A stretch of 64,000 nt of DNA from Desulfovibrionaceae bacterium (GTDB lineage Bacteria > Desulfobacterota > Desulfovibrionia > Desulfovibrionales > Desulfovibrionaceae): assembly GCA_040307135.1 (NCBI GenBank), contig JAWRKD010000130.1, positions 4,231 to 68,230 of the forward strand, written 5' to 3'. The translations under genes and the position numbers were made by a program. Under the pieces are notes generated by a model. It did not search any database. It saw only the letters and a list, made by a program, of their open reading frames with translations, and was not told the origin of the DNA. Below, one piece after another: positions 1-64,000 of this stretch (positions within the stretch are counted from its first letter, which is position 1; the number at the start of each line of letters is the position of its first letter).

Positions 1-794
1 AATCCGAAAGGCGCCACCAGTTCGCGATGCTCCGCGCTGCCGATGAAGCGGCTCAATTCGCCGCTGCAGGCCGCGCACAGCGCCGGACAGTTCTTGCGAA
101 AGACGAAGGCCCCGAAGCCGAGCCGGTCCGAGACTCCGGGCTCCTGCTCGAAGGGATCGGCCACCTCGGCGCGGCCCAGGCGATCCTGGCTCGCCATCCA
201 GCGCACCGTGGGCGAGGACAGGGCCAGGCCGTCCGCCTGGCCGGATTCCACGGCCACCAGGCCGGTGACCGCGTCCGGCGCCACCACCAGCAGGTCCCCC
301 CGGGACCGGTACAGCCCGCGCAGCAGGCGCTCCTCCACAGAACCGCCAAGCACGGCCACCCGCGCGCCCCTGGCCGCGGCCTGGCCGTAGGAGTGCAGGC
401 CCAGGGGGTTGCCGGCAAGCACGAGCAGGGCCTGGCGCACGCGGAAGGTGGGCTCGGAAAAAAGGACCCGTTCCGCCCGCTCCCGGGTGATGAACATGCC
501 CGCGGCCACCATGTCCACGCGGCCCTCCTCCAGCTCCTCGATGAGCCGGGAAAATTCCGTCTGCCGCCATTCGATGCGGCCGATGCCCAGGCGTTCCACG
601 ACGACTCGCGCCACTTCCGGAGCCTCGCCCGTGACCCAGCCCTGGGGCGAGAGAAAGGCGAAGGGCGCTTCCGCGGCGTAGCCGATGCGGATGACCCCCT
701 CCCGCCTCAGGCGCTCCAGGGAGCCGTCCTCCGCCGCGCACCCCGCCGCCATTGCCAGCAGCGCCACTGCCCATGCGATCCGTGCGAAAACCAT
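1..794 (-). CDS. Amino-acid ABC transporter substrate-binding lipoprotein (family 3 solute-binding protein), C-terminus outside window
   Basis: The minus-strand frame is open to the window edge, so it is absent from the ORF track. ATG at 794-792. Translation begins MVFARIAWAVALLAMAAGCAAEDGSLERLRREGVIRIGYAAEAPFAF...GRVDMVAAGMFITRERAERVLFSEPTF. It has a lipobox-like signal (LAMAAGC) and typical polar amino acid binding-protein motifs. Confidence 0.7.
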   Translation of the reverse strand, partial: MVFARIAWAVALLAMAAGCAAEDGSLERLRREGVIRIGYAAEAPFAFLSPQGWVTGEAPEVARVVVERLGIGRIEWRQTEFSRLIEELEEGRVDMVAAGMFITRERAERVLFSEPTFRVRQALLVLAGNPLGLHSYGQAAARGARVAVLGGSVEERLLRGLYRSRGDLLVVAPDAVTGLVAVESGQADGLALSSPTVRWMASQDRLGRAEVADPFEQEPGVSDRLGFGAFVFRKNCPALCAACSGELSRFIGSAEHRELVAPFG

Positions 795-920
795 GGCCGC
801 GTCCTCCTTTGTCCGGCCGAAGGTCCGGGCCCGGAGTGGTGGAGATAAAACCAATGATAGCAGATCGCCGATATTCCGGCCAATGATAAATGAACGCCCG
901 TGACTGGCCGGGCAGCGGGA

Positions 921-1835
921 TCAGAGGTCGAGCTTGATGGGCGCGCCGGAGGCCCGGTCCGGGGTTCCGGCAGCCTGGCCCGGAGCCGGCTTGGGAGCCT
1001 TGTCCGGAAGGTTTTTGGCGGGGTCGAAGCCCGCGCCGAAGATGCGCGGCCCCACCTGCTTGAGCAGCCTGAGGGCCTCCTGGTTGGTGGGATTGAGCTG
1101 GAGCACCTGGGTCAGGGAGTCGTAGGCCTCGGACCAGCTCCGCTTCTGGGTGGCCAGCCTGCCCATGCGCAGGAACAGGCTCTCGTTGCCCCCGAACCGG
1201 CGCAGGGCGTCCTTGAGCACATCCTCGGCCTTGTCCAGCTCGCCCGTGGCCTCGTAGCAGAGCACGGAAAACTGGTAGGGCCGGGGGTCCGCGGGGTCCA
1301 CCTCCTGGCCGCGCTTGAAGTATTCCAGGGCCTCCGCGAACAGCCCGGCCATCATCAGGCGGTTGCCGATGTCCACGGGCAGGTTCTTCTCGTCCGGGAA
1401 CATCTCGCTGGCCTTGCGGAACAGTTTGCGGGCCTCCAGGGGCTCCTTTTTCACCAGGAACTCCTGGGCCTTGATGAGCATCTCGTCCAGTTCCATCTTC
1501 TGGGCCCGTATCTTCTCCATGCGGACCTTCTCAATGGCCGCCTCAAGCTTGTCGTGCATGCGCCTGAGCGTGCGCCAGAGGGTCTTTTCCTGGCCCTTCT
1601 GGTACTGGATGCCCTGGGGGAAGACGCGCTTGATCTGCTTCATGCCCGAAAGGTCGCGCAGGGCCTCGTCCAGCAGCACGTTCACCTCGAAGCGCTCGCG
1701 GCCGAAGATCTGGCTGCCGTGGAGCAGCTCCAGGGCCTGGCACAGGGCCTTGAGCGTGCGGAGATAGTCGTTGCGCTGGATATAGGACTTGGCCCTGGCG
1801 ATGAATTCCTTGACCGTCTTGGCGCTGGCCGACAT
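921..1835 (-). CDS. Tetratricopeptide (TPR) repeat protein
   Basis: 304-aa ORF with ATG at 1835 and RBS GGAGAA. TPR-like helical repeats are visible (EALEYFKRGQEVDPADPRPYQFSVLCYEATGELDKAEDVLKDALR..., LQLNPTNQEALRLL). Third codon positions are GC-rich. Confidence 0.75.
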   Translation of the reverse strand: MSASAKTVKEFIARAKSYIQRNDYLRTLKALCQALELLHGSQIFGRERFEVNVLLDEALRDLSGMKQIKRVFPQGIQYQKGQEKTLWRTLRRMHDKLEAAIEKVRMEKIRAQKMELDEMLIKAQEFLVKKEPLEARKLFRKASEMFPDEKNLPVDIGNRLMMAGLFAEALEYFKRGQEVDPADPRPYQFSVLCYEATGELDKAEDVLKDALRRFGGNESLFLRMGRLATQKRSWSEAYDSLTQVLQLNPTNQEALRLLKQVGPRIFGAGFDPAKNLPDKAPKPAPGQAAGTPDRASGAPIKLDL

Positions 1836-1919
1836 ACGTTCTCCAGGGACCCGGGGCTGTTGCGGGCTGTGAAACTGCGGAAAATATTAAGCGATTCTTA
1901 ATACAGCCGGCCCGCCATT

Positions 1920-2702
1920 TCAAGCTTTGCCCGAGGAATCGGCGTCCGGCAGAAGGACCCCGGCCTGGCGCAATGCCTGGAGCATGTGCTCGTGGTGCGA
2001 GCCCTGCCAGAAGATCCGGCCGCAGCCCGGGCAGATCCGGAAGTCGTGGTAATAGAGGCGGGTCTTGGGCTCCAGCCGGTGCAGCACGGCCGCCTTGTCC
2101 ACGGCCCGCAGGGCCAGATTGCAGCGCAGGCAGCGGCCGAAGGGCGCGGGCGCACGCCGCACGCCGAAGAGGTCCAGGACCTCCAGGAGCTGGTCCATGG
2201 GCCGGGCGGCCCGCACCAGGCGGCCCCAGACGATCTCCCCGCGCTTGAGCAAGGCCCGGTCCCGCGAGAGCACCACCCGCCCCTCCTCTGCGGCCAGGCG
2301 GGCGAGGCGGCCGTCGCCGTAGCTGCGGTCATAGGCCGCGTCGAAGCCCAGGGTGCGCAGCAGGGCGGCCAGCTTGGCCACGTTCTCGTCCACGGCGAAG
2401 CGCAGCTCCGGCAGGGCGTGGGGCCGCAACAGGGTGGGCGCGGTCACGTCCACGGGCGGGCAAGCGGGTCCCACGCGCACCTCCTGGCCGGGCTCCAGGA
2501 TGTGGCCGAAATCCACGGCCCGGCCATCCACGGTCAGGGTATAGACCTCGGTGTGGGGCACGCCCAGGGACTCGACCACGTCCTTGATGGAGGCCCGGCG
2601 CGAGGCGTCGAAGACCAGCGGGCCGGGGTCGGCAAGCCGCACCAGGGCCTGGAGTTCTCCCTCGAAATCCAGGCGCGCCGGGCGATGCGTATCAGTCGCC
2701 AT
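1920..2702 (-). CDS. Mut7-C (DUF82) PIN-like RNase domain protein with N-terminal ubiquitin-like domain and C-terminal zinc ribbon
   Basis: 260-aa ORF. The N-terminal beta-grasp-like segment reads [39 protein letters not shown]. The central part is Mut7-C-like ([22 protein letters not shown]...[12 protein letters not shown]). The C-terminal zinc ribbon is CLRCN...[13 protein letters not shown]. Confidence 0.7.
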
Positions 2703-2808
2703 GAAACCACCCTACCCGCAGAGCCGTCCCGGCTCAAGCCGGACGGAGGGTCGAGCGCCTTGTCCCCCGGCCCCGGCCTCTGCTATCCTGGCCCCAACGG
2801 AGGGTCCC

Positions 2809-4461
2809 ATGCCCCTGCATCCCCTGGCCGGCAAGCCCGCGCCCCGCGAACTCTTGGCCAACATTCCCCGCCTGGTGGCGGCCTACTATGCCCTCTCGCC
2901 GGACCCCGACGAGCCGTCCCAGGCGGTGAGCTTCGGCACCTCGGGCCACCGGGGCCGCTCCCTGGAGCAGTCCTTCAACGAGGGCCACATCCTGGCCATT
3001 GTCCAGGCCGTGTGCGAACAGCGCGCCGCCCGCGGAGTGGACGGCCCGCTCTTCCTGGGCATGGACACCCACGCCCTGTCCGAGCCCGCGCTCATGACCG
3101 CCCTGGAGGTCCTGGCGGCCAACGGCGTGGCCACCCGCATCCAGGCCGGCCGCGGCCACACGCCCACGCCGGTGATCTCCCACGCCATCCTCACCCACAA
3201 CCGGAGCCGGAAGAGCGCACTGGCCGACGGCATCGTCATCACGCCCTCGCACAACCCGCCCGAGGACGGCGGCATCAAGTACAACCCGCCCGAGGGCGGC
3301 CCGGCCGACACGGCCACCACCACGGCCATCCAGGATCGGGCCAACGCGCTCCTGCGCGGCGGGCTCAAGGAGGTCCGGCGCATGCCCTTTGCCCGGGCCA
3401 TCGCGGCGGACTGCGTGGCGGAATACGACTACGTGACCCCCTACGTGGCCGATCTCGGCAACATCCTGGACCTGGACCTGGCCGCCGCGGCCGGCATGAA
3501 CATCGGCGTGGACCCCCTGGGCGGTTCGGGCCTGGCCTACTGGGACCCCATCGCCGACCGCTACGGCCTCAAGCTCACGGTGGTGAACCGGGCCGTGGAC
3601 CCCACCTTCTCTTTCATGACCGTGGACAAGGACGGCAAGATCCGCATGGACTGCTCCTCGCCCTACGCCATGGCCTCGCTCATCGGGCACCGGGAGCGCT
3701 TCGACCTGGCCTTCGGCAACGACCCGGACTTCGACCGCCACGGCATCGTCACCCGCGGGACCGGGCTGCTCAACCCCAACCACTACCTGGCCGTGGCCGT
3801 GAGCGAACTGTTCCGCACCCGGCCCGGCTGGAGCCCGGCGGCGGCCGTGGGCAAGACGCTCGTCTCCAGTTCGCTCATCGACCGCGTGGCCGCGGACCTG
3901 GGCCGCACGCTGCGCGAGGTGCCCGTGGGCTTCAAGTGGTTCGTGGACGGGCTTCTGGACGGGAGCCTGGGCTTCGGCGGCGAGGAGTCGGCCGGAGCCA
4001 GCTTCCTGCGCAGGGACGGCACGGTCTGGACCACGGACAAGGACGGCATCATCATGGACCTCCTGGCCGTGGAGATCACCGCCCGCACCGGCCGCGACCC
4101 CGGGGAGCTCTACCGGCAGCTCACGGCGCGGCTGGGCGAGCCGCTCTACCAGCGCCTGGACGTGGCCTGCGCCCCGGCCCAGAAGCAGGCCTTCGCCAGT
4201 CTCACGCCGGACATGGTGACGGCCTCGGAACTGGCCGGAGAGCCCATCCGGGCCCGGCTCACCAAGGCCCCGGGCAACGGCCGGTCCTTCGGCGGGCTCA
4301 AGGTGGTCACGGACAACGGCTGGTTCGCGGCCCGGCCCTCGGGCACCGAGGACATCTACAAGATCTACGCCGAGAGCTTCCTGGGCGAGGACCACCTCAA
4401 GCGCCTGCAGGAGGAGGCCCAGGACATGGTGCGCAAAGCCTTCCAGGCGGCCGGGGCCTGA
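2809..4461 (+). CDS. pgm: Phosphoglucomutase, alpha-D-glucose phosphate-specific
   Basis: In-frame ATG at 2809 inside ORF 2551..4461 gives about 550 aa, starting [27 protein letters not shown]. Phosphoserine-loop region FGTSGHRG; [19 protein letters not shown]; sugar-binding [10 protein letters not shown]. Confidence 0.9.
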
Positions 4462-4464
4462 ACG

Positions 4465-4491
4465 CAAAAAAGCCGCCTCCATTGCGGCGGC
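4465..4491 (-). terminator. Candidate intrinsic terminator downstream of the MarR gene
   Basis: GCCGCC-N8-GGCGGC hairpin (4472-4491). On the minus strand it is followed by a T6 run (complement of A6 at 4466-4471). It lies between the convergent pgm and marR-type genes. Confidence 0.4.
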
Positions 4492-4526
4492 GGCCATACA
4501 ACCCATTCTTTTTCCTGACTATCGAT

Positions 4527-5042
4527 TCATTTATCGATATTCTCGAAGGCCTCGATGCCGCTCTGGATGCGGGCCAGAAGCGCGGTCAAGGTGACCCACT
4601 CCTCGCAGGTCAGGCAGGCGGCGAAGCGCGTGGTCCGGCGGGAATGCTCCGGCAGCACCCGCTGGATCAATTCCTGCCCCTGGGGAGTCAGGCGCACGAG
4701 CTTCTTGCGCCGGTCCTCGGCGTCGTCCGCGCGGGTCACCAGCCCGTCCCGCTCCAGCCCGTCCAGGAGCCCGGTCATGGTGGCCCGGGTCACGCCCACC
4801 CCGTGGGCCAGGGACGAGGGCGACACGGCTTCGTCCGGGGTGCGGAACATGACCGCCAGGACGAGGAAGCGGCCATTCGACAGCCCGTACTGGCTCAGGA
4901 AACGCTCGAACGACTCGCGCATGTCGCGTGTGGTGAGGCCCAGGGCCAGACAGGCCCGCACGGCCCGAGGGTCCATGGAGTTGAACCGCCGGGAAATGTC
5001 CAACAGCATGGCTTCATCAGGGAAGTCGCGGACAAACAGCAT
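4527..5042 (-). CDS. MarR-family transcriptional regulator
   Basis: 171-aa ORF. Winged-helix region LSNGRFLVLAVMF...SSLAHGVGVTRATMTGLLDGLERDGLVTRADDAEDRRKKLVRLTPQGQEL is typical of MarR. Confidence 0.85.
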   Translation of the reverse strand: MLFVRDFPDEAMLLDISRRFNSMDPRAVRACLALGLTTRDMRESFERFLSQYGLSNGRFLVLAVMFRTPDEAVSPSSLAHGVGVTRATMTGLLDGLERDGLVTRADDAEDRRKKLVRLTPQGQELIQRVLPEHSRRTTRFAACLTCEEWVTLTALLARIQSGIEAFENIDK

Positions 5043-5053
5043 GGCGGCACCTC

Positions 5054-5082
5054 GTTAGGGGCCATATAGTATGGCCCCTAAC
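5054..5082. promoter_or_regulatory. Perfect 13-bp-arm palindrome (candidate MarR operator and/or trpA terminator)
   Basis: GTTAGGGGCCATA-TAG-TATGGCCCCTAAC. It starts 12 nt upstream of the MarR start codon and ends 23 nt downstream of the trpA stop. Confidence 0.45.
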
Positions 5083-5104
5083 GAATGTCAAGTCCGCCCT
5101 GGGA

Positions 5105-5869
5105 TCACCTCCAGCGCGCCATGAACCCGGCCGCGTCCCCGCCCGCGTCCAGGTGCTTGATGAGGCTGGAGCCGAACACGGCCGCGTCCACCTGGCCGCG
5201 CAGTTCGGCCAACTGCTCCGGGGACTTGATCCCGAAGCCCAGGGCCAGGGGGATGGTGAAGGTCTCCTTGGCCAGGGCCAGGCCCTGGCGCACCTCGGAC
5301 GGCAGGCTGGCGCGCTCGCCCGTGGTGCCCAGGACCGAGACGAAGTAGGCGAAGCCCCGGGCCTTCCTGGCATAGAGGCCCATGCGTTCCCGGCTCGTGT
5401 TCAGGCCCACCAGGGGGATGAGGTCCAGGCCCTGGGCCTCCAGGGCCTCGCGCACGGGCCCGGCCTCCTCGAAGGGCAGGTCGGCCAGGATCAGCCCGTT
5501 GACGCCCGCGGCCGCGGCGTCCTTGGCGAAGCGATCCAGGCCATACTGGAGCACCGGGTTCAGGTAGCCCATGAGCACGATGCCCGCCCGGATGCCCGCG
5601 CGCCGCAGGGCCAGCTCGTTGAGAATCCAGGACAGGTTCACGCCCAGGTCCAGGGCCTTGAGCGAGGCGGCCTCCACCACGGGGCCGTCGGCCACGGGAT
5701 CGGAAAAGGGCATGCCGATCTCGATGATGTCGGCCCCGCCCGCGTCCAGGCCCGCGATTTCGACCCAGAAGCGGGACTTGTCCGGGTAGCCCGCGGGCAG
5801 GAAGGGAATGAGGCCCAGACGCCCGGCGGCGTGGGCCGCCGTGATCTTCTCGGTGAGCAGCGAATTCAT
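5105..5869 (-). CDS. trpA: Tryptophan synthase alpha chain
   Basis: 254 aa. LIPFLPAGYPD...IIEIGMPFSDPVADGPVV...GLILADLP...YFVSVLGTTG are canonical TrpA motifs. Confidence 0.95.
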   Translation of the reverse strand: MNSLLTEKITAAHAAGRLGLIPFLPAGYPDKSRFWVEIAGLDAGGADIIEIGMPFSDPVADGPVVEAASLKALDLGVNLSWILNELALRRAGIRAGIVLMGYLNPVLQYGLDRFAKDAAAAGVNGLILADLPFEEAGPVREALEAQGLDLIPLVGLNTSRERMGLYARKARGFAYFVSVLGTTGERASLPSEVRQGLALAKETFTIPLALGFGIKSPEQLAELRGQVDAAVFGSSLIKHLDAGGDAAGFMARWR

Positions 5870-5896
5870 GATGATCTCTCCGTTGGCTATCCGGTT

Positions 5897-7060
5897 TCAG
5901 CCCTGGCTCTCGGCCACGATGCCCAGGTCCTTGTCCCCGCGGCCCGAGAGGCAGACGATGACGCTCTGGCCCTTGAGCTCGGCGGCGTTCTCCAGGACCC
6001 AGGCCAGGGCATGGCAGGATTCCAGGGCCGGGATCACGCCCTCGCCCCGGGTCAGGGCCTGGAACGCGGCCAGGGCCTGGCGGTCGTTGGCCAGGCGGTA
6101 TTCGGCCCGGCCGGCGGCCTGGAGCGCCGCGTGCTCCGGCCCCACGCCCGGGTAGTCCAGGCCCGGGGCGATGGAGTGCGAGGGCAGGATCTGGCCCTCG
6201 TCGGTCTGCAGGAGCTGGGTGCGCATGCCATGGAGCACGCCGGGACGGCCCAGGTTCAGGGGCGCGGAGTTGTAGCAGCCCGGCTCGCCCGAGCCCGCGG
6301 CCTCCACGCCGATGAGCCGCACCTCGCGGTCCGGGATGAACTCGTGGAACATGCCGATGGCGTTGGAGCCGCCGCCCACGCAGGCCACCACGGCGTGCGG
6401 CAGGCGGCCGTTCTTCTCCAGGAACTGGGCCCGGGCCTCGCGGCTGATGACGGTCTGGAACTCGTGCACCAGCTCCGGGAAGGGATGCGGACCGGCGGCC
6501 GTGCCGAAGCAGTAGTGGGCGGTCCGCTGTTCCGCGATCCAGTAGCGCAGGGCCGCGTTGATGGCGTCCTTGAGGGTCTGGGTGCCGGACTCCACGGCCA
6601 CCACGCGCGCGCCCAAAAGCTCCATGCGCTGGACGTTGTGGGACTGCCGCTGCACGTCCACCGCGCCCATGAAGACCACGCACTCCAGGCCGAAGCGCGC
6701 CGCGGCCGTGGCCGTGGCCACGCCGTGCTGGCCCGCTCCGGTCTCGGCCATGAGCACGCGCTTGCCGATCATCCGGGTGAGCAGGCCCTGGCCGATGGTG
6801 TTGTTGATCTTGTGCGAGCCGGTGTGGTTCAGGTCCTCGCGCTTGAGCCAGATGTCCACGCCCGTGGCCGCCGAGAGCGTGGGGCAGAAGGTCAGGGGCG
6901 AGGGACGGCCCACGTAGTCCTTGAGTTCCGCGGAGTAGCGCGCCCTGAACTCGTCGGTGCGCACCACCTCGGCCAAAACCTTCTCCAGCTCCAGAAGCGG
7001 CGGCATGAGCAGCTCGGGCACGAACTGTCCGCCGAAGTCGCCGAAATAGCCTTTCTTCAT
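5897..7060 (-). CDS. trpB: Tryptophan synthase beta chain
   Basis: Internal ATG at 7060 gives 387 aa, starting MKKGYFGDFGGQFVPE. PLP-lysine motif LNHTGSHKINN; GGGSNAIG. The start overlaps the trpF stop by 4 nt (ATGA). Confidence 0.95.
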   Translation of the reverse strand: MKKGYFGDFGGQFVPELLMPPLLELEKVLAEVVRTDEFRARYSAELKDYVGRPSPLTFCPTLSAATGVDIWLKREDLNHTGSHKINNTIGQGLLTRMIGKRVLMAETGAGQHGVATATAAARFGLECVVFMGAVDVQRQSHNVQRMELLGARVVAVESGTQTLKDAINAALRYWIAEQRTAHYCFGTAAGPHPFPELVHEFQTVISREARAQFLEKNGRLPHAVVACVGGGSNAIGMFHEFIPDREVRLIGVEAAGSGEPGCYNSAPLNLGRPGVLHGMRTQLLQTDEGQILPSHSIAPGLDYPGVGPEHAALQAAGRAEYRLANDRQALAAFQALTRGEGVIPALESCHALAWVLENAAELKGQSVIVCLSGRGDKDLGIVAESQG

Positions 7061-7704
7061 GACCTCTCTCCCCGCTGTTGGATGTTGCGCCCGGCAAGCC
7101 GCAGAACCTGCGCGATCTTGTCCGGGTTCTTGATGCCCGGGGCGTCCTCCACCCCGGAGTTGCAGTCCAGGCCAAAGGGCGCGCAGGCCGCCAGGGCGGC
7201 CGCCACGGTGTCCGGGCCGAGCCCGCCCGCCAGGAACCAATCCTTCGGCATCACAGCCTGTTGTAAATATGTCGCATCAATGCTCCGGCCGTGGCCGCCG
7301 CCCGCGCTTCCGGCGTCCAGGAGCAGGTAGCGGCAGCAGTCCGCAAAGGCCGCGGCCTCGACCTCCAAGGCCTGGCGCGAGCCCAGGGCCTCGGGCCAGA
7401 GCACCTTGACGACCCGCTCCGGTCCCACGGCCCGGCAGAACCCCCGGTCTTGGCCCCCGTGGAGCTGGGCCAGGTCCAGACCGGCCAGATCCATGATCCG
7501 GTTCACCTCGTCCGCGGTCTGGCGCACGAAGAGCCCCACCTTGAGCCCGCGGCCCCGCTGGAAACGGGCGGCAAAGGACGGATCCACGCAACGTGGGCTG
7601 CCGGAATGGAAGATGAAGCCGAGGAAGTCCACGCCCAGGTCCTGGCAGGCCAGCACGTCCTGACTGCGGGTCAGGCCGCAGACCTTGATCCGCACCGGGT
7701 TCAC
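7057..7704 (-). CDS. trpF: N-(5'-phosphoribosyl)anthranilate isomerase
   Basis: 215 aa. VRIKVCGLTR...GVDFLGFIF...SPR...LDAGSAGGGHGRSID...FLAGGLGPD is TrpF-like. It sits between trpC and trpB. Confidence 0.9.
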   Translation of the reverse strand: MNPVRIKVCGLTRSQDVLACQDLGVDFLGFIFHSGSPRCVDPSFAARFQRGRGLKVGLFVRQTADEVNRIMDLAGLDLAQLHGGQDRGFCRAVGPERVVKVLWPEALGSRQALEVEAAAFADCCRYLLLDAGSAGGGHGRSIDATYLQQAVMPKDWFLAGGLGPDTVAAALAACAPFGLDCNSGVEDAPGIKNPDKIAQVLRLAGRNIQQRGERS

Positions 7705-8465
7705 GGCCGCCCTCCCCGCGCCAGGGCGGCCAGGGCCGCGCCGGGGTCGGCGCTGGACATGAGCGAGGTGCCCACCAGCACGGCCCCGAAGCCCAGGTCG
7801 CGCATCTCGGCCACCTGCTCCGGCCGGTCGATGCCGCTGGCGCTGATCCAGAACTCGCCCGCCCCGCGCTGCGGGGCCAGCCGCCGCGACACGTCCAGGC
7901 CCACCCGCAGGGTGTCCAGATCGCGGTTGTTCACCTGGAGGAGCGTGGCCCCGGAATCCCGCGCCAGGCCCAGGTCGGCCTCGTCGAAGACCTCCACCAC
8001 GGCCTCCAGGCCCAGGCCCTCGGCCTGCTCGCGCAGGCTGCGCAGCTCCGTGGCCGCGCCGAACATGCGCGCGATGAGCAGGAGCGCCGAGGCCGAGGTG
8101 GCCGCGGTCTGGGCCACCTGGAGCGGATGAAAAAGGAAGTCCTTGCGCAACAGCGGCAGGCCCGGCCCGGTCATGGCCGCGAGAAATTCAAGCCGGCCCT
8201 GGAAATAGGCCTCCTCGGTGAGCACGGAGAGGGCCGCGGCCCCGGCCCGGGCATACATGGCGGCCACATCGCCGGGCTCCAGCCCCAGGTTGATGACGCC
8301 CTTGGACGGCGAGGCCCGCTTGTACTCGGCAATGACCGCGCAGGGGCCCTTGGCCTCCAGTCCGGCCCGGAAGCCCGGCCGCGCGCCGGGCAGCGGGGGC
8401 GGCGGGCCCTGGGCCAGCAGCCGCTCGATCTCGGCCTGTTTGGCCTGGCGGAAACGCTCAAGCAT
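7701..8465 (-). CDS. trpC: Indole-3-glycerol phosphate synthase
   Basis: 254 aa. VIAEYKRASPSKG...LSVLTEEAYFQG...LLRKDFL...QVNNRDL...SGI are TrpC motifs. It overlaps trpF by 4 nt. Confidence 0.9.
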   Translation of the reverse strand: MLERFRQAKQAEIERLLAQGPPPPLPGARPGFRAGLEAKGPCAVIAEYKRASPSKGVINLGLEPGDVAAMYARAGAAALSVLTEEAYFQGRLEFLAAMTGPGLPLLRKDFLFHPLQVAQTAATSASALLLIARMFGAATELRSLREQAEGLGLEAVVEVFDEADLGLARDSGATLLQVNNRDLDTLRVGLDVSRRLAPQRGAGEFWISASGIDRPEQVAEMRDLGFGAVLVGTSLMSSADPGAALAALARGGRP

Positions 8466-9453
8466 GGGGGGCCTCCGGGCTCAGGCCCCGGGCCACCTTG
8501 GCCCTGGCCTCCTCCAGACAGTCGGCCAGGGGCCGCTCCGTGAGGAGCGAAAGACAGGCCGCCAGGTTCAGGGCGGTCATGTCCTGCATAGCCGCGTTGC
8601 CTTGGCCCGCCAGCACGGCCTTGAGCGCGGCCACGGCCTGGTCCTTGCCCTCGGCGCGCACTCCCTCGGGCTTGTGCAGGGGCAGGCCCAGGGCCTGGGG
8701 GTCGATCTCCAGGGACTCCACCGCGCCGCCCCGCACGAGCCGGGCCTGGGCCGGGCCGAAGGGGGTCAGTTCGTCGTAGCCGCCGAAGCCGTGCACCACC
8801 AGGGCGTGCTCCACGCCGGTGAGGGCCAGGGTCCGGGCCATGAGGTCCAGGGCCTGGGGCACGCCCACGCCCAGGAGCTGATGCGTGGGCCGGGCCGGGT
8901 TCAGGAGCGGCCCCATGAGGTTGAACAGGGTGCGGATGCCCAGTTCCCGGCGCACCGGCACCACGTGGGCGAAGGCCGGATGAAAGGCCGGGGCGAAGAG
9001 GAACACGAAGTTGCGGCGCGCAAGCTCCCGCGCGGCCTCCTCGGGCTCCTTGGGCAGGGGCAGGCCCAGGGCCTCCACCGCATCGGCGCTGCCGCAGGAC
9101 GAGGACACGGCGCGGTTGCCGTGCTTGACCACCTTGTGCCCCATGTCCGCCAGGAACAGGGCCACGGCCGTGGAGCAGTTGAAGCTGCACGAGCCGTCGC
9201 CGCCCGTGCCGCAGGTGTCGATGCGCGCGCCGGAAAGCCCCTCCACCCGGCGGGCGTGGCCCAGGGCCGCGTTCACGGCCGCGGCCAGTTCCTCCGGGGT
9301 CTCGCCCTTGGCCCGCAGGCCCATGAGCAGGGCCCCGGCCTGGGCCTGGGTCAGCTCCCCGGACATGAGCGCGCCGAAGGCCGCGCCCACCTGTTCCGCG
9401 CCCAGGTCCTGGCCCCGGGCCAGGGTCTCCAGAATGTCGCGAAGACCGTCCAT
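8458..9453 (-). CDS. trpD: Anthranilate phosphoribosyltransferase
   Basis: 331 aa. IDTCGTGGDGSCSFNCST...VVKHGNRAVSSSCGSADVL-like...FLFAPAFHPA are TrpD signatures. Confidence 0.95.
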   Translation of the reverse strand: MDGLRDILETLARGQDLGAEQVGAAFGALMSGELTQAQAGALLMGLRAKGETPEELAAAVNAALGHARRVEGLSGARIDTCGTGGDGSCSFNCSTAVALFLADMGHKVVKHGNRAVSSSCGSADAVEALGLPLPKEPEEAARELARRNFVFLFAPAFHPAFAHVVPVRRELGIRTLFNLMGPLLNPARPTHQLLGVGVPQALDLMARTLALTGVEHALVVHGFGGYDELTPFGPAQARLVRGGAVESLEIDPQALGLPLHKPEGVRAEGKDQAVAALKAVLAGQGNAAMQDMTALNLAACLSLLTERPLADCLEEARAKVARGLSPEAPHA

Positions 9454-9463
9454 GTTCCCCTCC

Positions 9464-10048
9464 TCAGGCCGCCTGCGCGGGCTGCGTGTTCAGGAAGTTG
9501 GCCAGGAGCGCCGGCCCCTGGGGCGTGAGAATGGATTCGGGATGAAACTGCACCCCGGCCCAGGGCCGGTCCAGGTAGGCGAGCCCCATGACCTCGCCCT
9601 CGGCCGTGCGGGCCGTGGTCCGCAGCGCCTGCGGGGCCTCGTGGGCCAGCACCAGGAGCGAATGGTAGCGGCAGACCTCGAAGGGATTGGGCAGCCCCGC
9701 GAAGAGGCCCGCGCCCTCGTGCTCCACCAGGGAGGTCTTGCCGTGCATGATGCGCTCGGCGCGCACCACCGAGGCCCCGGCGTGATGGCCCAGGATCTGG
9801 TGGCCCAGGCACACGCCCAGCACAGGCACGCTTTTGGGCAGCCGCTTCAGGAATTCCAGGCAGAGCCCGGCGTTCTCCGGACGGCTGGGGCCGGGCGAGA
9901 TGCAGACCCGCGACAGCCTGCCGCCGGCGGCCAGCTCCAGGACCTCGGGCCGGTCGTTGCGATAGACCACGGGGTCGGCCCCCAGCTGCTGGAATGCCTG
10001 CACCAGGTTGAAGGTGAAGGAGTCGAAATTATCGATGAGCAAAAACAT
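9464..10048 (-). CDS. trpG: Anthranilate synthase component II (glutamine amidotransferase)
   Basis: 194 aa. MFLLIDNFDSFTFNLVQ...ISPGPSRPE...PVLGVCLGHQ...VQFHPES is a class-I GATase triad context. It overlaps the trpE 3' end by 20 nt. Confidence 0.9.
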   Translation of the reverse strand: MFLLIDNFDSFTFNLVQAFQQLGADPVVYRNDRPEVLELAAGGRLSRVCISPGPSRPENAGLCLEFLKRLPKSVPVLGVCLGHQILGHHAGASVVRAERIMHGKTSLVEHEGAGLFAGLPNPFEVCRYHSLLVLAHEAPQALRTTARTAEGEVMGLAYLDRPWAGVQFHPESILTPQGPALLANFLNTQPAQAA

Positions 10049-11441
10049 CGCCGTCCTCCTTGCCCCGGATCACCTCGCGCAGCACCCGGGCCTTGTTGTT
10101 GGCCTCCTGCCATTCCTTTTCCGGCACCGAATCATAGACCAGCCCGGCCCCGGCCTGCCAGGAGACCCTGCCGTCTCGGATCCACATGCTGCGGATGGTG
10201 ATGCCCGTGTCCAGGCTCACCGCCCCCTTGTCCAGGCCGAGCCAGCCGATGCACCCGGCGTAGGGTCCCCGGTTGCGGCGCTCCATCTCCGCGATGGTCC
10301 GCATGGCCCAGATCTTGGGCGCGCCGGACACGGTGCCCGCCGGGAAGGTGGAGGCCAGCACGTCCAGGGCGTCCAGGCCGTCCCGCAGCTGGGCCTCCAC
10401 GTAGGAGGTCAGGTGCATGACGTGGGAGAACCGCTCCACCTGCATGAACTTTTCCACCCGCACCGTGCCCGGGGCCGCGATGCGGCCCAGGTCGTTGCGT
10501 CCCAGGTCCACGAGCATGACGTGCTCGGCCCGCTCCTTGGGATCGGCCAGCATGTCCTCGGCCAGGGCCTGGTCCTGCTCCGGCGACTTGCCCCGGGGCC
10601 GGGTCCCGGCGATGGGCCGCACCTCCAGCCTGCCCCGCTCGCAGCGCACCATCATCTCCGGCGAGGAGCCCACCAGGATCACCTCGGGGAAGCGCATGAA
10701 GAACATGAACGGCGAGGGATTGGCCTGGCGCAGGCGGCGGTAGATGGAGAAGCCGTCCTCGCAGGCAGGCACCGAGAAGCGCGTGGAGAGCACCAGCTGG
10801 ATGCCCTCGCCCGCGGTGATGAGCTCCTTGGCCTTGCGCACGCCCTCACAATACTCTTCGCGGCCGGGCGAAACCTCGGGCTCGTCCGGGCAGCCGCCGC
10901 TGCCCGGCTCCAGGGACACGGCCATGGGTTCGGGCCGGGCGTCCCGGTCCAGGGCCAGGAAGCAGCAGCGGTGGCGCAGGTGGTCGAAGAGCACCACGCG
11001 GCCCGCCAGCACCAGGCAGGACTCGGCCTCGGCCGGAGGCACGGCCTGGGCCAGGGCCGGTTCGAACATGCCCGCCGTGTTGTAGCCGAAGTAGCCGTAA
11101 AGCCCGCGGGTGAGCGCGGGCAGCTCGCCCACGCCTTCGTCCGGCGTCAGGACCAGGCGCTGCATGACCCGGCGCACGCCCTCCAGGAAAGGCAGGCCCT
11201 CCAGGTCCCTGAGCCCCGCCAGGCGCTCGTCCGCCATGTCCAGGGCCAGCCTCCCGTCCCGGGGCGTCAACCGCAGGCGGAAGTCCCAGGCCATGAGGCT
11301 GAAGCGGCCCAGGCGGCCGTCCACCTCGGCGCTCTCCAGGAGAATGCCGGGCTTCTCTCCCACCAGGCTCAGGTAGAGGCTGATGGGCGTCTGCACGTCG
11401 GCCGGAAGCCACTGTCCGTATTGTTGCAAGCGAATGTCCAT
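10029..11441 (-). CDS. trpE: Anthranilate synthase component I
   Basis: 470 aa. LLESAEVDGRLGRFS...; C-terminal chorismate-binding domain SPEMMVR...IAGTRPRG...HVMLVDLGRNDLG...FPAGTVSGAPK...YAGCIGW. RBS GGGAGGAAACA. Confidence 0.95.
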   Translation of the reverse strand: MDIRLQQYGQWLPADVQTPISLYLSLVGEKPGILLESAEVDGRLGRFSLMAWDFRLRLTPRDGRLALDMADERLAGLRDLEGLPFLEGVRRVMQRLVLTPDEGVGELPALTRGLYGYFGYNTAGMFEPALAQAVPPAEAESCLVLAGRVVLFDHLRHRCCFLALDRDARPEPMAVSLEPGSGGCPDEPEVSPGREEYCEGVRKAKELITAGEGIQLVLSTRFSVPACEDGFSIYRRLRQANPSPFMFFMRFPEVILVGSSPEMMVRCERGRLEVRPIAGTRPRGKSPEQDQALAEDMLADPKERAEHVMLVDLGRNDLGRIAAPGTVRVEKFMQVERFSHVMHLTSYVEAQLRDGLDALDVLASTFPAGTVSGAPKIWAMRTIAEMERRNRGPYAGCIGWLGLDKGAVSLDTGITIRSMWIRDGRVSWQAGAGLVYDSVPEKEWQEANNKARVLREVIRGKEDGDVFAHR

Positions 11442-11454
11442 GTTTCCTCCCGTG

Positions 11455-11492
11455 TGAAAAACGAAGGCCGCGCCCCTGTGCGGGGCGCGGCC
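11455..11492 (-). terminator. Intrinsic terminator/attenuator immediately upstream of trpE
   Basis: Minus-strand RNA reads GGCCGCGCCCC-GCACA-GGGGCGCGGCC followed by UUCGUUUUUCA. The tail ends about 3 nt before the trpE RBS. The structure lies 31 nt after the tyrA stop. Confidence 0.6.
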
Positions 11493-11523
11493 TGTATTCC
11501 TCTGCCGTCTGAGCTCTCGCTCA

Positions 11524-12297
11524 CTACCGCCCCGCCCCGTTTCCGTCTCGCCACCACCAGCCGGCCTGGTCGGCCAGCAGGTCCAGGTCGCCCCCGGCGG
11601 CCAGAGCCAGGAGGCTGCGGAAGCGGCGCACCGCCTCCTGGCTGAAGGGGTTGGAATCCGCGATGACGCCGAACATCTCGCGGTCCTGGGTGAGCATCTT
11701 GCGGGCCGAGTCCAGCCGCCGCTGGAGCGAGGGAGTCAGGAAGCGGCCCTGGGGGTCCACCTCGCGCAAGCTCGCCAGGTAGGCCACCGTGGTGGTGAAG
11801 TTGAGGCCCTGGACCACGGCCAGGGCGCGATCGTGCTCCTCGGCCGTGCAGAAGAACGGGCTGTAGCCCAGCTTCTGCAGGAAAGCGGACACGGCCCGGG
11901 CAGCGGCCTCGTCCCGGCCCGGGCAGACCGCCACCCGGGGCTCGAAGCCCTCGGGGATCACCGGCCCGAACAGGGGATGCGCGCCCACCACGGCCCCGGA
12001 AAAGGCCTCGAGCATCTGCTTGAGCGGCAGCACCTTCACGGAGCAGAGGTCGGCCAGGATGCAGCCGGGGTCCAGCTCCGGGGCCACGGCGTCCAGGACC
12101 GCGCCCATCTTGTTGATGGGCACGGATAAGAGCACCAGGTCCACGCCGCGCACGGCCGCGTCCACGCGCTCCGGCGTGAGCGGACGGCTCAGGGGGCGGA
12201 CCTCCAGACCGGCGCGGCGGGCGGCCTCCACGAACAGGGCCCCCATCTGCCCCCCGGCCCCCGCCACGGCCAGGCTCCGCACGAGCCGCTCAGCCAC
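11524..12297 (-). CDS. tyrA: Prephenate dehydrogenase
   Basis: 257 aa. N-terminal Rossmann motif LAVAGAGGQMG...DLVLLSVPI...ILADLCSVK...VGAHPLFGP. The C-terminal tail ends ...ADQAGWWWRDGNGAGR. Confidence 0.85.
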   Translation of the reverse strand: MAERLVRSLAVAGAGGQMGALFVEAARRAGLEVRPLSRPLTPERVDAAVRGVDLVLLSVPINKMGAVLDAVAPELDPGCILADLCSVKVLPLKQMLEAFSGAVVGAHPLFGPVIPEGFEPRVAVCPGRDEAAARAVSAFLQKLGYSPFFCTAEEHDRALAVVQGLNFTTTVAYLASLREVDPQGRFLTPSLQRRLDSARKMLTQDREMFGVIADSNPFSQEAVRRFRSLLALAAGGDLDLLADQAGWWWRDGNGAGR

Positions 12298-13636
12298 GTC
12301 CGGCCTCCCGGGCGGCCGCGGCCACCGTGTCCCACTGCGTAAAGAAGCCGGGGAAGGACTTGGCCACGCAGCCGGGGTTGTCCAGGGCCACGTCCACCCC
12401 GGCCAGGGAGTACAGGGACAGGCTCATGGCCATGCGGTGGTCGTTGTGGGACGAAAGCGGGACCGCGCGGTCCTTGACCGGGGTCCCGGGAATGACGCGG
12501 ATGCCGTCGGACAGAAGCTCGGCGCCGCAGCCCGCGCGCGCGATCTCCGAGGCCAGGGCCCCCAGGCGGTCGGATTCCTTGATGCGCAGGTGCGCCACGT
12601 TGCGGATGACGGTCTCGCCCCGGCCCAGGGACGCGGCCACGGCCACGGTGGGCACCAGGTCCGGGCAGTGGCCCATGTCCAGGTCCGCGCCCCGGAGCCC
12701 GTCCGGAGCTGGCTCCACCAGGACGCTGCCGCCCTGCCAGGACACGGCGGCGCCCATGCGCTGCAGGATGTCGAGGATGGCCCGGTCGCCCTGGAGCGAA
12801 TCCGGCCGCAGACCGGCCACGCTCACGGGGTTGGGACCCAGGGCCCCGGCGGCCAGGAAATAGGAGGCGTTGCTCCAGTCGCCCTCCACCTTGTAGTCCC
12901 GGGCCTGATAGACCCCGGGCTCCATGACGAAGCGGATGGCCCCGGGCCGGGCCTCGAAGGCGCGGCCGCGGGAAACCGCCGTCCAGCGGTCCGCGTCCAG
13001 GAGCTTCACGCGGGCGGCCACGCCGAAGTCCTCCAGCACCTGCAAGGTCAGGGCCACGTAAGGCCAGGACACCACCTTGGAGCCGCCCACGCCGATGGTC
13101 AGCGGACCGCGGGCCAGGGGCGCGGCCAGGAGCAGGCCCGAAAGGTACTGGCTGCTCTCCTCCATGGAGATGGTCAGGGAACCGCCGGACAGGCCCCGGG
13201 TGGCGAGGACCACGGGCGGGTATCCGGGCGCGGCCTCGTAGCCCGCCACGACGCCCTGGGACTCCAGGGCGCGGAAGATCTCGCCGATGGGCCGTTCGTG
13301 CATCCGGCCCTCGCCGTGGATGCGGAAAGCGCCGCTCCCCGCGGCCAGGACCCCGGCCAGCAGGCGGCAGGTGGTGCCGGACTCGCCCACGTTCATGTCC
13401 GCGGGCCGCTCCGGGCTGCCGCCCTGGGGCCCCTGGCGCATGCCCGTGACCGTGGCGGCCTCGAAGCCGCCGTCAAAGACCGCGCCGCAGGTCTCCAGGC
13501 AGGCCCGGGTGCGCCGGAGATCCTGGCTGTCCAGGAGCCCGCTCACGCGGGACCGGCCCGGGGCCAGGGACGCAGCGATGAGCGCCCGGTGGGACATGGA
13601 CTTGGAGGCCGGGGCCTGGACGGAAACCGTGTGCAC
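12290..13636 (-). CDS. aroA: 3-phosphoshikimate 1-carboxyvinyltransferase (EPSP synthase)
   Basis: Proposed GTG start at 13636 (RBS AGGGGAGG), 8 nt after the pheA stop, gives about 448 aa. PASKSMSHRALIAASLA...LDSQDLRRT...GESGTTCRLLAG...IKESDRL...SHNDHRMAMS are EPSPS motifs. The ORF-track start at 13741 would overlap pheA by 95 nt. Confidence 0.85.
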   Translation of the reverse strand: MHTVSVQAPASKSMSHRALIAASLAPGRSRVSGLLDSQDLRRTRACLETCGAVFDGGFEAATVTGMRQGPQGGSPERPADMNVGESGTTCRLLAGVLAAGSGAFRIHGEGRMHERPIGEIFRALESQGVVAGYEAAPGYPPVVLATRGLSGGSLTISMEESSQYLSGLLLAAPLARGPLTIGVGGSKVVSWPYVALTLQVLEDFGVAARVKLLDADRWTAVSRGRAFEARPGAIRFVMEPGVYQARDYKVEGDWSNASYFLAAGALGPNPVSVAGLRPDSLQGDRAILDILQRMGAAVSWQGGSVLVEPAPDGLRGADLDMGHCPDLVPTVAVAASLGRGETVIRNVAHLRIKESDRLGALASEIARAGCGAELLSDGIRVIPGTPVKDRAVPLSSHNDHRMAMSLSLYSLAGVDVALDNPGCVAKSFPGFFTQWDTVAAAAREAGRG

Positions 13637-13646
13637 CGCGCCTCCC

Positions 13647-14756
13647 CTAGCCCATGGTCTCGATGTGCGGCCCGGCCGGGTAGGAGCCCAGGACCTTGAG
13701 GGTGTGGCAGCGCTGGCGCAGCTCGGCCAGGAAGCTCTCATACTCGGCCTTGCTCAGGTCGCACTCGAGGTCGGTGAAGAACACGTACTTCCACTTCTCG
13801 CCGCGCAGGGGCCTGGACTCCAGCTTGGTGATGTTGATGGCCCGGCCCGCGAAGGAGTCGAGCACCTCGGCCAGGGCGCCGGGCTTGTCCGGCACGGTGA
13901 AGAGGATGGAGGTCTTGTCCCGCGAGGGCTCGGTGTTGGGCCGTGGCCCGATGACCAGGAAGCGCGTCCAGTTGTCCGGGGCGTCCTCGATGTGCTCGGC
14001 CAGGACGTTCAGGCCGTAGCGGTCGGCCAGGCGCACGTGGCCCACGGTGGCCACCTCGGGTCCGCGGCGGAAGGCGATCTCGGCCGCGGCCGCGGTGCTG
14101 GCCTCGGGCACCAGAGTCCGGCCGGGCATGTTGTTCCGCAGCCAATGGGCGCACTGGTCCAGGGGCTGGGGATGGGAGTGGATCTCGCGCACCTCGGCCG
14201 TGTTCGCGGCCTTGCCCATGAGGCAGTGGGTGATGCGGCTGAACAGCTCGGCCTGGATGAACACCGGGAAGAGCATGAAGAGGTCCACCACCTGGCCCAC
14301 GGTGCCCTGGAGCGAGTTCTCCAACGGGATGACGCCCAGCTCGGCCTCGCCGTCGGACACGGCCCGGAAGATGTCCTCGAAGTTGGCCCGCGGCGACAGC
14401 TCGGCCGAGCGGCCCATGTACTCCAGGCCCGCGAAATAGGAGAAGGTGCCCTCGGGCCCCAGATAGACCACGCGTTCGGGGCGCTGGAGGCGGCGCGAGG
14501 AGGACATGATCTCGCGGTAGATGGCCCGCAGGTGGCTCTCGGGCAGGGGCCCGGCGTTGCGGGCGTTGAGCCGGTCCAGGACCTCCTTCTCGCGGAAGGG
14601 CTTGAAGACCGTCTCGATGGAGTCGGCTTTGGCGCGGCCCACGGCCACGCTGATGGCGGCCCGCTGGTTGAGCAGGTCCAGGATCTGGTCGTCCAGCCCG
14701 TCGATGGTTTTGCGCAGCTGGAGCAGGTCCAGTTCGAGGCTGTGGTTGCCGTCCAT
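13647..14756 (-). CDS. pheA: Bifunctional chorismate mutase / prephenate dehydratase (P-protein)
   Basis: 369 aa. N-terminal chorismate mutase helix LRKTIDGLDDQILDLLNQRAAISVAVGRAK; prephenate dehydratase domain YLGPEGTFSY...IPLENSLQGTV; ACT domain TSILFTVPDKPGALAEVL...INITKLESRP. Confidence 0.9.
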   Translation of the reverse strand: MDGNHSLELDLLQLRKTIDGLDDQILDLLNQRAAISVAVGRAKADSIETVFKPFREKEVLDRLNARNAGPLPESHLRAIYREIMSSSRRLQRPERVVYLGPEGTFSYFAGLEYMGRSAELSPRANFEDIFRAVSDGEAELGVIPLENSLQGTVGQVVDLFMLFPVFIQAELFSRITHCLMGKAANTAEVREIHSHPQPLDQCAHWLRNNMPGRTLVPEASTAAAAEIAFRRGPEVATVGHVRLADRYGLNVLAEHIEDAPDNWTRFLVIGPRPNTEPSRDKTSILFTVPDKPGALAEVLDSFAGRAINITKLESRPLRGEKWKYVFFTDLECDLSKAEYESFLAELRQRCHTLKVLGSYPAGPHIETMG

Positions 14757-14758
14757 GC

Positions 14759-15730
14759 TCAGCCTTCCTTGATGTCTTCGCGGATGCGCATGCCGAAATG
14801 GCGGCCGGGTTCGTCCACGCGCACGAGCACCTCGTCCCCGGGTTTGAGCGCGACCACGCTCACGGGTTCGCCGCCGGGCCGGGTCAGCCGGATGGTCTCG
14901 GCGTTCTGCAGGAAGACCTGCCCGCTCTTGCCCCCCGCCTCGGCCGTGACCAGGAGCATGGGCCGCACCTCCACCTTGACCCGGCCCACGGTGGCCAGGC
15001 TGGAGGACCCGGCGGCGTCCACCACGAGCACGTCGCGGCCCGCGGCCAGCTCCTCCAGGTAGCTCGTCTTGTCGCCGGGCATGACGCAGTATGCGTGCAC
15101 GGCCCCGGCATTGACCCGGAAGGGACGCGCCGCCACGTAGGGATTGGACTCGGTCTCGGCGTGCACCAGGAAGGTGAAGGCGCTGGAATTGCCCACCAGC
15201 ATGCCCTGGCCCTTTTTGAGCATGGAGATGGTGTCCACGCAGACCCGGTGGCCCAGCCCGGCGTGGCGGATCTCCGTGACCCGGGCCGGAACCAGGGGCT
15301 GCACGCCCTGGGCCAGCTTGACCTCGGCCACGATGGCCTTGAGCTCCCCGGCCGCCTCGGGCAGGACCACGATGGTCTCGGCCCCGCGCTCCAGGACGCC
15401 CGCGGCCAGCCTGGCCCGGTCCAGGGACTCCACTTCCAGGCCCACGTCCGGGGCCTGGGCCAGGATGTTCTCCACCGGGATGATCTCCCAGCCCTTGGCC
15501 AGGACCACGCGCTCCCCGGCCTTGAGGCGGCGCACGGCCTCCTCCTCGTCGGACTTGGCGGCCAGCGCCACCACCGGCAGGTCCTCGGGGGTCAGGACCT
15601 GGACCCGGCCCAGGGCGCGCACAGCCTCGACCTTGTCCGCGCTGGTGAGCACGGCGTCCACGCCGGACTCCAGGGCCAGGGTCACGAGCTTTTTGTCAAA
15701 CGGCAGGGCCTTGAACACGATGGTCTTCAT
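14759..15730 (-). CDS. 3-dehydroquinate synthase type II (archaeal-type, AroB')
   Basis: 323 aa. The family was recognised from the overall sequence (e.g. VCVDTISMLKKGQGMLVGNSSAFTFLVHAETESNPYVAARPFRVNAGAVHAY). It sits next to an ADH-synthase-like aldolase at the head of the aro operon. Confidence 0.8.
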   Translation of the reverse strand: MKTIVFKALPFDKKLVTLALESGVDAVLTSADKVEAVRALGRVQVLTPEDLPVVALAAKSDEEEAVRRLKAGERVVLAKGWEIIPVENILAQAPDVGLEVESLDRARLAAGVLERGAETIVVLPEAAGELKAIVAEVKLAQGVQPLVPARVTEIRHAGLGHRVCVDTISMLKKGQGMLVGNSSAFTFLVHAETESNPYVAARPFRVNAGAVHAYCVMPGDKTSYLEELAAGRDVLVVDAAGSSSLATVGRVKVEVRPMLLVTAEAGGKSGQVFLQNAETIRLTRPGGEPVSVVALKPGDEVLVRVDEPGRHFGMRIREDIKEG

Positions 15731-15731
15731 G

Positions 15732-16532
15732 CTAGTCCTCGCCCGCGATGGCCAGGGCCTCTTCCACGGAAGCGCCCTTGTGCACCACGGCGTTGAGCGC
15801 CCGGGTCAGGGCCGCGGGGTCCTTGTGCTGGAAGATGTTGCGGCCCACGGACAGGCCCGCGCCGCCCGCGGCCAGGGAGTCCCGGACCATTTCCAGGAAG
15901 GCCTTGGTGCTGTTCAGCTTGGGGCCGCCCGCGATGACCACGGGGATGCAGCAGGCCGCCACCACCTGGGAAAAGCTCTCGGGGTCGCCGGTGTAGGGCA
16001 CCTTGACCACGTCCGCGCCGAGCTCCATGCCCACGCGGGCGCAGTGAGCCACCACGTCCGGGTCGAATTCGTCGGTGATCTTGGGGCCGCGGGCATAGAC
16101 CATGGCCAGAAGCGGCATACCCCACTCCGTGGCCCGGGAGGCGATGGTCCCCAGGTCGCGGAGCATGGCGGGCTCGGTCTCGTCGCCCAGGTTCACGTGC
16201 ACGGACACGCCGTCCGCGCCCAGGCGCAGGGCGTCCTCCACGCTGGCGCAGAGGGCCTTGGCGTTGGGAAAGGGCGAGAGCGTGGTGCTGGCCGAGATGT
16301 GCACGATGAGACCCACGTCGCGGCCGTGCGTGCGGTGGCCGCAGCGCACCAGCCCCTTGTGCATGAGCACGGCGTTGGCCCCGCCTGTGGCCACGGCGCC
16401 CACGGCCGCGCGCATGTCCACCAAGCCAGCGATGGGACCCACGGTGACGCCGTGGTCCATGGGCACCACCACGGTGCGGTGCGTGTCGCGGTCAAAAATC
16501 CGTTCCAGTCTGATGCTTTTCCCCAGATGCAT
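15732..16532 (-). CDS. 2-amino-3,7-dideoxy-D-threo-hept-6-ulosonate (ADH) synthase-like class I aldolase (AroA', DhnA family)
   Basis: 266 aa. [13 protein letters not shown]...ANAVLMHKG...[12 protein letters not shown]...[10 protein letters not shown]...[10 protein letters not shown] is a DhnA-type class I aldolase pattern. RBS GGAGGAGG. It is the first gene of the aro-trp supraoperon. Confidence 0.8.
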
Positions 16533-16580
16533 GGCCGTCCTCCTCCAGTTTGGCGCCCTTCGCTGGTCCCGGCTCCGGCG

Positions 16581-16623
16581 GCTGAAACAAGAAGGGCCGC
16601 CGGCTTTGCGCCTGCGGCCCTTC
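16581..16623 (-). terminator. Leader terminator (attenuator) of the aromatic supraoperon
   Basis: Minus-strand RNA reads GAAGGGCCGC-(AGGCGCAAAGCCG)-GCGGCCCUUC followed by UUGUUUCAG. The loop can extend the stem through GGC/GCC. It lies about 48 nt upstream of the first gene's ATG and 32 nt after the leader ORF stop. Confidence 0.6.
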
Positions 16624-16655
16624 GAAGAGGCTTGGTTTTCTGCAGCTACCCTTGG

Positions 16656-16748
16656 CTACAGTGCACCTCTCCCGAAACCGCAAGCGCGGGTGCGCCAATA
16701 ATACCAATAGCCATAAAAAAAGGAGTTGCGGGGTTCGGAGAGGTTCAT
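16656..16748 (-). CDS. Aromatic amino acid leader peptide (30 codons), not in the ORF track
   Basis: ATG at 16748-16746, TAG at 16658-16656. Translation is MNLSEPRNSFFYGYWYYWRTRACGFGRGAL. Codons 10-18 (FFYGYWYYW) are 8/9 Phe/Tyr/Trp. A terminator hairpin follows. Confidence 0.6.
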   Translation of the reverse strand: MNLSEPRNSFFYGYWYYWRTRACGFGRGAL

Positions 16749-17005
16749 GGGCAATGCCCTATCCCAGTTGGCCGGAGGCTGTCAACAGTTTTCTCTTCCA
16801 ACCAGTGGGATTGCGGCGCCTTTTCCCCGGCCGTTTCATTTCCCTAGATAAGGGCGCAGCCCTTGCGCCATTTTTATACGGTTTTTTCTTTTTTGTGAAT
16901 TCTTTCTCACCAGTCATGACACGATTGTTATACAATAAACATTTTTGAAGAGTATTTCCCCCGGCCATCGCAAATACAATCAATAATTTCTTGATGTTGT
17001 AAAAG

Positions 17006-17021
17006 TGGCCCGGGGTTTGCT
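17006..17021 (+). promoter_or_regulatory. Sigma-54 (-24/-12) promoter of amtB-glnK
   Basis: TGGCCCGGGGTTTGCT matches TGGCAC-N5-TTGCW with correct GG-N10-GC spacing. It lies 45 nt upstream of the amtB ATG. An AT-rich upstream region carries inverted repeats. Confidence 0.6.
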
Positions 17022-17065
17022 TTGCGCCTCGCATCCCATCCCGCACACTTTTAAGGAGGAAGCGT

Positions 17066-18466
17066 ATGTTGTTCAGCAAGTCGCCGACCGGATTCCGGCT
17101 GAGCAGGACCCTCGGGGGGGCGGTCCTGTTCGGCCTCGCCCTGGCCCCTGCCCTGGCCCTGGCCCAGGATGCTCCCGCCGAGGCCGCCTCTGCCGCCGAA
17201 AACGTGGTGGAGTATCTCACCCAGTCCAACGCCAACATCATGTGGACGCTCATCGCGTCCGTGCTGGTCATGTTCATGCAGGCCGGCTTCGCCATGGTCG
17301 AGGCCGGTCTGACCCGGGCCAAGAACACCGGCAACATTCTCATGAAAAACATGTTCGACTTCGCCGCCGGTTCCGTGACCTTCTACATCCTCGGCTTCGG
17401 CCTGATGATGGGTCTGGACCACGGCGGGTTCATCGGCCTGTCCAATTTCAACCTCTCGGACTGGACCCCGGCCACGGATGAAGGCCTCTGGGGCTTCACC
17501 TTCTGGTTCTTCCAGTGCGTGTTCGCCGCCACCGCCACCACCATCGTGTCCGGCGCCATCGCCGAGCGCACCAAGTTCGTGGCCTACCTCATCGCCTCCG
17601 TGGCCATCACCGGCCTCATCTACCCCGTGTCCGGCCACTGGATCTGGGGCGGCGGCTGGCTCTCCAAGCTGGAGGCCCCGATGATCGACTTCGCCGGCTC
17701 CACCGTGGTCCACTCCGTGGGCGGCTGGATCTCCCTGGCCGGCGCCCTGCTCATGGGACCGCGCATCGGCAAGTACTCGCCGGACGGCAAGTCCCGCGCC
17801 ATTCCGGGCCACAGCATGGCCCTGGTGGCCCTGGGCGTGTTCATCCTCTGGTTCGGCTGGTTCGGGTTCAACCCCGGCAGCACCGTGGCCGCGCAGGCGA
17901 ACATCGCCCTCATCGCCGTGACCACCAACCTGGCGGCCTGCACCGGCGGCCTGGCGGCCATGATCACCGCCTGGGTGCGCTACGGCAAGCCCGACGTCTC
18001 CATGAGCTTCAACGGCGTCCTGGCCGGTCTGGTGGCCATCACCGCCGGTTGCGCCAACGTGAGCCCGGACGGCGCCATGATCATCGGCCTGTTGGCCGGT
18101 GTGGCCGTTGTCCTCTCCGTGGACTTCATCGACAAGGTCCTCAAGATCGACGACCCGGTCGGCGCCATCTCCGTGCACGGCGTGTGCGGCGCCCTGGGCA
18201 CCATCTGCGTGGGCCTCTTCGCCAGCCCGGACTACGGCGGGGTGGCCGGCCTGTTCTACGGCGGCGGCATGACCCAGCTCACCACCCAGCTCATCGGCGT
18301 GGGCACCGTGTTCCTCTGGGCCTTCGGCACCGGTCTGGTCCTCTTCTTCATCCTCAAGGCCACCGTGGGCATCCGCGTGCCGGCCGAGGAAGAAATCAAG
18401 GGCCTGGACATCACCGAGCACGGCCAGGAGGCCTACAGCGGCTTCCAGATCTTCACCAACGAATAG
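17066..18466 (+). CDS. amtB: Ammonium transporter (Amt family)
   Basis: 466 aa. Signal peptide, then WTLIASVLVMFMQAGFAMVEAG...DFAGSTVVHSVGGW...GFNPGS...SVHGVCGALGT are Amt signatures. RBS AAGGAGGAAG. Confidence 0.95.
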   Translation: MLFSKSPTGFRLSRTLGGAVLFGLALAPALALAQDAPAEAASAAENVVEYLTQSNANIMWTLIASVLVMFMQAGFAMVEAGLTRAKNTGNILMKNMFDFAAGSVTFYILGFGLMMGLDHGGFIGLSNFNLSDWTPATDEGLWGFTFWFFQCVFAATATTIVSGAIAERTKFVAYLIASVAITGLIYPVSGHWIWGGGWLSKLEAPMIDFAGSTVVHSVGGWISLAGALLMGPRIGKYSPDGKSRAIPGHSMALVALGVFILWFGWFGFNPGSTVAAQANIALIAVTTNLAACTGGLAAMITAWVRYGKPDVSMSFNGVLAGLVAITAGCANVSPDGAMIIGLLAGVAVVLSVDFIDKVLKIDDPVGAISVHGVCGALGTICVGLFASPDYGGVAGLFYGGGMTQLTTQLIGVGTVFLWAFGTGLVLFFILKATVGIRVPAEEEIKGLDITEHGQEAYSGFQIFTNE

Positions 18467-18496
18467 CCGGAAGCCCGAGAGAAGGAGAAATACACA

Positions 18497-18829
18497 ATGA
18501 AGCTGATCGTAGCCTACATCCGGCCCGACCGCCTGAACGCGGTCAAGCAGGAACTGTACGCCAAGGAAATCTACTCCCTGTCCGTGACCAACGTCCTGGG
18601 CGCCGGCCGCCAGAAGGGCTTCACCGAAACCTATCGCGGCGTGGTCATGGAAGTGAACCTGCTCAAGAAGGTCCGTCTGGAGATCGGCGTGAACGACGAC
18701 TTCCTGGACAAGGCCATTGAGTCCATCAAGAAGGGCGCGCACACCGGCAAGGAAGGCGACGGCGTGATCTTCGTCACCGAGTTGGCCAAGGCCCTGCGCA
18801 TCCGCACCGGCGAGGACGGCATCCTGTAG
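18497..18829 (+). CDS. glnK: P-II nitrogen regulatory protein
   Basis: 110 aa. MKLIVAYIRPDRLNAVKQEL; T-loop GAGRQKGFTETYRG; GDGVIFVTEL...IRTGE. It lies immediately downstream of amtB. Confidence 0.9.
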   Translation: MKLIVAYIRPDRLNAVKQELYAKEIYSLSVTNVLGAGRQKGFTETYRGVVMEVNLLKKVRLEIGVNDDFLDKAIESIKKGAHTGKEGDGVIFVTELAKALRIRTGEDGIL

Positions 18830-18854
18830 AACCTGCGCATCCTCACAGGCATAC

Positions 18855-18883
18855 GGGGGCGGCCTTCGGGCCGCCCCTTTTCC
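18855..18883 (+). terminator. Intrinsic terminator after glnK
   Basis: GGGGGCGGCC-TTCG-GGCCGCCCC followed by TTTTCCGTT. Confidence 0.7.
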
Positions 18884-18900
18884 GTTCTGCAACGGGCGCA

Positions 18901-18936
18901 AAAAAAGGCGGGGTTTCGGCCCCGCCCTTTTTTGTC
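18901..18936. terminator. Bidirectional terminator between glnK and metK
   Basis: A6-GGCGGGG-TTTCGG-CCCCGCC-CT6. It has an A-tract on one side and a T-tract on the other, and lies 16 nt beyond the metK stop. Confidence 0.6.
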
Positions 18937-18951
18937 AAACCGCTTTCACGC

Positions 18952-20121
18952 TTACAGCTTGCAGGCCGTGCGCAGGTCGGCCACGGCGTCGGTCTGCTCC
19001 CAGCGGAACTCGGGGAGCGCGCGGCCGAAATGGCCGTAGTTGGTGGTTTCGCGGTAGATGGGCCGCTTCAGGTCCAGACGCTTGATGATGAAGTAGGGGC
19101 GCATGTCGAAGACCTCGCGCACGGCCTTGGTCAGCGCCGCGTCGGACACCGGGCCGGTGCCGTGGGAGGTGCAGAGCACGGACACGGGCTCGGCCACGCC
19201 GATGGCGTAGGCGATCTGGACCTCGGCCACCTCGGCCAGCCCGGCGGCCACGATGTTCTTGGCCACGTAGCGGGCCATGTACGCACCGGAGCGGTCCACC
19301 TTGGAGGGGTCCTTGCCGGAGAACGCGCCGCCGCCGTGGGCGCCTGCGCCGCCATAGGTGTCCTGGATGATCTTGCGGCCGGTGAGGCCGCAGTCGCCCA
19401 CCGGTCCGCCGATGACGAAACGGCCCGTGGGGTTCACGTAGATCTTGAGCTTGTCGTCCAGCAGCTCCTGGGGCAGCGAGTGGAAGATGACTTCCTTCTT
19501 GATGGCCTCCACCAGGTCGGCGTAGTCCACGCTCGGGTGGTGCTGGGCCGAGACCACCACGTTGTCGATGCGCACCGGCTTGCCGTCCTCGTACTCCACG
19601 GCCACCTGGGTCTTGCCGTCAGGCCGCAGGAAGTCGAGAATACCCTCCTTGCGCACGAAGGTCAGCCGCCGGGAGAGCTTGTGGGCCAGATAGATGGGCA
19701 TGGGCATGAGGGCGTCGGTCTCGGTGGTGGCGAAACCGAACATCATGCCCTGGTCGCCGGCGCCCTGCTCTTCGGGTTTCTGGCGTCCCACGCCCTGGGC
19801 GATGTCCGCGGACTGCTTGTCGATGGAGGAAATGACCGCGCAGGTCTCCCAGTCGAAGCCCATCTCCGAACTGTTGTAGCCGATGCCCTTGACCGTCTCG
19901 CGCACGATGTTGGGCAGGTCGGCGTAGGCCTTGGTGGTGATCTCGCCGGCGATGAAGGCCATGCCCGTCGTCACCAGGGTCTCGCAGGCCACGCGGGATT
20001 CGGGATCCTGGCCGATGAGGGTGTCGAGCACGGCGTCGGAAATCTTGTCGGCCACCTTGTCCGGGTGGCCCTCGGTCACGGACTCCGAGGTGAACAGGTA
20101 CTTGCCCTTGGGTCTGATCAT
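18952..20121 (-). CDS. metK: S-adenosylmethionine synthetase
   Basis: Internal ATG at 20121 (RBS AAGGAGGAAG) gives 389 aa. [22 protein letters not shown]...[12 protein letters not shown]...[16 protein letters not shown] are MetK signatures. Confidence 0.95.
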
Positions 20122-20150
20122 GAGGCTTCCTCCTTGAACATTCACGATCC

Positions 20151-20525
20151 TCACGGGCCCTCGATCCGGCCCTCCAGGACTTCCACGGCCCGGTTCTCCC
20201 GGTCCACCAGGACGGTCCTGGGACGGAACGCGGCCCACTCCTCGGCGGCCAGCCAGACGTAGGCCGCCACGATGACCCGCTGTCCGGGGCGGCCCTTGTG
20301 GGCGGCGGCCCCGTTCAGACAAATCTCACCCGGCCCTCCGGGGATGGCGTAGGTGGTGAACCGCTCCCCGTTGTCCAGGTTGTACACGTCGATCCGCTCG
20401 AAGGGCAGGATGCCCGCGGCCCGCAAAAGTTCCGGGTCCACGGCCAGGCTGCCCCGATACTCCACGTTGCCGCCGGTGATCACGGCCCCGTGGATCTTTG
20501 CGCTCAAAAAACAGCGAGAAGGCAT
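20151..20525 (-). CDS. panD: Aspartate 1-decarboxylase (pyruvoyl-dependent)
   Basis: 124 aa inside ORF 20151..21332, starting [30 protein letters not shown] (Gly-Ser self-processing site)...NGAAAH. Confidence 0.9.
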
Positions 20526-20530
20526 GATCC

Positions 20531-21379
20531 TTAACCTGCCAGCAACGTGTTGTCTATGAGCCGGGCCTTGCTCATGAACAGGGCCACGGCCAGCAGCGCC
20601 GCCCCCCGGACCTCTTCCATGGGCTCCAGGGACTCGGGGTCCACCAGCCGGGCGTAGTCCAGACGAGCCATGGGCACCCGCTCGGCATAGAAGGCCTCCA
20701 GGTCCGCCAGGATTTTGGCGCTCCGGCGCTGTCCCTGGCCCACCTGCTCCGCGGCCCGCAGCAGGCCCTGGTGGATGCCCGGCGCGGCGCGCCGTTCCTC
20801 GTCGGTCAGGAACACGTTGCGCGAACTCAAGGCCAGGCCGTCGGCTTCCCGCACGATGGGCCGCCCCACCACCTCGAGCGGGAAGTGCAAATCCCGGACC
20901 ATGCGGCGGATGATGGCCAGCTGCTGCCAGTCCTTTTCCCCGAACACGGCGAAGGTGGGCTGGGCCAGGTGGAAGAGCTTGGCGACCACGGTGGTCACGC
21001 CCTTGAAGTGCGTGGGCCGGGTGGCCCCGCAGAGCCCGCGGGCCAGGTCCGGCACCTCCACCCAGGTGGCGTGGTCCGGGGCGTACATGGCCCCGGGTTC
21101 GGGCGCGAAGAGCAGGTCCACTCCGTGCTCCCGGGCCAGGGCCGCGTCGCGCTCGAAGTCGCGGGGATAGCGGCCCAGGTCCTCGTTGGGACCGAACTGG
21201 GTGGGGTTCACGAACAGGCTGACCACCACGCGGTCCGCCCGCTGGCGGGCGAAGTCCATGAGCGAGAGGTGGCCGGCGTGAAAATAGCCCATGGTCGGGA
21301 CCAGGCCGGTGGCCAGTCCCTGGGCCCGCCAATGCAGGCTGGCTTTCTGGAGCGCCTGGGGCTCGCGGATGATGTCCAT
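20531..21379 (-). CDS. panC: Pantoate--beta-alanine ligase
   Basis: ATG at 21379 gives 282 aa. LVPTMGYFHAGHLSLM...VSLFVNPTQF...HFKGVTTVV...FGEKDWQQ are PanC motifs. The longer track ORF begins at a TTG. Confidence 0.9.
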   Translation of the reverse strand: MDIIREPQALQKASLHWRAQGLATGLVPTMGYFHAGHLSLMDFARQRADRVVVSLFVNPTQFGPNEDLGRYPRDFERDAALAREHGVDLLFAPEPGAMYAPDHATWVEVPDLARGLCGATRPTHFKGVTTVVAKLFHLAQPTFAVFGEKDWQQLAIIRRMVRDLHFPLEVVGRPIVREADGLALSSRNVFLTDEERRAAPGIHQGLLRAAEQVGQGQRRSAKILADLEAFYAERVPMARLDYARLVDPESLEPMEEVRGAALLAVALFMSKARLIDNTLLAG

Positions 21380-21486
21380 ATTCTTGGAGCGGGTGCTACC
21401 CTCTTTTCCCGGGCTTGTCCACCGAGGCCCCGGGACCCTGGAAAGCCCCTTGAGCAAACAGGATTGTCAAGATAAGGACATGGGTT

Positions 21487-23907
21487 ATGCGCGCCTATAA
21501 AGACCCCTTCGCGGCGGGCCCCGGGGCCCTGGACCGGCAGGATCTGGTGGAGTACGAGCACGCCCTCAAGGACGCCGTCCACCAGTTCCTGCCCTTCGCC
21601 TCCTACAGCCTGTTCTTCCCGCGCTCCGGCCAGGAGGACCAGGCCGAGGCCCGGCCCGAGTACCGCGCGGCCGACGCCGAGGTCTTCCTGCCTCTGGTGC
21701 TGCGCGGCCGGCTCCTGGGCTGGTTCGTGGCCCGCGGGGTCAGGCTGCCCGCGCCCAAGACCTCCCTGGCCTATCTCCAGGCCCTGGCCTCGGCCACCCT
21801 GGAGCGCCTGGTCCTCTACAAGCAGGGCGTCACGGACCCGGTGACCGGGCTGGCCAACCGCGCGCACTTCCTGCACTGCCTGACCCAGGAGATCGGCCTC
21901 ATCAAGGGCTGCCTCCTGCCCGCCGCGGGCCAGCGCCTGGACGCCGACCTGCCGAGCTTTTCCGGCTGCCTGGGCCTGGTGCTCATGGACCTGGACTGCT
22001 TCCAGCGCATCAACGAAAACTACGGCTACGCCACGGGCGACCGCATGGTGGCCGAGGTGGGCGCGGTGCTGGCCCGGGTCTGCCCCAAGCACGTCATCGC
22101 CGCCCGGCTCCAGGACGACGCCTTCGCCCTGCTCCTGCCCGACGCCACGCCGCGAGCCAGCTTCCAGCTGGCCGAGGTGATCCGCGAGGAGGTGGCCAAG
22201 CTGGCCGTCACCGACGAACTCACCGGCGACCGGCTCCAGGTCTCGGCCAGCCTGGGCGTCATCAACTATCCCCAGGGCCTGTCCGGGGTCCAGCTCAAGC
22301 GCGGCGACCGCGAGCAGGCCCGCATCCTGCTGCGCAAGGCCCGCAAGGCCGTGGGCACGGCCAAGGACCACGGCCGCAACCGGGTCTTCTCCTACGCCGA
22401 AATCCTCAAGTCCGGCGGCCGGGTCCTGGAGGTCCTGCCCCTGAACCGGCTGGCCGTGAGCCTGGGCCGTTCGGTGGACGCCCAGGAGGGCCGCCGCTTC
22501 CTGGTCTGGTCGCCCAAGTACCAGAAGACCGCCGAGGCCCGGCTCACCGAGGAGGACCGCCTGCTGGGCAGCTACCCCACGCTGTACAAGGGCGAGGTGG
22601 TGCTCACCCTGGTCCAGGACGAGATGAGCTTCGCCGAGGTGCTGCACGCCGCGGACCCCTCCTGGGCCATGGAGGCCGGCGACCGCCTGACCCTGGTGCA
22701 GGAGGGCGAGAGCCCCTTCGAAAGCGAGGCCTCGGCCGAGGCCGCCGCCGCGCCCCAGAAGGACATCCTCACCGGGCTCTACTCCTACCGCGACTTCCTG
22801 GCCTGGTTCGGCCGCGCGCGCCAGAAGCCCGCGGGCTTCTGCCTGGCCCTGCTGCGCCTGCAGGACCAGGGCGGGGAGCACAGCGCCCATTTCCAACAGT
22901 ATATGGACGGCCAGGTGCGCAAGCTGGCCGAGCTGGCCGCCGAGACCCTGGGGGCCGAGCCCACGGGCGGCCGCTTCGGCCTGGGCGGGCTGGCCTATTT
23001 CCTGCCCGAGCGCGAGCCCGCCGAGGTCCTGGCCCAGTTCCAGGCCCTCTGCGCCGCGGCCTCGGAGCGGCTGTCCCAGAACCTGGCCGTGGGCATCGCC
23101 CGCCACCCCTACCTGCGCTTCGACCGGGCCGCGGCCCTGGAGAACGCCCGCAAGGCCCTGGACCACGCCCTGCTCCTGCCGCCGCCCCGGGCCGCCCTGT
23201 TCGATTCGGTGTCCCTGAACATCGCCGCGGACAAGCTCTACATGGACGGCGACATCTTCGGCGCCCTGGAGGAATTCAAGCTGGCCCTGCTGGCCGACGA
23301 GAACAACCTCACGGCCCGCAACTCCCTGGGCATCTGCCTGGCCCAGCTGGGCCGCCTGGAGCAGGCCCGCCAGCACTTCGAGCTGGTCATCGCCGCCAAC
23401 CCCAAGGACATCATGGCCCACTTCAACCTGGGCCGGGCCTGCCAGCGCCTGGGCGACCTGAAGCGCGCCCGCGAGGCCTACCGCCGCTGCCTCAAGCTGG
23501 ACCCGCGCCACGTTTACAGCCTGCTGCGCCTGGGCACCCTGGCCGAGCGCGAGAACAAGCCTGCCCAGGCCGAGAAGTTCTACCTCCAGGCCGCTGAGCT
23601 GCCCGAGGGCGGCAAGCTGACCCTGCGGCCCCTGGCCCGGGTCTGCCTGGCCCGCGGCCGCACCGAGCAGGCCCGCGAATACCTGCACCTGGCCCTCAAG
23701 GCCAACCACAACGACGCCCAGGCCATGCACCTCCTGGCCCGGCTCTACCTGGACTCGGGCGAGGACCCGCAGATCGCCGAGGTCCTGGCCCGCCAGAGCG
23801 CGGCCCTTGCGCCGGACAAGGAGGAGTATTGGCAGACCCTGGCCCGGGCCTTGGAGGCCCAGGGCAAGGACGAGGAGGCGCGGCAGGTGGAGCTGCGGCG
23901 GAGCTAG
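21487..23907 (+). CDS. Multidomain signalling protein: two degenerate GGDEF-like domains plus C-terminal TPR repeats
   Basis: 806 aa. First domain: DPVTGLANRAHF...LVLMDLDCFQRINENYGYATGD...ARLQDDAFALLLP (GGDEF replaced by QDDAF). Second domain: DILTGLYSYRDF...GGRFGLGGLAYFLPE. The C-terminus has several TPR units (ARNSLGICLAQLGRLEQARQHFELVIAANPKD...). Confidence 0.8.
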   Translation: MRAYKDPFAAGPGALDRQDLVEYEHALKDAVHQFLPFASYSLFFPRSGQEDQAEARPEYRAADAEVFLPLVLRGRLLGWFVARGVRLPAPKTSLAYLQALASATLERLVLYKQGVTDPVTGLANRAHFLHCLTQEIGLIKGCLLPAAGQRLDADLPSFSGCLGLVLMDLDCFQRINENYGYATGDRMVAEVGAVLARVCPKHVIAARLQDDAFALLLPDATPRASFQLAEVIREEVAKLAVTDELTGDRLQVSASLGVINYPQGLSGVQLKRGDREQARILLRKARKAVGTAKDHGRNRVFSYAEILKSGGRVLEVLPLNRLAVSLGRSVDAQEGRRFLVWSPKYQKTAEARLTEEDRLLGSYPTLYKGEVVLTLVQDEMSFAEVLHAADPSWAMEAGDRLTLVQEGESPFESEASAEAAAAPQKDILTGLYSYRDFLAWFGRARQKPAGFCLALLRLQDQGGEHSAHFQQYMDGQVRKLAELAAETLGAEPTGGRFGLGGLAYFLPEREPAEVLAQFQALCAAASERLSQNLAVGIARHPYLRFDRAAALENARKALDHALLLPPPRAALFDSVSLNIAADKLYMDGDIFGALEEFKLALLADENNLTARNSLGICLAQLGRLEQARQHFELVIAANPKDIMAHFNLGRACQRLGDLKRAREAYRRCLKLDPRHVYSLLRLGTLAERENKPAQAEKFYLQAAELPEGGKLTLRPLARVCLARGRTEQAREYLHLALKANHNDAQAMHLLARLYLDSGEDPQIAEVLARQSAALAPDKEEYWQTLARALEAQGKDEEARQVELRRS

Positions 23908-24821
23908 TCTTTCCCGAACCAGCGCACCCGGCTGAATCGGCGGCGCACCCCGCGCTGGTGCCGCACGGCAGGATGCCCGGCCGCCAGGAACACCCCCAGG
24001 TGGTGCTTCCTGGGCACCCCGTATTTTTCCCCCAATGCGCGGTCGCGCTGGAAGGCGTGGCCCGGGAACCCGAGCATGCACGTGCCCAGGCCCAGGGATT
24101 CCGCCGCCAGCATGGCGTAGGTGGCGGCGATCATGGGGTCGGCGGCGTCGGCAAAGGCCGCGGCGTGAAAATAGAGGCCCAGGGGCGCGCCGTAGAAGAG
24201 CGTATCCCGGCCGGCGGCCCATTCCCGCACATAGAGGTCCACCACCGGGACCAGGAAGCCGCGGAAGGCCTCGGCCGTGGCCCTGTCCAGGAACGGCCGC
24301 AGGAACCAGAAGAGCGGCGGCCGCATGATCCGGCACATGCGGTCCAGGGCCGGGATCATCTCCCCGGCCAGGGTCCGCACACAGTCCCGGCCGTGGAACA
24401 CGGCCCCCTCCACGTCCGTGGGCGGCAGGCCCATGGGCGCGGTGGCGGCCGCCTCCAGGATGCGCTCCACGTCCTCCCGGGACACTTCCTCCGGACGGTA
24501 ATGCCGCACGCTGCGCCGGGCCTGAAGCAGGGCCAGAAGCTGGGCGTGCGTGGCCCGCTCCCGGGCCGGGGCCAGGCCGAAGATGTCGCCGGGCTCCAGG
24601 TCGCGGCCCGAGACCAGGATGGCCCCGCTCGGGCAGACCGTGGCGCAGTGCCCGCAGCCGATGCAGCCGAACAGGCGCTCCTGGTGCACGGCGATCCTCC
24701 CGCCTTCCAGCTCCAGGACCCCGCCCGGGCAGATCCGGGCGCAGAGTCCGCAGAGCGTGCACTTTTCCGGGTCGATCAAGGGGGCGGCCGGGTCGTAGGC
24801 CCGGCCCGTGCGCAGGGCCAT
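23904..24821 (-). CDS. Nitroreductase-family protein with N-terminal 2x[4Fe-4S] ferredoxin domain
   Basis: ATG at 24821 (RBS GAGGAGGA) gives 305 aa. CTLCGLCARICP and CIGCGHCATVCP motifs are followed by nitroreductase-like RRSVRHY...APMGLPP... Confidence 0.8.
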   Translation of the reverse strand: MALRTGRAYDPAAPLIDPEKCTLCGLCARICPGGVLELEGGRIAVHQERLFGCIGCGHCATVCPSGAILVSGRDLEPGDIFGLAPARERATHAQLLALLQARRSVRHYRPEEVSREDVERILEAAATAPMGLPPTDVEGAVFHGRDCVRTLAGEMIPALDRMCRIMRPPLFWFLRPFLDRATAEAFRGFLVPVVDLYVREWAAGRDTLFYGAPLGLYFHAAAFADAADPMIAATYAMLAAESLGLGTCMLGFPGHAFQRDRALGEKYGVPRKHHLGVFLAAGHPAVRHQRGVRRRFSRVRWFGKD

Positions 24822-24853
24822 GGGGTCCTCCTCGGAAGGAATGCGCGGGGCAG

Positions 24854-25612
24854 TCAGCCGTTCCAGAGCAGCAGGATCATGGCCCCCAGGCCCAGGAACG
24901 GGCCGAAGGGCACGGCGGTCTTGAGCCCGTCGGCGTCGGGCCGCCGCAGGTAGGCCACGCTGGCGGCCAGGGCCGTGACCCCGGCCAGGACAAAGATCAT
25001 GGGCAGGGCCAGGGGGCCGCAGAGCGCGCCGATGGAGAGCATGAGCTTCACGTCGCCCAGGCCCAGGCCCTCCATCTTGCGCAGCCGCATGTGCACGAAG
25101 CGCAGAATCCAGAGAAAGCACGAGCCGAGGAGCGCGCCGATGAGCGGCTCCTGCCAGCCCCGGCCCAGGAGAAAGGCCGCCGCCGGATAGGCCAGGGCCG
25201 CGGCGGGCAGGGTCAGGATGTCCGGCAGGATGAAGATTTCCAGGTCGATGGCCCCGGCCGTGAGGCACATCCAGCCGAAGGCCCCATAGACCGGCAGGGC
25301 CCAGGACAGGCCGAAGCGCCAAGCCAGGAGCCCGAACCACAGGCCGCAGCCCAGCTCCAGCAGGATGTAGCGCAGGCCGATGGCCGCGCCGCAGCCCCGG
25401 CAGCGGCCGCGCTGGAGCACGTAGCTCAGCACCGGGATGTTCTCGCTCCAGGTCAGGGTCCTGCCGCAGGAGGGGCAGAAGGAGCGGACCGGGGTCAGAA
25501 TGGACTTTTCCGCCAGGAAACGATGGACCACGCAGGTGGAAAAGCTGCCCAGGACCAGGCCGAGAAGCGCGGCCAGGGCGATCACCGAGGGATCGGCGGC
25601 GGGCACGCTCAT
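24854..25612 (-). CDS. Prepilin peptidase (A24 family)
   Basis: 252 aa inside ORF 24854..27082. CPSCGRTLTWSENIPVLSY...CRGCGAAIGLRY (DiS-P-DiS domain). Membrane aspartates lie in ...GAIDLEIFILPD... and ...GLGLGDVKLM... Confidence 0.85.
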   Translation of the reverse strand: MSVPAADPSVIALAALLGLVLGSFSTCVVHRFLAEKSILTPVRSFCPSCGRTLTWSENIPVLSYVLQRGRCRGCGAAIGLRYILLELGCGLWFGLLAWRFGLSWALPVYGAFGWMCLTAGAIDLEIFILPDILTLPAAALAYPAAAFLLGRGWQEPLIGALLGSCFLWILRFVHMRLRKMEGLGLGDVKLMLSIGALCGPLALPMIFVLAGVTALAASVAYLRRPDADGLKTAVPFGPFLGLGAMILLLWNG

Positions 25613-25717
25613 GGGGTCGGCCTCCCGCCTCGCTTGAACTGCGCCGGTTTTTCCTGCATGAAGAGGCGGGTATCCCAATTCCCCGGGCCCGGCAAGGCCC
25701 CGCGTCAAGGAGCGTCC

Positions 25718-27010
25718 ATGTCCAAGCGCCACCGTTTCCTGCCCGACCTGCATCCCGAGGAGATCGCCGCCCGCCAGCTGGCGGGCCTCAAATGGACCGT
25801 GGCCCACGCGGCCAAGGGCAGCCCGTTCTATCGCAAGCGGCTCAAGGAGGCCGGAGTGGACCCCGCGGGCGTCTCCAGCCTGGACGACCTGCAGAGCCTG
25901 CCCTTCACCACGGCCTACGACCTCCAGGACGGCTACCCCCTGCCCCTGCTCTCCGTGCCCGAGAAGGACGTGGTGCGCATCCACGCCTCCAGCGGCACCA
26001 CGGGCAAGCGCAAGGTCCTGGCCTACACCCAGAACGACATCGACACCTGGAAGCAGATGTTCGCCCGCTGCTACGAACTGGCCGGGCTCACCCCCCTGGA
26101 CCGGGTCCAGGTCTGCGTGGGCTACGGCCTGTGGACCGCCGGGGCCGGGTTCCAGCTGGGCAGCGAATACTTCGGCGCGCTCACCGTGCCCGTGGGGCCG
26201 GGCATGATGGAGATCCAGCTCCAGATGCTCGTGGACTTGAAGACCACCTGCCTCTGCTCCACGGCCTCCATGGCCCTGCTCCTGGGCGAGGAGGTGGAGC
26301 GCCAGGGGCTCAAGGACAAGATCGCGCTCAAGCGCTGCATCTTCGGGGCCGAGTCGCACACGCCCAAGATGCGCCGCCAGTTCGAGCAGGCCCTGGGCCT
26401 GGAGGCCAGCTTCGACATCTCGGGCATGACCGAGCTCTACGGCCCGGGCGCGGGCCTGGAGTGCGAGGCGCGCACCGGCATCCACTACTGGGCCGACCTG
26501 TACATCGCGGAGATCCTCGACCCGGTCACGCTCACGCCCGTGGAACCGGGCCAGATGGGCGAGCTGGTGGTGACCAGCCTCCGCAAGGAGGCCTCCCCGC
26601 TCATCCGCTACCGCACCCGCGACCTCACCCGTCTGCTGCCCGGAGCCTGCACCTGCGGCTACTGCATGCCGCGCCACGACCGCATCCAGGGCCGCTCCGA
26701 CGACATGTTCATCTTCCGGGGCGTGAACATCTACCCCGGCCAGATCGCCGCGGTGCTGGAGAAGTTCAAGCAGCTCTCCTCGGAATACCAGATCTGCCTG
26801 CAGCGCCGGGAAGGCCTGGACCACATGCAGGTGCGCCTGGAGCGCCGGCCCGACACGGCCGAGGAAAGCGCGGCCCTGGCCAAGGCCGTGTCCGACGAGA
26901 TCCGCCGCCAGATCCTGGTGCGCAGCGAGGTGGAGGTCCTGGCCCCGGGCGCGCTGCCGCGCAGCTTCGCCAAGACCAAGCGGGTCCTGGACGAACGGGA
27001 CAACGACTAG
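25718..27010 (+). CDS. Phenylacetate--CoA ligase family (PaaK/F390-synthetase-like) adenylating enzyme
   Basis: ATG at 25718 gives 430 aa. FYRKRLKEAGV...LQSLPFTTAYDL...RIHASSGTTGKRKV (AMP-binding P-loop)...YGPGAG...IRYRTRDL...GRSDDMFIFRGVNIYP. Confidence 0.85.
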   Translation: MSKRHRFLPDLHPEEIAARQLAGLKWTVAHAAKGSPFYRKRLKEAGVDPAGVSSLDDLQSLPFTTAYDLQDGYPLPLLSVPEKDVVRIHASSGTTGKRKVLAYTQNDIDTWKQMFARCYELAGLTPLDRVQVCVGYGLWTAGAGFQLGSEYFGALTVPVGPGMMEIQLQMLVDLKTTCLCSTASMALLLGEEVERQGLKDKIALKRCIFGAESHTPKMRRQFEQALGLEASFDISGMTELYGPGAGLECEARTGIHYWADLYIAEILDPVTLTPVEPGQMGELVVTSLRKEASPLIRYRTRDLTRLLPGACTCGYCMPRHDRIQGRSDDMFIFRGVNIYPGQIAAVLEKFKQLSSEYQICLQRREGLDHMQVRLERRPDTAEESAALAKAVSDEIRRQILVRSEVEVLAPGALPRSFAKTKRVLDERDND

Positions 27011-27041
27011 GACCGCCCGGCCGGGCGGCCAGGAGGAGGCC

Positions 27042-28583
27042 ATGCCCACACTGGCCCACGCCCCTGAACGGCACGTGGTCATCGACCGCAGGCCCGGGCA
27101 CTACCTCTGTTTCCCGGACGTCTGCCGCACGGCCGACGGCCGCCTCCTGACGGCGTACAACGAATACGACCAGCACGTGGGCGCGCGCCGCCGCCTCCTG
27201 CTCCGGGAGAGCGCGGACCAGGGCCGCACATGGTCTGCGCCGCGCATGCTGCGCGCGGACGCGAGCCACTGCCCCCGCTTCTCGCAGCTCTCCTCGGACC
27301 AGCTCGTGCTCTCCGACGACTCCGGCCCCGTGCTCCACTGGAGCGCGGACCAGGGCCGCCACTGGGCCGCGGCCCCCATTGCGGGCGTGACCCACGGCCT
27401 GCTGGACCGCATCCTGGAGCTGGACACCGACAGCCTGGCCATGGCCGGGCACATGCACCGGGGGGCCTTTCCCCATCCCAAGACCCGCCAGCCGACCACT
27501 GAGCAAATGCTCTACCGCTCCGCGGACCGCGGCCGCACCTGGCGGCAGCACGCGGTCATCGCCCACGACCCCTGCCTGGTGCTCTGCGAGGCCAGCCTCG
27601 TGCGTCTGCCCGAGGGCCGGCTCCTGGCCCTCATGCGCGAGAACAGCTTCGTTTACGAGCCCATGTACGCCTGCGTCTCGGAGGACGGCGGCGACACCTG
27701 GTCCGAGCCGCAGCCCACGCGGCTCATCGGCCACCGCCCCACCCTGGGCCTGACCTCCGGCGGCAGGCTGTTGTGCACCTATCGCAACGTGGGTCCGGAC
27801 AGCGGCACCTGCGCCTGGCTCGGCAGCCTGGAGGATCTCTGCGGGGAGTTCGCCGTGCACGGCCTGGCCCCGGACCCGGGCAACCCCACGCTCGGCGAGG
27901 ACGGCCTCCTCATCAGGAACGACGCGGGCCCCCAGGCTCCGGCGCGCTACGCCCTGCGGCCGCTCACCGACCCGGAGCGGGCCGTGGCCGAGCTGGAGGC
28001 CCAGGTGCTCTGCCGCGCGGCCCAGGACAAGGGCTGCGGCCTGCGCCTGGGCGTATGGTGGAAGATCTTCCCGGAGCGCATCGTGGCCGACGTGCCGGAC
28101 GCCGAGCCCGTGGCCTTGGAGCCGGACCGCTTCCACACCCTGCGCCTGGTCTATGCCGGCGGCAAGGTGGCCCTGTCCGTGGACGGCGAGGTGCGCCAGG
28201 AGATTCCGGTGAACCCGCGGGCGGCCGACGCCCGGGCCATCGTCTTCGGCACCCGCAGCGCCACGGAGGACAACGGCGGCGAGCACCTCTGGCGGCGCCT
28301 GAAGCTGCGCACCGTGGAGCCGCGCTACGGCCGGGACTACACCTGGACCTGGCACGCGGCCTGGGGCCTGCCCGACGCCTGGGTCCGGAGCCATGTCCTG
28401 GAACTGGCCAACGACCGCCGCGCCCAGTACCCGGACTTCGGCTACTCGGGCTGGTGCGAGCTGGAGAGCGGCCGCTTCTTCGGCGTGTTCCACCACGGCG
28501 GCGGCGAGGAGCAGGACTACGTTCCGGGCCGCAGTTCGCACGTTCGCGGCTGCTGGTTCGAGACGGGAGATTTCGGTAAATAG
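27042..28583 (+). CDS. BNR/Asp-box repeat (sialidase-like beta-propeller) protein with inserted jelly-roll-like domain
   Basis: 513 aa. Asp-boxes SADQGRTWS, SADQGRHWA, SADRGRTWR, SEDGGDTWS. No obvious signal peptide. Confidence 0.7.
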   Translation: MPTLAHAPERHVVIDRRPGHYLCFPDVCRTADGRLLTAYNEYDQHVGARRRLLLRESADQGRTWSAPRMLRADASHCPRFSQLSSDQLVLSDDSGPVLHWSADQGRHWAAAPIAGVTHGLLDRILELDTDSLAMAGHMHRGAFPHPKTRQPTTEQMLYRSADRGRTWRQHAVIAHDPCLVLCEASLVRLPEGRLLALMRENSFVYEPMYACVSEDGGDTWSEPQPTRLIGHRPTLGLTSGGRLLCTYRNVGPDSGTCAWLGSLEDLCGEFAVHGLAPDPGNPTLGEDGLLIRNDAGPQAPARYALRPLTDPERAVAELEAQVLCRAAQDKGCGLRLGVWWKIFPERIVADVPDAEPVALEPDRFHTLRLVYAGGKVALSVDGEVRQEIPVNPRAADARAIVFGTRSATEDNGGEHLWRRLKLRTVEPRYGRDYTWTWHAAWGLPDAWVRSHVLELANDRRAQYPDFGYSGWCELESGRFFGVFHHGGGEEQDYVPGRSSHVRGCWFETGDFGK

Positions 28584-28586
28584 CAC

Positions 28587-28615
28587 TTGGCTGGAACCGG
28601 AGCGCGGGCTATGAT
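28587..28615 (+). promoter_or_regulatory. Candidate sigma-70 promoter for the STAS gene
   Basis: TTGGCT-N17-TATGAT, about 38 nt upstream of the ATG at 28654. Confidence 0.35.
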
Positions 28616-28653
28616 GCCGCCGCCCACAGGGTGAAGGACAAGGAGAAAACCAC

Positions 28654-28983
28654 ATGCAGTTCGAGAGCGCCAAGCAGGGCAAATACATTCTGATCAAGGT
28701 GAGCGGACGCATGGACGCGGCCTCGGCCCCGGAATTCGAGCGCGAATGCGGCAGCTGGATCAGCCAGGGCGAGTTCTTCCTGGCCGCGGATCTCTCCGGG
28801 GTGGATTACCTGAGCAGCGCGGGCCTGCGGAGCATCCTGGCCACGGCCAAGCAGCTCAAGCTCCGCCAGGGCGAAATCCGCTTTTGCGGCCTCACCGGCA
28901 TGGTCCAGGAGGTCTTCGCCGTGTCCGGCTTCGCCTCCATGTTCCAGGTGAGCAAGACCGCGGACGACATCCCGGCCGCATAG
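28654..28983 (+). CDS. STAS-domain anti-sigma-factor antagonist (SpoIIAA-like)
   Basis: 109 aa. ...LIKVSGRMDAASAPEFE...LAADLSGVDYLSSAGLRSIL... The conserved phosphorylatable Ser context is DYLSSAGL. RBS AAGGAGAA. Confidence 0.8.
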   Translation: MQFESAKQGKYILIKVSGRMDAASAPEFERECGSWISQGEFFLAADLSGVDYLSSAGLRSILATAKQLKLRQGEIRFCGLTGMVQEVFAVSGFASMFQVSKTADDIPAA

Positions 28984-28994
28984 CCCCCGGGCGC

Positions 28995-29028
28995 AAAAAA
29001 GGCCGGTCCCCGCAAGGACCGGCCTTTT
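28995..29028. terminator. Bidirectional intrinsic terminator
   Basis: A6-GGCCGGTCC-CCGCAA-GGACCGGCC-TTTT, between the convergent STAS and DsbA-like genes. Confidence 0.7.
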
Positions 29029-29041
29029 GACGTTTCCGCCC

Positions 29042-29878
29042 TCAGGGCCGTTCCGTGGATTTCTTGGCCTTTTTCGCGCATTCCTTGCAGATGGTTCCGT
29101 CCTTCTGGCTGGCCAGGGCCGCGGCCATGACCCCCTCCATCTCCTCCATGGGCACGGCCCCTTCCACCATGACCCCGTTGATGAGGAAGGTCGGGGTGCC
29201 GTCCACGTTGAAGGAAGCCGCCTCCTGCACGTCGCGGGCGATGCGCGCGGTCACCCGCGAATCCTTGCGGTCCCTGGCCACGCGGGCCGGGTCCGCGCCG
29301 ATCTCCTTGAGCATGGCCGTGATGGCCTCCTCGCCGCCCGCTTCCAGGCGGTCGCGGCTGGCAAAGGCCAGGTCGTGGAACTTCCAGGCCAGGGCGTCGC
29401 TGCGCAGGGACAGGGCCTCGAAGGTCTCGGCCAGCTCCATGGAGCCGGGATGCAGGGGCAGGTGCTTGAAAAAGAAGCGCACCTCCCCGGCGTGGCGGTC
29501 CAGGAGACGGTGGATGTTGAGCGCGGCGCGGCCGCAGTAGGGGCAGAGGAAGTCGGAGTAGCCCACGATGGTCACGGGCGCGTCGGGCGCGCCGAGCATG
29601 GGCCGGTCCGCCTCGATGGCGGGCTTGAGGGGATTGGCCAGGGCCTGCTTGAGCCGTTCGGCCTGTTCCTGGACCCGGCGCTCCCGGGCGCCCTCCTCCA
29701 CAGTCTGGAGCACGGCCACCTTGTTCTCCTGGAGCACCTCCAGGACCAGGTCCGGGTTCTCGCGCAGGGCCTCGCGCAACTCCTCGCGCAGGGCCTCGCG
29801 GGACTGCGGCGACTTGGCCGCGCAGCCCCACAGAAGCACAGCGGCCAGCACCAGGCAACAGACAGACCGGACCATCAC
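29042..29878 (-). CDS. DsbA-family thiol:disulfide oxidoreductase lipoprotein
   Basis: 278 aa. Lipobox LLWGC; thioredoxin-fold active site DFLCPYCGRA; ...GTPTFLING. Confidence 0.8.
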   Translation of the reverse strand: MMVRSVCCLVLAAVLLWGCAAKSPQSREALREELREALRENPDLVLEVLQENKVAVLQTVEEGARERRVQEQAERLKQALANPLKPAIEADRPMLGAPDAPVTIVGYSDFLCPYCGRAALNIHRLLDRHAGEVRFFFKHLPLHPGSMELAETFEALSLRSDALAWKFHDLAFASRDRLEAGGEEAITAMLKEIGADPARVARDRKDSRVTARIARDVQEAASFNVDGTPTFLINGVMVEGAVPMEEMEGVMAAALASQKDGTICKECAKKAKKSTERP

Positions 29879-30026
29879 ACCCCTCCGTTCGTTCCGGGCC
29901 GGCGTCTCCGGCCGGTGATCATCCTATCCTTTCCCGGACCTGGGGCCAAGTGCGAAAAAGGGTTCCTTGCGCCGGGCGGCTCCCTCTATTAAGAATGGAG
30001 CCAGAAACTCCTCCCCGGAAGTGCCT

Positions 30027-31190
30027 ATGGAAAGACTGCTGACCCTGCGCTACGCGGCCACCTTGAGTTTCGTGGCCCTGCTGGCCGGACTGGCCTTCTG
30101 GAACATCCACAGCCTTTCGGCCCTGCACCAGGAGTCCGCCTACTTCATGGACCTGGCCGCCAGCCAGATGGGCCTGGTGCAGCGCCTGGCCGCGGATAGC
30201 GTGCGCCTGGACCTGGCCGCAGACCCGCAGGAACGCGCCCGCATCGCCGACTCCGCCCGGCAGATCGCCGAGCGCATCGGCAACAGCCACCTCCTGCTCA
30301 CCGGCGAGGCCGCGCCCCTGCCCGACTACTACCGCTATTCCGGGAGCCTGCGCGCCCTGTACTACAACCAGCCCCTGCTCCTGGACCAGCAGGTGCGCAA
30401 CTACGTCCAACTGGCCCTGAACCTCCTGGCCGAGGCCGACCCGACCCGCCGGGCCAGCCTGCGGGACTCCCTGCTCTATGCGGCCGGGGAGCGGCTGCCC
30501 GAGGCCCTGCGCCTGGCCGCCCGGCTCTACCGCGACGAGGCCAGGACCAAGGCCGCGAATCTGCGTCTGATGGGCCTGGGCATCCTGACCCTGACCCTCG
30601 GCCTGCTCCTGGTGGACCTGACCCTGGTCTTCCGGCCCATGCTGCGGCACGTGACCGCGGCCCGCCAGAGCCTGGGGGAGATGGCCCGCAGGGTCGAGAC
30701 CGCCGCAGCCACGGACAGCCTGACCTCCCTGCTCAACCGGGCCAAATTCAACGAGGTCCTGGAACGCGAGGTCTCCGCGGCCCGGCGCTACGGCAATCCC
30801 CTTTCGCTCCTGCTCCTGGACGTGGATCACTTCAACCGGATCAACAACGACTACGGCCTGGAAACCGGCGACCGGCTCCTGGCCGAACTGGCCCTGCTCG
30901 TGAAGAACAACCTGCGGATCACGGACCACGCCTTCCGCCTCGACGGCGAGGTTTTTGCCGTGCTGGCCACCCAGACCCCCCTGGAGGGCGCGGCGGCCCT
31001 AGGCGAGAAGCTGCGCCGCCTGGCCAAGGGCTTTCTGTTCGGGACGGAACCCCTGACGCTCAGCCTGGGCCTGGCCGCCTTCCGCCGGGGCGACGAACGG
31101 GAGTCGCTCCTTTCCCGCGCGACCGAGGCCCTGAAAGAGGCCAAGGCCAAGGGCCGCGACCGCCTGGAAATCGAGGCGGCCACGGCATGA
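30027..31190 (+). CDS. Membrane sensor with degenerate GGDEF domain (RxxD I-site retained)
   Basis: ATG at 30027 gives 387 aa. N-terminal TM plus helical sensor, a second TM, then DSLTSLLNRAKF...LLLLDVDHFNRINNDYGLETGD...LRITDHAFRLDGEVFAVL (GGDEF replaced by DGEVF; RITD sits at I-site spacing). Confidence 0.8.
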   Translation: MERLLTLRYAATLSFVALLAGLAFWNIHSLSALHQESAYFMDLAASQMGLVQRLAADSVRLDLAADPQERARIADSARQIAERIGNSHLLLTGEAAPLPDYYRYSGSLRALYYNQPLLLDQQVRNYVQLALNLLAEADPTRRASLRDSLLYAAGERLPEALRLAARLYRDEARTKAANLRLMGLGILTLTLGLLLVDLTLVFRPMLRHVTAARQSLGEMARRVETAAATDSLTSLLNRAKFNEVLEREVSAARRYGNPLSLLLLDVDHFNRINNDYGLETGDRLLAELALLVKNNLRITDHAFRLDGEVFAVLATQTPLEGAAALGEKLRRLAKGFLFGTEPLTLSLGLAAFRRGDERESLLSRATEALKEAKAKGRDRLEIEAATA

Positions 31191-32611
31191 CCGTCCTGCA
31201 CTGGCTGTTCTTCGCCCTGGCCACGGCCGCGGACATCTGGGCCGCGGGCCACGCCCTGCTCACCCAGCGCGACCCGCGCACGGCCTGGGGCTGGATCGCG
31301 GTCACCCTGCTCCTGCCCGGCCTGGGGCCGGTGCTCTACTTCCTCCTGGGCATCAACCGCATCGCGGCCCGTGGCCGCAAGCTCCGGCGGCGCTCGCCCT
31401 TCGACATCCAGGACCAGCAGGGGCGGCTCACCGCGGCCGCTCCGGCCACGCTCCCGGAAAACCACCTGGGCGACCTGGCGGCCCTGACCTTCGCCCTCAC
31501 CGGCCGCTCTCTGGTTGCCGGCAACAAGTTGGATTTCCTGGAGAACGGCGAAGAGACCTATCCCCGGATGCTGGCCGCCATCAACGAAGCCCGGGAGCGG
31601 GTCTATCTTTCCACTTACATCTTTGAGGCCAACACCGTGGGCCGCCGCTTCGTGGAGGCCCTGGCCGCGGCCCGCGAGCGCGGGCTGGACGTGCGCGTGC
31701 TTCTGGACGGCGTGGGCGAGTGGACCCAGCTGCCCCTGGCCGGGACCCTGCTCAAACGCCGGGGCGTGCCCCTGGCCCGCTTCCTGCCGCCGCGGCTCAT
31801 CCCGCCCAGCGTGCACCTGAACCTGCGCTGCCACCGCAAGATCCTGGTGGCCGACGGCCGGGTGGGCTTCACCGGCGGCATGAACATCGGAGACCGCTAC
31901 CTGGCGGGACGCAAATGGCGCAAGACCAGGGTCACGGACACCCATTTCCGCCTGCGCGGGCCCATCGTCGCCCAAATGGAGGAGGTCTTCCTCTGGGACT
32001 GGGGCTTCGCCACGGGCCAGGACACCGCTCCGCCCGCCGGGCCGCCCCCGGCCCCGGCCGGGGACTCCGTGTGCCGCGCCGTGGTGGACGGCCCCAGCGA
32101 GGACCTGGACCGGCTGGTGGACGTCTATTGCGCGGCCATCGGCGCGGCCCGCGAGCGGATCCGGATCATGACCCCCTATTTCCTGCCCCCGAGGGAGCTG
32201 GTGGCCGCCTTCCACTTGGCCGTGAAGCGCGGCGTGGAGATATCCATCATCCTGCCCGCCACCAACGACCAGGCCGTGGTGCACTGGGCCGCCCAGCACA
32301 TGCTCCCGGACATCCTGGACCTGGGGGCGCGGGTCTATTTCCAGCCCCCGCCCTTTGCCCACACCAAGCACCTCATGGTGGACCAGGGCTACGCCGTCCT
32401 GGGCTCGGCCAATCTGGACCCGCGCAGCCTGCGGCTCAATTTCGAGCTGGGCCTGGAGGTCTTCGACCCGGGACTGACGAAGATTCTCATTGCCCATTTC
32501 GAGAAAATCCGCCATGGCTCCCGCGAACTGACCGCGGAGGCGCTGGCCGGGCGCTCCCTGCCCCTCCGCCTGCGGGACGCGGCCTGCTGGCTCTTCTCGC
32601 CCTACCTCTAG
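31187..32611 (+). CDS. cls: Cardiolipin synthase (PLD superfamily)
   Basis: 474 aa. Two HKD motifs (HRKILVADGRVGFTGGMNIGD and HTKHLMVDQGYAVLGSANLD). Two N-terminal TM helices. The start overlaps the upstream stop (ATGA). Confidence 0.9.
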   Translation: MTVLHWLFFALATAADIWAAGHALLTQRDPRTAWGWIAVTLLLPGLGPVLYFLLGINRIAARGRKLRRRSPFDIQDQQGRLTAAAPATLPENHLGDLAALTFALTGRSLVAGNKLDFLENGEETYPRMLAAINEARERVYLSTYIFEANTVGRRFVEALAAARERGLDVRVLLDGVGEWTQLPLAGTLLKRRGVPLARFLPPRLIPPSVHLNLRCHRKILVADGRVGFTGGMNIGDRYLAGRKWRKTRVTDTHFRLRGPIVAQMEEVFLWDWGFATGQDTAPPAGPPPAPAGDSVCRAVVDGPSEDLDRLVDVYCAAIGAARERIRIMTPYFLPPRELVAAFHLAVKRGVEISIILPATNDQAVVHWAAQHMLPDILDLGARVYFQPPPFAHTKHLMVDQGYAVLGSANLDPRSLRLNFELGLEVFDPGLTKILIAHFEKIRHGSRELTAEALAGRSLPLRLRDAACWLFSPYL

Positions 32612-32677
32612 GCAGGGGCATTGACACCGGGCAGGGAAGGTTTAGTTTGAAGACCGCGGGCCGAGCCCGCCCATACG

Positions 32678-33583
32678 ATGCTGAAGTTCCTGACGGCCGC
32701 ATGCGGCCTTGCCATATTGCTCCTGGCCCTGCCCGGGGAAGCCCTGGCCTGGGGGCCCGGCGTGCACCTGGCCGCCGGCGGAGCCATCCTGGCCAACCTG
32801 GACCAGGTTTCGCCGTTCATCGCCGACATCCTGGCCCGCTACCGCGACCTCTTCCTCTACGGCTGCATCAGCGCGGACATCTTCATCGGCAAGGGCTCGC
32901 GCATCCACGACAGCCACAGCCACAACTGGACCACCGGCTTCAGCCTGCTGGAGTCGGCCCGCGACCCGGGGCTGCGGGCCTACGCCTACGGCTACCTCTC
33001 GCACCTGGCCGCCGACACCGTGGCCCACAACTACTACATCCCGAACATGCTGGCCGCCGCGCCCCACCGCGGCAAGCTGGGCCACGTCTTCCTGGAGATG
33101 CAGGCCGACCGCGCCGTGGACTGGAATCCGCGCAACGCCCGCCGCCTGTTCTCCGGCTCCGTGGGCGAGGCCGACCACATCCTGCTGGCCACCCTGAACA
33201 AGAACCGCCTGCCCTTCCTGCTCAAGAAGCAGGTCTTCATGGGCAGCCTGCGGGTCTGCGGCCGCAAGACCCTGACCTCCTCCCTGGACCTCATCGGCCG
33301 CAACCTGCACTGGACCGGCTCCTCGGCCTACCTGGCCGAGATGCTCGACCTCTCCCTGCGCGTGGTGGCGGACTTCTTCACCTTTCCCAAGGCCTCGCCG
33401 GCCCTGGCCCTGGACCCCATCGGCAGCCGCAACCTGGAGGCCGCGCGCCGCCTGGCCCGGCGCAGGAAGCCGCCGCAAGGCGCGCTGCCGCACATGTTCC
33501 AGGTGGACGGCTGCCTGGCCTGCCTTCCGCCGCTGGTTCAGCCGGAACCCGGCCAGGACCGCGCCCCGGCCGTGAACCAGTAG
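32678..33583 (+). CDS. Zinc-dependent phospholipase C-like secreted protein
   Basis: 301 aa. Signal peptide ending ALA-WGPGVH (mature N-terminal Trp/His typical of the Zn-PLC fold). HSHNW, YLSHLAADTVAHN. Confidence 0.65.
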   Translation: MLKFLTAACGLAILLLALPGEALAWGPGVHLAAGGAILANLDQVSPFIADILARYRDLFLYGCISADIFIGKGSRIHDSHSHNWTTGFSLLESARDPGLRAYAYGYLSHLAADTVAHNYYIPNMLAAAPHRGKLGHVFLEMQADRAVDWNPRNARRLFSGSVGEADHILLATLNKNRLPFLLKKQVFMGSLRVCGRKTLTSSLDLIGRNLHWTGSSAYLAEMLDLSLRVVADFFTFPKASPALALDPIGSRNLEAARRLARRRKPPQGALPHMFQVDGCLACLPPLVQPEPGQDRAPAVNQ

Positions 33584-33611
33584 CCCCAGGCGGGAACCAT
33601 CCCGCGCCCAG

Positions 33612-34859
33612 ATGCCCGAACCCGTCATGCCGCTCCCGGAAACCCCCGGCCGCCTCGCGGCCCTGGGCCGCTCCTTCCGCCACCGCAACTACCGGCTGTT
33701 CTTCTCCGGCCAGGCCATCTCCCTCATCGGCACCTGGATGCAGAGCGTGGCCCTGTCCTGGCTCCTCTACCGGCTCACCGGCTCCAGCCTGGAATTGGGC
33801 CTGCTGGGCTTCGCCTCCCAGATCCCGGTCTTCCTCCTCTCCCTGGGGGGCGGGGTCCTGGCCGACCGCCTGGACCGCCACCGGCTCCTGGTGGGCACCC
33901 AGGTGGCCTCCATGATCCAGGCCTCCATCCTGGCCGGGCTCACCCTGGCCGGGCACATCGCCACCTGGCACCTCTACGTCCTGGCCACCCTGCTGGGCTG
34001 CATCAACGCCGTGGACATCCCGGTGCGCCAGTCCTTCATCGTGGAGCTGGTGGGCAAGGAGGACCTGCACAACGCCATCGCGCTCAATTCCTCCATGTTC
34101 AACGCCGCCCGCGTGGTGGGTCCCTCGGTGGCGGGCATCCTGGTGGCGGCCATCGGCGAGGGCTGGTGCTTCCTGATCAACGCCGTGAGCTTCCTGGCGG
34201 TCATCGCCGGGCTGCTGGCCATCCGCCTCACCCCGCGCGCCGCGGCCCAGGGGCCGGCCTCGGTCCTGGCCCACCTGGCCGAGGGCTTCCGCTTCGCCTG
34301 GACCACGCCCTTTGTGCGGGCCGCCCTGCTCCTGCTGGGAGCGGGCGGGCTGCTGGGCTCCTCCTACATGACCCTCATGCCGGTCTTTGCGGGCGAGATC
34401 CTGAACACCGGCGCCCGCGGCCTGGGCATCCTCCTCTCCGCGGCCGGGGCAGGCTCCCTGGCCGGGGCCCTGAGCCTGGCCGCCCGGCGCCAGAGCGCGG
34501 GCCTGTCCCGCCTGGTCCTGGGCGCGGCCCTGGGCTTCGGGGCCTGCCTGGCGGTCTTTCCCCTGTCCCGCGACTTGCGCATTTCGGCCCTGATCCTGGT
34601 GCCCGCGGGCTACTGCATGATCGTGTTCATGGCCGGCGCCAACACCCTGCTCCAGCTCCGGGTGCCGGACGCGCTGCGCGGCCGGATCATGGCCTTCTTC
34701 TCCATGATGATCATCGGCATGACGCCCTTCGGCGCGCTCCTTTCCGGAAGCCTGGCCCACTGGCTCGGCGCGCCGGTCACGGTGAGCCTCTCCGGCCTGG
34801 CCATCCTCGTGGTGACCGTCCTGTTCGGGAAAAAAATCAGGCAGGCCGATACGGCCTAG
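33612..34859 (+). CDS. MFS transporter (EntS/MFS_3-like)
   Basis: 415 aa. About 12 predicted TM helices. N-terminal FRHRNYRLFFSGQAISLIGTWMQ..., GGVLADRLDRHR motif. Confidence 0.85.
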   Translation: MPEPVMPLPETPGRLAALGRSFRHRNYRLFFSGQAISLIGTWMQSVALSWLLYRLTGSSLELGLLGFASQIPVFLLSLGGGVLADRLDRHRLLVGTQVASMIQASILAGLTLAGHIATWHLYVLATLLGCINAVDIPVRQSFIVELVGKEDLHNAIALNSSMFNAARVVGPSVAGILVAAIGEGWCFLINAVSFLAVIAGLLAIRLTPRAAAQGPASVLAHLAEGFRFAWTTPFVRAALLLLGAGGLLGSSYMTLMPVFAGEILNTGARGLGILLSAAGAGSLAGALSLAARRQSAGLSRLVLGAALGFGACLAVFPLSRDLRISALILVPAGYCMIVFMAGANTLLQLRVPDALRGRIMAFFSMMIIGMTPFGALLSGSLAHWLGAPVTVSLSGLAILVVTVLFGKKIRQADTA

Positions 34860-36382
34860 GCCGCGGGGCCGGAATCCGGGCGGGTCTCGCCCCGGAAGGA
34901 CACGGTCATGGTCGTGCCGCTCTGCTCGTCGGTCTTGCAGACGATATGCGCGCCGTGGGTCTGGGCCACCAGGGCGGCGAAATAGGCGCCCAGGCCCGTG
35001 CCCCCCTCCTTGCCGAAGGTCACGTACTTCTCGAATATGCGCCGCCGGATCTCCGCGGGCACGGCCCGGGCGTTGTGGATGGAGACGCGCGGGGCGGCGC
35101 CGCGCTCCAGGCTGACGCGCACCACGCCCTCCCGCTCCGAGGCCTCGATGGCGTTCTGCATGAGGTTGCGCAGCATGGCCCGCAGCAGGGCCGTCTCGCC
35201 AGAAACCAGGAAGGTCTCACGGCCCTCCACCTCCCGGTCCTCCAGGAGGATGTTCAGGCGCACGCCCTGGCCCCGCAGGAGCGGGGTGAACTCCTCCTCC
35301 AGGCTGCAGAGAAGCTCCACCAGGTCCACCGGCTCCTTGCGCAGGGAGTAGATGCCCTTCTCCATCTTGAACATGTCCAGGTGGTTGCGGATCATGTCCA
35401 ACATCCGGTAGCCCGCGGCGCGGATGCGCCGCACGTGGTCCTCCTGCTCCGCGCTGAGGCCGCCCTCGCGCAAGAGCAGCTCGGGGTAGCCGATGACCAG
35501 GTTGAGCGTGGACTTCAGGTCGTGGCGGTTGATGCGCTCCACCTCGCTGCGGATCATCTCCGCGCGCTCGCGCTCCCGCATCTCCACCTGGAGCTGCCGG
35601 TTCTTGCGCTCCAGCTCCTCCTGGTTGCTGCGCAGCTCCCGGGTGCGCTCCTCCACCAGCCGTTCCAGGAGCTCGTGCTGACGGCTCAGCCACTGGTCAT
35701 GCTGCTCGATCTTGGCCAGCATGGCGTTGAACTCGGCCACCAGCGCGCCGATCTCGTCGTTGCTGGCGTAGGCCACGCGCTGGGAATAGTCCTTGTTCCG
35801 GCCGATGTCCGCCACCACCTCCTGGAGCCGGTGGATGGGGTCCGTAAGCCTGCGGCGGTAGTAGCGCGCCACGCTGACGCAGACCGCGAACACGATGCCC
35901 AGGATGAGCACGGACCCGCCCAGGTATTCGGCCAGGACCATCCACTGCTCCTCCAGGGAGACGCGCAGGAGCAGGACTCCGGGCCGCGCGCCCGTGGTCA
36001 TGGGCTGGACCACGGTGAGGGCGTTGAACTCCTTGAGCACCTCCGGCTCCGCGGCGGGCTGGAACGCGGGGGGCTCGCGGAACGTGGCGAAGGCCCGGCC
36101 CTCGTCCGTATATACGGCGGCCCCGGCGATGCTCGGCACCCGGCCCAGCATGGCCAGGTTCTCGGCGGCGGCCTGGGGGTCCTCGAAATCCAGGGCCGCG
36201 GCGGTGGAGGCGGCCATGAGCCCGGCCAATGCCTGGGCCTTGTCCTGGGCGTCGCGCCGGTAGTTGTGGAGCATGGGGAACACGCCAAGGGCCAGGCTCA
36301 GGGTGAGGGCCAGCAGGGTCACGCCCAGGATGGCCCCGGTGAAACGGCGGCCCAGGGGGATGAAGCGCTTCTGCTCAGTCAC
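34856..36382 (-). CDS. Sensor histidine kinase (periplasmic CHASE8-like domain, HAMP, coiled coil, HisKA, HATPase)
   Basis: 508 aa with a GTG start overlapping the upstream stop (GTGACTGA). HAMP LTDPIHRLQEVVADIG...DEIGALVAEFNAML; H-box RINRHDLKSTLNLVIGY; N/G boxes LRNLMQNAIEAS...GTGLGAY. Confidence 0.85.
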   Translation of the reverse strand: MTEQKRFIPLGRRFTGAILGVTLLALTLSLALGVFPMLHNYRRDAQDKAQALAGLMAASTAAALDFEDPQAAAENLAMLGRVPSIAGAAVYTDEGRAFATFREPPAFQPAAEPEVLKEFNALTVVQPMTTGARPGVLLLRVSLEEQWMVLAEYLGGSVLILGIVFAVCVSVARYYRRRLTDPIHRLQEVVADIGRNKDYSQRVAYASNDEIGALVAEFNAMLAKIEQHDQWLSRQHELLERLVEERTRELRSNQEELERKNRQLQVEMRERERAEMIRSEVERINRHDLKSTLNLVIGYPELLLREGGLSAEQEDHVRRIRAAGYRMLDMIRNHLDMFKMEKGIYSLRKEPVDLVELLCSLEEEFTPLLRGQGVRLNILLEDREVEGRETFLVSGETALLRAMLRNLMQNAIEASEREGVVRVSLERGAAPRVSIHNARAVPAEIRRRIFEKYVTFGKEGGTGLGAYFAALVAQTHGAHIVCKTDEQSGTTMTVSFRGETRPDSGPAA

Positions 36383-36914
36383 CGGCTCTCCCCTGGACCT
36401 GGGCCAGTTGCAGGAGCCGGGAGCTGATGGCCAGCCCGGCCTTGCGCGCCGCCTGCATGTCGATCTGGAGCCTGAGCCGCCCGCCGTCTTCCACGATGTT
36501 CACGATGAGCCCCGGCGGCGGGCTCTCCAGCTGGTAGCCCACGGTGAGCACCGGCCGGTCCGCCAGGCGGTTCACCAGGGCCGCGGCGTCGCGCGGGGCC
36601 GTGCCGTTGAGCAGGAGGATGTGGCAGGGGGTGGCCGGCCACTGGGTCAGGAGCATGCCGGGGGAGGCCGCGGGGTCGGGGAAATAGGCGCGGAGCTGGC
36701 GGGCGTCCGTGGCCGCCAGCAGAAACGGCGAGCCCTGGGCCGGGGCCGCCAGCTCGGGCCAGGTGACATAGCGGGCCAGCCGCTGCACGATGAGCGCGCA
36801 GAGCTGGTCGCCGGAGGCGCTCACCTCGCCCTGCGCCGAGGCCTGCGCGCTGAGCAGAAGCGGCAGCAGGACCACCGGCAGGAGGAGGGCGCGCAGCCGG
36901 CTCAAAAGTCCCAT
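36375..36914 (-). CDS. YfiR-family (DUF4154) periplasmic protein
   Basis: 179 aa. Signal peptide ...LLLSAQASAQGE, then ALIVQRLARYVTWPE...CHILLLNG...PVLTVGY...GLIVNIVEDGGRLRLQIDMQAARKAGLAISSRLLQLA is typical of the YfiR family (recognised from memory). Confidence 0.65.
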   Translation of the reverse strand: MGLLSRLRALLLPVVLLPLLLSAQASAQGEVSASGDQLCALIVQRLARYVTWPELAAPAQGSPFLLAATDARQLRAYFPDPAASPGMLLTQWPATPCHILLLNGTAPRDAAALVNRLADRPVLTVGYQLESPPPGLIVNIVEDGGRLRLQIDMQAARKAGLAISSRLLQLAQVQGRAGD

Positions 36915-38824
36915 GTGACTCTCAGGGCCAGACTGGTGTCCACCTCGAGAACCGAAAATTCCTGGCGCGCGCCGAGCAGGTTCTGGCCGATGAGCTCCAG
37001 CAGGAGACCCTCCCTGGCCTTCCAGGAGAGGTGGGCGTCCATGGTCCAGTAGCTGTCCAGGCGCTCCTCGGTGGGACTGTCCAGGTAGGCCGTGTCCACG
37101 TCCAGGCCGACGCCATGGCCCAGGTCGCTCATGACCATGAGCTTGGTCTCCACCACGTCCGTGGGCTTGGGCAGGGAATCACCGTGGTCGTCCCAGCTGA
37201 ACTGCTGGAAATCCTGGCGGATGAAGCTCACCGACGGCCGCAGGGTCAGCCACTGCCGGGCCTGCCATTCGAGCAGGCTCTCCACGCCGTAGGACATGCC
37301 GCTCAGGCTGTTGACCAGCTTGCCGGTGCGGGTGGCGCCGTTCAGCTCAAGCTTGGTGAGCCGGTCATAGTCGTTGGCGAACAGGGAGACTTCCATGGCC
37401 AAGAGCTTGGAGATGTGGCGGCGGTAGCCCGCCTCGTAGGCGATGAGCTCCTCGCTGGTCAGGGAGTCGGTGGGGCGGACGTCGTAGTCCACGCCCTGGT
37501 ACCGGACCCGGTAGAAGCCGTTGTCCTGCCAGCGGTTGGCCGGGCGCACGGCCCGCGACACGGCCAGCCAGTATTCCTGGTCCTCCAGGGTCTGGAGCAG
37601 GCGGACGGTGGGCTGGGTCTCCAGGTTGCCGCTGCCCAGGTAGTCGAACTTGAGCCCCAGAATGAGGAAGAGGCTGTCCTGCACCAGGGTCAGCTTGTCC
37701 TGAAGGAAGGCGCTGGTCTCCAGGCGGTAGGAGTTCGGGGTCTCCATGCGGGAGTCGGCCTTGTCCTTGAAACTGTCCCAGTAGTAGCGGGTGCCCAGCC
37801 CGTAGCTCAGAAGGTTGCGGTCGCCCAGCTCCAGGACGTGCTGGAGTTCGGCGTCCCAGACGTTGCTGGTGCCCTCCAGACCGCCGTCGGTGTCCAGCTC
37901 GCGGGTATAGGAAGTGCGGAAGTGCAGGCCCGAGCCCAGGCCCGTGGCCCGGTCCCAGGCGAGCTGCCAATAGCCGCCGTAGTTCTCCTTCTCCTGGGGC
38001 GGGGCCATGTGCGGCATGGCGCCCGCGCCCTCGTTGAACTGCGACTGGACCAGCTCGCCCTGCAGGGAGAGCTCGTCGGTGGCGGCGTTGTTCCAGTCGA
38101 TGCGGGCCCCGGTGCGTCCCTGGGTCCAGTCCCGGGTGCTGGTGGCCTGGTGGGCCTGGTCCTGGAGCTGGGAGCCGTCCTGATAGCTGCCCTTGGCGTA
38201 GATCCGGTAGTACAGGTCCTCGCCTGCGGAGCCGCCGTTGCGCAGGGTCTGTTCCAGGCCGTCGGTGCCCGCTAGGCTGACGCTCTGCCAGCCCTGGGTC
38301 TCGGCGGCCCGTTTGGTGATGATGTTGATGACCCCGGTGAAGGAGTCCGAGCCCCAGAGGCTGGTCCAGGCACCGCGCACCACCTCGATGCGCTTGACCG
38401 TCTCCAGGGGAATGCTCTCGTTGCTCCAGGCCACGTTGGTCCGGGCCGAGGAGGTGATGGGCCGGCCGTCCAGGAGCACGAGGTGCTTGTTGTCGAACAT
38501 GCCGTTGAAGCCGCGGATGCCCACGGCCCACTTTTCGGTGTCGATCTGGGCCACGTGCACGCCGGGGATCAGCTTGAGAGCCTCGGGGATGTTGGTGGCG
38601 CCGGACCTGCGGATGTCCTCCTCGTCGAGGACCGTCACGGCCCCGGCCACCTGGGACAGGGATTCAGCGCGGCGGGAGGGGGTCACCACCTGGACCTGCA
38701 TGAGGTCCTCCATCTCCAGGCCGGAGAGGTCCGCGGCCTCCTCCTGGGCCAGGCCGGGCGGGCAGAAAAAGAGGGCAAGAAGGGCGCTGAGAAGGAAGGC
38801 GGCAAGGAAACGCGAAGGCGGCAT
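36902..38824 (-). CDS. TonB-dependent outer-membrane receptor
   Basis: ATG at 38824 gives 640 aa. Signal peptide; plug domain VTVLDEEDIRRSGATNIPEALKLIPGVHV...GIRGFN...LVLLDGRPI; C-terminal ...ALRVTWDF terminal Phe. Confidence 0.85.
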   Translation of the reverse strand: MPPSRFLAAFLLSALLALFFCPPGLAQEEAADLSGLEMEDLMQVQVVTPSRRAESLSQVAGAVTVLDEEDIRRSGATNIPEALKLIPGVHVAQIDTEKWAVGIRGFNGMFDNKHLVLLDGRPITSSARTNVAWSNESIPLETVKRIEVVRGAWTSLWGSDSFTGVINIITKRAAETQGWQSVSLAGTDGLEQTLRNGGSAGEDLYYRIYAKGSYQDGSQLQDQAHQATSTRDWTQGRTGARIDWNNAATDELSLQGELVQSQFNEGAGAMPHMAPPQEKENYGGYWQLAWDRATGLGSGLHFRTSYTRELDTDGGLEGTSNVWDAELQHVLELGDRNLLSYGLGTRYYWDSFKDKADSRMETPNSYRLETSAFLQDKLTLVQDSLFLILGLKFDYLGSGNLETQPTVRLLQTLEDQEYWLAVSRAVRPANRWQDNGFYRVRYQGVDYDVRPTDSLTSEELIAYEAGYRRHISKLLAMEVSLFANDYDRLTKLELNGATRTGKLVNSLSGMSYGVESLLEWQARQWLTLRPSVSFIRQDFQQFSWDDHGDSLPKPTDVVETKLMVMSDLGHGVGLDVDTAYLDSPTEERLDSYWTMDAHLSWKAREGLLLELIGQNLLGARQEFSVLEVDTSLALRVTWDF

Positions 38825-39531
38825 CAGGCTTCCTGGTTCTGGGTCACGGCCATGAGGTAGCCGCGTCCACGGATGGTCTTGATGCTCACCCGTCCGGCAA
38901 GCTTCTTGCGCAGATTGCTCATATGCACGTTGAGCACGTAGTCGTCGAAGTCCACGCCCTTGCCCAGGGCCTTCTCCATGAGCACCTCGCGCTCCACGAT
39001 GTTGCCCGGGCTGGCGCTCAGGAGGTCCAGGATGCTGAACTCCGTGGCGGTCAGGGGCAGGGGCGTCCCCGCCAGGGTGGCCTGGCGGGCCCCGGGGTCC
39101 AGGCTCAGTTCGCCGATGCGCACCGCGGCCCGCTGGCGCGCGGGGGTTTCGGCCGCCGCAGCCCCGGCGTGGGAGAAGCGGCGCAGCACGGCGCGCATGC
39201 GGGCCAGCAGCTCCCGCAGGGGAAAGGGCTTGGGGATATAGTCGTCCGCGCCCTTCTCCAGCCCCACCACCCGGTCGATCTCCTCGCCGCGGCCGGTGAG
39301 CATGATGATCGGGATGTTGGACTCGGCCCGCAGCCTGCCCAGGACCTCGAAGCCGCTGGTGTCCGGGAGCATGATGTCCAGGATGACCAGGTCGTAGCCG
39401 CCGGACCGGAAGCGCTGGAGGCCTTCCGCCGCCGAGGGGGCGGCGTGGAGCTGGATGCCTTCTGCGCCGAGGTATTTGGTCAGGAGTTCGCCGAGTTCTG
39501 GGTCGTCGTCGATGAGCAGGGCTGTGGTCAT
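38824..39531 (-). CDS. OmpR-family response regulator
   Basis: ATG at 39531 (AAAGGAA RBS) gives 235 aa. MTTALLIDDDPELG...DLVILDIMLPD...GADDYIPKPF; winged-helix LTATEFSILDLL...IKTIRGRGY. The stop overlaps the receptor ATG (CTGATG). Confidence 0.9.
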   Translation of the reverse strand: MTTALLIDDDPELGELLTKYLGAEGIQLHAAPSAAEGLQRFRSGGYDLVILDIMLPDTSGFEVLGRLRAESNIPIIMLTGRGEEIDRVVGLEKGADDYIPKPFPLRELLARMRAVLRRFSHAGAAAAETPARQRAAVRIGELSLDPGARQATLAGTPLPLTATEFSILDLLSASPGNIVEREVLMEKALGKGVDFDDYVLNVHMSNLRKKLAGRVSIKTIRGRGYLMAVTQNQEA

Positions 39532-39730
39532 ACACATTTCCTTTTGAATCGTGAAATAAAGCTTCACGAAAACAAAAGGTACAGTTTTAATCTCAAGTTT
39601 TCTTAAGATTTCACAACAAAAGTAAACAACCGCTTCCGCGCCAGCGCATCAACATTCCTTTGGAACATTAATAAATCTACAGACCCTGAACGAACGGCCC
39701 ACGCTCCTCCGTATAGGTTTGCATGAGACC

Positions 39731-39755
39731 TGTCCGTTCACGGAATGAACGGACA
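39731..39755 (+). promoter_or_regulatory. 5'-UTR hairpin presenting GGA in its loop (candidate CsrA site) upstream of flagellin
   Basis: TGTCCGTTCA-CGGAA-TGAACGGACA is a perfect 10-bp stem, 40 nt before the flagellin ATG. Further GGA motifs are at CATGGATG (39759-39766) and in the SD AAGGAGGAA. Confidence 0.4.
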
Positions 39756-39794
39756 AAGCATGGATGCGAAAAAACTTCAAGGAGGAACCCCACC

Positions 39795-40655
39795 ATGTCG
39801 CTCGTCGTCAACAACAACCTCATGGCCAACTCGGCCGCCCGCTACCTGAACGAGGCCTACAGCAAGCTGTCCGCCTCCACGGAAAAGCTCTCCTCGGGCC
39901 TGCGCATCAACTCGTCCTCGGACGACGCCGCCGGTCTGGCCGTGCGCGAGCTCATGCGCGCCGACATCGCCACGCTGAACCAGGGCACCCGCAACGCCAA
40001 CGACGGCATCTCCATGATCCAGACCGCGGACGGCGCGCTCTCGGTCATCGACGAGAAGCTCATCCGCATGAAGGAGCTGGCCGAGCAGGCCGCCACGGGC
40101 ACCTACACCTCGGACCAGCGGCTGCTCATCGACTCCGAGTACCAGGCCATGGCCTCGGAAATCACGCGTATCGCCAACGCCACGGACTTCAACGGCATCT
40201 ACCTGCTCAACGGCAACCTCTCCAGCTCCGGCCTGACCATCCACTTCGGCACGGGCAACGACTCGGCCGAGGACAAGTACGACGTGGTCATCGGTTCCTG
40301 CACGGCCTCGGCCCTGGGCCTGGGCCACGGCGCCAGCGTCAAGAGCTCGGGCTACTGCGTATCCACCCAGGCCCTGGCCCAGGCCGCCCTGGAAGCCCTG
40401 GACCTGGCCGTGAAGAGCAAGGACACCATCCGCGCCAACCTGGGCGCCATGGAGAACCGCCTGGACGCCACCATCTCCAACCTGGAAATCCAGGCCGAGA
40501 ACCTCCAGTCCGCGGAATCGCGCATCTCGGACGTGGACGTGGCCACGGAGATGACCGAGTACTCCAAGGAGCAGATCATCACCCAGTCGGCCGTGGCCAT
40601 GCTCTCCCAGGCCAACTCCCTGCCCCAGATGGCGCTCTCGCTCATCACGGGCTGA
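39795..40655 (+). CDS. fliC: Flagellin
   Basis: ATG at 39795 gives 286 aa. MSLVVNNNLMANSAARYL...LSSGLRINSSSDDAAGLA...NANDGISMIQTADGAL; C-terminal ...QAENLQSAESRISDVDVATEMTEYSKEQIITQSAVAMLSQANSLPQ. Confidence 0.95.
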   Translation: MSLVVNNNLMANSAARYLNEAYSKLSASTEKLSSGLRINSSSDDAAGLAVRELMRADIATLNQGTRNANDGISMIQTADGALSVIDEKLIRMKELAEQAATGTYTSDQRLLIDSEYQAMASEITRIANATDFNGIYLLNGNLSSSGLTIHFGTGNDSAEDKYDVVIGSCTASALGLGHGASVKSSGYCVSTQALAQAALEALDLAVKSKDTIRANLGAMENRLDATISNLEIQAENLQSAESRISDVDVATEMTEYSKEQIITQSAVAMLSQANSLPQMALSLITG

Positions 40656-40679
40656 TCCGCTTCCCGCCTGTATCCGCGA

Positions 40680-40706
40680 GGCCCGGGCAATGCCCGGGCC
40701 TTTTTC
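40680..40706 (+). terminator. Intrinsic terminator after flagellin
   Basis: GGCCCGGGC-AAT-GCCCGGGCC-TTTTTCG. Confidence 0.75.
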
Positions 40707-40953
40707 GTTTCATGAGGCGGGCCGTTTTTTCCGCCCCGGGAATTTTTTTCCCTGCCCCCTGCCGCCGCCCACCCCGGACCGGGTCCTGCCGCGGCCGCGT
40801 CCATCAAGTTCCCTGTGCTTTCATCATGCCTGTCAATGTTTCTTGATGCAATCCTTTACAATCAAAACAAACCGCAAAATGATTCACTAGTAAAGTATAT
40901 CATGCATAATGTAATATTAATATTCTGCGGAATCCATATTGCTGAATCATGGC

Positions 40954-41505
40954 ATGAACACGCTGACGAAACATGATGCAAAATTGTCCTACACTGATTT
41001 ATTCAAGCGGTATTCTCCGAATATCCATATGTGTATCATGAGTTTCATACGCTACAACAATATTTTGATAAGCAGGGATGAAATCGACGACATATTCCAG
41101 GAAGTGGCGTTGAAGATCGTGAAGTACAGATATCTCGACAAGTTCGACAGCAACAGAAGCTCGCTCTCCACATGGATGAAGACCATCACAAGAACAGTGA
41201 CTATCGACTACTACAGAAAGAACAACCCGGCCATGCAGCACGAAAACATCGAGGAGCACGAGGAGCCCGCGGGCGAGAACGAACCCGCGCAGGAATTCCC
41301 GCTGCCCCCCGGCGTGCTCACCGGGAGACAGGAAGAGGTGCTGACCCTGGCCCTGCGCGACGGCTGGGAGACCAGGGACATCGCCCGCAAGCTGAGCGTG
41401 ACCGAGGAGACCGTGCGCAGCACCAAGTTCCAGGCGCTCGAACGGCTGCGCAAGCACTACGGCATCGCCCAGGAAACGGCCGAACACAAGGAGAGAGCCT
41501 CATGA
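40954..41505 (+). CDS. ECF-type sigma-70 family sigma factor (regions 2 and 4 only)
   Basis: First in-frame ATG at 40954 gives 183 aa. Region 2-like DDIFQEVALKIVKYRYLDKFDSNRSSLSTWMKTITRTVTIDYYRK; region 4-like LTGRQEEVLTLALRDGWETRDIARKLSVTEETVRSTKFQALERLRK. The 5' half is conspicuously AT-rich. The stop overlaps the flgD ATG (ATGA). Confidence 0.7.
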   Translation: MNTLTKHDAKLSYTDLFKRYSPNIHMCIMSFIRYNNILISRDEIDDIFQEVALKIVKYRYLDKFDSNRSSLSTWMKTITRTVTIDYYRKNNPAMQHENIEEHEEPAGENEPAQEFPLPPGVLTGRQEEVLTLALRDGWETRDIARKLSVTEETVRSTKFQALERLRKHYGIAQETAEHKERAS

Positions 41506-42191
41506 GCACCAGCGAAGTGACCAGCTACTACACCTCCCTGCTGGCGTCCTCGGACACGAGCACTGTGACCACCACCGACTCCAGCTCGGCCACCGACCTC
41601 ACGGCCGAGGATTTCCTGACCCTGCTCCTGACCGAGATCCAGTACCAGGATCCCACCGAGCCCCTGGATAACGCCGAGATGATCAGCCAGCTCACCGGCT
41701 ATTCCCAGCTGGATGAGCTGACCAGCATCAACGAGCAGATGGAGAGCATCGCCGACGCCGTGACCTCCTCCAGCGCCACCAACGGCCTGGACTACATCGG
41801 CAAGAGCGTGGAGGCCGAGGGCGACAGCATCGTCAAGAACGAGGACGGCATCTCCTCTCTCTCCTTCACCCTGGGCGACGACGCCGCCAGCGTGACCATC
41901 AACATCTACGACGCCAACGGCAAGATCGTGAACACGGTGAGCATGAGCGACCTGGACGAGGGCTCCTACACCTTCGACTGGGACGGCACGGACGCCGACG
42001 GCGAGAGCGCGGACGACGGCACCTACTCCGTGGCCGTCACGGCCCAGGACAGCGACGGCGACAGCGTGGACGTGACCACCACCACCTCCGGCGTCGTCAC
42101 CGGCCTGCAGATCACCTCCGACGGCGTGATCCTGGTCCTGGAGGACGGACGCACGGTGAACATGGCGGACGTGACCTCGGTCACCTCCTGA
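41502..42191 (+). CDS. flgD: Flagellar hook capping/assembly protein FlgD
   Basis: 229 aa. ...TAEDFLTLLLTEIQYQDPTEPLDNAEMISQLTGYSQLDEL (FlgD N-terminal motif), then an Ig-like C-terminal domain. Confidence 0.9.
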   Translation: MSTSEVTSYYTSLLASSDTSTVTTTDSSSATDLTAEDFLTLLLTEIQYQDPTEPLDNAEMISQLTGYSQLDELTSINEQMESIADAVTSSSATNGLDYIGKSVEAEGDSIVKNEDGISSLSFTLGDDAASVTINIYDANGKIVNTVSMSDLDEGSYTFDWDGTDADGESADDGTYSVAVTAQDSDGDSVDVTTTTSGVVTGLQITSDGVILVLEDGRTVNMADVTSVTS

Positions 42192-42230
42192 ACCCGTTGA
42201 AGACACTTCTTCCACACAAGGAGCACGAAC

Positions 42231-43781
42231 ATGAGCGTCACGGGATCGATGTACACCGGCATTTCCGGGCTGCAGGCCCAGAGCGAGGCCATTTCCGTGG
42301 TGAGCAACAACCTGGCCAACTCCACCACCACGGCCTACAAGAGTTCCTCCATCACCTTCGAGGACGTGTTCTACAGCACGGTCTCCACCGGCGGCTCCCT
42401 GTCCCAGGTGGGCAACGGCGTCACCGTCTCCTCGATCTACACGGACTATTCCCAGGGCTCCTACCAGTCCACCAACTCCGCCACGGACGTGGCCCTCACC
42501 GGCAACGGCTTCTTCGTGGTGGAGGACGCCATCACCGGCGACACCTACTACACCCGCGACGGCAGCTTCACCTTCGACAGCAACGGCTACCTGGTGGACT
42601 CCAGCGGCAACCGCGTCCAGGGCTGGGGCATGGAGGACGGCTCCATCAGCGGCGGGCTCGTGGACATCCATCTGGAGGACTCCCAGTCCCCGCCCTCGGC
42701 CACCAGCGAGGTGCACATCGTCATGAACCTGGACTCGGAGGCCACGGACAACGCCTCGGCCAGCGGCTACACGTCCCTGTACAACGTGTACGACGGGACC
42801 CAGACTCCGCCCCTGGACGACTCGGCCTATTCCTACTCCACCACGCTGACCATCTACGACGAGAACGGCGAGGCCCACGACCTGACCGTGTACCTGGACT
42901 ACGTCACCACCAACGATGACGGCTCCATCGTCTATGAGTACGTCATGTGCTGCGACGCCGGCGACGACGAGCGCACGGTCAACGGCACGGACGTGGGCGG
43001 CACCAGCGCCGCGGGCCTGCTCATGGTCGGAACCATGACCTTCAGCACCTCGGGCAAGCTCGAGGGCATGACCGCCTTCACCCTGGACGAGACCGCCATC
43101 ACCTCCTCCAGCTCCGGGCTCATGGACGCCTCCAACTGGACCCTCGCGGACTTCGACGGCAACGGCTACGTGGCCCTGTCGGCCAACTTCACGGGCGCGG
43201 ACGAGGACCAGGTCATCGGCATCGACTTCGGCCTCTACAACACCGACGCGGACAGCGGCACGGGCTGGGACGACAAGGGCGTCACCTCCCTGGCCGACCT
43301 CGACTCCACACTGCTGCCCGACGACCTGCCGGAGTTCAACACCAACCGCCTGGAGAGCAGCTACACCACCAGCTACAGCTCCAGCTCCGCCACCTACACC
43401 CTGACCCAGGACGGCTACGCTTCGGGCACCCTGAGCGAGGTTTACTTCGACGACGAGGGCGTGCTCTGGGCCTCCTACACCAACGGCCAGAGCATCTCTC
43501 TCTACACCCTGGCCCTGGCCGACTTCGCCAACGAGCAGGGCCTGGAGGCCATCGGCAGCAACCTCTACAGGGCCACGGCCGAATCCGGTCAGGCCATCAT
43601 CGGCACGGCGGGCACCGGCACCTTCGGCGACATCGCCTCCAGCTGCCTGGAGGAATCCAACGTGGACACGGCCACCGAACTGACCAACCTGATCATCCTC
43701 CAGGCCGCGTACCAGGCCAACAGCAAGGTCATCACCACGGCCAACACCCTGCTCCAGACCGCCATCAGCATGAAGAGCTAG
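42231..43781 (+). CDS. flgE: Flagellar hook protein FlgE
   Basis: 516 aa. MYTGISGLQAQSEAISVVSNNLANSTTTAYK...; C-terminal ...SNVDTATELTNLIILQAAYQANSKVITTANTLLQTAISM. Confidence 0.95.
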   Translation: MSVTGSMYTGISGLQAQSEAISVVSNNLANSTTTAYKSSSITFEDVFYSTVSTGGSLSQVGNGVTVSSIYTDYSQGSYQSTNSATDVALTGNGFFVVEDAITGDTYYTRDGSFTFDSNGYLVDSSGNRVQGWGMEDGSISGGLVDIHLEDSQSPPSATSEVHIVMNLDSEATDNASASGYTSLYNVYDGTQTPPLDDSAYSYSTTLTIYDENGEAHDLTVYLDYVTTNDDGSIVYEYVMCCDAGDDERTVNGTDVGGTSAAGLLMVGTMTFSTSGKLEGMTAFTLDETAITSSSSGLMDASNWTLADFDGNGYVALSANFTGADEDQVIGIDFGLYNTDADSGTGWDDKGVTSLADLDSTLLPDDLPEFNTNRLESSYTTSYSSSSATYTLTQDGYASGTLSEVYFDDEGVLWASYTNGQSISLYTLALADFANEQGLEAIGSNLYRATAESGQAIIGTAGTGTFGDIASSCLEESNVDTATELTNLIILQAAYQANSKVITTANTLLQTAISMKS

Positions 43782-43808
43782 CGGCAGCGGGGATGGAGGA
43801 GGACGGCC

Positions 43809-45839
43809 ATGATCAACACGATCTACAGTATCGCCCGCAGCGCCCTGCAGAACGCGCAGGTCTCCCTGGCCAACGTGTCCAGCAACATCGCCAACGCGGA
43901 CACCGAGGGCTACCAGCGGACCACCACCAACTACTCCACCAACTCCTCCATCACCATCTACGGCCTGAGCGTAGGCACGGGCGCCAGCGTCACGTCCATC
44001 ACCGCGGAGTGGGACTCCTACGTGGAGGCCCAGTATCTGGACTCCTCCGCGGAGCTGAACCGCCAGAACGCCGCGCTCAAGTATGCGGACCAGCTGGACT
44101 CGCTCTGGGACCAGGACGAGGACTCGGGACTTGCCGTCACGCTCAACGCCTTCTGGAACGCCTGGAACGACCTGATCACGGACCCCACCTCCTCCTCGGC
44201 GCGGGAGGCGCTGCTGGGGGCCGCGGAAACCCTGGCCTACTCCCTGAGCGAGGCGGCCGAGGAGCTGGAAACCATGACCCAGACCATCGACACGGAAATC
44301 GCCGCCAACGTGGACGACGCCAACGATCTCATCGACTCCATCGCCAAGGCCAACGCCTCCATCGCGGCCAATCCGGACGACACCACGGCCATCTCCGAGC
44401 GCGACCAGATGATCCGGGACCTGAACGAGATCATCGGCGTGGACGTGCTGGAGCAGGAGGACGGCACGGTGACCATCCTCACCGAGGAGGGCTACACCCT
44501 GGTGGACGGCTCCTCCACGCACCACCTGGCCTACGCCGAGGCCCGCTCCACCGAGTCCCTGCTGCGGGACTCCAGCTACGAGGGCAGCCTCCGGTTCTCG
44601 GGCAGCTCCAGCGAGGAGATCCTCATCGAATTCGTGTCCGCTGGCGCGGACGGCGCGGCCCAGTACAAGGTCTCCCTGGACGGCGGCGCGACCTGGCTCA
44701 CGGACGGGAACGGCGACACCATGCTCTACACCGCGGACGGCGAGGACAACGCCGTGACCATAGAGGGCGTGACCATCTGGTTCGACGGTTCCGCGGGCGA
44801 GCACGCCGTGGGCGACCGCTACACCGTGGTGGCCAAGTCCGGCCTGTACTGGGAGGGCGGCGACGGCTCCCTGGTGAACATCACGCCCATGACCGGCGCC
44901 GGCGGGGACGAGGTCTCGGGCCGGACCACGGGCGGGACCCTGGCCGGGCTGTTCCTGGTGCGCGACGACGTGGTGGTCCCGACCCTGGATTCCCTGAACG
45001 ACCTGACCGAAACCCTGATCTGGGAGGTGAACTCCCTGCACTCCCAGGGGGCCGGACTCGAAGCCGACACCTCCATGGTGGGGACCTATTCCGTGGACGA
45101 TTCCGGCGCGGCGCTCTCCAACTGCGGTCTGGCCTACGGCGACAGGATCGTGTCCGGCAGCCTGGAGCTGGTGCTCTACGACGCCGACGGCGCAGTCACC
45201 ACCACCGCGCTCATCGACATCGAACCCTCGGACTCCCTGCAGGACGTGGTGGACGCCATCAACTCCAACGCGGCCCTGGGCGGCGGGCTCACCGCCTCCA
45301 TCAACGCCGACGGCCGGCTCGTGCTCGACGCGGCGGACGGCACGACCTTCGAGATCGTCTCCGACTCCTCCAACATCCTGGCCGCCCTGGGTCTGAACAC
45401 CTTCTTCGACGGCTCGGACGCCGACACCATCGCGGTCCGCGACTCCATCGCCGCGGACACCTCGGGCATCAACGCGGGAGCCCTGGGGGACGATTACCTC
45501 CTAGCCTCGGGCAACAACGAGGTCGCCGCCGGGATCGTGGCCCTGGCCGACAGCGAGGTGCGCATCGGCAGCGGCTCCTCGGCCGCTGCCTCCAGCCTGG
45601 GCGACTACCTGGCGGCCATGGTCTCCACCATCGGCTCCGCGGCCAGCGCTTACGAGACCGAGGCCGAGACCGCCTCGGTCTGCGCCGAGTACTACTACAA
45701 CCAGCAGGCCTCCACCGCCGAGGTGAACGTGGACGAGGAGCTGGTGGACCTGACCAGGTACCAGCAGGCCTACCAGGCCGCGGCCAAGATGATCGAAGTG
45801 AGCAAGGAAATGATGCAGACCGTGCTGGACATGATCTAG
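43809..45839 (+). CDS. flgK: Flagellar hook-associated protein 1 (FlgK)
   Basis: 676 aa. ...ARSALQNAQVSLANVSSNIANADTEGYQR...; C-terminal ...VNVDEELVDLTRYQQAYQAAAKMIEVSKEMMQTVLDM. Confidence 0.9.
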   Translation: MINTIYSIARSALQNAQVSLANVSSNIANADTEGYQRTTTNYSTNSSITIYGLSVGTGASVTSITAEWDSYVEAQYLDSSAELNRQNAALKYADQLDSLWDQDEDSGLAVTLNAFWNAWNDLITDPTSSSAREALLGAAETLAYSLSEAAEELETMTQTIDTEIAANVDDANDLIDSIAKANASIAANPDDTTAISERDQMIRDLNEIIGVDVLEQEDGTVTILTEEGYTLVDGSSTHHLAYAEARSTESLLRDSSYEGSLRFSGSSSEEILIEFVSAGADGAAQYKVSLDGGATWLTDGNGDTMLYTADGEDNAVTIEGVTIWFDGSAGEHAVGDRYTVVAKSGLYWEGGDGSLVNITPMTGAGGDEVSGRTTGGTLAGLFLVRDDVVVPTLDSLNDLTETLIWEVNSLHSQGAGLEADTSMVGTYSVDDSGAALSNCGLAYGDRIVSGSLELVLYDADGAVTTTALIDIEPSDSLQDVVDAINSNAALGGGLTASINADGRLVLDAADGTTFEIVSDSSNILAALGLNTFFDGSDADTIAVRDSIAADTSGINAGALGDDYLLASGNNEVAAGIVALADSEVRIGSGSSAAASSLGDYLAAMVSTIGSAASAYETEAETASVCAEYYYNQQASTAEVNVDEELVDLTRYQQAYQAAAKMIEVSKEMMQTVLDMI

Positions 45840-45854
45840 CCGCGGGAGGACCCC

Positions 45855-47048
45855 ATGCGCGTCAGCACTTCCCAGATATTCTCGGCCTCCTTGAGCCAAA
45901 TCAACTCAGCGCTCTACGACGTGACCCGGCTGAACCTGATGAACTCCAGCCAGAAGAAGATCAACACGCCCTCGGACGACCCCGCGGGCATGGCCTCGGT
46001 GATCTCCCTGCGCGACTACTCCTCGTCCCTGGACCGCTACACGGACAACTGCACCGTGGCCGGCAACTACCTCTCCGAGGCCGACTCGGTCCTGAGCCAG
46101 ATCAGCGAGACCGTCACCTCCATCCTGGAGCTGGCCGAGCAGGGCTCCACCGGCACCTACACATCAGACCAGCTCCAGATGATGGCCGAGGAGATGGAGG
46201 GCTACCTGGAGACCCTCATGAGCCTGGCCAACTCCACCTTCGGCGACGACTATCTCTTCGGCGGCGACGAACTGGACTCCAGCGCCTTCAGCATGGGCCT
46301 GGGCGTCAGCGTGACCGGCGACGGGCTGACCAGCTCGGCCTCCTTCCTCTCGGTGAGCGGGTCCATCGACTCCGCGGTCATGGTGCGATTCACCGAGGAC
46401 GGCACAGTGGGGACGGACGCGCTGGACTACGAGTACTCCCTGGACGGCGGCGAAACCTGGACCGGGGCCACCCTGGCCTCCGGGGCCTCCACCCTGGACC
46501 TGGGCTCCTGCCAGGTGGAGCTGGCCGCCGGGATCGCGGTGAACGCGGCCGGCGACGACGAGGAGGGCACCGAATTCCTGGTGCGCGACGCCGTGTACTA
46601 CGAGGGCAGCGGCAAGGCCATGTCCGTGACCATCTCCGACGGGGTCAGCGTGGACATGACCAGCGTGGGCAGCGCGATCTTCGGCGGCCTGGACTCCACG
46701 GGAACGGCCTATTCCGGAGCCAACCTCTTCGAGGCCGTGGCAAAATGTCTGGCCTGCATGGAGGTGGGCGACGCCGATGGCGTGGCCGCCTGCCTGGACG
46801 GCATCAGCGCCGGGCAGGAGCGGATGCTGGCCGGGGCCTCCAGCGTGGGCGCCCGGGAGGTCAAGGTGACCAGCTTCGAGTCCAGCCTGAGCGTCATCTC
46901 GGAGGTGGCCACCAACAGCATCAGCTCGCTGGAGGACGCCGACGCCACGCAGATCCTGGTGGAGCTGGAGCAGGCCAACTACATCTACGAGGCCGTGCTC
47001 TCCTCCGCCTCGGACATCATGCAAATGAGCCTTTTGGATTACCTCTAG
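45855..47048 (+). CDS. flgL: Flagellar hook-associated protein 3 (FlgL)
   Basis: 397 aa. MRVSTSQIFSASLSQINSA...SSQKKINTPSDDPAG... has flagellin-like N- and C-terminal helices. It lies directly after flgK. Confidence 0.85.
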   Translation: MRVSTSQIFSASLSQINSALYDVTRLNLMNSSQKKINTPSDDPAGMASVISLRDYSSSLDRYTDNCTVAGNYLSEADSVLSQISETVTSILELAEQGSTGTYTSDQLQMMAEEMEGYLETLMSLANSTFGDDYLFGGDELDSSAFSMGLGVSVTGDGLTSSASFLSVSGSIDSAVMVRFTEDGTVGTDALDYEYSLDGGETWTGATLASGASTLDLGSCQVELAAGIAVNAAGDDEEGTEFLVRDAVYYEGSGKAMSVTISDGVSVDMTSVGSAIFGGLDSTGTAYSGANLFEAVAKCLACMEVGDADGVAACLDGISAGQERMLAGASSVGAREVKVTSFESSLSVISEVATNSISSLEDADATQILVELEQANYIYEAVLSSASDIMQMSLLDYL

Positions 47049-47060
47049 AGGAGGAACGCC

Positions 47061-48833
47061 ATGGCCTATGTCAGTTCCCTGTCCAGCGGCACGTCCGTTT
47101 ACACCTCCATCTCCACCTCCGGGGCCATCACCTTCTCGGGCCTGGGCAACGGCACGGACTTCAGCGAGATCATCGACGCCACGGTGGAGGCCGAGAGCTA
47201 CAAGCTGGACGCCTACGAAGAGGATCAGGAGGAGAAGGAGGCCATCGTCGAGCTTCTGGAAACCCTGAGCGACCTGATGGACGACCTCAACGAGACCCTG
47301 GAGGGATTGGACGAGATCGACGAGTTCCTGCCCATGACCACCACCGTGGAGGACGCCTTCACCGCCACGGCGGACGGCGACGCCACCCCGGGCACCCACA
47401 CCATCGTGGTGAACCAGCTGGCCCAGGCCGACGTCTGGGTGGACACGGCCTACGGCTTCTCCTCCGAAAACGAGGTGCTGGCCTCCTCGGCCACGACCTT
47501 CACCTTGTCCTACGCCGGAAAAGACATCACCCTGGACATCGCCGCGGGCACCACCATCGAGGGCCTGGTCTCGGCCATCAACACCTCCTCGTCCACCACT
47601 GGCAAGGTCACGGCCAGCCTGGTTTATGACGGCGAGTCCTACTACTTCACCCTGAGCGGGGACGACACCGGCGCGGACAACGCCATCGTCATCAAGGACA
47701 CGGGCACCCTCTCCGGCATGTCGGCCTCCGGCTTCACCAACACCCTGACGGCCCAGGACTGCCGCTTCAAGGTGGACGGCTTCCCCGCGGGCGACGACGC
47801 CTGGATATCCCGCGACACCAACGTCGTGGACGACGTGCTCACCGGCGTGACCCTGACCTTCACGGACACCACGGACAGCGCGGGCGAGACGCTCACCGTG
47901 AACTACGACACCGAGGCCCTGGAGGAGAACATCGAGACCTTCCTCGCCGAGGTGAACCAGATCATCCTCGAGATCCAGACCCTCACCGGCAGACTTGACC
48001 AGGATTACGAGAACGGGGACGCGGTGAGCACGGACACCGACGATGACGACGAGGACGACGAGGACGACGACATCGTCATCAAAAGCTCCACTCTGGACGC
48101 CATGTACAGCCAGATCAAGAGCATCCTCTCCTCCTCGGGGCTGGGGTTCAAGGCCTACGACGCGGACACCGACTCCGGCGACCTGTTCAGCACGCTGTCC
48201 CAGCTCGGCATCTCCACCGACACCGAGGAGGGCTCCGACACCTTCGGCCAGCTCCAGCTGGACACCGACACCCTGGAGGAGGCCCTGGACGCGGACCCGA
48301 CCGCCGTGGCCGCGCTCTTCTCGGTGAACGACGTGGCCGAGTCGGACAGCGACGCCCTGCAGGTCATCTCCCTGATCAAGACCGTCACCGCGCCCGGGAA
48401 CTACCAGGTGGAGTACACGGTGGAGAACGGCGCGCTCGTCTCGGCCACCATCAACGGAGAGCAGGCCCAGGTCAGCGGCTGGACCATCCTGGGCATCGAC
48501 GACGACTCCACCGGTCTCTACCTCCAGGTGGTGGACCAGACCGACGGCGACCATTCCGGCAGCGTGCGCGTGAAACAGGGCAAGATCGGCCAGCTCGCCG
48601 AGGCCATCTCGGACATGACCGCCGACGAGACCGGCACCCTGGCCATCCTCATCAGAAGCTACGAACAGGGCATCGACGACCTGGACGACCGCATCTACTA
48701 CGAGAGCGCGCGGCTGGACGCCCTGGAGACCAAGCTCACCTCCCAGTACGCCACCCTGGACGAGACCCTGTCCTACTACACCAACCTGGAGAGCAGCCTG
48801 AGCAGCCTGGTGGAATCGCTCTCCAGCGATTGA
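47061..48833 (+). CDS. fliD: Flagellar filament cap protein FliD
   Basis: 590 aa. ...ITFSGLGNGTDFSEIIDATVEAES...; C-terminal ...RLDALETKLTSQYATLDETLSYYTNLESSLSSL. It contains a poly-Asp/Glu insert. Confidence 0.9.
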   Translation: MAYVSSLSSGTSVYTSISTSGAITFSGLGNGTDFSEIIDATVEAESYKLDAYEEDQEEKEAIVELLETLSDLMDDLNETLEGLDEIDEFLPMTTTVEDAFTATADGDATPGTHTIVVNQLAQADVWVDTAYGFSSENEVLASSATTFTLSYAGKDITLDIAAGTTIEGLVSAINTSSSTTGKVTASLVYDGESYYFTLSGDDTGADNAIVIKDTGTLSGMSASGFTNTLTAQDCRFKVDGFPAGDDAWISRDTNVVDDVLTGVTLTFTDTTDSAGETLTVNYDTEALEENIETFLAEVNQIILEIQTLTGRLDQDYENGDAVSTDTDDDDEDDEDDDIVIKSSTLDAMYSQIKSILSSSGLGFKAYDADTDSGDLFSTLSQLGISTDTEEGSDTFGQLQLDTDTLEEALDADPTAVAALFSVNDVAESDSDALQVISLIKTVTAPGNYQVEYTVENGALVSATINGEQAQVSGWTILGIDDDSTGLYLQVVDQTDGDHSGSVRVKQGKIGQLAEAISDMTADETGTLAILIRSYEQGIDDLDDRIYYESARLDALETKLTSQYATLDETLSYYTNLESSLSSLVESLSSD

Positions 48834-48840
48834 TCCGCCG

Positions 48841-48883
48841 CCGGAAACGAAAAGGCCCCGGACAGGCGGAGCCTGTCCGGGGC
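48841..48883 (-). terminator. Terminator between the convergent fliD and TauE-family genes
   Basis: GCCCCGGACAGG-CGGAG-CCTGTCCGGGGC (12-bp stem). The U-rich tail (CUUUUCGUUUCC) is only on the minus-strand transcript. Confidence 0.55.
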
Positions 48884-48909
48884 GGAGGCGAGAGGGAATC
48901 GGCGTTCTT

Positions 48910-49965
48910 CTAAGCCTTGGCCATGGCGGCGGCCTCGGCGCGGCGGGCCTTCCACATGGCGCCCAGGATGATGACCGCGCCGGTGAGCAGGGCCAGGCAC
49001 ATGAAACCGAAGCTCACGTTGCTCATGAGCTGGAGCGAGCCGTCGGAGACTTCCATAACGCCCAGCTGCACCAGATACTTGGGAATGGCGATGGCGCGGC
49101 TCACGGCCACCACGAGCATGATGGTGGCCATGACGGCCTTGATCATGTGTTCGCGCACGTAGGTGGTGCCGATGGCGCCCAGCTGCACGCCCAGGAGCGA
49201 GCCTGCCAGGATGATGAGCACCAGGCGGATGTCCACCATGCCGTGCATGGCCCAGTTGATGGAGCCGCCCAGGCCCATGATGAAGGCGATGACCAGCTCC
49301 GTGGCCGAGGAGACCAGGCTGGACGCGCCGATGACGTAGATCATGCCGGGCACGCCGATGAACCCGCCCACGGCGATGGTGGCGGCCAGCAGGCCGGTGG
49401 CGAAGCCGACGGGCACGGTGAACCACAGGGAGATGCGCAGGCCCGAGGTCTTGAAGGTGATCATGGGCCAGATCTCAAGCTTCTGGAGCCGCTTGGCCAG
49501 GGAGCTCGGCTTCTCCTCGCCGCCGCAGCGGCTGCACTTCACGGCGTCCATCATGACGTAGCCGCCCACGATGACCAGCACGGCCACGAAGGACAGGCTC
49601 ACGTAGAGGTCCGAGCCGGCCTGGCCCCAGCGGTTCAGAATGAACTGCTGGATCATGATGCCGATCTGCACGCCCACGCCCGCCGAGGCGGCCATGATCA
49701 GGCCCATCTTGATGTCCACCTGGCCGTAGCGGAAACGCTTGATGGCGCCCACCAGGGCCTTGGGGAACTTGTGGCACATGTTGCTGGCCACGGCCACGGT
49801 GCCGGGCACGCCCAGGCTCATCATGCCGGGGGTGAGCACGAAAGCGCCGCCCGAGCCGATGAAGCCGCTGACCAGGCCTCCGATGAAGCCCACGATGAAA
49901 AGGAAGCCCACCGCCTGAAAGTTCAGCTCGATGAACTTGGTGCTGTCGAGAAGCAAGGTTTCCAT
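48910..49965 (-). CDS. TauE/SafE (DUF81) family anion exporter membrane protein
   Basis: 351 aa. Two internal repeats with G-rich TM motifs (GFIGGLVSGFIGSGGAFVLTPGM... and GLLAATIAVGGFIGVPGM...). A central hydrophilic loop contains CSRCGG. Confidence 0.85.
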   Translation of the reverse strand: METLLLDSTKFIELNFQAVGFLFIVGFIGGLVSGFIGSGGAFVLTPGMMSLGVPGTVAVASNMCHKFPKALVGAIKRFRYGQVDIKMGLIMAASAGVGVQIGIMIQQFILNRWGQAGSDLYVSLSFVAVLVIVGGYVMMDAVKCSRCGGEEKPSSLAKRLQKLEIWPMITFKTSGLRISLWFTVPVGFATGLLAATIAVGGFIGVPGMIYVIGASSLVSSATELVIAFIMGLGGSINWAMHGMVDIRLVLIILAGSLLGVQLGAIGTTYVREHMIKAVMATIMLVVAVSRAIAIPKYLVQLGVMEVSDGSLQLMSNVSFGFMCLALLTGAVIILGAMWKARRAEAAAMAKA

Positions 49966-49992
49966 ATTACTTTCTCCTCTCTCTTCCGGCGA

Positions 49993-50283
49993 CTAGGCGT
50001 TGAGGGTGGCGCGGGGCTGCGGCCGGGTCTCGGCGCGCTTCTGGGCGCGGGCGCGGCTGGCTTCGATGCCCAGGCAGGTCCAGAGATTCGAGGCAAAGGC
50101 CCCGTGGGCGTAGGAGAACACGAAGACCGTCAGGATCGGGCCGGCGGCCCAGAAGGAACCCTGGGAGAACAGGGCCGTGAGCGCATCGCCGTGCGAGAAG
50201 GCCGCGGCATACAGGGCCGCGGAGAACAGTCCATAGAGTACGGTCTTGAGAACGGGCTTCTTGCCCCCGGTGGTCTGAGCCAT
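49993..50283 (-). CDS. Small hypothetical membrane protein (about 96 aa)
   Basis: ATG at 50283, 6 nt after GGAGG (an alternative ATG is at 50289). Two or three hydrophobic helices (VLKTVLYGLFSAALYAAAF..., WAAGPILTVFVFSYAHGAF). GC-rich third positions. No family recognised. Confidence 0.5.
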   Translation of the reverse strand: MAQTTGGKKPVLKTVLYGLFSAALYAAAFSHGDALTALFSQGSFWAAGPILTVFVFSYAHGAFASNLWTCLGIEASRARAQKRAETRPQPRATLNA

Positions 50284-50336
50284 GGTCATCCTCCAGTTTG
50301 TTGTGTCTTCCGCCCCAGGGGGCGGATCGGTTTCCT

Positions 50337-50897
50337 TCAATCCACAGTGAACAGGGCCGAGGTGGCGCGGCCTTCCAGCCGGGCGCCCTCCCCTGGTTCG
50401 CTCAAGATGAGCTCCACGCGATGCAGATCGCGGCACAGGCCCTCGACCTCGGCCGGGGTGTCGCCGAAGCGCACCACGTGCCCCGCCTCCAGGCCCCGGT
50501 CCGTGGCCAGCAGGAGCCAGGGCCGGGCCTCTTCCCCGGCGCGGCGGGCAAAGCTTTCGCGCAGGTAGCTGTCCATCTGGCCGTCCGCAGCCTGGGACCC
50601 GGGGCTGCCCACGTTCAGGAAGACCAGGCCGTAGCCCAGGCGCTGGGCCAACCCCAAGGCGTATTCCGCCAGGCGCGGCGAAAAGGACGGGCCGTGCCCC
50701 AGCACGAGGATGCGCTTGCGGCCGGAACCGGCCCGGCGGATCACCCCGCCGGCCAGGGCCTGCTCGCCCGCCTCAGCCAGGGCCAGGGCCTCGGCATAGT
50801 CGTCCAGCCGTTCGCGGCGCATGCCGCCCGGCCGGACCTCAATGCCCCTGGGCCGGGATATCCCGGCCCAGATGCGCCTGGCGAAATTGCGGGGCAT
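50337..50897 (-). CDS. Hypothetical protein, possibly universal-stress-protein-like fold
   Basis: 186-aa ORF with GC-rich third positions. ...RKRILVLGHGPSFSPRLAEYALGLAQRLGYGLVFLNVG...WLLLATDRGLEAGHVVRFGD... The plus-strand 286-aa ORF over the same DNA looks like antisense noise. Confidence 0.5.
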   Translation of the reverse strand: MPRNFARRIWAGISRPRGIEVRPGGMRRERLDDYAEALALAEAGEQALAGGVIRRAGSGRKRILVLGHGPSFSPRLAEYALGLAQRLGYGLVFLNVGSPGSQAADGQMDSYLRESFARRAGEEARPWLLLATDRGLEAGHVVRFGDTPAEVEGLCRDLHRVELILSEPGEGARLEGRATSALFTVD

Positions 50898-50900
50898 GAA

Positions 50901-51074
50901 CTACTCCGCCCTCAGGGTGGCGCGGGTGCGCTTGTCCTTGCGGGTGTCCTTGCGGGCCTGGGGACGCTCGGCCTCCTCGCCCTTGGCCAGCTGAACGGCC
51001 TCTTCCTTGTTGCCGCGCTCGGCGAACGCCACGGCCGCGAACACGTCCTCAACCTGCTTTCTGATGGTCGCCAT
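50901..51074 (-). CDS. Small hypothetical protein (57 aa), not in the ORF track
   Basis: ATG at 51074 (RBS GGGAGAA). Translation is MATIRKQVEDVFAAVAFAERGNKEEAVQLAKGEEAERPQARKDTRKDKRTRATLRAE. The stop is 3 nt before the next gene's ATG. It replaces the listed 77-aa ORF 50912..51145, which is in another frame. Confidence 0.4.
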   Translation of the reverse strand: MATIRKQVEDVFAAVAFAERGNKEEAVQLAKGEEAERPQARKDTRKDKRTRATLRAE

Positions 51075-51115
51075 ACCGATTCTCCCGGTTTGATTGTTGC
51101 AACCGGCATGACCAT

Positions 51116-51132
51116 AACAAAGGCCGTGCCAA
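51116..51132 (-). promoter_or_regulatory. Sigma-54-like promoter (imperfect -12) for the small-protein/TauE operon
   Basis: The minus strand reads TTGGCACGGCCTTTGTT. The -24 element TGGCAC is perfect and the spacing is correct, but -12 is TTGT instead of TTGC. It lies about 42 nt upstream of the ATG at 51074. Confidence 0.3.
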
Positions 51133-51284
51133 ACCAGTTTTTCACGGCAATATTCTGAAATTGTTGATGATAAAAATTAAGGCGCCCCGGCAGCGTCGGG
51201 CCGGCTTGTTGCAGAAACGAACAAAAGGGAGTACGATTTGATTTATCTTATTGAAATACAAAGGACTCGCCCAAAAAAGGCTGC

Positions 51285-51319
51285 GTTCGGTATTGCAACG
51301 TGTGTTCGGTTGCGCAACG
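51285..51319. repeat. Tandem 16-nt direct repeats with palindromic TTGC..GCAA cores (candidate regulator binding sites)
   Basis: GTTCGGTATTGCAACG (51285-51300) and GTTCGGTTGCGCAACG (51304-51319) match at 13/16 positions. The second contains the 10-bp palindrome GTTGCGCAAC. A related GTTGCAAC is at 51096-51103. Confidence 0.35.
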
Positions 51320-51338
51320 CGCGGCCAGGGAGGGGGGC

Positions 51339-53348
51339 ATGATCTTCTTCCGAAAAAACGACGAGCCCGGACCTGCGGAGCAGGAGGGCCTGGAAGGCCT
51401 CAAGGCCAAGGCCCACGCCGCGGACCTGCCCGAGGCCACTCGCAAGGCCGTGGACGCCGAGTTGGAACGCCTGGCCAAGACCGACCCTTCCGTAGCCGAG
51501 TACGGCATCGGCGCCAACTATATCGAATGCCTCCTGGACCTGCCCTGGAACCGCCTGACCCAGGACAACCTGGACCTCAAGCGGGCCGAGGCCGTGCTCG
51601 ACGCCAGCCACGCGGGCCTGGGCCAGGTCAAGGACCGGGTCCTGGAGTACCTGGCCCAGCGGACCATGGCCGCGCGCCGCGCCCCCTCGGTGCTCGTGGT
51701 GGACGACGAGTCCATCGCCCGCAACAACCTCCGTCACATCCTCTCCCGCGAGGGCTACCAGGTGGAGGCCGCGGCCAACGGCGAGGAGGCCATGGAAAAG
51801 GTCCGGCGCTGGGAGTTCGACCTCATCGTCACGGACCTCAAGATGGACCACATGGACGGCATGACGCTCCTGGAGGAGGCCAAGAAGGTCTCGCCCGGCA
51901 CCAGCATCATGATCGTCACCGGCTACGCCACCGTGGACACGGCCGTGCAGGCCATGAAGACCGGGGCCGTGCACTACCTCTCCAAACCCATCGAGATCGA
52001 CGAGCTGCGCAACTCGGTGCGCGAGATCCTCAAGGGCAGCGCCCGGCAGTACGGCTCGCGCTCGCCCATCCTCTGTTTCGCGGGCCCCCCGGGCGTGGGC
52101 AAGACCTCGGTGGGCATGGCCGTGGCCGAGGCCCTGGGCCGCAAGTTCTGCCGCCTGTCCCTGGCCGACCTGCGCGACGAGGCCGAGCTGCGGGGCCATC
52201 GCCGGACCTACGTGGGCGCCCTGCCCGGCCGCATCATCCAGGCCATCCGCAGCGTGGGCGTGAAGAACCCCGTGTTCATGCTCGACGAGATGGACAAGAT
52301 CGCCCAGGACGCCAAGGGCGACCCGGCCTCGGCGCTCCTGGAGATCCTGGACCCCGAGCAGAACAGCCGCTTCCTGGACCGCTACCTGGACGTGCCCTTC
52401 GACCTCTCGGCCGTGCTCTTCATCGCCACGGCCAACGGCACGGCGCGGCTGGCCGGGCCGGTGCTCGACCGCATGGAGGTGGTCACCTTCTCGGGCTATT
52501 CCGAGGCCGAGAAGCTGGAAATCTCCCGCCGTTTCCTGGTGCCCCGCCAGCTGCGGGAGCACGGCCTGACCCAGCCCTTCCCGCCCTTCACGGACGAGGC
52601 CCTCTCGCGCATCATCCGCGAACACACCAACGAGGCCGGAGTGCGCGGCCTGGACCGTGAGATCGGCCGGGTCTGCCGCAAGCTGGCCCGATCCTGCCTG
52701 GAAAAGGGCCAGATCGGCTACCTGGGCGACATCACCCCGGAACTGGTGGCCTCGCTCCTGGGCCCGGCGCGCTTCAGCCACGAGGCCGCGGCGGGCGCCC
52801 CGCGGGTGGGTGCGGCCACGGGCCTGGTCTGGTCCGAGGCCGGGGGCGAGCTGGTCTCGGTGGAGGCCTCGCGCATGCCCGGCACGGGCCAGCTCCTGCT
52901 CACCGGCTCCCTGGGCGAGGTGCTCAAGGAATCGGCCCAGATCGCGCTCAGCCACATCCGCGGCAACGCCGGACGCCTGGGCGTGGACCCCGGGTTCTTC
53001 GCGGGCCAGGACATCCACATCCCGGCGGGCGGGGTGAGCAAGGACGGCCCCTCGGCCGGACTGACCATCGCCGTGGCCCTGGTCTCCCTGCTCACCGGCA
53101 GGCCGGTGCGCGCCGACGTGGCCCTGTCCGGCGAAATCTCCCTCTCCGGCCGCGTGCTCCGCGTGGCGGGCGTGCGCGAGAAGCTCCTGGCCGCGGTGCG
53201 CGGCGGAGTGCGCCAGGTTGTGCTGCCCGAGGAGAACGGAGCCGACGTGGAGACCCTGCGCCGCTCCTCCCCGGGCCTGCCCGAGGCCGTCCTGGCCCGG
53301 GACATCGACGCGGCCCTGGCCGCGGCCCTGGAAGGAGGCCACCCGTGA
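51339..53348 (+). CDS. Lon-family ATP-dependent serine protease lacking the N-terminal LAN domain and carrying an inserted response-regulator receiver (REC) domain
   Basis: ATG at 51339 (RBS AGGGAGGGG) gives 669 aa. Lon helical segment LPEATRKAVDAELERL...LDLPWN...GLGQVKDRVLEYLA. Then REC: VLVVDDESIARNNL...DLIVTDLKMDHMDG...IMIVTGY...YLSKP. Then Walker A ILCFAGPPGVGKTS, Walker B VFMLDEMDK, and the Lon_C domain with KDGPSAG (catalytic Ser) and GVREKLLAA (catalytic Lys). Confidence 0.9.
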   Translation: MIFFRKNDEPGPAEQEGLEGLKAKAHAADLPEATRKAVDAELERLAKTDPSVAEYGIGANYIECLLDLPWNRLTQDNLDLKRAEAVLDASHAGLGQVKDRVLEYLAQRTMAARRAPSVLVVDDESIARNNLRHILSREGYQVEAAANGEEAMEKVRRWEFDLIVTDLKMDHMDGMTLLEEAKKVSPGTSIMIVTGYATVDTAVQAMKTGAVHYLSKPIEIDELRNSVREILKGSARQYGSRSPILCFAGPPGVGKTSVGMAVAEALGRKFCRLSLADLRDEAELRGHRRTYVGALPGRIIQAIRSVGVKNPVFMLDEMDKIAQDAKGDPASALLEILDPEQNSRFLDRYLDVPFDLSAVLFIATANGTARLAGPVLDRMEVVTFSGYSEAEKLEISRRFLVPRQLREHGLTQPFPPFTDEALSRIIREHTNEAGVRGLDREIGRVCRKLARSCLEKGQIGYLGDITPELVASLLGPARFSHEAAAGAPRVGAATGLVWSEAGGELVSVEASRMPGTGQLLLTGSLGEVLKESAQIALSHIRGNAGRLGVDPGFFAGQDIHIPAGGVSKDGPSAGLTIAVALVSLLTGRPVRADVALSGEISLSGRVLRVAGVREKLLAAVRGGVRQVVLPEENGADVETLRRSSPGLPEAVLARDIDAALAAALEGGHP

Positions 53349-54792
53349 TCGCCCTGAGCCTGCCCATCCGCCACAAGGTGGCCCTGGGCATCGTGTCCGC
53401 CATGCTGGCCCTGGGGCTCCTGGGGGCCGTGTCCTACCACCACCTGGCCCAGATCGAGGACGCCCTGCGCCTGGCCGAGGTGGTGGACGACCTGGCCAAC
53501 GATATCCTGGAAGTGCGCCGCTACGAGAAGAACTACCTCCTCTATTCCCTGGAGGAGGATCTGATTGAGAGCCTGCGCTACGCCGACCTGGGCCTGGCGA
53601 GCATCGACCGCATCGCCCGGGACGAGACCGCGGTGCACACCTCCCGGACCGGAGCCGACGGCTTCGCCCGCCTGCGAATCCTGCTCCTGCGCTACAAGCA
53701 GGGCGTGCTCGAGCTGGCCGGCAGCAACGGCGCCAAGGCCGAACTGGAGACCGCGCGCAACGAGCTGCGCGAACACGGCAAGGCCCTGGTGGAGACCTCC
53801 CAGGGTTTCGTGGCCGAACAGCGCGAGGGCATCCTGCGCATCGTGAACAGCCTGAAGCAGCAGCTTCTGCTCTCCATCTGCGCGGCCCTGGGCCTGGGCC
53901 TGGCCTTCGCCTGGTTCGTGGGCCGCAACATCATCCAGGCCCTGCGCCTCATCAACCGCTCCACCACCCAGATCGCCCAGGGCGACTTCACGCCCCTGCC
54001 CGTGCCCCGCAGCCGCGACGAGACCCGCAACATGGCCGAGGCCTTCAACCGCATGATCGTGGAGCTGGAGAAGCGCCAGAACCAGCTGGTGCAGGAGAAG
54101 AAGCTGGCCTCCCTGGGCGTGCTCACCTCGGGCATAGCCCACCAGCTGAACAACCCCCTCAACAACATCTCCACCTCCTGCCAGATCCTGCGCGAGGAGG
54201 GGGTGGTCCGGGAGGACGAGTTCACCCGCGAACTCCTGGACAACATCTACCACGAGGTCCTGCGCTCGCGGGACATCGTGAAGGGGCTCCTGGAGTTCTC
54301 GCGGGTCACGGACTTCTCGCTCAAGCCCGTGTCCCTGGACGCCGTGGTGGAGCGCTCCATGCGCCTGGTGGCCAGTCAGCTCCCGGCGGGCGTCGAAACC
54401 GAGCGGAACATCCCGGCCGACCTCCTGGTGCCCATGGACGCCCAGCGCATGCAGGAGGTCTTCCTGAACCTGTTCATCAACGCCATGCAGGCCATGACCC
54501 CGCCGGGCCGCATCACGGTGCGGGCCGAGGCCGACGCGGCCCGGGGCCAGGCCGTGATCCGGGTGGAGGACACGGGCACGGGCATCAAGCCCGAGCACCT
54601 GGGCCGCATCTTCGATCCCTTCTACACCCTGAAGGAGGTGGGCAAGGGCACGGGCCTGGGCCTGTCCATCGTCTTCGGCATCATCAAGAAGCACGGCGGC
54701 ACCATCGTGGCCGAGAACCGCCAGGACCGCCAGGGCGCGGTGTTCACCATCCGCCTGCCCCTGGAGCGGCCGGAGCCCAAGGAGGTCTGCCA

Positions 54793-54796
<4 letters not shown>
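53345..54796 (+). CDS. Sensor histidine kinase (2 TM, HAMP, HisKA, HATPase)
   Basis: 483 aa. The GTG start overlaps the lon stop (GTGA). HAMP IIQALRLINRSTTQIAQGDF...MAEAFNRMIVEL; H-box LTSGIAHQLNNPLNNI; N box FLNLFINAMQAM; G boxes DTGTGI...GKGTGLGLSIV. Confidence 0.9.
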
Positions 54797-56151
<1,355 letters not shown>

Positions 56152-56179
56152 ACCCGTCCCGCGCCTGCGCCCGTCCCCC

Positions 56180-56206
56180 TTGACTCCCCCTTGACCGGGG
56201 TATAAT
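56180..56206 (+). promoter_or_regulatory. Near-consensus sigma-70 promoter upstream of the hydrogenase-like operon
   Basis: TTGACT-N15-TATAAT (56180-56185 and 56201-56206). A second TTGACC is at 56191. It ends 33 nt before the ATG at 56239. The spacer is shorter than the optimal 17. Confidence 0.45.
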
Positions 56207-56238
56207 GGACAGGCGTTTTTTCCCTACGGGAGGGGTCC

Positions 56239-58209
56239 ATGGTTCTCTTCTGTTCCGGGATTGCGGTGCTCCTGGCCGGAGCCCTGTGCGCCTTCATCCT
56301 GGCGCGCCGCGACCAGGCGGCCAACGCCCTGGGGCCCTTGGCTGCGGCCCTGGGCTCGGGCCTCTGCCTGGCGGCCGGCGCCCTGGCCCTGGCAGGCGAC
56401 ACCTGGAGCCTGACCCTGGCCTGGGCCATGCCCGGGGCCTCCTTCCGCCTGGCCCTGGATCCCCTCTCCGGCTTGTTCCTGCTTCCGGGCGGCATTCTGG
56501 GCCTGGCCTCGGCATGGTCCGGCCACGCCGCGCTCAAGCACCACGACGGCGGCCTGGGTCCGCACTGGGGCTTCTTCAACCTGACGCTGGCCGCCTCGGC
56601 CGTGGTCTTCGCGGCCCGCGACTCTCTGCTCTTCCTCCTGGCCTGGGAGGTCATGTCCGTGGCCTCCTTTTTCTGCATCACCCTGGAGGACCGCGAGGAA
56701 CGGGTGCGCTCCGCGGGCTGGCTCTACTTCGTGGCCGCCCACCTGGGGGCCGCGGCCCTGCTGGCCCTGTTCCTGGTGCTGGGCTCGGCCGCGGGCGCGC
56801 AGGACTTCGCCGCCTTCTCCGGCCTGGGACTCACCGGCGGCACGGCCGCGGCCGTGTTCCTCCTGGCCCTGGCCGGGTTCGGCTCCAAGGCCGGATTCTT
56901 CCCCATGCACGTCTGGCTGCCCGAGGCCCATCCAGCCGCGCCGAGCCACATCTCGGCCTATCTTTCGGGCGCGCTCATCAAGGCCGGGCTCTACGGATTC
57001 TTGCGCGTGCTCACCTTCCTGGGGGCGCCGCCCACCTGGTGGGGCGGGCTCTGCCTGATCCTCGGCCTGGCCGGGGCCCTGCTCGGCATCCTCCTGGCCC
57101 TGGGCCAGGCCAACCTGAAGCGCCTGCTGGCCTACTCCAGCGTGGAGAACATGGGCATCATGCTCCTGGGCGTGGGCGTGGGGCTCCTTGGTCTGGCCAA
57201 CGGCGCGCCGCTGGCCGCAGGACTGGGATTCGCCGGGACGCTTCTGCACATGCTCAACCACTGCCTCATGAAGGGCCTGCTCTTCCTGGCCGCGGGCTCG
57301 GTGCTCCACGGCGCGGGCACGGTGCGCATGCCGCTTTTGGGCGGTCTGCTCAAGCGCATGCCGGCCACAGGCACGCTCTTCTGCCTGGGGGCACTGGCCA
57401 TCTGCGGCCTGCCGCCGGGCAACGGATTCTTGAGCGAACTCCTGCTCTACGTGGCCGCCGCGGGCTGGGCCAAGGGCCTGGGTCCGGCCCAGGCCGCCCT
57501 GCTCTGGGCCGCGGTGGTGGGTCTGGCCCTCACCGGCGGGCTGGCGGCCTTCGCCATGGTCCGGGCCTTCGGCCTGACCTTCCTGGGCGAGCCGCGCTCC
57601 GGCGTGGTGGACCACGCCCACGAGCCCGGCCCGGGCGAAGTCGGCCCCGTGGCCGCCCTGGCCCTGCTCTGCGGCCTGGCCGCGGCCGCCGCGCCCCTGA
57701 TCCTGGCCGGCATCTGGCCCGCCGCGGCCCAGCTGGCCCCGGTGGGCGACGCGCCCCTGGCCCTGGGCCGCAGCCTGCTCGGCGCCACGGTGGCGGCCCT
57801 GGCCGCGCTCCTGCTTCTGGTCCTGGCCGCGGCCCTGGCCCGCCGCCTGCTCCTGCGTGGCCGCAGCGTGGCCCAGGCCCCCACCTGGGGCTGCGGCTAC
57901 ACCGCCCCCACGCCCCGCATGCAGTACAGCCCGGCCTCGTTCTCGGCCGAGGCCGAGTCCATGGCCCGGCAGGCCACGGGCTACGTGGAGACGCGCCAGG
58001 ACCCCACGGGCTATTTCCCGGGCCGCTCCGGCTTCGCCTCCGCCTGCCGGGACCGCGTGCTGCACGGCTTGTTCGGCGCGCCCTTCGCCCGGCTGGCCCA
58101 GCTCTGCGACCAGTTCAAGGTCATCCAGCACGGCAGGACCCAGTTCTACATCCTCTACATCTTCGCGGCCCTGCTCGGGGTCCTGGCCTGGAGGGTCTGG
58201 CTGCCGTGA
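56239..58209 (+). CDS. HyfB/NuoL-like antiporter-type membrane subunit
   Basis: 656 aa, polytopic. WEVMSVASFFCI..., FGSKAGFFPMHVWLPEAHPAAPS...SALLSGALIKAGLYG..., LLAYSSVENMGIMLLG are Mrp/NuoL-family motifs. Confidence 0.9.
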   Translation: MVLFCSGIAVLLAGALCAFILARRDQAANALGPLAAALGSGLCLAAGALALAGDTWSLTLAWAMPGASFRLALDPLSGLFLLPGGILGLASAWSGHAALKHHDGGLGPHWGFFNLTLAASAVVFAARDSLLFLLAWEVMSVASFFCITLEDREERVRSAGWLYFVAAHLGAAALLALFLVLGSAAGAQDFAAFSGLGLTGGTAAAVFLLALAGFGSKAGFFPMHVWLPEAHPAAPSHISAYLSGALIKAGLYGFLRVLTFLGAPPTWWGGLCLILGLAGALLGILLALGQANLKRLLAYSSVENMGIMLLGVGVGLLGLANGAPLAAGLGFAGTLLHMLNHCLMKGLLFLAAGSVLHGAGTVRMPLLGGLLKRMPATGTLFCLGALAICGLPPGNGFLSELLLYVAAAGWAKGLGPAQAALLWAAVVGLALTGGLAAFAMVRAFGLTFLGEPRSGVVDHAHEPGPGEVGPVAALALLCGLAAAAAPLILAGIWPAAAQLAPVGDAPLALGRSLLGATVAALAALLLLVLAAALARRLLLRGRSVAQAPTWGCGYTAPTPRMQYSPASFSAEAESMARQATGYVETRQDPTGYFPGRSGFASACRDRVLHGLFGAPFARLAQLCDQFKVIQHGRTQFYILYIFAALLGVLAWRVWLP

Positions 58210-59117
58210 ACGCCCTGACCCTCTTCCATTTCGGCCTGGGCCTGGTCCTGGCCCCGCTGCTCCCGGGCGTCATCAACCGGGTCAAGGCGTTGTTCGGCGG
58301 CCGCAAGGGCAAACCCCTGCTCCAGCTTTACTTCGACCTGGCCAAGCTGGTGCGCAAGGGCGCGGTGTACAGCACCACCAGCACCTGGATCTTCAAGGCC
58401 GGTCCGCTCGTCGGCCTGGCCGCCCTGGTCCTGGCCCTGGCCTTCCTTCCCTTTGCCGGGGTGGACGCCCTCTGCTCCTTCCCGGGCGACGTCTTCCTCT
58501 TCGCCTACCTGCTCGGCCTGGCCCGCTTCTGCACCATGCTGGCAGCCCTGGACACAGGCTCCAGCTTCGAGGGCATGGGCGCGGCCCGCGAGGCCCTGTT
58601 CTCGGCCCTGGCCGAACCGGCCCTGGTCCTGGCCTTCCTCGTCTTCATCAGCCGCTCGGGCTCCCTGACCCTGTCGGCCATGCTCAAGTCCCCGGCCAAC
58701 ATGGACTGGACCCTGCACGGGCCGTCGCTTCTGCTCATCGCCGCGGCCCTGTTCCTGGTGCTCCTTTCGGAGAACTGCCGCATCCCCTTCGACGACCCCA
58801 ACACGCACCTGGAACTGACCATGATCCACGAGGTCATGGTCCTGGACCACAGCGGCCCGGACCTGGCCTTCATCCTCTACGGCGCAAGCCTCAAGCTCTG
58901 GATCTTCGCGGCCCTGCTCGTGAACGCCGTGGCCCCCTGGGGTGTGGCCAGCGACTGGCTGGACGGCCTGGCGGGCCTGGCCTGCGTGTTCCTGGTGGCC
59001 GTGGCCGTGGGCGTCATGGAATCGATCATGGCCCGCTACCGGCTGCCCCAGGTGCCCAAGGCCCTCACCGTGGCCGGGGCCCTGGCCCTCCTGGCCTTGG
59101 TGCTCACCTGGAGATAG
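58206..59117 (+). CDS. HyfC/HycD/NuoH-like membrane subunit
   Basis: GTG at 58206 overlaps the upstream stop (GTGA); 303 aa. ...LLPGVINRVKALFGGRKGKPLLQLYFDLAKL...SENCRIPFDDPNTHLELTMIHEVMVLDHSG are HycD-like motifs. Confidence 0.85.
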   Translation: MNALTLFHFGLGLVLAPLLPGVINRVKALFGGRKGKPLLQLYFDLAKLVRKGAVYSTTSTWIFKAGPLVGLAALVLALAFLPFAGVDALCSFPGDVFLFAYLLGLARFCTMLAALDTGSSFEGMGAAREALFSALAEPALVLAFLVFISRSGSLTLSAMLKSPANMDWTLHGPSLLLIAAALFLVLLSENCRIPFDDPNTHLELTMIHEVMVLDHSGPDLAFILYGASLKLWIFAALLVNAVAPWGVASDWLDGLAGLACVFLVAVAVGVMESIMARYRLPQVPKALTVAGALALLALVLTWR

Positions 59118-59119
59118 CG

Positions 59120-59758
59120 ATGCGGGAACTGCTCGACCCCCTGGCCACCTCGGTCATCCTGGCCAACCTGCTCCTGCTGGCCTGCAGCCGCCTGCGGGTG
59201 GGCGTGACCCTGGCCGCGGTCCAGGGCATCCTCTTGAGCCTCGCGCCCATGGCCCTGCCCCAGGCCGAGCCCAACCTGCAGCTGGCCGCGTTCTGCGTCA
59301 CGGCGCTCTGCGTCAAGGGCCTCATCTTCCCCTGGATGCTCATCCGCACCCTGCAGCGGGTCAAGGCCCGCCGCGAGATGGAGCCGGTGCTCGGCTACAA
59401 CCTCTCGGTGCTGGCGGGCATCGCCGGGCTGGTGCTGGCCATCTGGCTGCGCGGCCAGCTGGGCCTGACCGAGGCCCTGGCCCTGCCCGCCACCGCGGCC
59501 TTCATGACCGGCATCACCGGCTTCCTCCTCCTCATCATCCGGCGCAAGGCCATCACCCAGGTCATCGGCTACCTGGTGGCCGAGAACGGCATCTTCCTCT
59601 TCGGCACCCTGGTTTCGGCCCACGCCGAGATCTGGGTGGAGCTGTCCATGCTCCTGGACCTCTTCGTGGCGGTCTTCGTCATGGGCATCGCCATCCACAA
59701 CATCGGCCGCGAGTTCTCCTCCATCAACACCGACCGCATCGCGTCGCTCAAGGACTGA
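59120..59758 (+). CDS. HyfE-like (NuoK-related) membrane subunit
   Basis: ATG at 59120; 212 aa. Six or seven hydrophobic helices. ...ITQVIGYLVAENGIFLFG... is the HyfE family pattern. Confidence 0.8.
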   Translation: MRELLDPLATSVILANLLLLACSRLRVGVTLAAVQGILLSLAPMALPQAEPNLQLAAFCVTALCVKGLIFPWMLIRTLQRVKARREMEPVLGYNLSVLAGIAGLVLAIWLRGQLGLTEALALPATAAFMTGITGFLLLIIRRKAITQVIGYLVAENGIFLFGTLVSAHAEIWVELSMLLDLFVAVFVMGIAIHNIGREFSSINTDRIASLKD

Positions 59759-59760
59759 CC

Positions 59761-61227
59761 GTGCTGCTGGCCGCCCTCGTGCTCATCCCCCTGGCCGCCG
59801 CAGCGCTGGCCTTCCTGCTCCGGGCCAACGGGCCGCGGCGCGGCCTGCTCCTGGCCGCGTCCCTGGCCCACGCCGCGCTCACGGCGAGCGCCTGGGCCGT
59901 GGCGCCGGCCCCGACCTTCCAGGGCAACCTGGCCCTGGACCCCCTGGGCCGGCTCTTCCTGAGCCTCATCAGCCTGGTCTTCCTGGCCGCGTCCCTTTAC
60001 GGCGTGTCCTACCTGGGCGGCGAGGAATCCGGACCGCGGCAGGACTTCCAGGGCCAGGGCCTGTTCCTGAACGCGCCCGAGGCCCGCTTCACGGCCTGCC
60101 TGCTCCTGTTCCTCTCCTCCATGACCCTCACGGTGCTGGCCCAGAACCTGGCCCTGGTCTGGGTCGGGGTGGAGGCCACCACCCTGGCCAGCGCGCCGCT
60201 CATCTACTTCCACCGCCACGGCCGTTCCCTGGAGGCGGCCTGGAAGTACCTCATGGTCTGCTCCGTGGGCATCGCCCTGGCGCTCATCGGCAACATCCTG
60301 CTCTCCGCGGCCCAGCCCGGCGGTGCGGAAAGCATGCTCCTTCCCGACCTGATCCGGAGCGCCCCGGCCATGCGCCAGCCCTGGCTCAAGGCGGCCTTCG
60401 TCTTCACCCTGGTGGGCTACGGCACCAAGATGGGCCTGGCCCCCATGCACACATGGCTACCCGACGCCCACTCCGAGGCCCCGTCCATGGGCTCGGCGCT
60501 CTTCTCCGGCATCCTGCTCAACTGCGCCTTCCTGGGCATCCTGCGGGTCTATCAGGTGGCCCTGGCCGCGGACCTGGCCCCCTTCTGCCAGGAGCTGTTC
60601 CTGGCCTTCGGGCTTTTCTCCATGGGCCTGGCCGCGGTGTTCATCGTGGGCCAGGGCGACTACAAGCGCATGCTGGCCTACTCCAGCGTGGAGCACATGG
60701 GCCTGCTCGTGCTGGGCCTGGGTCTGGGCGGCGGCGCGGTCTTCGGCTCCATGCTCCACGCCGTGAACCATTCCCTGGCCAAGTCCATGCTCTTCCTGCT
60801 CTCGGGCAACATCCTGACCGTGTACCACTCCAAGTCCACCTACGACGTGCGCGGCCTGACCCGCGCCCTGCCCGCCACGGGCTGGCTCTGGCTCATGGGC
60901 TTTTTGGCCATCACCGGCACCCCGCCCTTCGGCGCGTTCGTCAGCGAATTCACCATTCTGCGCCAGGCCTTCGCCGCCGGCCGCTACGGCGTGGCCGCCG
61001 CGGCCCTGGTCTTCCTGGCCATGATCTTCATCGGCATGTCGGTGTCCGTGCTGCGCATGGCCCAGGGCAACGTGCCCCCGGACGCCCAGCGCCGCCTGAA
61101 GCCCGAGCCCGCGCTCTCCCTGGTCCCGCCCCTGGTCCTGGGCCTGGCGGCCCTGGGCCTGGGCCTGTTCGTCCCGGAAGCCCTGCGCCATCTGCTGGAG
61201 CAGGCCGCCGTGGTGCTGGGAGGCTAG
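59761..61227 (+). CDS. HyfF/NuoM/N-like antiporter-type membrane subunit
   Basis: GTG at 59761; 488 aa. ...VGVEATTLASAPLIYF..., GYGTKMGLAPMHTWLPDAHSEAPS...SALFSGILLNCAFLG..., MLAYSSVEHMGLLVLG. Confidence 0.85.
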   Translation: MLLAALVLIPLAAAALAFLLRANGPRRGLLLAASLAHAALTASAWAVAPAPTFQGNLALDPLGRLFLSLISLVFLAASLYGVSYLGGEESGPRQDFQGQGLFLNAPEARFTACLLLFLSSMTLTVLAQNLALVWVGVEATTLASAPLIYFHRHGRSLEAAWKYLMVCSVGIALALIGNILLSAAQPGGAESMLLPDLIRSAPAMRQPWLKAAFVFTLVGYGTKMGLAPMHTWLPDAHSEAPSMGSALFSGILLNCAFLGILRVYQVALAADLAPFCQELFLAFGLFSMGLAAVFIVGQGDYKRMLAYSSVEHMGLLVLGLGLGGGAVFGSMLHAVNHSLAKSMLFLLSGNILTVYHSKSTYDVRGLTRALPATGWLWLMGFLAITGTPPFGAFVSEFTILRQAFAAGRYGVAAAALVFLAMIFIGMSVSVLRMAQGNVPPDAQRRLKPEPALSLVPPLVLGLAALGLGLFVPEALRHLLEQAAVVLGG

Positions 61228-61229
61228 GC

Positions 61230-62756
61230 ATGCGACACCTGCACACGGAACTGACCCCGGGCAAGGCCGCGCCCCTGGCCGCGGTGCCGCTCCTGGCACC
61301 CGAGACCTTCGCCCTCTGGCTGGCCCACGAGACCCAGGCGGGCTGCCGCCTGGCCTCGCTCTTCGGGCACGCGGCCGGAGACGCCCTGCGCCTTTTCGCC
61401 GTGGTGGCCGAAGACGGCCGGGGCCTGCTCAAGGCCTCCAGCGCGGAGGTCCGGGAAGGGGTCTTCCCCTCGGTGACGCCCGCCTGCCCCCAGGCCCACC
61501 TCTTCGAGCGCGAGATCGCCGAGCAGTTCGGGGTCACGCCCCAGGGCCATCCCTGGCTCAAGCCCGTGCGCTTCGTGCGTCCGCTGCGCGACTTCGGCAA
61601 GGGCCCGGAGTTCACCCGCCAGACCCCGCGCGTGGGCGAGATGGAGTTCTTCCGCGTGGAGGGCGAGGCCGTGCACGAGGTGGCCGTGGGGCCGGTGCAC
61701 GCCGGAGTCATCGAGCCCGGACATTTCCGCTTCCAGTGCCGGGGCGAGACCGTGCTTCACCTGGAAATATCCCTGGGCTACCAGCACCGGGGCGTGGAGG
61801 CCGCGCTCCAGGCCGGGCCCCTGGCCCAGGGCCTGCACCTGGCCGAGACCCTGGCCGGGGACACCACCATCGGCCACGGCTGGGCCTATTGCGCGGTCCT
61901 GGAGGGCCTGGCCGGCATCACGCCGCCGCCGCGGGCCCTGATCCTGCGCGCCGTGCTCCTGGAGCTGGAGCGGCTGGCCAACCACACCGGCGACCTGGGC
62001 GCCCTGGCCGGGGACGTGGGCTTCCTGCCCACCATGTCCTTCTGCGGCCGCCTGCGCGGCGACTGGCTCAACCTCTCGGCCCTGTTCTGCGGCAGCCGCT
62101 TCGGCCGGGGCCTGCTCCTGCCGGGCGGGGTGCGCTTCGAGGCCGACGCCGCGCTCCTGGCCGAGGCCCGGCAGCGCCTGGAGGCCATCTTCACCGACAC
62201 CCGGGGGGCCGTGGAGCTGCTCTTCGCCGCGCCCTCCGTACTGGCCCGCTTCGAAGGCACGGGCACGGTGAGCGCCCAGGCCGCCCGCGACCTGGGACTG
62301 GTGGGGCCGGCGGCCCGGGCCTGCGGCCTGGCCCTGGACGACCGCGCGCATTTCGCCCAGGCCCCCTACGACCGCCTGGCCGTGCCCATGGCCCTGCACG
62401 AGACCGGCGACGTGTACGCCCGCGCCCGGGTGCGCTGGCTGGAGATCCAGAATTCCGTGGCCTTCATCCGTCAGGCCCTGGATCTGCTGGAGGCCGAACA
62501 GGGCCCCCTCCGCGCCGGCCCCCTGCCCGCCCTGGCCCCGGACTCCCTGTGCGTTTCCCTGGCGGAGGCCTGGCGCGGCGAGGTCTGCCACGCGGCCCTC
62601 ACCGGCCCGGACGGCCGCCTGGTGCGCTACAAGGTCACGGACCCCTCGTTCCACAACTGGTCCGGCCTGGCCCTGGCCTTGCGCAACCAGCAGATTTCGG
62701 ACTTCCCGCTCTGCAACAAGAGCTTCAACCTATCCTACTGCGGGTTCGACCTCTAG
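61230..62756 (+). CDS. NuoC-NuoD/HycE-like 'large subunit' lacking the NiFe-ligating cysteine pairs
   Basis: ATG at 61230; 508 aa. The NuoC-like N-terminus reads AHLFEREIAEQFGVTPQGHPWLKP. The HycE-like core reads VGPVHAGVIEPGHFRFQC.GETVLHLEISLGYQHRGVE. The expected N-terminal CxxC site reads ETLAGDTTIGH, and the C-terminal DPCxxC site reads SFNLSYCGFDL. Confidence 0.85.
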   Translation: MRHLHTELTPGKAAPLAAVPLLAPETFALWLAHETQAGCRLASLFGHAAGDALRLFAVVAEDGRGLLKASSAEVREGVFPSVTPACPQAHLFEREIAEQFGVTPQGHPWLKPVRFVRPLRDFGKGPEFTRQTPRVGEMEFFRVEGEAVHEVAVGPVHAGVIEPGHFRFQCRGETVLHLEISLGYQHRGVEAALQAGPLAQGLHLAETLAGDTTIGHGWAYCAVLEGLAGITPPPRALILRAVLLELERLANHTGDLGALAGDVGFLPTMSFCGRLRGDWLNLSALFCGSRFGRGLLLPGGVRFEADAALLAEARQRLEAIFTDTRGAVELLFAAPSVLARFEGTGTVSAQAARDLGLVGPAARACGLALDDRAHFAQAPYDRLAVPMALHETGDVYARARVRWLEIQNSVAFIRQALDLLEAEQGPLRAGPLPALAPDSLCVSLAEAWRGEVCHAALTGPDGRLVRYKVTDPSFHNWSGLALALRNQQISDFPLCNKSFNLSYCGFDL

Positions 62757-62765
62757 GAGCCGCCC

Positions 62766-63515
62766 ATGTTCGCCGCCATCCGCCAGCGCATCCTCCAGAA
62801 GCAACGGACCGTGGGCTTTCCGGCCAAGCCGCCGGTGCTGCCCGCGCGCTTCCGGGGGCGGCCCGAACTCCATGCGGAACGTTGCGTCCAGGGCTGCGCA
62901 GCCTGTCTGGAGGTCTGCCCCACCGGGGCCCTGAGCCTGACCCCCCTGCGCCTGGACCTGGGCCGCTGCACCTTCTGCGGCCGTTGCGCCGAGGCCTGCC
63001 CGGCCGGGGCCCTGGCCTTCACCCGGGACTACGCCCTGGCCGCGCGCAGGCGCGAGGACCTGCTCCTGGAAAACGGGGCCATGCGCCTAGCCGAGGCCCT
63101 GGACGCCCGCAGCCGGAAGCTGTTCGGCCGCTCCCTCAAGCTCCGCCAGGTGAGCGCGGGCGGCTGCAACGCCTGCGAGGCCGACGTGAACGTGCTGACC
63201 ACCGTGGTCTTCGACCTGGGCCGCTTCGGCATCGACTTCGTGGCCTCGCCGCGCCACGCCGACGGCCTCTACGTCACCGGCCCCGTGCCCGAGAACATGC
63301 GCCAGGGCCTGCTCGAGACCTGGCGCGCCCTGCCCGAGCCCCGGCTGTGCATCGCGGCCGGGGCCTGCGCCATCTCCGGCGGCCTGTTCCGGGAGCTCCA
63401 GCCCGGCCAGACCGGCACGGGCGGCCATCTGCCCGTGGACCTTTTCATCCCGGGCTGCCCGCCCCACCCCATCACCGCCCTGCACGGCATGCTCCGGCTC
63501 CTGGGCCGGATCTGA
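62766..63515 (+). CDS. Fusion of a 2x[4Fe-4S] ferredoxin (HycF/NuoI-like) domain and a NuoB/HycG-like small subunit
   Basis: 249 aa. The N-terminus has CVQGCAACLEVCP and CTFCGRCAEACP. The C-terminus has SAGGCNACEAD...ASPRHADGLYVTGP...GACAISGG...IPGCPPHP (NuoB-type cluster ligands). Confidence 0.85.
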   Translation: MFAAIRQRILQKQRTVGFPAKPPVLPARFRGRPELHAERCVQGCAACLEVCPTGALSLTPLRLDLGRCTFCGRCAEACPAGALAFTRDYALAARRREDLLLENGAMRLAEALDARSRKLFGRSLKLRQVSAGGCNACEADVNVLTTVVFDLGRFGIDFVASPRHADGLYVTGPVPENMRQGLLETWRALPEPRLCIAAGACAISGGLFRELQPGQTGTGGHLPVDLFIPGCPPHPITALHGMLRLLGRI

Positions 63516-63783
63516 GCCCTTCCCCGCTTTTCGCCTGCGGAAACAAGCCCCTGGCGGTTCTTTGCGCCAGGGGGAACGCCCGCCCGCAAACCCCGGCCCG
63601 GCCCGCCCCTGCCCGGATCCTGCCCCGGAGTCCCGGGATGAAGAGATGACAAGCTCCCGCGACAACCTGTTTTTGCCGTTTACTCCTGCGCAAATGCTAT
63701 GTACTGTATGATCAATATCACGCGGCAGGCATCCGTCGGCCGCGCAGGCGCAGCCGCGCCCAGCTTCCCTGGCGGGAGACCCC

Positions 63784-64000
63784 ATGGAGATAAAGGAACT
63801 CGGACGGACTCCCATTCCCGGGACCGCCCCTGCAGGGCAGGACCCGCGCTACGAGCCCGAGTTCGAGCAACTCCAGGCCGAAATCGAAAAACTTTCCTCG
63901 GTGAGCGCTGGGGGGGTGGCCGACTGGCCCCGCATCGTGGATCTGGCCTCGCAGGTGCTCTCGACCAAGGCCAAGGACCTCACCGCCGCGGCCTACCTGG
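63784..64000 (+). CDS. tssA: Type VI secretion TssA/ImpA N-terminal domain protein (5' part only)
   Basis: ATG at 63784. MEIKELGRTPIPGTAPAGQDPRYEPEFEQLQAEIEKLSSV..ADWPRIVDLASQVLSTKAKDLTAAAYL matches the ImpA_N pattern (PI....G.D.RY.P.F..L..EI.......DW..V......L...SKDL..A.YL). It runs off the window end. Confidence 0.7.
   Translation, partial: MEIKELGRTPIPGTAPAGQDPRYEPEFEQLQAEIEKLSSVSAGGVADWPRIVDLASQVLSTKAKDLTAAAYL

What the first reader, a model, noticed from the sequence alone, without database searches (positions are those of the whole stretch)
11455..11559. Trp-Trp-Trp in the C-terminal tail of TyrA, directly before a terminator in front of trpE: an internal attenuator without a separate leader peptide
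TyrA ends ...ADQAGWWWRDGNGAGR*. The three consecutive TGG codons are at 11559-11551, nine codons before the stop at 11526-11524.

Thirty-one nt after the stop is a strong terminator: GGCCGCGCCCC-GCACA-GGGGCGCGGCC + UUCGUUUUU. It ends just before the trpE RBS.

The last four sense codons of tyrA (GGG GCG GGG CGG) can pair with the 5' arm of the terminator (CCGCGCCCC) in roughly 9 of 10 positions, giving a potential antiterminator.

Proposed logic (inference):
- A ribosome that reaches the tyrA stop covers this segment, so the terminator forms.
- A ribosome stalled at WWW under Trp limitation leaves the segment free, so transcription reads through into trpEGDCFBA.

A full-length enzyme gene would thus double as the trp leader peptide. 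This would give Trp-specific control nested inside the general aromatic attenuator at 16.6 kb.
Basis: partly seen in the sequence, partly recalled or inferred. Interest (0 to 1): 0.75.

Follow-up and report, generated by a model that had tools for sequence, protein, structure and literature searches.

The report
Enzyme tail doubling as trp leader
The last dozen codons of the tyrosine-pathway enzyme TyrA, including three tryptophan codons in a row, appear to act as the "leader peptide" of a classical tryptophan attenuator sitting between tyrA and the trp genes. This layout is conserved across sulfate-reducing Desulfovibrionales and I found no description of it in the literature I could search.

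Summary
TyrA (12297-11524, minus strand) ends ...GWWWRDGNGAGR*. A 12-bp GC-rich hairpin with a U-tract follows 30 nt after the stop, just before the trpE ribosome-binding site. The last tyrA codons can pair with the hairpin's 5' arm.

In 79 related loci the 12-gene aro/trp cluster is conserved.
- 70 loci carry WWW, and 56 of those, plus the window, have a terminator. None of the 9 loci with only WW has one.
- A segment complementary to the terminator's 5' arm starts 7-21 nt (median 15) after the last Trp codon and always lies next to or across the tyrA stop codon.
- That segment changes together with the terminator arm between clades (0 of 10,000 permutations reach the observed fit).

So a ribosome stalled at WWW leaves the antiterminator free, while a ribosome at the stop codon covers it. 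No separate leader ORF and no anti-antiterminator was found.

Caveats:
- One W plus an aromatic residue is ancestral in TyrA.
- WWW persists in one lineage that has no trp genes downstream.
- There is no direct experiment. Published RNA-seq from D. hydrothermalis shows an expression break at this junction.

Verdict: a new variant of classical ribosome-mediated attenuation.

The parts
11524..12297 (-). tyrA (prephenate dehydrogenase), 257 codons plus TAG. The whole ORF serves as the translated 'leader'.
   Evidence: Translation. NCBIfam prephenate dehydrogenase matches. Homologues carry PF02153.
11551..11559 (-). Three consecutive Trp codons (UGG UGG UGG), TyrA residues 247-249. Proposed stall site that senses charged tRNA-Trp.
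   Evidence: They are the only Trp residues in the protein. WWW is conserved in 70 of 79 loci and in all 56 loci with a terminator.
11527..11550 (-). Eight tail codons (R D G N G A G R) between WWW and the stop. The peptide sequence is variable among orthologues (0 to about 30 residues after the run across all homologues, 2-11 codons in the terminator-bearing loci). The G-rich RNA content is conserved.
11528..11540 (-). Antiterminator strand ACGGGGCGGGGCG (plays the role of 'region 2'). It pairs with the terminator 5' arm. It starts 10 nt after the last Trp codon and ends 1 nt before the stop codon.
   Evidence: RNAduplex -25.6 kcal/mol. Minimum-free-energy fold when the 3' arm is absent. Equivalent strands in 56 other loci co-vary with their own terminator arms.
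11524..11526 (-). tyrA stop codon UAG. A ribosome with this codon in its A site would cover the antiterminator strand.
   Evidence: The geometry is an inference from standard ribosome footprints (about -12 to +15 nt around the P site).
11510..11523 (-). Small hairpin UGAGC-GAGA-GCUCA between the antiterminator strand and the terminator. It forms the apical part of the antiterminator stem-loop and may be an RNA polymerase pause hairpin (inference).
   Evidence: Small hairpins at a similar position in other clades, with different sequences, were seen by eye and in some folds. I did not test this systematically.
11465..11493 (-). Intrinsic terminator hairpin: 5' arm 11493-11482, loop 11481-11477, 3' arm 11476-11465.
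   Evidence: 12 pairs, 11 G-C. -29.7 kcal/mol. Fold z-score -4.65 for 11600-11436. Conserved with compensatory changes.
11457..11464 (-). U-rich tract UCGUUUUU following the hairpin.
10029..11451 (-). trpE (anthranilate synthase I) with its ribosome-binding site GGGAGGA at 11451-11445. It is the first regulated gene. trpG, trpD, trpC and three more ORFs, taken to be trpF, trpB and trpA, follow down to about 5105.
   Evidence: NCBIfam names trpE, trpG, trpD and trpC. trpF, trpB and trpA are assigned only by position in the conserved cluster; I did not scan those three ORFs against family profiles.
16585..16748 (-). Context: operon-front aromatic attenuator. It comprises the leader ORF MNLSEPRNSFFYGYWYYWRTRACGFGRGAL* (16748-16656) and the terminator GGGCCGC...GCGGCCC plus U-tract (about 16620-16585), ahead of the aroA'-like gene at 16532.
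   Evidence: Equivalent F/Y/W-rich leaders plus terminator in 61 loci.

Best explanation
This is a ribosome-mediated, tryptophan-responsive transcription attenuator placed inside an operon. The 3' end of the tyrA coding sequence plays the part of the leader peptide gene.

The 12-gene operon (aroA', aroB', pheA, aroA, tyrA, trpEGDCFBA) is transcribed from one promoter, past a first F/Y/W-rich leader attenuator.

- **Trp plentiful.** At the tyrA-trpE junction the lead ribosome translates through WWW and sits on the tyrA stop codon. There it covers the G-rich antiterminator strand (11540-11528). The terminator hairpin (11493-11465) forms and most polymerases stop before trpE.
- **Trp scarce.** When charged tRNA-Trp is limiting, the ribosome stalls on UGG UGG UGG, and its leading edge ends a few nucleotides short of the antiterminator strand. 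That strand pairs with the terminator's 5' arm as soon as the arm is made. The terminator cannot form and transcription continues into the trp genes.

The sequence anatomy, its conservation, the co-variation and the spacing are shown here. Ribosome stalling, termination efficiency, the Trp response and any polymerase pausing are inferred. Unlike E. coli trpL, the ribosome itself replaces 'region 1'.
For: **Anatomy in the window.**

**Conservation.**
- Same gene order in 51 or more complete loci.
- WWW in 70 of 79 loci. Terminator (hairpin of -15 kcal/mol or better plus a T-run) in 56 of 70 WWW loci and in none of the 9 WW-only loci.
- The WW-only loci sit at four or more separate places in a TyrA tree.

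**Antiterminator.**
- Median duplex energy is -23.5 kcal/mol, against -11.6 for 30-nt windows from the preceding 600 nt of coding sequence.
- It is the best window of all in 44 of 57 cases and in the top 5% in 55 of 57.

**Co-variation.**
- Humidesulfovibrio type: GGGACGCGGC pairs with GCCGCGTCCC.
- Pseudodesulfovibrio type: GGGGTGCGGC pairs with GCCGCACCCC.
- Desulfomicrobium type: GGGGGACCCG pairs with CCGGATCCTCC.
- Window: GGGGCGGGGC pairs with GCCGCGCCCC.
- Permuting which locus's segment goes with which arm never reaches the observed mean, in 0 of 10,000 trials. The same holds for 39 non-redundant arms.
- Double changes occur at 15 arm positions.

**Geometry.**
- The strand starts 7-21 nt (median 15) after WWW.
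- The stop codon moves from 10 nt before to 20 nt after the start of the strand, so a terminating ribosome always overlaps it.
- Folds that mimic a ribosome at WWW give the antiterminator. Folds that mimic a ribosome at the stop give the terminator, in 7 of 7 clade representatives.

**Association with trp genes.** L069 and L080 keep WWW, antiterminator and terminator although trpC, not trpE, follows.

**Experimental hint.** In D. hydrothermalis RNA-seq, only trpE, trpG and trpD change at 10 vs 0.1 MPa. The five upstream genes of the same cluster do not (PMC4162548).
Against: - No experiment shows termination, stalling or a Trp response.
- W plus an aromatic residue at this position is ancestral in TyrA (WY or WF in distant homologues). 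Part of the run is therefore probably structural.
- WWW persists where the attenuator is absent. In L081, tyrA ends WWWKK* and is followed by an end-of-operon terminator and unrelated genes.
- Fourteen WWW loci fail my terminator test. Three are not informative: L001 and L005 have the hairpin but a weak T-run, and L051 is cut by the contig end. The other eleven (for example L002, L038, L040, L049, L079 and the L026/L030/L048 group) have no recognisable intrinsic terminator.
- No anti-antiterminator or demonstrated pause site exists. Any lag of the lead ribosome, not only a lag at Trp codons, should therefore give read-through.
- At equilibrium the terminator is the more stable fold, so antitermination must be kinetic.
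- The window's U-tract is interrupted (UUCGUUUUU).
- Pair counts come from duplexes optimised per locus, and the loci are phylogenetically related.
Confidence: 0.75

Rival explanations
1. A general coupling sensor rather than a Trp-specific one. The junction works like the E. coli rph-pyrE intercistronic attenuator, and the outcome depends only on how closely the lead ribosome follows RNA polymerase at the end of tyrA. The WWW run adds at most a bias.
For: - No anti-antiterminator ('region 1') is present: median z +0.6, and only 1 of 57 loci has z below -2. Any lagging ribosome should therefore allow the antiterminator to form.
- There is a precedent for a full-length ORF whose stop-codon position relative to an attenuator loop sets downstream expression: rph-pyrE (PMC2784333).
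Against: - WWW is present in every locus that has the terminator (56 of 56, plus the window). Where the terminator has decayed, the first W is replaced in nine loci at four or more separate places in the TyrA tree.
- The antiterminator is spaced from WWW, not from the stop codon.
- The regulated genes are precisely the trp genes, including in L069 and L080.
- rph-pyrE has no alternative antiterminator helix (my own knowledge).
Confidence: 0.12
2. Coincidence of two ordinary features. WWW is a structural or functional motif of the TyrA C-terminus, and the hairpin is a constitutive partial terminator or RNA-stabilising stem that fixes the aro:trp expression ratio. There is no ribosome sensing.
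For: - W plus an aromatic residue is ancestral at this position.
- W248 is invariant even in loci without a terminator.
- WWW is retained in L081 without trp genes downstream, and in 11 informative WWW loci with no recognisable terminator.
- The structure prediction gave no information on the tail: pLDDT below 50 for residues 238-257.
Against: - It does not explain why a copy of the terminator's 3' arm sits 13-16 nt after WWW in every clade and co-varies with the 5' arm.
- It does not explain why the tail peptide is free to vary while its G-rich RNA is kept.
- It does not explain why the antiterminator can lie after the stop codon, where it cannot be under protein selection (Humidesulfovibrio, Pseudodesulfovibrio and Maridesulfovibrio types).
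Confidence: 0.08
3. Regulation of the same terminator by a trans factor, such as a TRAP-like RNA-binding protein, uncharged tRNA (T-box) or a small RNA, rather than by the translating ribosome.
For: The B. subtilis trp operon is also nested in an aro supraoperon and uses a protein-controlled internal attenuator (TRAP; PMC3913778 appears's listing). The alternative helices as such do not say what selects between them.
Against: - No Rfam family, T-box included, matches at the gathering threshold or at E-values up to 10 in 11380-11700.
- There are no (G/U)AG repeat arrays. The junction is only about 80 nt, and the antiterminator strand lies inside or flush with a translated ORF. Its fixed spacing from WWW has no meaning for a trans factor.
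Confidence: 0.03

Closest known systems
Classical trp leader (trpL) attenuation of Enterobacteria and other bacteria
   Same: - Tandem Trp codons are translated just upstream of mutually exclusive antiterminator and terminator helices that precede trpE.
- A ribosome at the Trp codons frees the antiterminator, and a ribosome at the stop codon blocks it.
- Even the peptide end resembles E. coli trpL. WWWRDTA* or WWWRETA* in many relatives compares with GWWRTS* in E. coli (the E. coli sequence is from my own knowledge).
- The spacing from the Trp codons to the antiterminator is about 15 nt.
   Different: - There is no short independent leader ORF. The translated 'leader' is the 257-codon enzyme gene tyrA.
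- There is no region 1 or 1:2 anti-antiterminator/pause hairpin.
- The element is internal to an operon, not at its 5' end.
- It has three Trp codons, not two.
- It does not match Rfam.
E. coli rph-pyrE intercistronic attenuator
   Same: A full-length enzyme ORF (rph) ends just before an attenuator hairpin. Translation up to its stop codon decides whether the downstream biosynthetic gene is transcribed, and moving the stop codon changes expression (PMC2784333).
   Different: - The signal is UTP-dependent polymerase speed, not codon-specific stalling.
- A close ribosome prevents termination there, which is the opposite polarity.
- There is no antiterminator helix and no run of regulatory codons (my own knowledge).
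Chlamydia trachomatis YtgCR WWW motif
   Same: A WWW run inside a full-length functional ORF acts as a Trp sensor through ribosome stalling and controls trp gene expression (PMC7755916).
   Different: There the stall terminates transcription of the downstream YtgR repressor domain and acts indirectly by lowering repressor levels. Here the stall is proposed to prevent termination directly, in cis, at the junction with the trp genes.
B. subtilis aro supraoperon with the TRAP-controlled trp leader
   Same: The trp genes lie downstream of aro genes in one supraoperon. An internal attenuator subjects read-through transcripts to Trp-specific control, giving nested two-level regulation.
   Different: The sensor is the TRAP protein binding (G/U)AG repeats, not a translating ribosome, and no coding sequence is involved (my own knowledge; TRAP attenuation paper PMC3913778 listed).
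Previously noted attenuator of the D. vulgaris aroA'>aroB'>pheA>aroF>tyrA>[trp] supraoperon
   Same: Same gene cluster. Song et al. 2005 list a predicted attenuator for it (PMC1173090).
   Different: That prediction, as far as the text shows, is the attenuator ahead of the supraoperon, which corresponds to the 16.7-kb leader here. No element between tyrA and trpE is mentioned.

Membership tests
Ribosome-mediated (leader-peptide) transcription attenuators of amino-acid operons | A translated ORF with consecutive codons for the regulating amino acid, upstream of the regulated genes | tested here: met
   In-frame UGG UGG UGG at 11559-11551 in tyrA. Conserved in 70 of 79 loci. Translation is inferred from homology of the whole ORF.
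Ribosome-mediated (leader-peptide) transcription attenuators of amino-acid operons | An intrinsic terminator between the ORF and the first regulated gene | tested here: met
   Hairpin 11493-11465 plus U-tract. Present in 56 of 70 WWW loci. Termination activity itself was not tested.
Ribosome-mediated (leader-peptide) transcription attenuators of amino-acid operons | An antiterminator helix mutually exclusive with the terminator | tested here: met
   Strand 11540-11528 pairs with the 5' arm. It is specific compared with upstream coding windows and co-varies across clades.
Ribosome-mediated (leader-peptide) transcription attenuators of amino-acid operons | Spacing such that a ribosome at the regulatory codons leaves the antiterminator free and a ribosome at the stop codon masks it | tested here: met
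   The strand starts 7-21 nt (median 15) after WWW, and the stop codon lies within or next to the strand in all 57 cases. Fold mimics agree. Footprint sizes are taken from general knowledge.
Ribosome-mediated (leader-peptide) transcription attenuators of amino-acid operons | A short, dedicated leader ORF (roughly 14-50 codons) with its own start codon | tested here: not met
   The only ORF carrying the Trp codons is the 257-codon tyrA. No other plausible ORF exists in the junction.
Ribosome-mediated (leader-peptide) transcription attenuators of amino-acid operons | An anti-antiterminator or pause hairpin (1:2) overlapping the regulatory codons | tested here: not met
   No excess complementarity between the antiterminator strand and the 57 nt around WWW: median z +0.6, with 1 of 57 loci below -2.
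Ribosome-mediated (leader-peptide) transcription attenuators of amino-acid operons | Read-through increases on starvation for the cognate amino acid | not testable with these tools
   Only indirect evidence. D. hydrothermalis RNA-seq shows trpE, trpG and trpD changing independently of the five upstream genes (PMC4162548).
Rfam leader families (e.g. Trp_leader) and T-box | A match to the covariance model at the gathering score | tested here: not met
   No hit in the whole window at the gathering threshold. Only chance hairpin hits at E-values up to 10 in 11380-11700.
rph-pyrE-type intercistronic coupling attenuator | A full-length upstream ORF whose stop codon lies close to the attenuator | tested here: met
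   The tyrA stop is 30 nt before the hairpin and adjacent to the antiterminator strand.
rph-pyrE-type intercistronic coupling attenuator | A close ribosome disrupts the terminator directly, with no alternative helix and no regulatory codon run | tested here: not met
   Here a conserved antiterminator helix and a WWW run exist, and a ribosome at the stop codon does not reach the hairpin.

The most novel reading that the evidence does not exclude
A housekeeping enzyme's own C-terminal tail is a true trp leader peptide across an entire bacterial order.

- An ancestral structural W-aromatic motif at the end of TyrA was extended to WWW.
- The variable tail and the first nucleotides after the stop codon were recruited as the antiterminator.
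- The translating ribosome replaced 'region 1'.

If this is right, attenuators can be embedded at gene junctions with no leader ORF at all. Leader-peptide search tools would miss such a class, and it may exist at other junctions of biosynthetic operons.
Probability: 0.65. Interest if true: 0.8.

Novelty: new variant of a known kind. Interest (0 to 1): 0.72.

Why it matters
- It would extend the textbook attenuation model. The sensing ORF need not be a dedicated mini-gene, and the ribosome can substitute for the anti-antiterminator.
- It shows a plausible evolutionary route: a structural Trp at a protein's C-terminus, next to the genes that make Trp, is taken over as a sensor.
- It explains how Desulfovibrionales run a single 12-gene aromatic operon and still control the costly Trp branch separately. 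Phe or Tyr shortage opens the first gate only. Trp shortage opens both.
- Practically, tyrA C-terminal tags, truncations or transposon insertions near its 3' end in these organisms should alter trp gene expression. Annotation pipelines that look for leader peptides only in intergenic DNA will miss such elements.

Tried and rejected
- **Rfam.** Whole window at the gathering threshold, and the junction and the 16.7-kb leader at E-values up to 10. Only chance hairpin hits.
- **Separate leader ORF in the junction.** The only other ORF (11557-11369, GTG, a different frame) runs through the terminator into trpE and has no Trp run. Rejected.
- **Structural role of the tail.**
  - The AlphaFold2 model from 17 sequences has pLDDT below 50 for residues 238-257, so it is uninformative.
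  - A PDB profile search aligns H. influenzae TyrA (2pv7) only up to residue 212.
- **Anti-antiterminator ('region 1').** No signal.
- **Trp depletion of upstream genes.**
  - TyrA has no other Trp in 62 of 79 loci.
  - aroA has 8 and trpE has 7, so there is no operon-wide depletion. This is weak evidence only.
  - The seven aimed at prior descriptions found nothing on a tyrA-trpE attenuator.
  - Rodionov et al. 2004 (PMC545781) has no text on trp or attenuators. My memory that it described one was wrong.
  - Merino, Jensen and Yanofsky 2008 and Price et al. 2011 are not held. An earlier description in subscription journals therefore cannot be excluded.
- **Model strain.** I could not retrieve D. 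vulgaris Hildenborough itself, because the genome scan returned only the best 80 of at least 563 loci.
Full report
**1. Observation**

On the minus strand the window carries a 12-gene cluster:
- an ADH-synthase-like aldolase (16532-15732)
- a type II dehydroquinate synthase (15730-14759)
- pheA (14756-13647)
- aroA (13741-12290)
- tyrA (12297-11524)
- trpE (11441-10029), trpG, trpD and trpC
- three more ORFs, taken to be trpF, trpB and trpA from their position in the conserved cluster

The first nine genes are named from NCBIfam matches. The last three ORFs were not scanned, and their order is conserved in related loci.

TyrA ends ...ADQAGWWWRDGNGAGR*. The three UGG codons are at 11559-11551 and the stop at 11526-11524. 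A 12-bp hairpin with 11 G-C pairs and a 5-nt loop lies at 11493-11465, followed by UCGUUUUU. It was the strongest terminator-like site in 4000-18000, at -29.7 kcal/mol. The trpE ribosome-binding site and ATG follow within 25 nt. The region 11600-11436 folds far better than shuffles (z -4.65).

**2. Is the W-run more than chance?**

Trp makes up 0.9% of 24 other long ORFs in the window, and the run holds the only Trp residues in TyrA.
- Of the 120 best homologues (55-96% identity), 116 have WWW near the C-terminus. It is usually followed by R and then 2-22 variable residues.
- A second Desulfovibrio clade has WWW in 109 of 119.
- In 79 genomic loci with an intact 3' end, 70 have WWW and 9 have WW. 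These loci come from Desulfovibrionaceae, Desulfomicrobiaceae, Desulfohalobiaceae and Desulfonatronum, at 45-89% TyrA identity.

Not all of this conservation is regulatory. More distant TyrA proteins (35-45% identity), including E. coli-type T-proteins, end the same helix with WY or WF. One W plus an aromatic residue is therefore ancestral and probably structural. WWW is a derived extension of that motif.

**3. The junction is a conserved attenuator**

I printed the tyrA-to-trp junction for all loci and saw the same three-part layout in every major clade. WWW is followed by a short variable tail. Then comes a G-rich segment that repeats the terminator's 3' arm, then a small hairpin, then the terminator with its T-run.

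The repeated segment changes in step with the terminator arm:

| Clade | Antiterminator | Terminator 5' arm |
|---|---|---|
| Humidesulfovibrio type | WWWRDTA-UAG-GGACGCGGC | GCCGCGTCCC |
| Pseudodesulfovibrio type | WWWRNESY-UAG-GGGTGCGGC | GCCGCACCCC |
| Maridesulfovibrio type | UAG-GGAGAA | TTCTCCC |
| Desulfomicrobium type | GGGGGACCCG (inside the tail WWWRKQHDAGGPAS) | CCGGATCCTCC |
| Window and L001 | GGGGCGGGGC (inside the tail) | GCCGCGCCCC |

Quantitative results:
- A hairpin of -15 kcal/mol or better with a T-run is present in 56 of 70 WWW loci plus the window, and in none of the 9 WW-only loci.
- The duplex between the 30 nt that start 6 nt after WWW and the terminator's 5' arm has a median of -23.5 kcal/mol. 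Windows from the preceding 600 nt of the same gene give -11.6. The post-WWW window beats every control window in 44 of 57 cases and is in the top 5% in 55 of 57.
- Re-assigning post-WWW segments to other loci's arms never reached the observed mean in 10,000 permutations. The same held for 39 non-redundant arms.
- Anchored pair tables over 51 non-redundant loci show double (compensatory) changes at 15 arm positions for the antiterminator and 14 for the terminator. These duplexes were optimised per locus and the loci are related, so the counts are supportive rather than formal statistics.

**4. Geometry**

The antiterminator strand starts 7-21 nt (median 15) after the last Trp codon. Its start relative to the stop codon ranges from -20 to +10. 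It may lie in the coding tail or just after the stop, but it always overlaps the roughly 12-15 nt on either side of the stop that a terminating ribosome occupies (footprint size from general knowledge). Because some versions lie after the stop, the segment cannot be explained by selection on the protein.

I ran folds that mimic the two ribosome positions on seven clade representatives, the window included.
- RNA that starts 10 nt after WWW and ends before the 3' arm folds into the antiterminator, a long stem capped by the small hairpin, at -13 to -40 kcal/mol.
- RNA that starts 13 nt after the first base of the stop codon folds into the terminator.
- With the full sequence free, the terminator is the equilibrium fold. 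Antitermination must therefore be kinetic, as in classical attenuators.

**5. What is missing compared with trpL**

- There is no separate leader ORF.
- There is no anti-antiterminator. Complementarity between the antiterminator strand and the 57 nt around WWW is no better than for control windows (median z +0.6).
- The predicted default for an untranslated or uncoupled transcript is therefore read-through. Termination requires a ribosome at the stop codon at the moment the terminator is transcribed.
- Whether the small hairpin acts as a polymerase pause site that synchronises the two machines is speculation.

**6. Link to the trp genes**

- The element goes with the trp genes rather than with trpE itself. 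L069 and L080 have WWW, antiterminator and terminator followed by trpC-F-B-A.
- Where tyrA and trpE abut or overlap there is no room for a terminator. Three of these loci have WW only (L032, L033, L057), and two keep WWW (L002, L038).
- WW-only loci occur at four or more separate places in a TyrA tree. All lack the terminator, and some show remnants of the arm. The first W seems to become free to change once the attenuator decays.
- The reverse does not hold. Fourteen WWW loci fail my terminator test. L001 and L005 have the hairpin but a weak T-run, and L051 is cut by the contig end. The other eleven have no recognisable intrinsic terminator.
- In a gut-type Desulfovibrio lineage, tyrA ends WWWKK* and is followed by an end-of-operon terminator and unrelated genes (L081).
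- Two other trp-unlinked tyrA genes have lost the run: L083 ends RRWLEKH* and L084 has ARWFADEE.
- Overall, WWW is invariant where the attenuator exists and variable where it does not.

**7. Nested control**

- The operon-front leader (window 16748-16656, MNLSEPRNSFFYGYWYYWRTRACGFGRGAL*) and its terminator (about 16620-16585) are real.
- Equivalents exist in 61 loci, including WW-only ones.
- The inferred logic is that any aromatic shortage opens the first gate, and only Trp shortage opens the second.
- Published RNA-seq from D. hydrothermalis fits an independent control point at this junction. At 10 vs 0.1 MPa only trpE, trpG and trpD change significantly (log2 about -2.6 to -2.7). At 26 MPa the whole cluster changes (PMC4162548).

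**8. Comparison with known systems**

- It works like classical trpL attenuation, but two defining features of that family are not met: the dedicated leader ORF and the 1:2 hairpin. It matches no Rfam model.
- It shares with rph-pyrE the use of a full-length ORF whose stop codon position governs an intercistronic attenuator (PMC2784333). The signal and the polarity differ.
- It shares with Chlamydia YtgCR a WWW sensor inside a functional ORF (PMC7755916). That system acts indirectly through repressor dosage.
- The D. vulgaris supraoperon was known, with a predicted attenuator at its front only (PMC1173090).
- I found no description of the internal element in the searchable library. Several relevant subscription papers were not available.

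**9. Verdict**

It is a new variant of a known kind of regulation, conserved across an order of bacteria. Direct experimental proof is lacking. I put about 0.75 on a Trp-responsive, ribosome-mediated attenuator.

Noticed in passing
window 16585-16748 (minus strand): Operon-front attenuator. The leader ORF MNLSEPRNSFFYGYWYYWRTRACGFGRGAL* is followed by the terminator GGGCCGCAGGCGCAAAGCCGGCGGCCC plus a U-tract, ahead of the aroA'-like gene. F/Y/W-rich leaders with a near-identical terminator occur in 61 related loci. This is probably the attenuator listed for D. vulgaris in PMC1173090.
   Followed up: partly
L012, L024, L028, L037, L055 (Pseudodesulfovibrio-type loci), 19-22 nt after the terminator hairpin; shorter form in L009, L011, L013: A strong Shine-Dalgarno sequence and a conserved mini-ORF M-x-x-T-UGA lie directly after the T-run. 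In five loci the frame continues past the in-frame UGA to a conserved peptide ...[KR]K.EN[RQ]KK.KGW[EQ]VIPRPYH*. Possible explanations are selenocysteine, stop-codon read-through or a re-initiation device. It is not present in the window, and the tyrA-trpE gap in these loci is 206-750 nt.
   Followed up: partly
L069 and L080 (Desulfohalobiaceae / Thermodesulfobacteriota MAGs), downstream of tyrA: tyrA with WWW, antiterminator and terminator is followed by trpC-trpF-trpB-trpA. trpE, trpG and trpD are absent from the locus.
   Followed up: partly
L026, L030, L048 (and L031), tyrA-trpE junction: WWW is kept, but in place of the usual terminator there is a different GC-rich structure with no T-run, as read by eye from the sequences. 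It consists of GCCGGGGGC...GCCGCC-TTTC-GGCGGCCCCC right after the stop, plus a second GGGGGC copy and a hairpin abutting the trpE ribosome-binding site. It may be a different read-out, translational or Rho-dependent.
   Followed up: no
L081 3300-3360 and L082 3275-3350 (gut-type Desulfovibrio): In L081, tyrA ends WWWKK*. A terminator starts 4 nt after the stop, and no trp genes follow. L082 (WWWKEAR*) has a long G/C-rich hairpin without a T-run, and the contig ends soon after.
   Followed up: partly
window 12290-12297 and 13647-13741: The tyrA GTG start overlaps the aroA stop by 8 nt (GTGGCTGA), which suggests translational coupling. The longest aroA ORF overlaps the end of pheA by 95 nt, so its true start is probably further downstream.
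   Followed up: no
window 11524-12297 and orthologues: TyrA contains no Trp outside the C-terminal run, both in the window and in 62 of 79 orthologues; 16 orthologues have one and 1 has two. The local background is 0.9% Trp.
   Followed up: partly

Follow-up and report, generated by a model that had tools for sequence, protein, structure and literature searches.

The window, by which we mean the whole 64-kb stretch of Desulfovibrionaceae DNA that was analyzed, carries on its minus strand a 12-gene operon for aromatic amino acid synthesis. Sulfate reducers of the order Desulfovibrionales enter the aromatic pathway via the archaeal-type ADH synthase (2-amino-3,7-dideoxy-D-threo-hept-6-ulosonate synthase) and DHQ synthase II, and it is the genes for these two enzymes that head the operon. 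The first-pass annotation had named ADH synthase as the first gene, with its ATG at 16532, and the NCBIfam match (E = 1e-122) agrees; the enzyme shares 95% identity with the one from the MAG 'Desulfovibrio sp. UBA4079'. The order of the operon genes is identical at loci L081-L083 and L108-L111. Ahead of the ADH synthase gene lie a short open reading frame rich in aromatic codons and a terminator hairpin, and the features of this leader region, together with the operon itself, are listed here.

5105-16532, minus strand: operon of 12 genes, in the order ADH synthase, DHQ synthase II, pheA (chorismate mutase/prephenate dehydratase, CM/PDT), aroA, tyrA, trpE, trpG, trpD, trpC, trpF, trpB, trpA
16780-16785, minus strand: -35 box TTGACA of the putative leader promoter, with TTGAC(A) conserved in relatives
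16756-16761, minus strand: -10-like hexamer TAGGGC, separated from the -35 box by 18 nt and from the leader ATG by 7 nt
16656-16748, minus strand: leader ORF by translation, 30 codons plus TAG, encoding MNLSEPRNSFFYGYWYYWRTRACGFGRGAL, with equivalents at ~70 of 80 related loci
16725-16747, minus strand: segment 1, codons 1-8 (containing ACCUCUCCGAACCCCGC), predicted to pair with segment 2 as the anti-antiterminator
16695-16721, minus strand: regulatory run FFYGYWYYW, codons 10-18, with the rare U-ending codon at all six Phe/Tyr positions
16665-16685, minus strand: segment 2, codons 22-28, GCUUGCGGUUUCGGGAGAGGU, predicted 5' strand of the antiterminator
16610-16631, minus strand: segment 3, GCCUCUUCGAAGGGCCGCAGGC, predicted partner of either segment 2 (antiterminator) or segment 4 (terminator)
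16582-16623, minus strand: intrinsic terminator by sequence and folding, stem 16623-16610 / 16604-16591, loop GCAAA, then UUGUUUCAG
16539-16546, minus strand: Shine-Dalgarno (SD) sequence GGAGGAGG of the ADH synthase gene

Retranslation reproduced to the base the leader ORF and the aromatic run that the first-pass annotation had proposed. The ATG occupies 16748-16746 and the TAG 16658-16656, and codons 10-18 (16721-16695) read TTT TTT TAT GGC TAT TGG TAT TAT TGG, so that eight of nine consecutive codons are aromatic. In the six-frame translation of the window, with its GC content of 69%, this is the sole stop-free 9-residue stretch with eight aromatic residues, the two stretches with seven both overlap it, and none of 30 dinucleotide-preserving shuffles contains a 9-residue stretch with at least six. 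The U-ending codons of the run are likewise uncommon in the genes downstream, as the operon uses TTT 17 times against 119 for TTC, and TAT 15 times against 40 for TAC.

Translation of the leader ORF is predicted here from sequence, and the layout of the promoter bears directly on how it would begin. Of 39 leaders compared, 38 have TTGAC(A) ahead of the leader ATG, and in 29 the distance is 30-31 nt. The 'TA' of the -10-like hexamer falls 17-18 nt past the -35 box in 38 of the 39, and the end of the hexamer is separated from the ATG by 7-8 nt across the set. An SD-like motif precedes the leader ATG in just 5 of these 39 leaders, and the leader in the window has none. The -35/-10 spacing puts the predicted transcription start at or adjoining the A of the ATG, that is, the leader peptide would be encoded at the very 5' end of a leaderless transcript; since no SD sequence precedes the ATG, translation of the leader ORF depends on this predicted leaderless start. 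Such an arrangement has precedents, as leader peptides of C. glutamicum attenuators are translated from leaderless mRNA (ilvBNC, PMC11857589) and fourteen predicted attenuator leader peptides of Deinococcus deserti begin at a 5'-AUG without an SD sequence, with dRNA-seq support (PMC4007540). The D. deserti leaders share the leaderless geometry, which in our case is predicted from promoter spacing alone, and they differ in belonging to another phylum and in sensing partly different amino acids, although the D. deserti trpEGD leader is also Trp-related.

The terminator that the first-pass annotation had placed 32 nt past the leader stop, followed by a U-tract, was likewise confirmed on the sequence, and the gap from the U-tract to the ADH synthase ATG comes to ~49 nt where ~48 had been given. 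The hairpin arms GAAGGGCCGC (16623-16614) and GCGGCCCTTC (16600-16591) enclose 13 nt and run into TTGTTTCAG (16590-16582). With three additional inner pairs (GGC/GCC) they make up a GC-rich hairpin of 13 bp, in full GAAGGGCCGC-A-GGC-GCAAA-GCC-G-GCGGCCCUUC (16623-16591), which folds at -27.3 kcal/mol. In an alignment of 40 diverse leaders, which served to measure the RNA structures, the terminator pairing holds in 94.4% of cells with compensatory changes at 5 pairs. The U-tract of the window terminator is weak (UUGUUUC), and this would suit a model in which the ORF does sense the charging of aromatic tRNAs but the output is Rho-dependent termination or control of ADH synthase translation. We consider such an output very unlikely, because canonical, better U-tracts directly follow the same hairpin in relatives, and the SD sequence of the ADH synthase gene lies ~35 nt beyond the hairpin and forms no part of it, which speaks against translational control.

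Folding the leader, which the first-pass annotation had proposed as the way to find mutually exclusive terminator and antiterminator structures, yielded both, including the antiterminator that its author had not located. In the antiterminator the Cys-Gly codons close to the 3' end of the ORF, CUGCGGCC, pair with GGCCGCAG in the 5' arm of the terminator. This pairing holds in 95.5% of cells across the 40 leaders, compared to 38-48% when the partner is slid along the sequence. Antiterminator pair 124:200 covaries (UA 27, CG 8, UG 4), and as column 200 is an unpaired A/G mismatch within the terminator, this covariation speaks for the antiterminator alone. When the terminator 3' arm is removed the antiterminator folds in 40 of 40 sequences, together with a second inner helix (GGAGAGGU:GCCUCUUC in the window) whose sequence varies between clades. 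The folding energies across the 40 range from -22 to -43 kcal/mol for the antiterminator, versus -21 to -29 kcal/mol for the terminator, and the window antiterminator comes to -36.8 kcal/mol.

The part of the ORF that provides the antiterminator strand encodes an apparently conserved C-terminal peptide motif, RACGxG. If the leader ORF encoded a functional aromatic-rich micropeptide, with the hairpin as its own terminator and the operon served by a promoter of its own, such a motif would be expected, and leader peptides with functions in trans have been reported (for example peTrpL of Sinorhizobium). The motif, however, tracks the RNA pairing, as SRACG changes to SHARG with a compensatory change while pair 119:126 stays in place (GC 17, AU 8, GU 8), and by this comparison what is conserved in RACGxG is the pairing of the RNA rather than the peptide. 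The remainder of the peptide is also at odds with a micropeptide, given that N-termini and the composition of the aromatic run vary freely among leaders. None of seven leader peptides is present by exact look-up in a collection of 15 billion proteins, and NCBIfam and Pfam searches with six gave no match. In addition, a promoter would not fit into the ~50 nt that separate the terminator from the ADH synthase gene, and none is apparent there. A micropeptide with a separately transcribed operon is, in our estimation, highly improbable.

The same segment 2 can also pair with the 5' end of the ORF. The resulting 1:2 duplex has a predicted energy of -25.5 kcal/mol in the window (z = -3.2) and is part of the minimum free energy (MFE) fold of the free transcript. 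Across the 40 leaders its median is -21.7 kcal/mol and its mean z relative to shuffles -1.9, with z below -1.64 in 22 of the 40, so that the folding models support 1:2 pairing, if less strongly than they do the other helices. A local hairpin, CCGC-GCUU-GCGG, was also considered for the 1:2 role and was set aside, being just 61% paired; the 5' end of the ORF is the better partner. The MFE fold of the free transcript consists of 1:2 plus the terminator in 39 of the 40 sequences, which indicates a default OFF state like that of E. coli trp.

The spacing of these segments relative to the ORF is what a translating ribosome would call for. Segment 2 starts 11-17 nt past the last aromatic codon in most leaders, a position that would fall just past the leading edge of a ribosome stalled in the run, and the stop codon lies 15 nt past the helix-A strand in 21 of the 40 leaders, from which it follows that a terminating ribosome would cover segment 2. 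When the ribosome footprint was masked in equilibrium folding of the full transcript, the stalled states still gave the terminator; co-transcriptional kinetics and steric exclusion lie outside this model, and the switch would thus have to be kinetic, as it is in E. coli.

If the ribosome senses individual codons of the leader, then the codon content of related leaders should be linked to the genes that follow them. The first-pass annotation had set conservation of the aromatic run in orthologous leaders beforehand as a test of its reading, and we compared the 80 best loci from a one-genome-per-species collection, all of them from Desulfovibrionales. The groups in this set include Desulfovibrionaceae, Desulfomicrobiaceae, Desulfohalobiaceae and Desulfonatronospira, with genomes that range from AT-rich to 69% GC. 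Equivalents of the leader ORF are present at ~70 of the 80 loci, where they span 25-37 codons and place 4-9 aromatics within 9 residues (at least six in most), and at these loci the ORF ends 93-145 nt before the ADH synthase ATG. Five of the 80 loci were left unclassified because their sequence ends too soon after the ADH synthase gene, and the rest fall into two classes according to what lies downstream.

Supraoperon class (ADH synthase, then DHQ synthase II and pheA): 56 loci, leader at 54, with Phe, Tyr and Trp codons in all 54
Stand-alone ADH synthase paralogue class: 19 loci, leader at 12, with no Trp codon in 11

The run is thus conserved in the orthologous leaders, and the mixture of three aromatic amino acids, which had been proposed to fit the products of the operon, is found in every operon-type leader (54 of 54). 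As to the two supraoperon loci without a leader, one is cut off by a contig end and the other is preceded by a tandem ADH synthase gene. The leaders of the paralogue class are either Phe-only (e.g. FFFFTSVFFGF, RFFFFFSF), Phe/Tyr or Tyr-rich (GPYYYYYGF), and they retain the same layout, most of them with the same conserved terminator core, so that it is mainly the regulatory codons that differ. This link between codon content and downstream genes is what codon-specific sensing by the ribosome would predict, and it would be hard to explain by a model in which a protein or a ligand is sensed. One RNA scaffold appears to have been re-programmed via swaps of its regulatory codons, which makes for unusually clean comparative evidence of codon-specific sensing.

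It could be argued that terminator and antiterminator do form a switch, but one controlled by a trans-acting factor or ligand (a TRAP-like RNA-binding protein, an uncharged tRNA of the T-box kind or a small molecule), with the ORF being incidental. The missing SD sequence would agree with this, and the terminator core, GGGCCGC.GGC...GCCGGCGGCCC, is so unusually constant in sequence across the order that it could suggest a binding site. Its constancy follows, however, from the two other conserved strands with which the arm has to pair. Furthermore, the ATG, the reading frame and the stop position of the leader are conserved at ~70 loci, while the set of aromatic codons shifts with the downstream genes on a usually unchanged RNA scaffold, neither of which is expected of an incidental ORF. 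The signatures of the known trans-acting systems are missing as well. TRAP-regulated trp attenuators of the Bacillus type carry 9-11 (G/U)AG triplets spaced by 2-3 nt that overlap the antiterminator, and neither the 5' leader nor the tyrA-trpE junction contains a run of even three such triplets; for a T-box, there is neither an Rfam match nor a T-box motif in the leader. We therefore regard control by a trans-acting factor as unlikely. Together, the codon-gene link, the lack of TRAP and T-box signatures and the canonical U-tracts in relatives disfavor this model, the micropeptide and the Rho-dependent or translational output alike.

Taken together, the leader ORF, terminator, antiterminator and 1:2 pairing have all been found and are conserved, which supports the ribosome-mediated attenuation that the first-pass annotation had put forward. 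We conclude that the region ahead of the 12-gene operon is very likely a leader-peptide transcription attenuator that senses a shortage of any aromatic aminoacyl-tRNA, a response to amino acid supply that we infer from its sequence. Transcription would be driven by the TTGACA promoter and would probably start with the A of the leader ATG, and a ribosome would load on the 5' AUG without a Shine-Dalgarno interaction. With ample charged Phe-, Tyr- and Trp-tRNA, the ribosome would cross the nine-codon run, reach the TAG and cover segment 2, leaving segment 3 to pair with segment 4 so that the terminator forms and RNA polymerase stops at ~16590-16584. If any one of the charged tRNAs is scarce, the ribosome would stall in FFYGYWYYW and hold segment 1 off segment 2, and the free segment 2 would then pair with newly transcribed segment 3, removing the 5' arm of the terminator and allowing read-through into the ADH synthase gene. 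In the event that the leader is not translated at all, segment 1 would pair with segment 2 and the terminator would form, which is the default OFF state. If true, this gives a concrete regulatory mechanism for aromatic amino acid synthesis in Desulfovibrionales. Leaders of the paralogue class that are Phe-only or Tyr-rich would then provide isoenzyme-specific control by attenuation, much as E. coli regulates each of its three DAHP synthases differently.

In the E. coli trpL/pheL attenuators the segments pair as 1:2, 2:3 and 3:4, an ORF carries codons for the end product, and the untranslated leader is OFF by default (PMC11802643). The element described here follows that scheme in its four-segment logic, in its end-product-codon ORF, in a stop codon placed so that the ribosome would cover segment 2, and in its default OFF state. 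It differs from E. coli trp and pheA in mixing Phe, Tyr and Trp codons, eight of nine in a row, where those leaders sense one amino acid. It further lacks an SD sequence and has a predicted leaderless start, its aromatic run separates segments 1 and 2 where theirs is part of segment 1, and it precedes a 12-gene operon headed by an archaeal-type ADH synthase; there is no sequence or covariance-model similarity between the two. The rare U-ending codons of the run are a further departure from the textbook attenuators.

The closest functional analogue is the aroR leader of C. glutamicum, which belongs to an unrelated phylum and has no detectable homology. As summarized in PMC11802643 from Neshat et al. 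2014, this leader contains Phe-Tyr-Phe, lies upstream of aroF and was reported to respond to Phe only. It resembles our element in having mixed aromatic codons and in placing attenuation at the first committed enzyme of the common aromatic pathway, and it differs, going by that same summary, in having three regulatory codons with no Trp and in preceding a DAHP synthase operon.

Searches with the Rfam leader families (Trp_leader, Phe_leader, His_leader, Leu_leader and Thr_leader) returned no match at E values up to 10 between 15500 and 18000, and no Rfam family reached its gathering score anywhere in the 64-kb window. A sub-threshold match to BjrC68 over the terminator (22 bits versus a gathering score of 39) was rejected as a generic hairpin match. 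In the literature searched, which was incomplete and leaves a prior description possible, we found no earlier account of the leader peptide and no other regulator of this operon, and aromatic amino acids are not treated by Rodionov et al. 2004 (PMC545781). Song et al. 2005 (BMC Biol 3:13, Table 7) list a predicted terminator/antiterminator before the same supraoperon of D. vulgaris, which belongs to the same family, taken from Merino's web database, and this is almost certainly the orthologous element. The words 'leader' and 'codons' are absent from that paper, which offers no sensing mechanism, no conservation and no element between tyrA and trpE. By its sequence features the predicted attenuator is an ordinary mechanism in an undescribed family, with mixed codons, a putative leaderless start and a probable second attenuator as its variations. 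Neither the protein databases nor Rfam, Pfam or NCBIfam contain the leader peptide, and a model of it would help annotation pipelines.

The region between tyrA and trpE contains features of its own that bear on the trp genes.

11551-11559, minus strand: run of three TGG codons toward the end of tyrA (..AGWWWRDGNGAGR; longer tail ..ADQAGWWWRDGNGAGR), candidate sensor
11528-11535, minus strand: GCGGGGCG, within the last tyrA codons and adjoining the stop (11526-11524), candidate antiterminator strand
11455-11493, minus strand: second terminator, AGGCCGCGCCCC-GCACA-GGGGCGCGGCCU plus UCGUUUUUCA, fold z = -4.4, hairpin 11493-11465

The second terminator is the best terminator-like site of the operon region and ends 13 nt before the trpE ATG (11441). 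Such a strong terminator between tyrA and trpE means that the 5' element is not the sole control of the trp genes. The earlier description of an attenuator for the whole supraoperon thus holds as regards a 5' attenuator and fails insofar as it made that attenuator the only gate for the trp genes. The candidate antiterminator strand is perfectly complementary to 11487-11480, which falls within the terminator 5' arm and loop, and the seven trp genes seem to pass a second, Trp-specific gate. A ribosome finishing tyrA would cover GCGGGGCG (11535-11528), such that the terminator hairpin (11493-11465) forms, whereas one stalled on the three Trp codons would let GCGGGGCG pair with the 5' arm of the terminator instead.

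On balance, we favor a model of two attenuators in series, in which the tail of TyrA acts as a Trp-sensing 'leader peptide' for trpEGDCFBA, though with distinctly less confidence than we place in the 5' element. In B. subtilis the trp genes likewise lie inside an aromatic supraoperon and have their own attenuator before trpE, where the sensor is TRAP acting on (G/U)AG repeats. The two arrangements are alike in that read-through into the trp genes would be gated a second time, here with the ribosome on the WWW codons of tyrA as the candidate sensor. If the model is true, the 5' leader would respond when any aromatic amino acid runs short and the TyrA tail only when Trp does, and the 3' end of an ordinary enzyme gene can assume the role of a leader peptide. 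No description of attenuation by a TyrA tail was found in the searchable literature, and an Rfam search at the tyrA-trpE junction gave no meaningful match.

The second gate can be followed among relatives at the level of the junction. Among 13 tyrA-trpE junctions examined, nine combine WWW, an antiterminator strand at or adjoining the stop, and a terminator. The complementary pairs at these nine junctions comprise six different sequences, e.g. GGGACGCGGC:GCCGCGUCCC, GGGGUGCGGC:GCCGCACCCC and GGGAGCGCG:CGCGCUCCC. A terminator is missing from the two junctions that lack WWW (they read WWF and WWPP) and also from one WWW junction, at which tyrA and trpE overlap (ATGA); one further junction is ambiguous.

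At the level of the protein, a scan of metagenomes with TyrA returned one close relative only, and a PDB comparison left the TyrA C-terminus unaligned. WW or WWW is found near the C-terminus in 119 of 120 TyrA homologues, WWW in nearly all of them, followed by 2-20 further residues. Among more distant TyrA representatives WWW occurs just in the nearest (11 of 150), and many of the other distant TyrAs that keep the region have a single W followed by Y or F at this position. With WWW limited to the nearest proteins and a single W elsewhere, the triplet seems to have arisen in one clade by expansion of an older structural Trp.

The junction between tyrA and trpE, inside the aromatic operon, probably holds a second attenuator, as judged from its sequence, at the following position in the window:

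11455-11559, minus strand: candidate second attenuator (WWW codons, antiterminator strand and terminator)

Three Trp codons (WWW) lie near the 3′ end of tyrA at its junction with trpE, with the predicted antiterminator strand placed at the stop codon of tyrA. Immediately 5′ of trpE stands a strong terminator. The element is kept, with covarying pairs, in 9 of the 13 junctions compared, and is carried, besides the window, by the relatives' loci L081, L082, L083, L084, L109, L110, L112 and L113 (coordinates at such loci follow their own numbering). Of 120 TyrA homologues, 119 carry two or three consecutive Trp residues (WW or WWW) near the C-terminus, nearly always WWW. In one lineage (L108, 6715-6730) tyrA retains the terminal WWW yet overlaps trpE (ATGA), and the terminator is absent; either the attenuator has been lost there, or WWW serves a role other than attenuation. 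At L082 (7900-8632), on a Pseudodesulfovibrio-like contig, ∼760 nt separate the tyrA-trpE terminator from trpE, and a short gene-start-like remnant, GGGAGGGAACCATGAGGGACACATGA, lies directly 3′ of the terminator. The stretch is possibly a mobile element or a repeat.

In many genomes ADH synthase is encoded a second time by a stand-alone gene, whose leader has the layout of the operon leader. Such leaders lie upstream of position 1501 or of the match start at L024, L025, L027, L033, L042, L046, L047, L059, L060, L067, L070 and L079; none was found at 7 other paralogue loci. Most of them share the terminator core of the operon leaders, and their aromatic runs are F-only, F/Y or Y-rich (e.g. YYYYY), lacking Trp in 11 of the 12. 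Such leaders suggest isoenzyme-specific attenuation.

The gene table of the NCBI-derived contig at L110 has a 31-residue product where the leader ORF of the operon sits (1490-1585), and therefore at least one gene caller detected a member of the leader family, although unnamed. At L056 (1200-1500) a search of the 500 nt upstream of ADH synthase turned up no leader, because another DhnA-type aldolase/ADH-synthase-like gene ends directly there, in what looks like a tandem duplication.

On the divergent side of the operon a consensus scan called a terminator at window 16853-16869, plus strand. That sequence, GGCGCAGCCCTTGC, matches the sigma-54 –24/–12 pattern (GG-N10-GC) and lies ∼200 nt upstream of two genes divergent from the operon:

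17066-18466: amtB
18497-18829: P-II gene

Since the pattern fits and the gene pair begins ∼200 nt on, the site is more likely the amtB/P-II promoter than a terminator.

Within the operon, two mechanical ORFs overlap their preceding genes:

5897-7240, minus strand: trpB, overlap 184 nt, family match from residue 111
12290-13741, minus strand: aroA, overlap 95 nt, family match from residue 40

The real starts of both are probably located downstream of the mechanical ones. Directly 3′ of trpA, on the same strand, lies a MarR-family regulator gene (4527-5042, minus strand).

Follow-up and report, generated by a model that had tools for sequence, protein, structure and literature searches.

The DVU3303-3305 genes of Desulfovibrio (Nitratidesulfovibrio) vulgaris Hildenborough (D. 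vulgaris) have been called a "three-component system" for which a phosphorylation-dependent protease activity was proposed, and DAP-chip analysis revealed that the DVU3305 protein binds the shared intergenic region of the locus (Rajeev et al. 2011, PMC3333781). The three genes exhibit cofitness above 0.9 (Trotter et al. 2023, PMC10102598), a value that may be confounded by polarity because lon is first in the operon, such that insertions in this gene could silence both the kinase and the activator. A further paper also concerns DVU3303-DVU3304-DVU3305 (Kazakov et al. 2015, PMC4641369). Our literature search for the biochemistry or structure of Lon proteases with a receiver domain (hereafter REC-Lon) returned nothing beyond these three D. 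vulgaris papers, and the literature searched reports no phosphotransfer, ATPase or protease measurement for any member of the family. An initial sequence-only reading of the DNA examined here stated that no Lon of this architecture has been characterised. This is correct with regard to biochemistry, but both the architecture and the idea of gating were published in 2011 for DVU3303.

In this study, we analysed a 64,000-nucleotide stretch of DNA from a Desulfovibrionaceae bacterium (the window), which carries an open reading frame that matches DVU3303 by architecture and gene neighbourhood. We take it to be the orthologue, with the comparison to DVU3303 itself made by description only. The two loci share the gene order receiver-Lon, histidine kinase and sigma-54 activator, as well as a divergent operon encoding Usp, membrane and hypothetical proteins and an anion transporter (DVU3299, or TauE, in D. 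vulgaris). Both also carry activator sites in the common intergenic region (in the window, consensus matches) and have a sigma-54 promoter on the divergent operon only. The locus differs in coming from another species, and Nitratidesulfovibrio members of the family are approximately 61% identical to the protein in the window and approximately 80 amino acids longer, due to insertions after residues 11, 460 and 550. The REC-Lon examined here is one more orthologue of a protein to which earlier papers had drawn attention, rather than a new type of system.

Results

A LonA protease without its N-terminal domain

The open frame spans 51300/51339..53348 on the plus strand. Its likely start is the ATG at 51339, because GGGAGGGG lies approximately 6 nt upstream and because homologues open with M-[IVL]-F-F-[RK]-[KR], matching the N-terminus read from this ATG. 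The resulting coding sequence (51339..53348, plus strand; ORF list, Pfam, NCBIfam, phmmer and family search) specifies 669 amino acids, arranged as a conserved N-terminal tail, LonA helices, a CheY-like receiver, an AAA+ module, the Lon lid and Lon_C. The extreme N-terminus, MIFFRK (51339..51356, plus strand), has invariant residues F3 and F4 in the family alignment and precedes a spacer whose length varies; residues 1-15 have pLDDT values below 50 in an AlphaFold2 model.

No match to LON_substr_bdg (PF02190, the LAN domain) was found by Pfam in REC-Lon at E <= 0.01, the non-coding DNA upstream of the gene is only 264 nt long, and the phmmer alignment with E. coli Lon begins at Lon residue 251. 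The missing 235-250 residues, approximately, correspond to the N domain together with the greater part of the helical HI(CC) domain, of which the last three helices (E. coli Lon 251 to about 305) are kept and the long coiled-coil helix is absent. The retained LonA helices (51390..51677, plus strand; residues 18-113; phmmer and AlphaFold2 model) consist of this bundle of three helices and of the helix that opens the nucleotide-binding (NB) domain, together equivalent to E. coli Lon 251-342.

The remainder of the protein is an intact Lon body. The phmmer comparison with E. coli Lon (6u5z) pairs query residues 18-109 with Lon 251-342 and query residues 241-640 with Lon 348-747, the second block scoring 453 bits over 400 residues. 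The AAA+ module and lid (52068..52709, plus strand; residues 244-457; Pfam, phmmer and alignment) include the Pfam matches AAA (residues 245-385) and Lon_lid (407-457), with Walker A (249-257) at 52083-52109. The protease domain (52731..53330, plus strand; phmmer and alignment) is recognised by Pfam as Lon_C over residues 465-664 with E = 1e-62, and includes the codons for Ser572 (53052-53054) and Lys615 (53181-53183). The TIGR00763 model (endopeptidase La, MEROPS S16) is matched in two stretches with 621 bits, barely above its cutoff of 608.05, and the predicted structure aligns with LonA structures at TM-scores (normalised to the target) that reach 0.88. Among 34 aligned members, all of the following are invariant: Walker A (GPPGVGKTS), Walker B D316/E317, the pore-loop (pore-1) residue Y291, sensor-1 N366, the Arg finger R378, sensor-2 R436, and the catalytic dyad of Ser572 (KDGPSAG) and Lys615 (REKLLAA). 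REC-Lon is thus a LonA-derived AAA+ Ser-Lys protease that is missing its N (LAN) domain and the bulk of HI(CC).

These results bear out the earlier description of a near residue-for-residue match to LonA, since phmmer matches the AAA+ module, the lid and the Ser-Lys protease domain to E. coli Lon, and of an intact dyad and AAA+ motifs. The absence of LAN likewise stands on both the Pfam result and the alignment start, but the loss amounts to approximately 235-250 residues and not to the 300 that were claimed. Likewise, the roughly 45 residues said to precede the helical segment must be corrected, as only 29 residues lie between the ATG and 'LPEATRK'.

The REC-Lon body is the counterpart of an engineered AAAP truncation of LonA that lost activity on damaged folded proteins. 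LonA cut at this same boundary keeps its ATPase and peptidase activities and degrades casein, but does not degrade damaged folded proteins (PMC8087443).

A receiver inserted ahead of Walker A

The receiver (51687..52037, plus strand; residues 117-233; Pfam, AlphaFold2 model and alignment) carries the phospho-acceptor Asp166, encoded at 51834-51836. Pfam matches Response_reg (PF00072) to residues 118-227 with E = 5.2e-31, covering profile positions 1-110 of 111. In the AlphaFold2 monomer, residues 117-233 adopt the canonical (beta-alpha)5 fold of five strands alternating with five helices; pLDDT is 78 for the whole model and 73-89 for receiver blocks. The residues D122, D123, D166 (the Asp of IVTDLKMD), T194, Y213 and K216-P217 are invariant in 34 members, as are ten positions of the alpha4-beta5-alpha5 face (T198, V199, A202, V203, A205, Y213, L214, K216, P217 and R224). 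The domain is of the NtrC/AtoC type, with best matches to ZraR (E = 4.5e-26) and AtoC (2.1e-25), and to NtrC1 in the PDB.

Because the two phmmer blocks end and resume at query residues 109 and 241 and at Lon residues 342 and 348, the receiver and its linkers (131 amino acids) occupy the place of a 5-residue loop of E. coli Lon just before Walker A. The receiver is inserted inside the nucleotide-binding domain, between its first helix and strand beta-1 with Walker A, and is joined to strand beta-1 by a ten-residue linker (52038..52067, plus strand; residues 234-243; model and alignment) that has low model confidence and a length fixed throughout the family. The initial reading suggested that the receiver may sit at the substrate-entry face of the AAA+ ring. 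The attachment point follows helix alpha-12 of the NB domain and is not in the retained three-helix bundle, which overlies the pore in structures of truncated LonA (PMC6722904). A complete receiver at this position had been proposed from the translation, and both Pfam and the AlphaFold2 model uphold the fold, with the acceptor Asp and the conserved Lys in place; only the size of the E. coli gap, given as about 10 residues, is revised to 5.

A family-wide architecture

The receiver-in-Lon arrangement is present in 120 of the 120 protein clusters listed, which derive mostly from sulfate reducers and their relatives and include isolates and complete genomes. Genomes of GTDB species provide 32 loci with a receiver-bearing Lon, some of which are located on contigs of 1.4-4.3 Mb. 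The closest named relative among the matches listed is Desulfovibrio aminophilus, with 87% identity, and some genome records already carry the label 'response regulator receiver modulated ATP dependent protease'. A group of long, high-scoring matches (P0122-P0138) was considered as possible hybrid kinase-receiver-Lon proteins, but these contain tandem AAA / Lon_lid repeats without a receiver and were rejected as unrelated.

An assembly or annotation artefact that joins a response-regulator gene to a truncated lon gene might be suspected from the odd domain order, and from the old TIGR annotation of DVU3303 as 'ATP-dependent protease La, truncation'. However, the same continuous architecture recurs in all of these clusters and GTDB genomes, and hence in many independent assemblies, the receiver is embedded in the Lon reading frame, flanked on each side by Lon sequence, and the junctions have no indels: both linkers that flank the receiver are fixed in length across 34 sequences. 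The artefact explanation is refuted. The search across genomes, which the original proposal had called for, establishes the architecture as a feature of the family rather than a fusion artefact.

Kinase and activator partners

REC-Lon is the first of three genes that overlap successively by 4 nt each. A membrane histidine kinase (53345..54796, plus strand), which shares the first of these overlaps with the Lon stop codon, has two TM segments recognised by eye and HAMP, HisKA and HATPase_c domains by Pfam. It is followed by a sigma-54 activator (54793..56151, plus strand; REC, Sigma54_activat and HTH_8 by Pfam), the DVU3305 counterpart. The kinase-activator pair, or a part of it at a contig end, is present in most loci with enough flanking sequence and in both extra loci examined, with position and orientation that vary between loci.

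The receivers of Lon and of the activator are 52% identical in a gap-free alignment. In the Lon receivers (n=30) and in the activator receivers (n=23), helix alpha-1 (IAR.NL.h.L) shows conservation of at least 80%, whereas 16 further receivers encoded in these loci do not conserve the pattern. This helix, the kinase-docking surface, is common to REC-Lon and the neighbouring activator, which is an addition to earlier work.

The divergent operon and the shared intergenic region

Four genes on the minus strand form the divergent operon, as recognised by locus comparison. The nearest encodes a small conserved protein (50901..51074) of 57 amino acids that contains an AFAERG motif and ends in a basic tail (...RTRATLRAE). 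Beyond it lie a Usp-domain protein (50337..50897; Pfam), which is fused to the 2-TM protein in other orders, and the 2-TM protein itself (49993..50283), which has 96 amino acids, no Pfam family and the tail ...RPQPRATLNA. The fourth gene encodes a TauE/SafE-family anion transporter (48910..49965; Pfam), the DVU3299 counterpart and the most conserved neighbour, with 67-84% identity. Almost all loci with sufficient upstream sequence contain the operon, and its TauE and 2-TM genes are present in nearly every such locus with the extra loci included. The tightest genomic linkage of REC-Lon is to the TauE / 2-TM operon and not to the kinase-activator pair. The 57-aa and 2-TM proteins end alike in a basic, proline-rich tail of approximately [KR]-P-R-x-[TS]-L-x-A, a descriptor chosen post hoc; a first regular expression was over-fitted to the small-protein tails and was dropped for this simpler one. 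Both the conserved company of the divergent operon and the shared tails of two of its proteins add to earlier work.

The intergenic region (51089..51318) contains five putative sites that resemble GTTGC-N5-GCAAC, the DVU3305-type motif, with 2 mismatches to the consensus in each. Its sole near-consensus sigma-54 promoter-like site, TGGCACGGCCTTTGTT (51116..51131, minus strand; consensus scan, 1 mismatch), faces the divergent operon, as in D. vulgaris. For REC-Lon itself, a consensus scan across 31 related loci gave no consistent upstream sigma-54 site. The candidate on the plus strand of the window, GGGCCGGCTTGTTGCA, carries 3 mismatches; it was dropped, as this outcome is in line with published work according to which the lon operon of D. 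vulgaris has no sigma-54 promoter. No sigma-70 promoters or terminators were found in the intergenic region. A membrane-bound hydrogenase adjoins the locus in the window and in one other locus (L081); this linkage is treated as coincidental because it is absent from loci L001-L032.

Discussion

Taken as a whole, the locus is probably best explained as a DVU3303-type REC-Lon with a branched kinase output, wherein phosphorylation of Asp166 switches the Lon. The membrane kinase would phosphorylate two paralogous receivers, those of REC-Lon and of the sigma-54 activator. The activator would turn on the divergent operon (small protein, Usp, 2-TM protein and TauE) from its sigma-54 promoter, and phosphorylation of Asp166 would switch the ATPase and protease activities of REC-Lon. 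Because two short linkers of fixed length tie the receiver to the ATPase core, allosteric or assembly control of the hexamer, similar to the control of AAA+ rings by NtrC-family receivers, is the most likely route. Since LAN is absent, the substrates may be disordered or specifically tagged proteins rather than damaged folded ones. Phosphorylation gating is plausible, being consistent with the invariant phospho-residues, the fixed linkers, the shared helix alpha-1 and, subject to polarity, the D. vulgaris cofitness.

Alternatively, the receiver might be a built-in adaptor that replaces LAN, such that phosphorylation would change which proteins are delivered without acting on the motor, as a fused equivalent of RssB or CpdR on ClpXP. 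A Lon without LAN needs another recognition element (PMC8087443), the alpha4-beta5-alpha5 face is highly conserved with its ten invariant residues, and the neighbouring genes encode candidate clients with conserved tails. However, much of the conservation of this face is also present in the activator receiver and may be inherited rather than specific, and linkers this short and constant in length point to a mechanical link with the ATPase core; we therefore regard an adaptor role as rather unlikely. The adaptor and allosteric proposals are compatible with each other. A more speculative extension, which we consider doubtful, is that REC-Lon is a dedicated phosphorylation-triggered protease with co-regulated clients, wherein the tails of the 57-aa and 2-TM proteins would be the tag that replaces LAN, and MIFFRK on its variable spacer would be a tethered pseudo-substrate or docking element released by the receiver upon phosphorylation. 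If this were true, one kinase would control both the synthesis (via the sigma-54 activator) and the removal (via REC-Lon) of a small membrane-stress module.

Two other proposals are improbable. Branched two-component systems with sink receivers are known, and the kinase-docking helix common to both receivers would suit a receiver that serves as a phosphate sink or competitor to tune activator phosphorylation, with a Lon body that is constitutive or incidental. Yet the ATPase and protease catalytic residues are all invariant across the family, fixed linkers would be needless, and a sink mutant should oppose an activator mutant, which is at odds with the fitness pattern shared by the three D. 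vulgaris genes, polarity permitting. Phosphorylated REC-Lon might instead degrade the kinase or the activator and thereby end the response. REC-Lon is co-transcribed with these putative targets, and Lon degrades signalling proteins in other bacteria, such as FixT in Caulobacter. Nevertheless, loss of a negative-feedback protease should not mimic loss of the activator in fitness (again with the polarity caveat), and the tightest linkage is to the TauE / 2-TM operon, with kinase-activator genes that vary in position and orientation; such a feedback role thus also seems very unlikely.

The outputs of two-component systems are nearly always transcription, second-messenger turnover or chemotaxis. 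With a receiver built into an AAA+ protease motor, regulated proteolysis would itself become a direct output, and such a protein would offer a natural way to test how a Lon hexamer can be controlled by a small switch domain. The hypothesis is directly testable because the family is compact and conserved, DVU3303 is genetically tractable with a known phenotype (chlorate stress), and the partner genes are evident.

In comparison with known systems, REC-Lon shares the AAA+ module, lid, Ser-Lys domain and three-helix bundle of canonical LonA (E. coli 6u5z; Meiothermus taiwanensis 4ypl and 7fd4). Unlike these, it lacks LAN and the long coiled-coil helix, and it carries a 117-residue receiver between the first NB helix and Walker A. 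In the NtrC family, phosphorylation controls ring assembly. REC-Lon resembles these activators (NtrC1, AtoC and ZraR; 1ny5 and 1zy2) in that an AAA+ ring ATPase directly follows a receiver of this subfamily. However, this ATPase is the Lon unfoldase-protease rather than a sigma-54 remodeller, the linker has approximately 10 residues without a coiled coil, and the receiver is internal, with Lon helices N-terminal to it. As with RssB and CpdR, a receiver would couple two-component phosphorylation to AAA+ proteolysis in REC-Lon; RssB and CpdR are separate proteins that act in trans on ClpXP, whereas the REC-Lon receiver is covalently within the protease. The similarity of this receiver to CpdR is generic receiver similarity. 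Inserted 'I domains' have been noted as a general feature of AAA+ proteins (PMC6722904). Like archaeal, membrane-anchored LonB and like HslU with its I domain, REC-Lon has an extra domain within the nucleotide-binding domain. The insertions of LonB and HslU sit between Walker A and Walker B, whereas that of REC-Lon lies before Walker A and is a signalling receiver, rather than a membrane anchor or an I domain.

Architecture of REC-Lon

REC-Lon, a 669-aa Lon protein with an inserted CheY-like receiver, lies in an open reading frame on the plus strand of the window (51300..53348). Translation likely starts at the ATG at 51339, because a Shine-Dalgarno sequence (GGGAGGGG) occurs about 6 nt upstream and homologues begin M-[IVL]-F-F-[RK]-[KR]. 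Pfam profiles match in the order Response_reg (residues 118-227, E = 5.2e-31, profile positions 1-110 of 111), AAA (245-385), Lon_lid (407-457) and Lon_C (465-664, E = 1e-62), and the same search of the protein gave no match to LON_substr_bdg, as a sequence-only reading had anticipated for both the domain order and the missing LAN domain. The score against TIGR00763 (NCBIfam, endopeptidase La) is 621 bits versus a cutoff of 608, in two stretches with the insert between them. When aligned with E. coli Lon (6u5z), residues 18-109 correspond to Lon 251-342 and residues 241-640 to Lon 348-747. These two blocks imply that 131 residues stand in place of a loop of 5, not of about 10 as first read; likewise, 29 residues rather than about 45 precede the helical segment at 'LPEATRK', and about 235-250 N-terminal residues are absent rather than roughly 300.

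In the LonA helix and domain nomenclature of Rotanova et al. (PMC6722904), REC-Lon keeps the last three HI(CC) helices and helix alpha-12, the first helix of the nucleotide-binding domain (E. coli 331-341), and the receiver interrupts the chain after alpha-12, before the strand leading to Walker A (E. coli 356-363). The AlphaFold2 model computed from a 34-sequence alignment (pLDDT 78, pTM 0.66) has a receiver of canonical fold, with five strands and five helices, at residues 117-233. In it, the receiver follows the helix at 98-113 after about 3 residues, and about 10 residues modelled with low confidence link it to the AAA+ strand at 244-248. LonA chains match the whole model with target-normalised TM-scores of up to 0.88. 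The profiles, the E. coli alignment and the model thus bear out the initial description of a Lon without a LAN domain and with a receiver inserted before Walker A.

An antisense 699-aa open reading frame (51243-53342, minus strand) spans the whole REC-Lon gene, and similar long frames lie over neighbouring genes. We take these frames, which are typical at about 70% G+C, to be spurious.

Distribution and Conservation

The 120 clusters listed by a search of 5.8 billion proteins, at 59-98% identity to REC-Lon, all carry PF00072 and Lon_C, and are about 670 aa long, with some of about 750. Isolates and long contigs are among their sources, such as Desulfovibrio aminophilus (87% identity), Thermodesulfomicrobium, Humidesulfovibrio, Nitratidesulfovibrio liaohensis (4.3-Mb contig) and Thermodesulforhabdus norvegica. 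Scanning the GTDB species genomes gave 32 receiver-bearing loci, distributed over Desulfovibrionales, Desulfomicrobium, Syntrophobacterales, Desulfomonile, Desulfobacca and Desulfobacterales, and an exhaustive search of 50%-identity representatives added one full-length member (P0121, 54% identity) and fragments. Judged from these sequences, the receiver-Lon family is compact. Across the 34-sequence alignment, receiver residues D122, D123, D166, T194, Y213, K216 and P217 are invariant, as are Walker A, D316/E317, Y291, N366, R378, R436, Ser572 and Lys615 of the Lon portion, and the linkers on both sides of the receiver have zero indels. The phospho-acceptor aspartate (D166) and the conserved lysine (K216), whose loss had been named as grounds for rejecting the initial reading, are therefore present throughout.

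The representative search also returned proteins from outside the window (P0122-P0138; 890-1,380 aa, one of 3,865 aa) that have two or three tandem AAA and Lon_lid modules followed by a single Lon_C, and no receiver; they appear to form a separate multi-AAA Lon architecture. Seven receiver-less Lon loci from Planctomycetota, Gamma- and Alphaproteobacteria (L037, L039, L042, L050, L052, L057 and L076) match over about 1,660-1,800 nt, where other canonical LonA loci match over about 1,570 nt, and could harbour a shorter insertion within this stretch.

Genomic Context

Downstream of REC-Lon, a HAMP-HisKA-HATPase_c kinase gene (53345-54796) starts with a 4-nt overlap of the Lon stop codon, and the start of a REC-Sigma54_activat-HTH_8 activator gene (54793-56151) overlaps the kinase stop by 4 nt. 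Upstream and divergent are genes for a 57-aa protein (50901-51074, minus strand), a Usp protein (50337-50897), a 96-aa 2-TM protein (49993-50283, minus strand), which has two hydrophobic helices and belongs to no Pfam family, and a TauE/SafE transporter (48910-49965, minus strand). TauE and the 2-TM protein are the tightest neighbours, being found in nearly every locus with enough upstream flank, and TauE identity across related loci is 67-84% versus 54-74% for REC-Lon. Most loci with sufficient flank have a kinase-activator pair, or part of one at a contig end, no more than about 7 kb away, on a side and in an orientation that vary between loci. The same context recurs in L081, the most divergent member, and in L084, which was located through its 2-TM protein. 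In Syntrophobacterales- and Desulfobacterales-type loci (L006, L008, L011, L016, L018, L025, L027 and L030), a Usp-like domain and the 2-TM protein form a single 254-304 aa open reading frame on the minus strand, about 250-1300 nt upstream of REC-Lon, and this gene fusion suggests that the two proteins act together.

Directly after the activator, a plus-strand operon (56239-59758) encodes the membrane subunits Proton_antipo_M (656 aa), NADHdh (303 aa) and a 212-aa membrane protein, and looks like formate hydrogenlyase or a Hyf/Ech-type hydrogenase. A [NiFe] hydrogenase operon also adjoins the REC-Lon locus in L081, and none lies beside REC-Lon in L001-L032. Flagellar genes on the plus strand (45855-48833), upstream of the TauE operon, encode a 397-aa Flagellin_N-domain protein that is probably FlgL, a hook-associated protein, and FliD (590 aa), which forms the filament cap.

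A Probable Shared Kinase and the D. vulgaris Counterpart

The activator and Lon receivers are 52% identical and 77% similar without gaps. Their helix alpha-1 carries IAR.NL.h.L, at least 80% conserved among Lon receivers (n = 30) and likewise among those of the partner activators (n = 23), and conservation of this kind was not seen in 16 other receivers from the same loci. Receivers dock their kinase mainly through helix alpha-1, so a docking surface conserved in both groups argues for a common kinase and an ancient receiver duplication.

In D. vulgaris Hildenborough, the receiver-Lon DVU3303, the kinase DVU3304 and the activator DVU3305 were described as a "three-component system" by Rajeev et al. 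(2011; PMC3333781), who put forward protease activity dependent on phosphorylation and whose DAP-chip targets of DVU3305 were its own operon and DVU3302-3298. Induction was noted at high pH, heat and stationary phase, DVU3305 orthologues were reported in Thermodesulfovibrio, Thioalkalivibrio and Dechloromonas, and in most genomes with such an orthologue the activator was associated with a DVU3303 orthologue (PMC3333781). Pairwise cofitness within DVU3303-3305 is above 0.9, with polarity possible as the Lon gene is first in the operon; mutants of the three genes fare better in chlorate, a condition under which the transporter DVU3299 is, by contrast, required (Trotter et al. 2023, PMC10102598).

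A GTTGC-N(4-5)-GCAAC palindrome can be recovered as the DVU3305 motif from the supplement of Rajeev et al. (PMC3333781). Five of the window's 24 candidate GTTGC-N5-GCAAC sites (at most 2 mismatches) fall in the 230-bp divergent intergenic region (51089-51318), where about 0.09 are expected (Poisson probability about 4e-8). Two of the five overlap, and AT content is higher in this region than elsewhere in the window. The region has a single near-consensus sigma-54 site (TGGCACGGCCTTTGTT, 51116-51131, minus strand), which faces the divergent operon, and no sigma-70-like promoter for the REC-Lon operon was found in the intergenic region. D. vulgaris has a sigma-54 promoter on DVU3302-3298 and none on DVU3303-3305 (PMC4641369). 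The window is alike in its sigma-54-type site toward the divergent operon. In the D. vulgaris genome, clpX (DVU1336) is situated near canonical lon. One top DVU3305 peak in the DAP-chip supplement (PMC3333781) adjoins DVU1336, which, given that position, hints that the DVU3305 system may also touch housekeeping proteases.

Proposed Mechanism and Alternatives

We infer that the kinase phosphorylates both receivers, that the activator would then switch on the divergent membrane-stress operon, and that phosphorylation of Asp166 would switch the Lon motor. Because the REC-Lon receiver falls in the NtrC/AtoC/ZraR subfamily and sits directly before the AAA+ core with short linkers of fixed length, NtrC-family activators offer the closest mechanistic analogy, in which phosphorylation would control ring assembly or allostery. 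The engineered AAAP fragment of MtaLonA (residues 242-793), cut at the same boundary, matches the wild type in ATPase and peptidase activity; it degrades casein and fails to degrade damaged folded proteins (PMC8087443). Since this truncation spares damaged folded proteins, REC-Lon is by analogy unlikely to be a general quality-control protease, and its clients are more likely to be disordered or specifically tagged.

Alternatively, the receiver might serve as a built-in adaptor or docking site in place of the LAN domain, which would fit the data and may coexist with gating, and which we consider unlikely. A receiver acting as a phosphate sink is harder to reconcile with fitness phenotypes of the same sign and with invariant catalytic residues. 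The same-sign phenotypes also count against REC-Lon as a feedback protease on the kinase or activator, as does its looser linkage to that pair, and we regard both of these roles as very improbable. Assembly fusion, which the sequence-only reading had raised as a way in which it might fail, is refuted by Lon sequence on both sides of the insert, by an architecture continuous across the listed clusters and the 32 GTDB loci, and by indel-free junctions.

The 57-aa and 2-TM proteins are distinct and end alike, in a basic, proline-rich tail of approximately [KR]-P-R-x-[TS]-L-x-A. The 57-aa protein ends ...RTRATLRAE in the window and ...RPRPTLKA in L007, and the 2-TM protein ends ...RPQPRATLNA in the window, ...KRPEVRATLNA in L004, L005, L026 and L032, and ...RPRPRLRVNA in L010. 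A simple descriptor, set up post hoc, required RP or PR among the last 12 residues together with an L-x(1-2)-A ending followed by at most 1 further residue. Of the 44 members of the two families 17 satisfy it, versus 10 of 3,114 other open reading frames in the same loci, a contrast that, owing to kinship, does not translate into a true probability. Fused Usp-2-TM proteins have another conserved ending (...KRPRAYAYVNPFHRI, 9 cases), present in no other open reading frame. The conserved tails of the small divergent-operon proteins may be recognition tags. Residues 1-6 of REC-Lon (MIFFRK, 51339-51356) correspond to the N-terminal pattern conserved in 34 of 34 aligned homologues, with F3 and F4 invariant, and lead into an acidic, proline-rich spacer whose length ranges over 11-36 residues between homologues; the N-terminus is predicted to be disordered. 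So conserved an extreme N-terminus is odd in a protein bereft of an N domain. MIFFRK could be a tethered docking or pseudo-substrate peptide. Conserved tails and a conserved, probably disordered N-terminus would be in keeping with a protease that is specific for tags and has a regulatory peptide tethered to it, a role that we judge quite unlikely for REC-Lon.

Relation to Known Systems

Some genome records already carry the name 'response regulator receiver modulated ATP dependent protease'. The initial statement that no Lon of this kind had been characterised holds in that we found no biochemistry or structure of a receiver-Lon fusion in the literature, but not for the architecture or the idea of a switch; a phosphorylation-switched receiver-Lon is plausible and had already been proposed in print. 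The architecture is unusual and the hypothesis directly testable. REC-Lon is a further member of a known, biochemically uncharacterised type, and a specialist in Desulfovibrio signalling would recognize the system at once.
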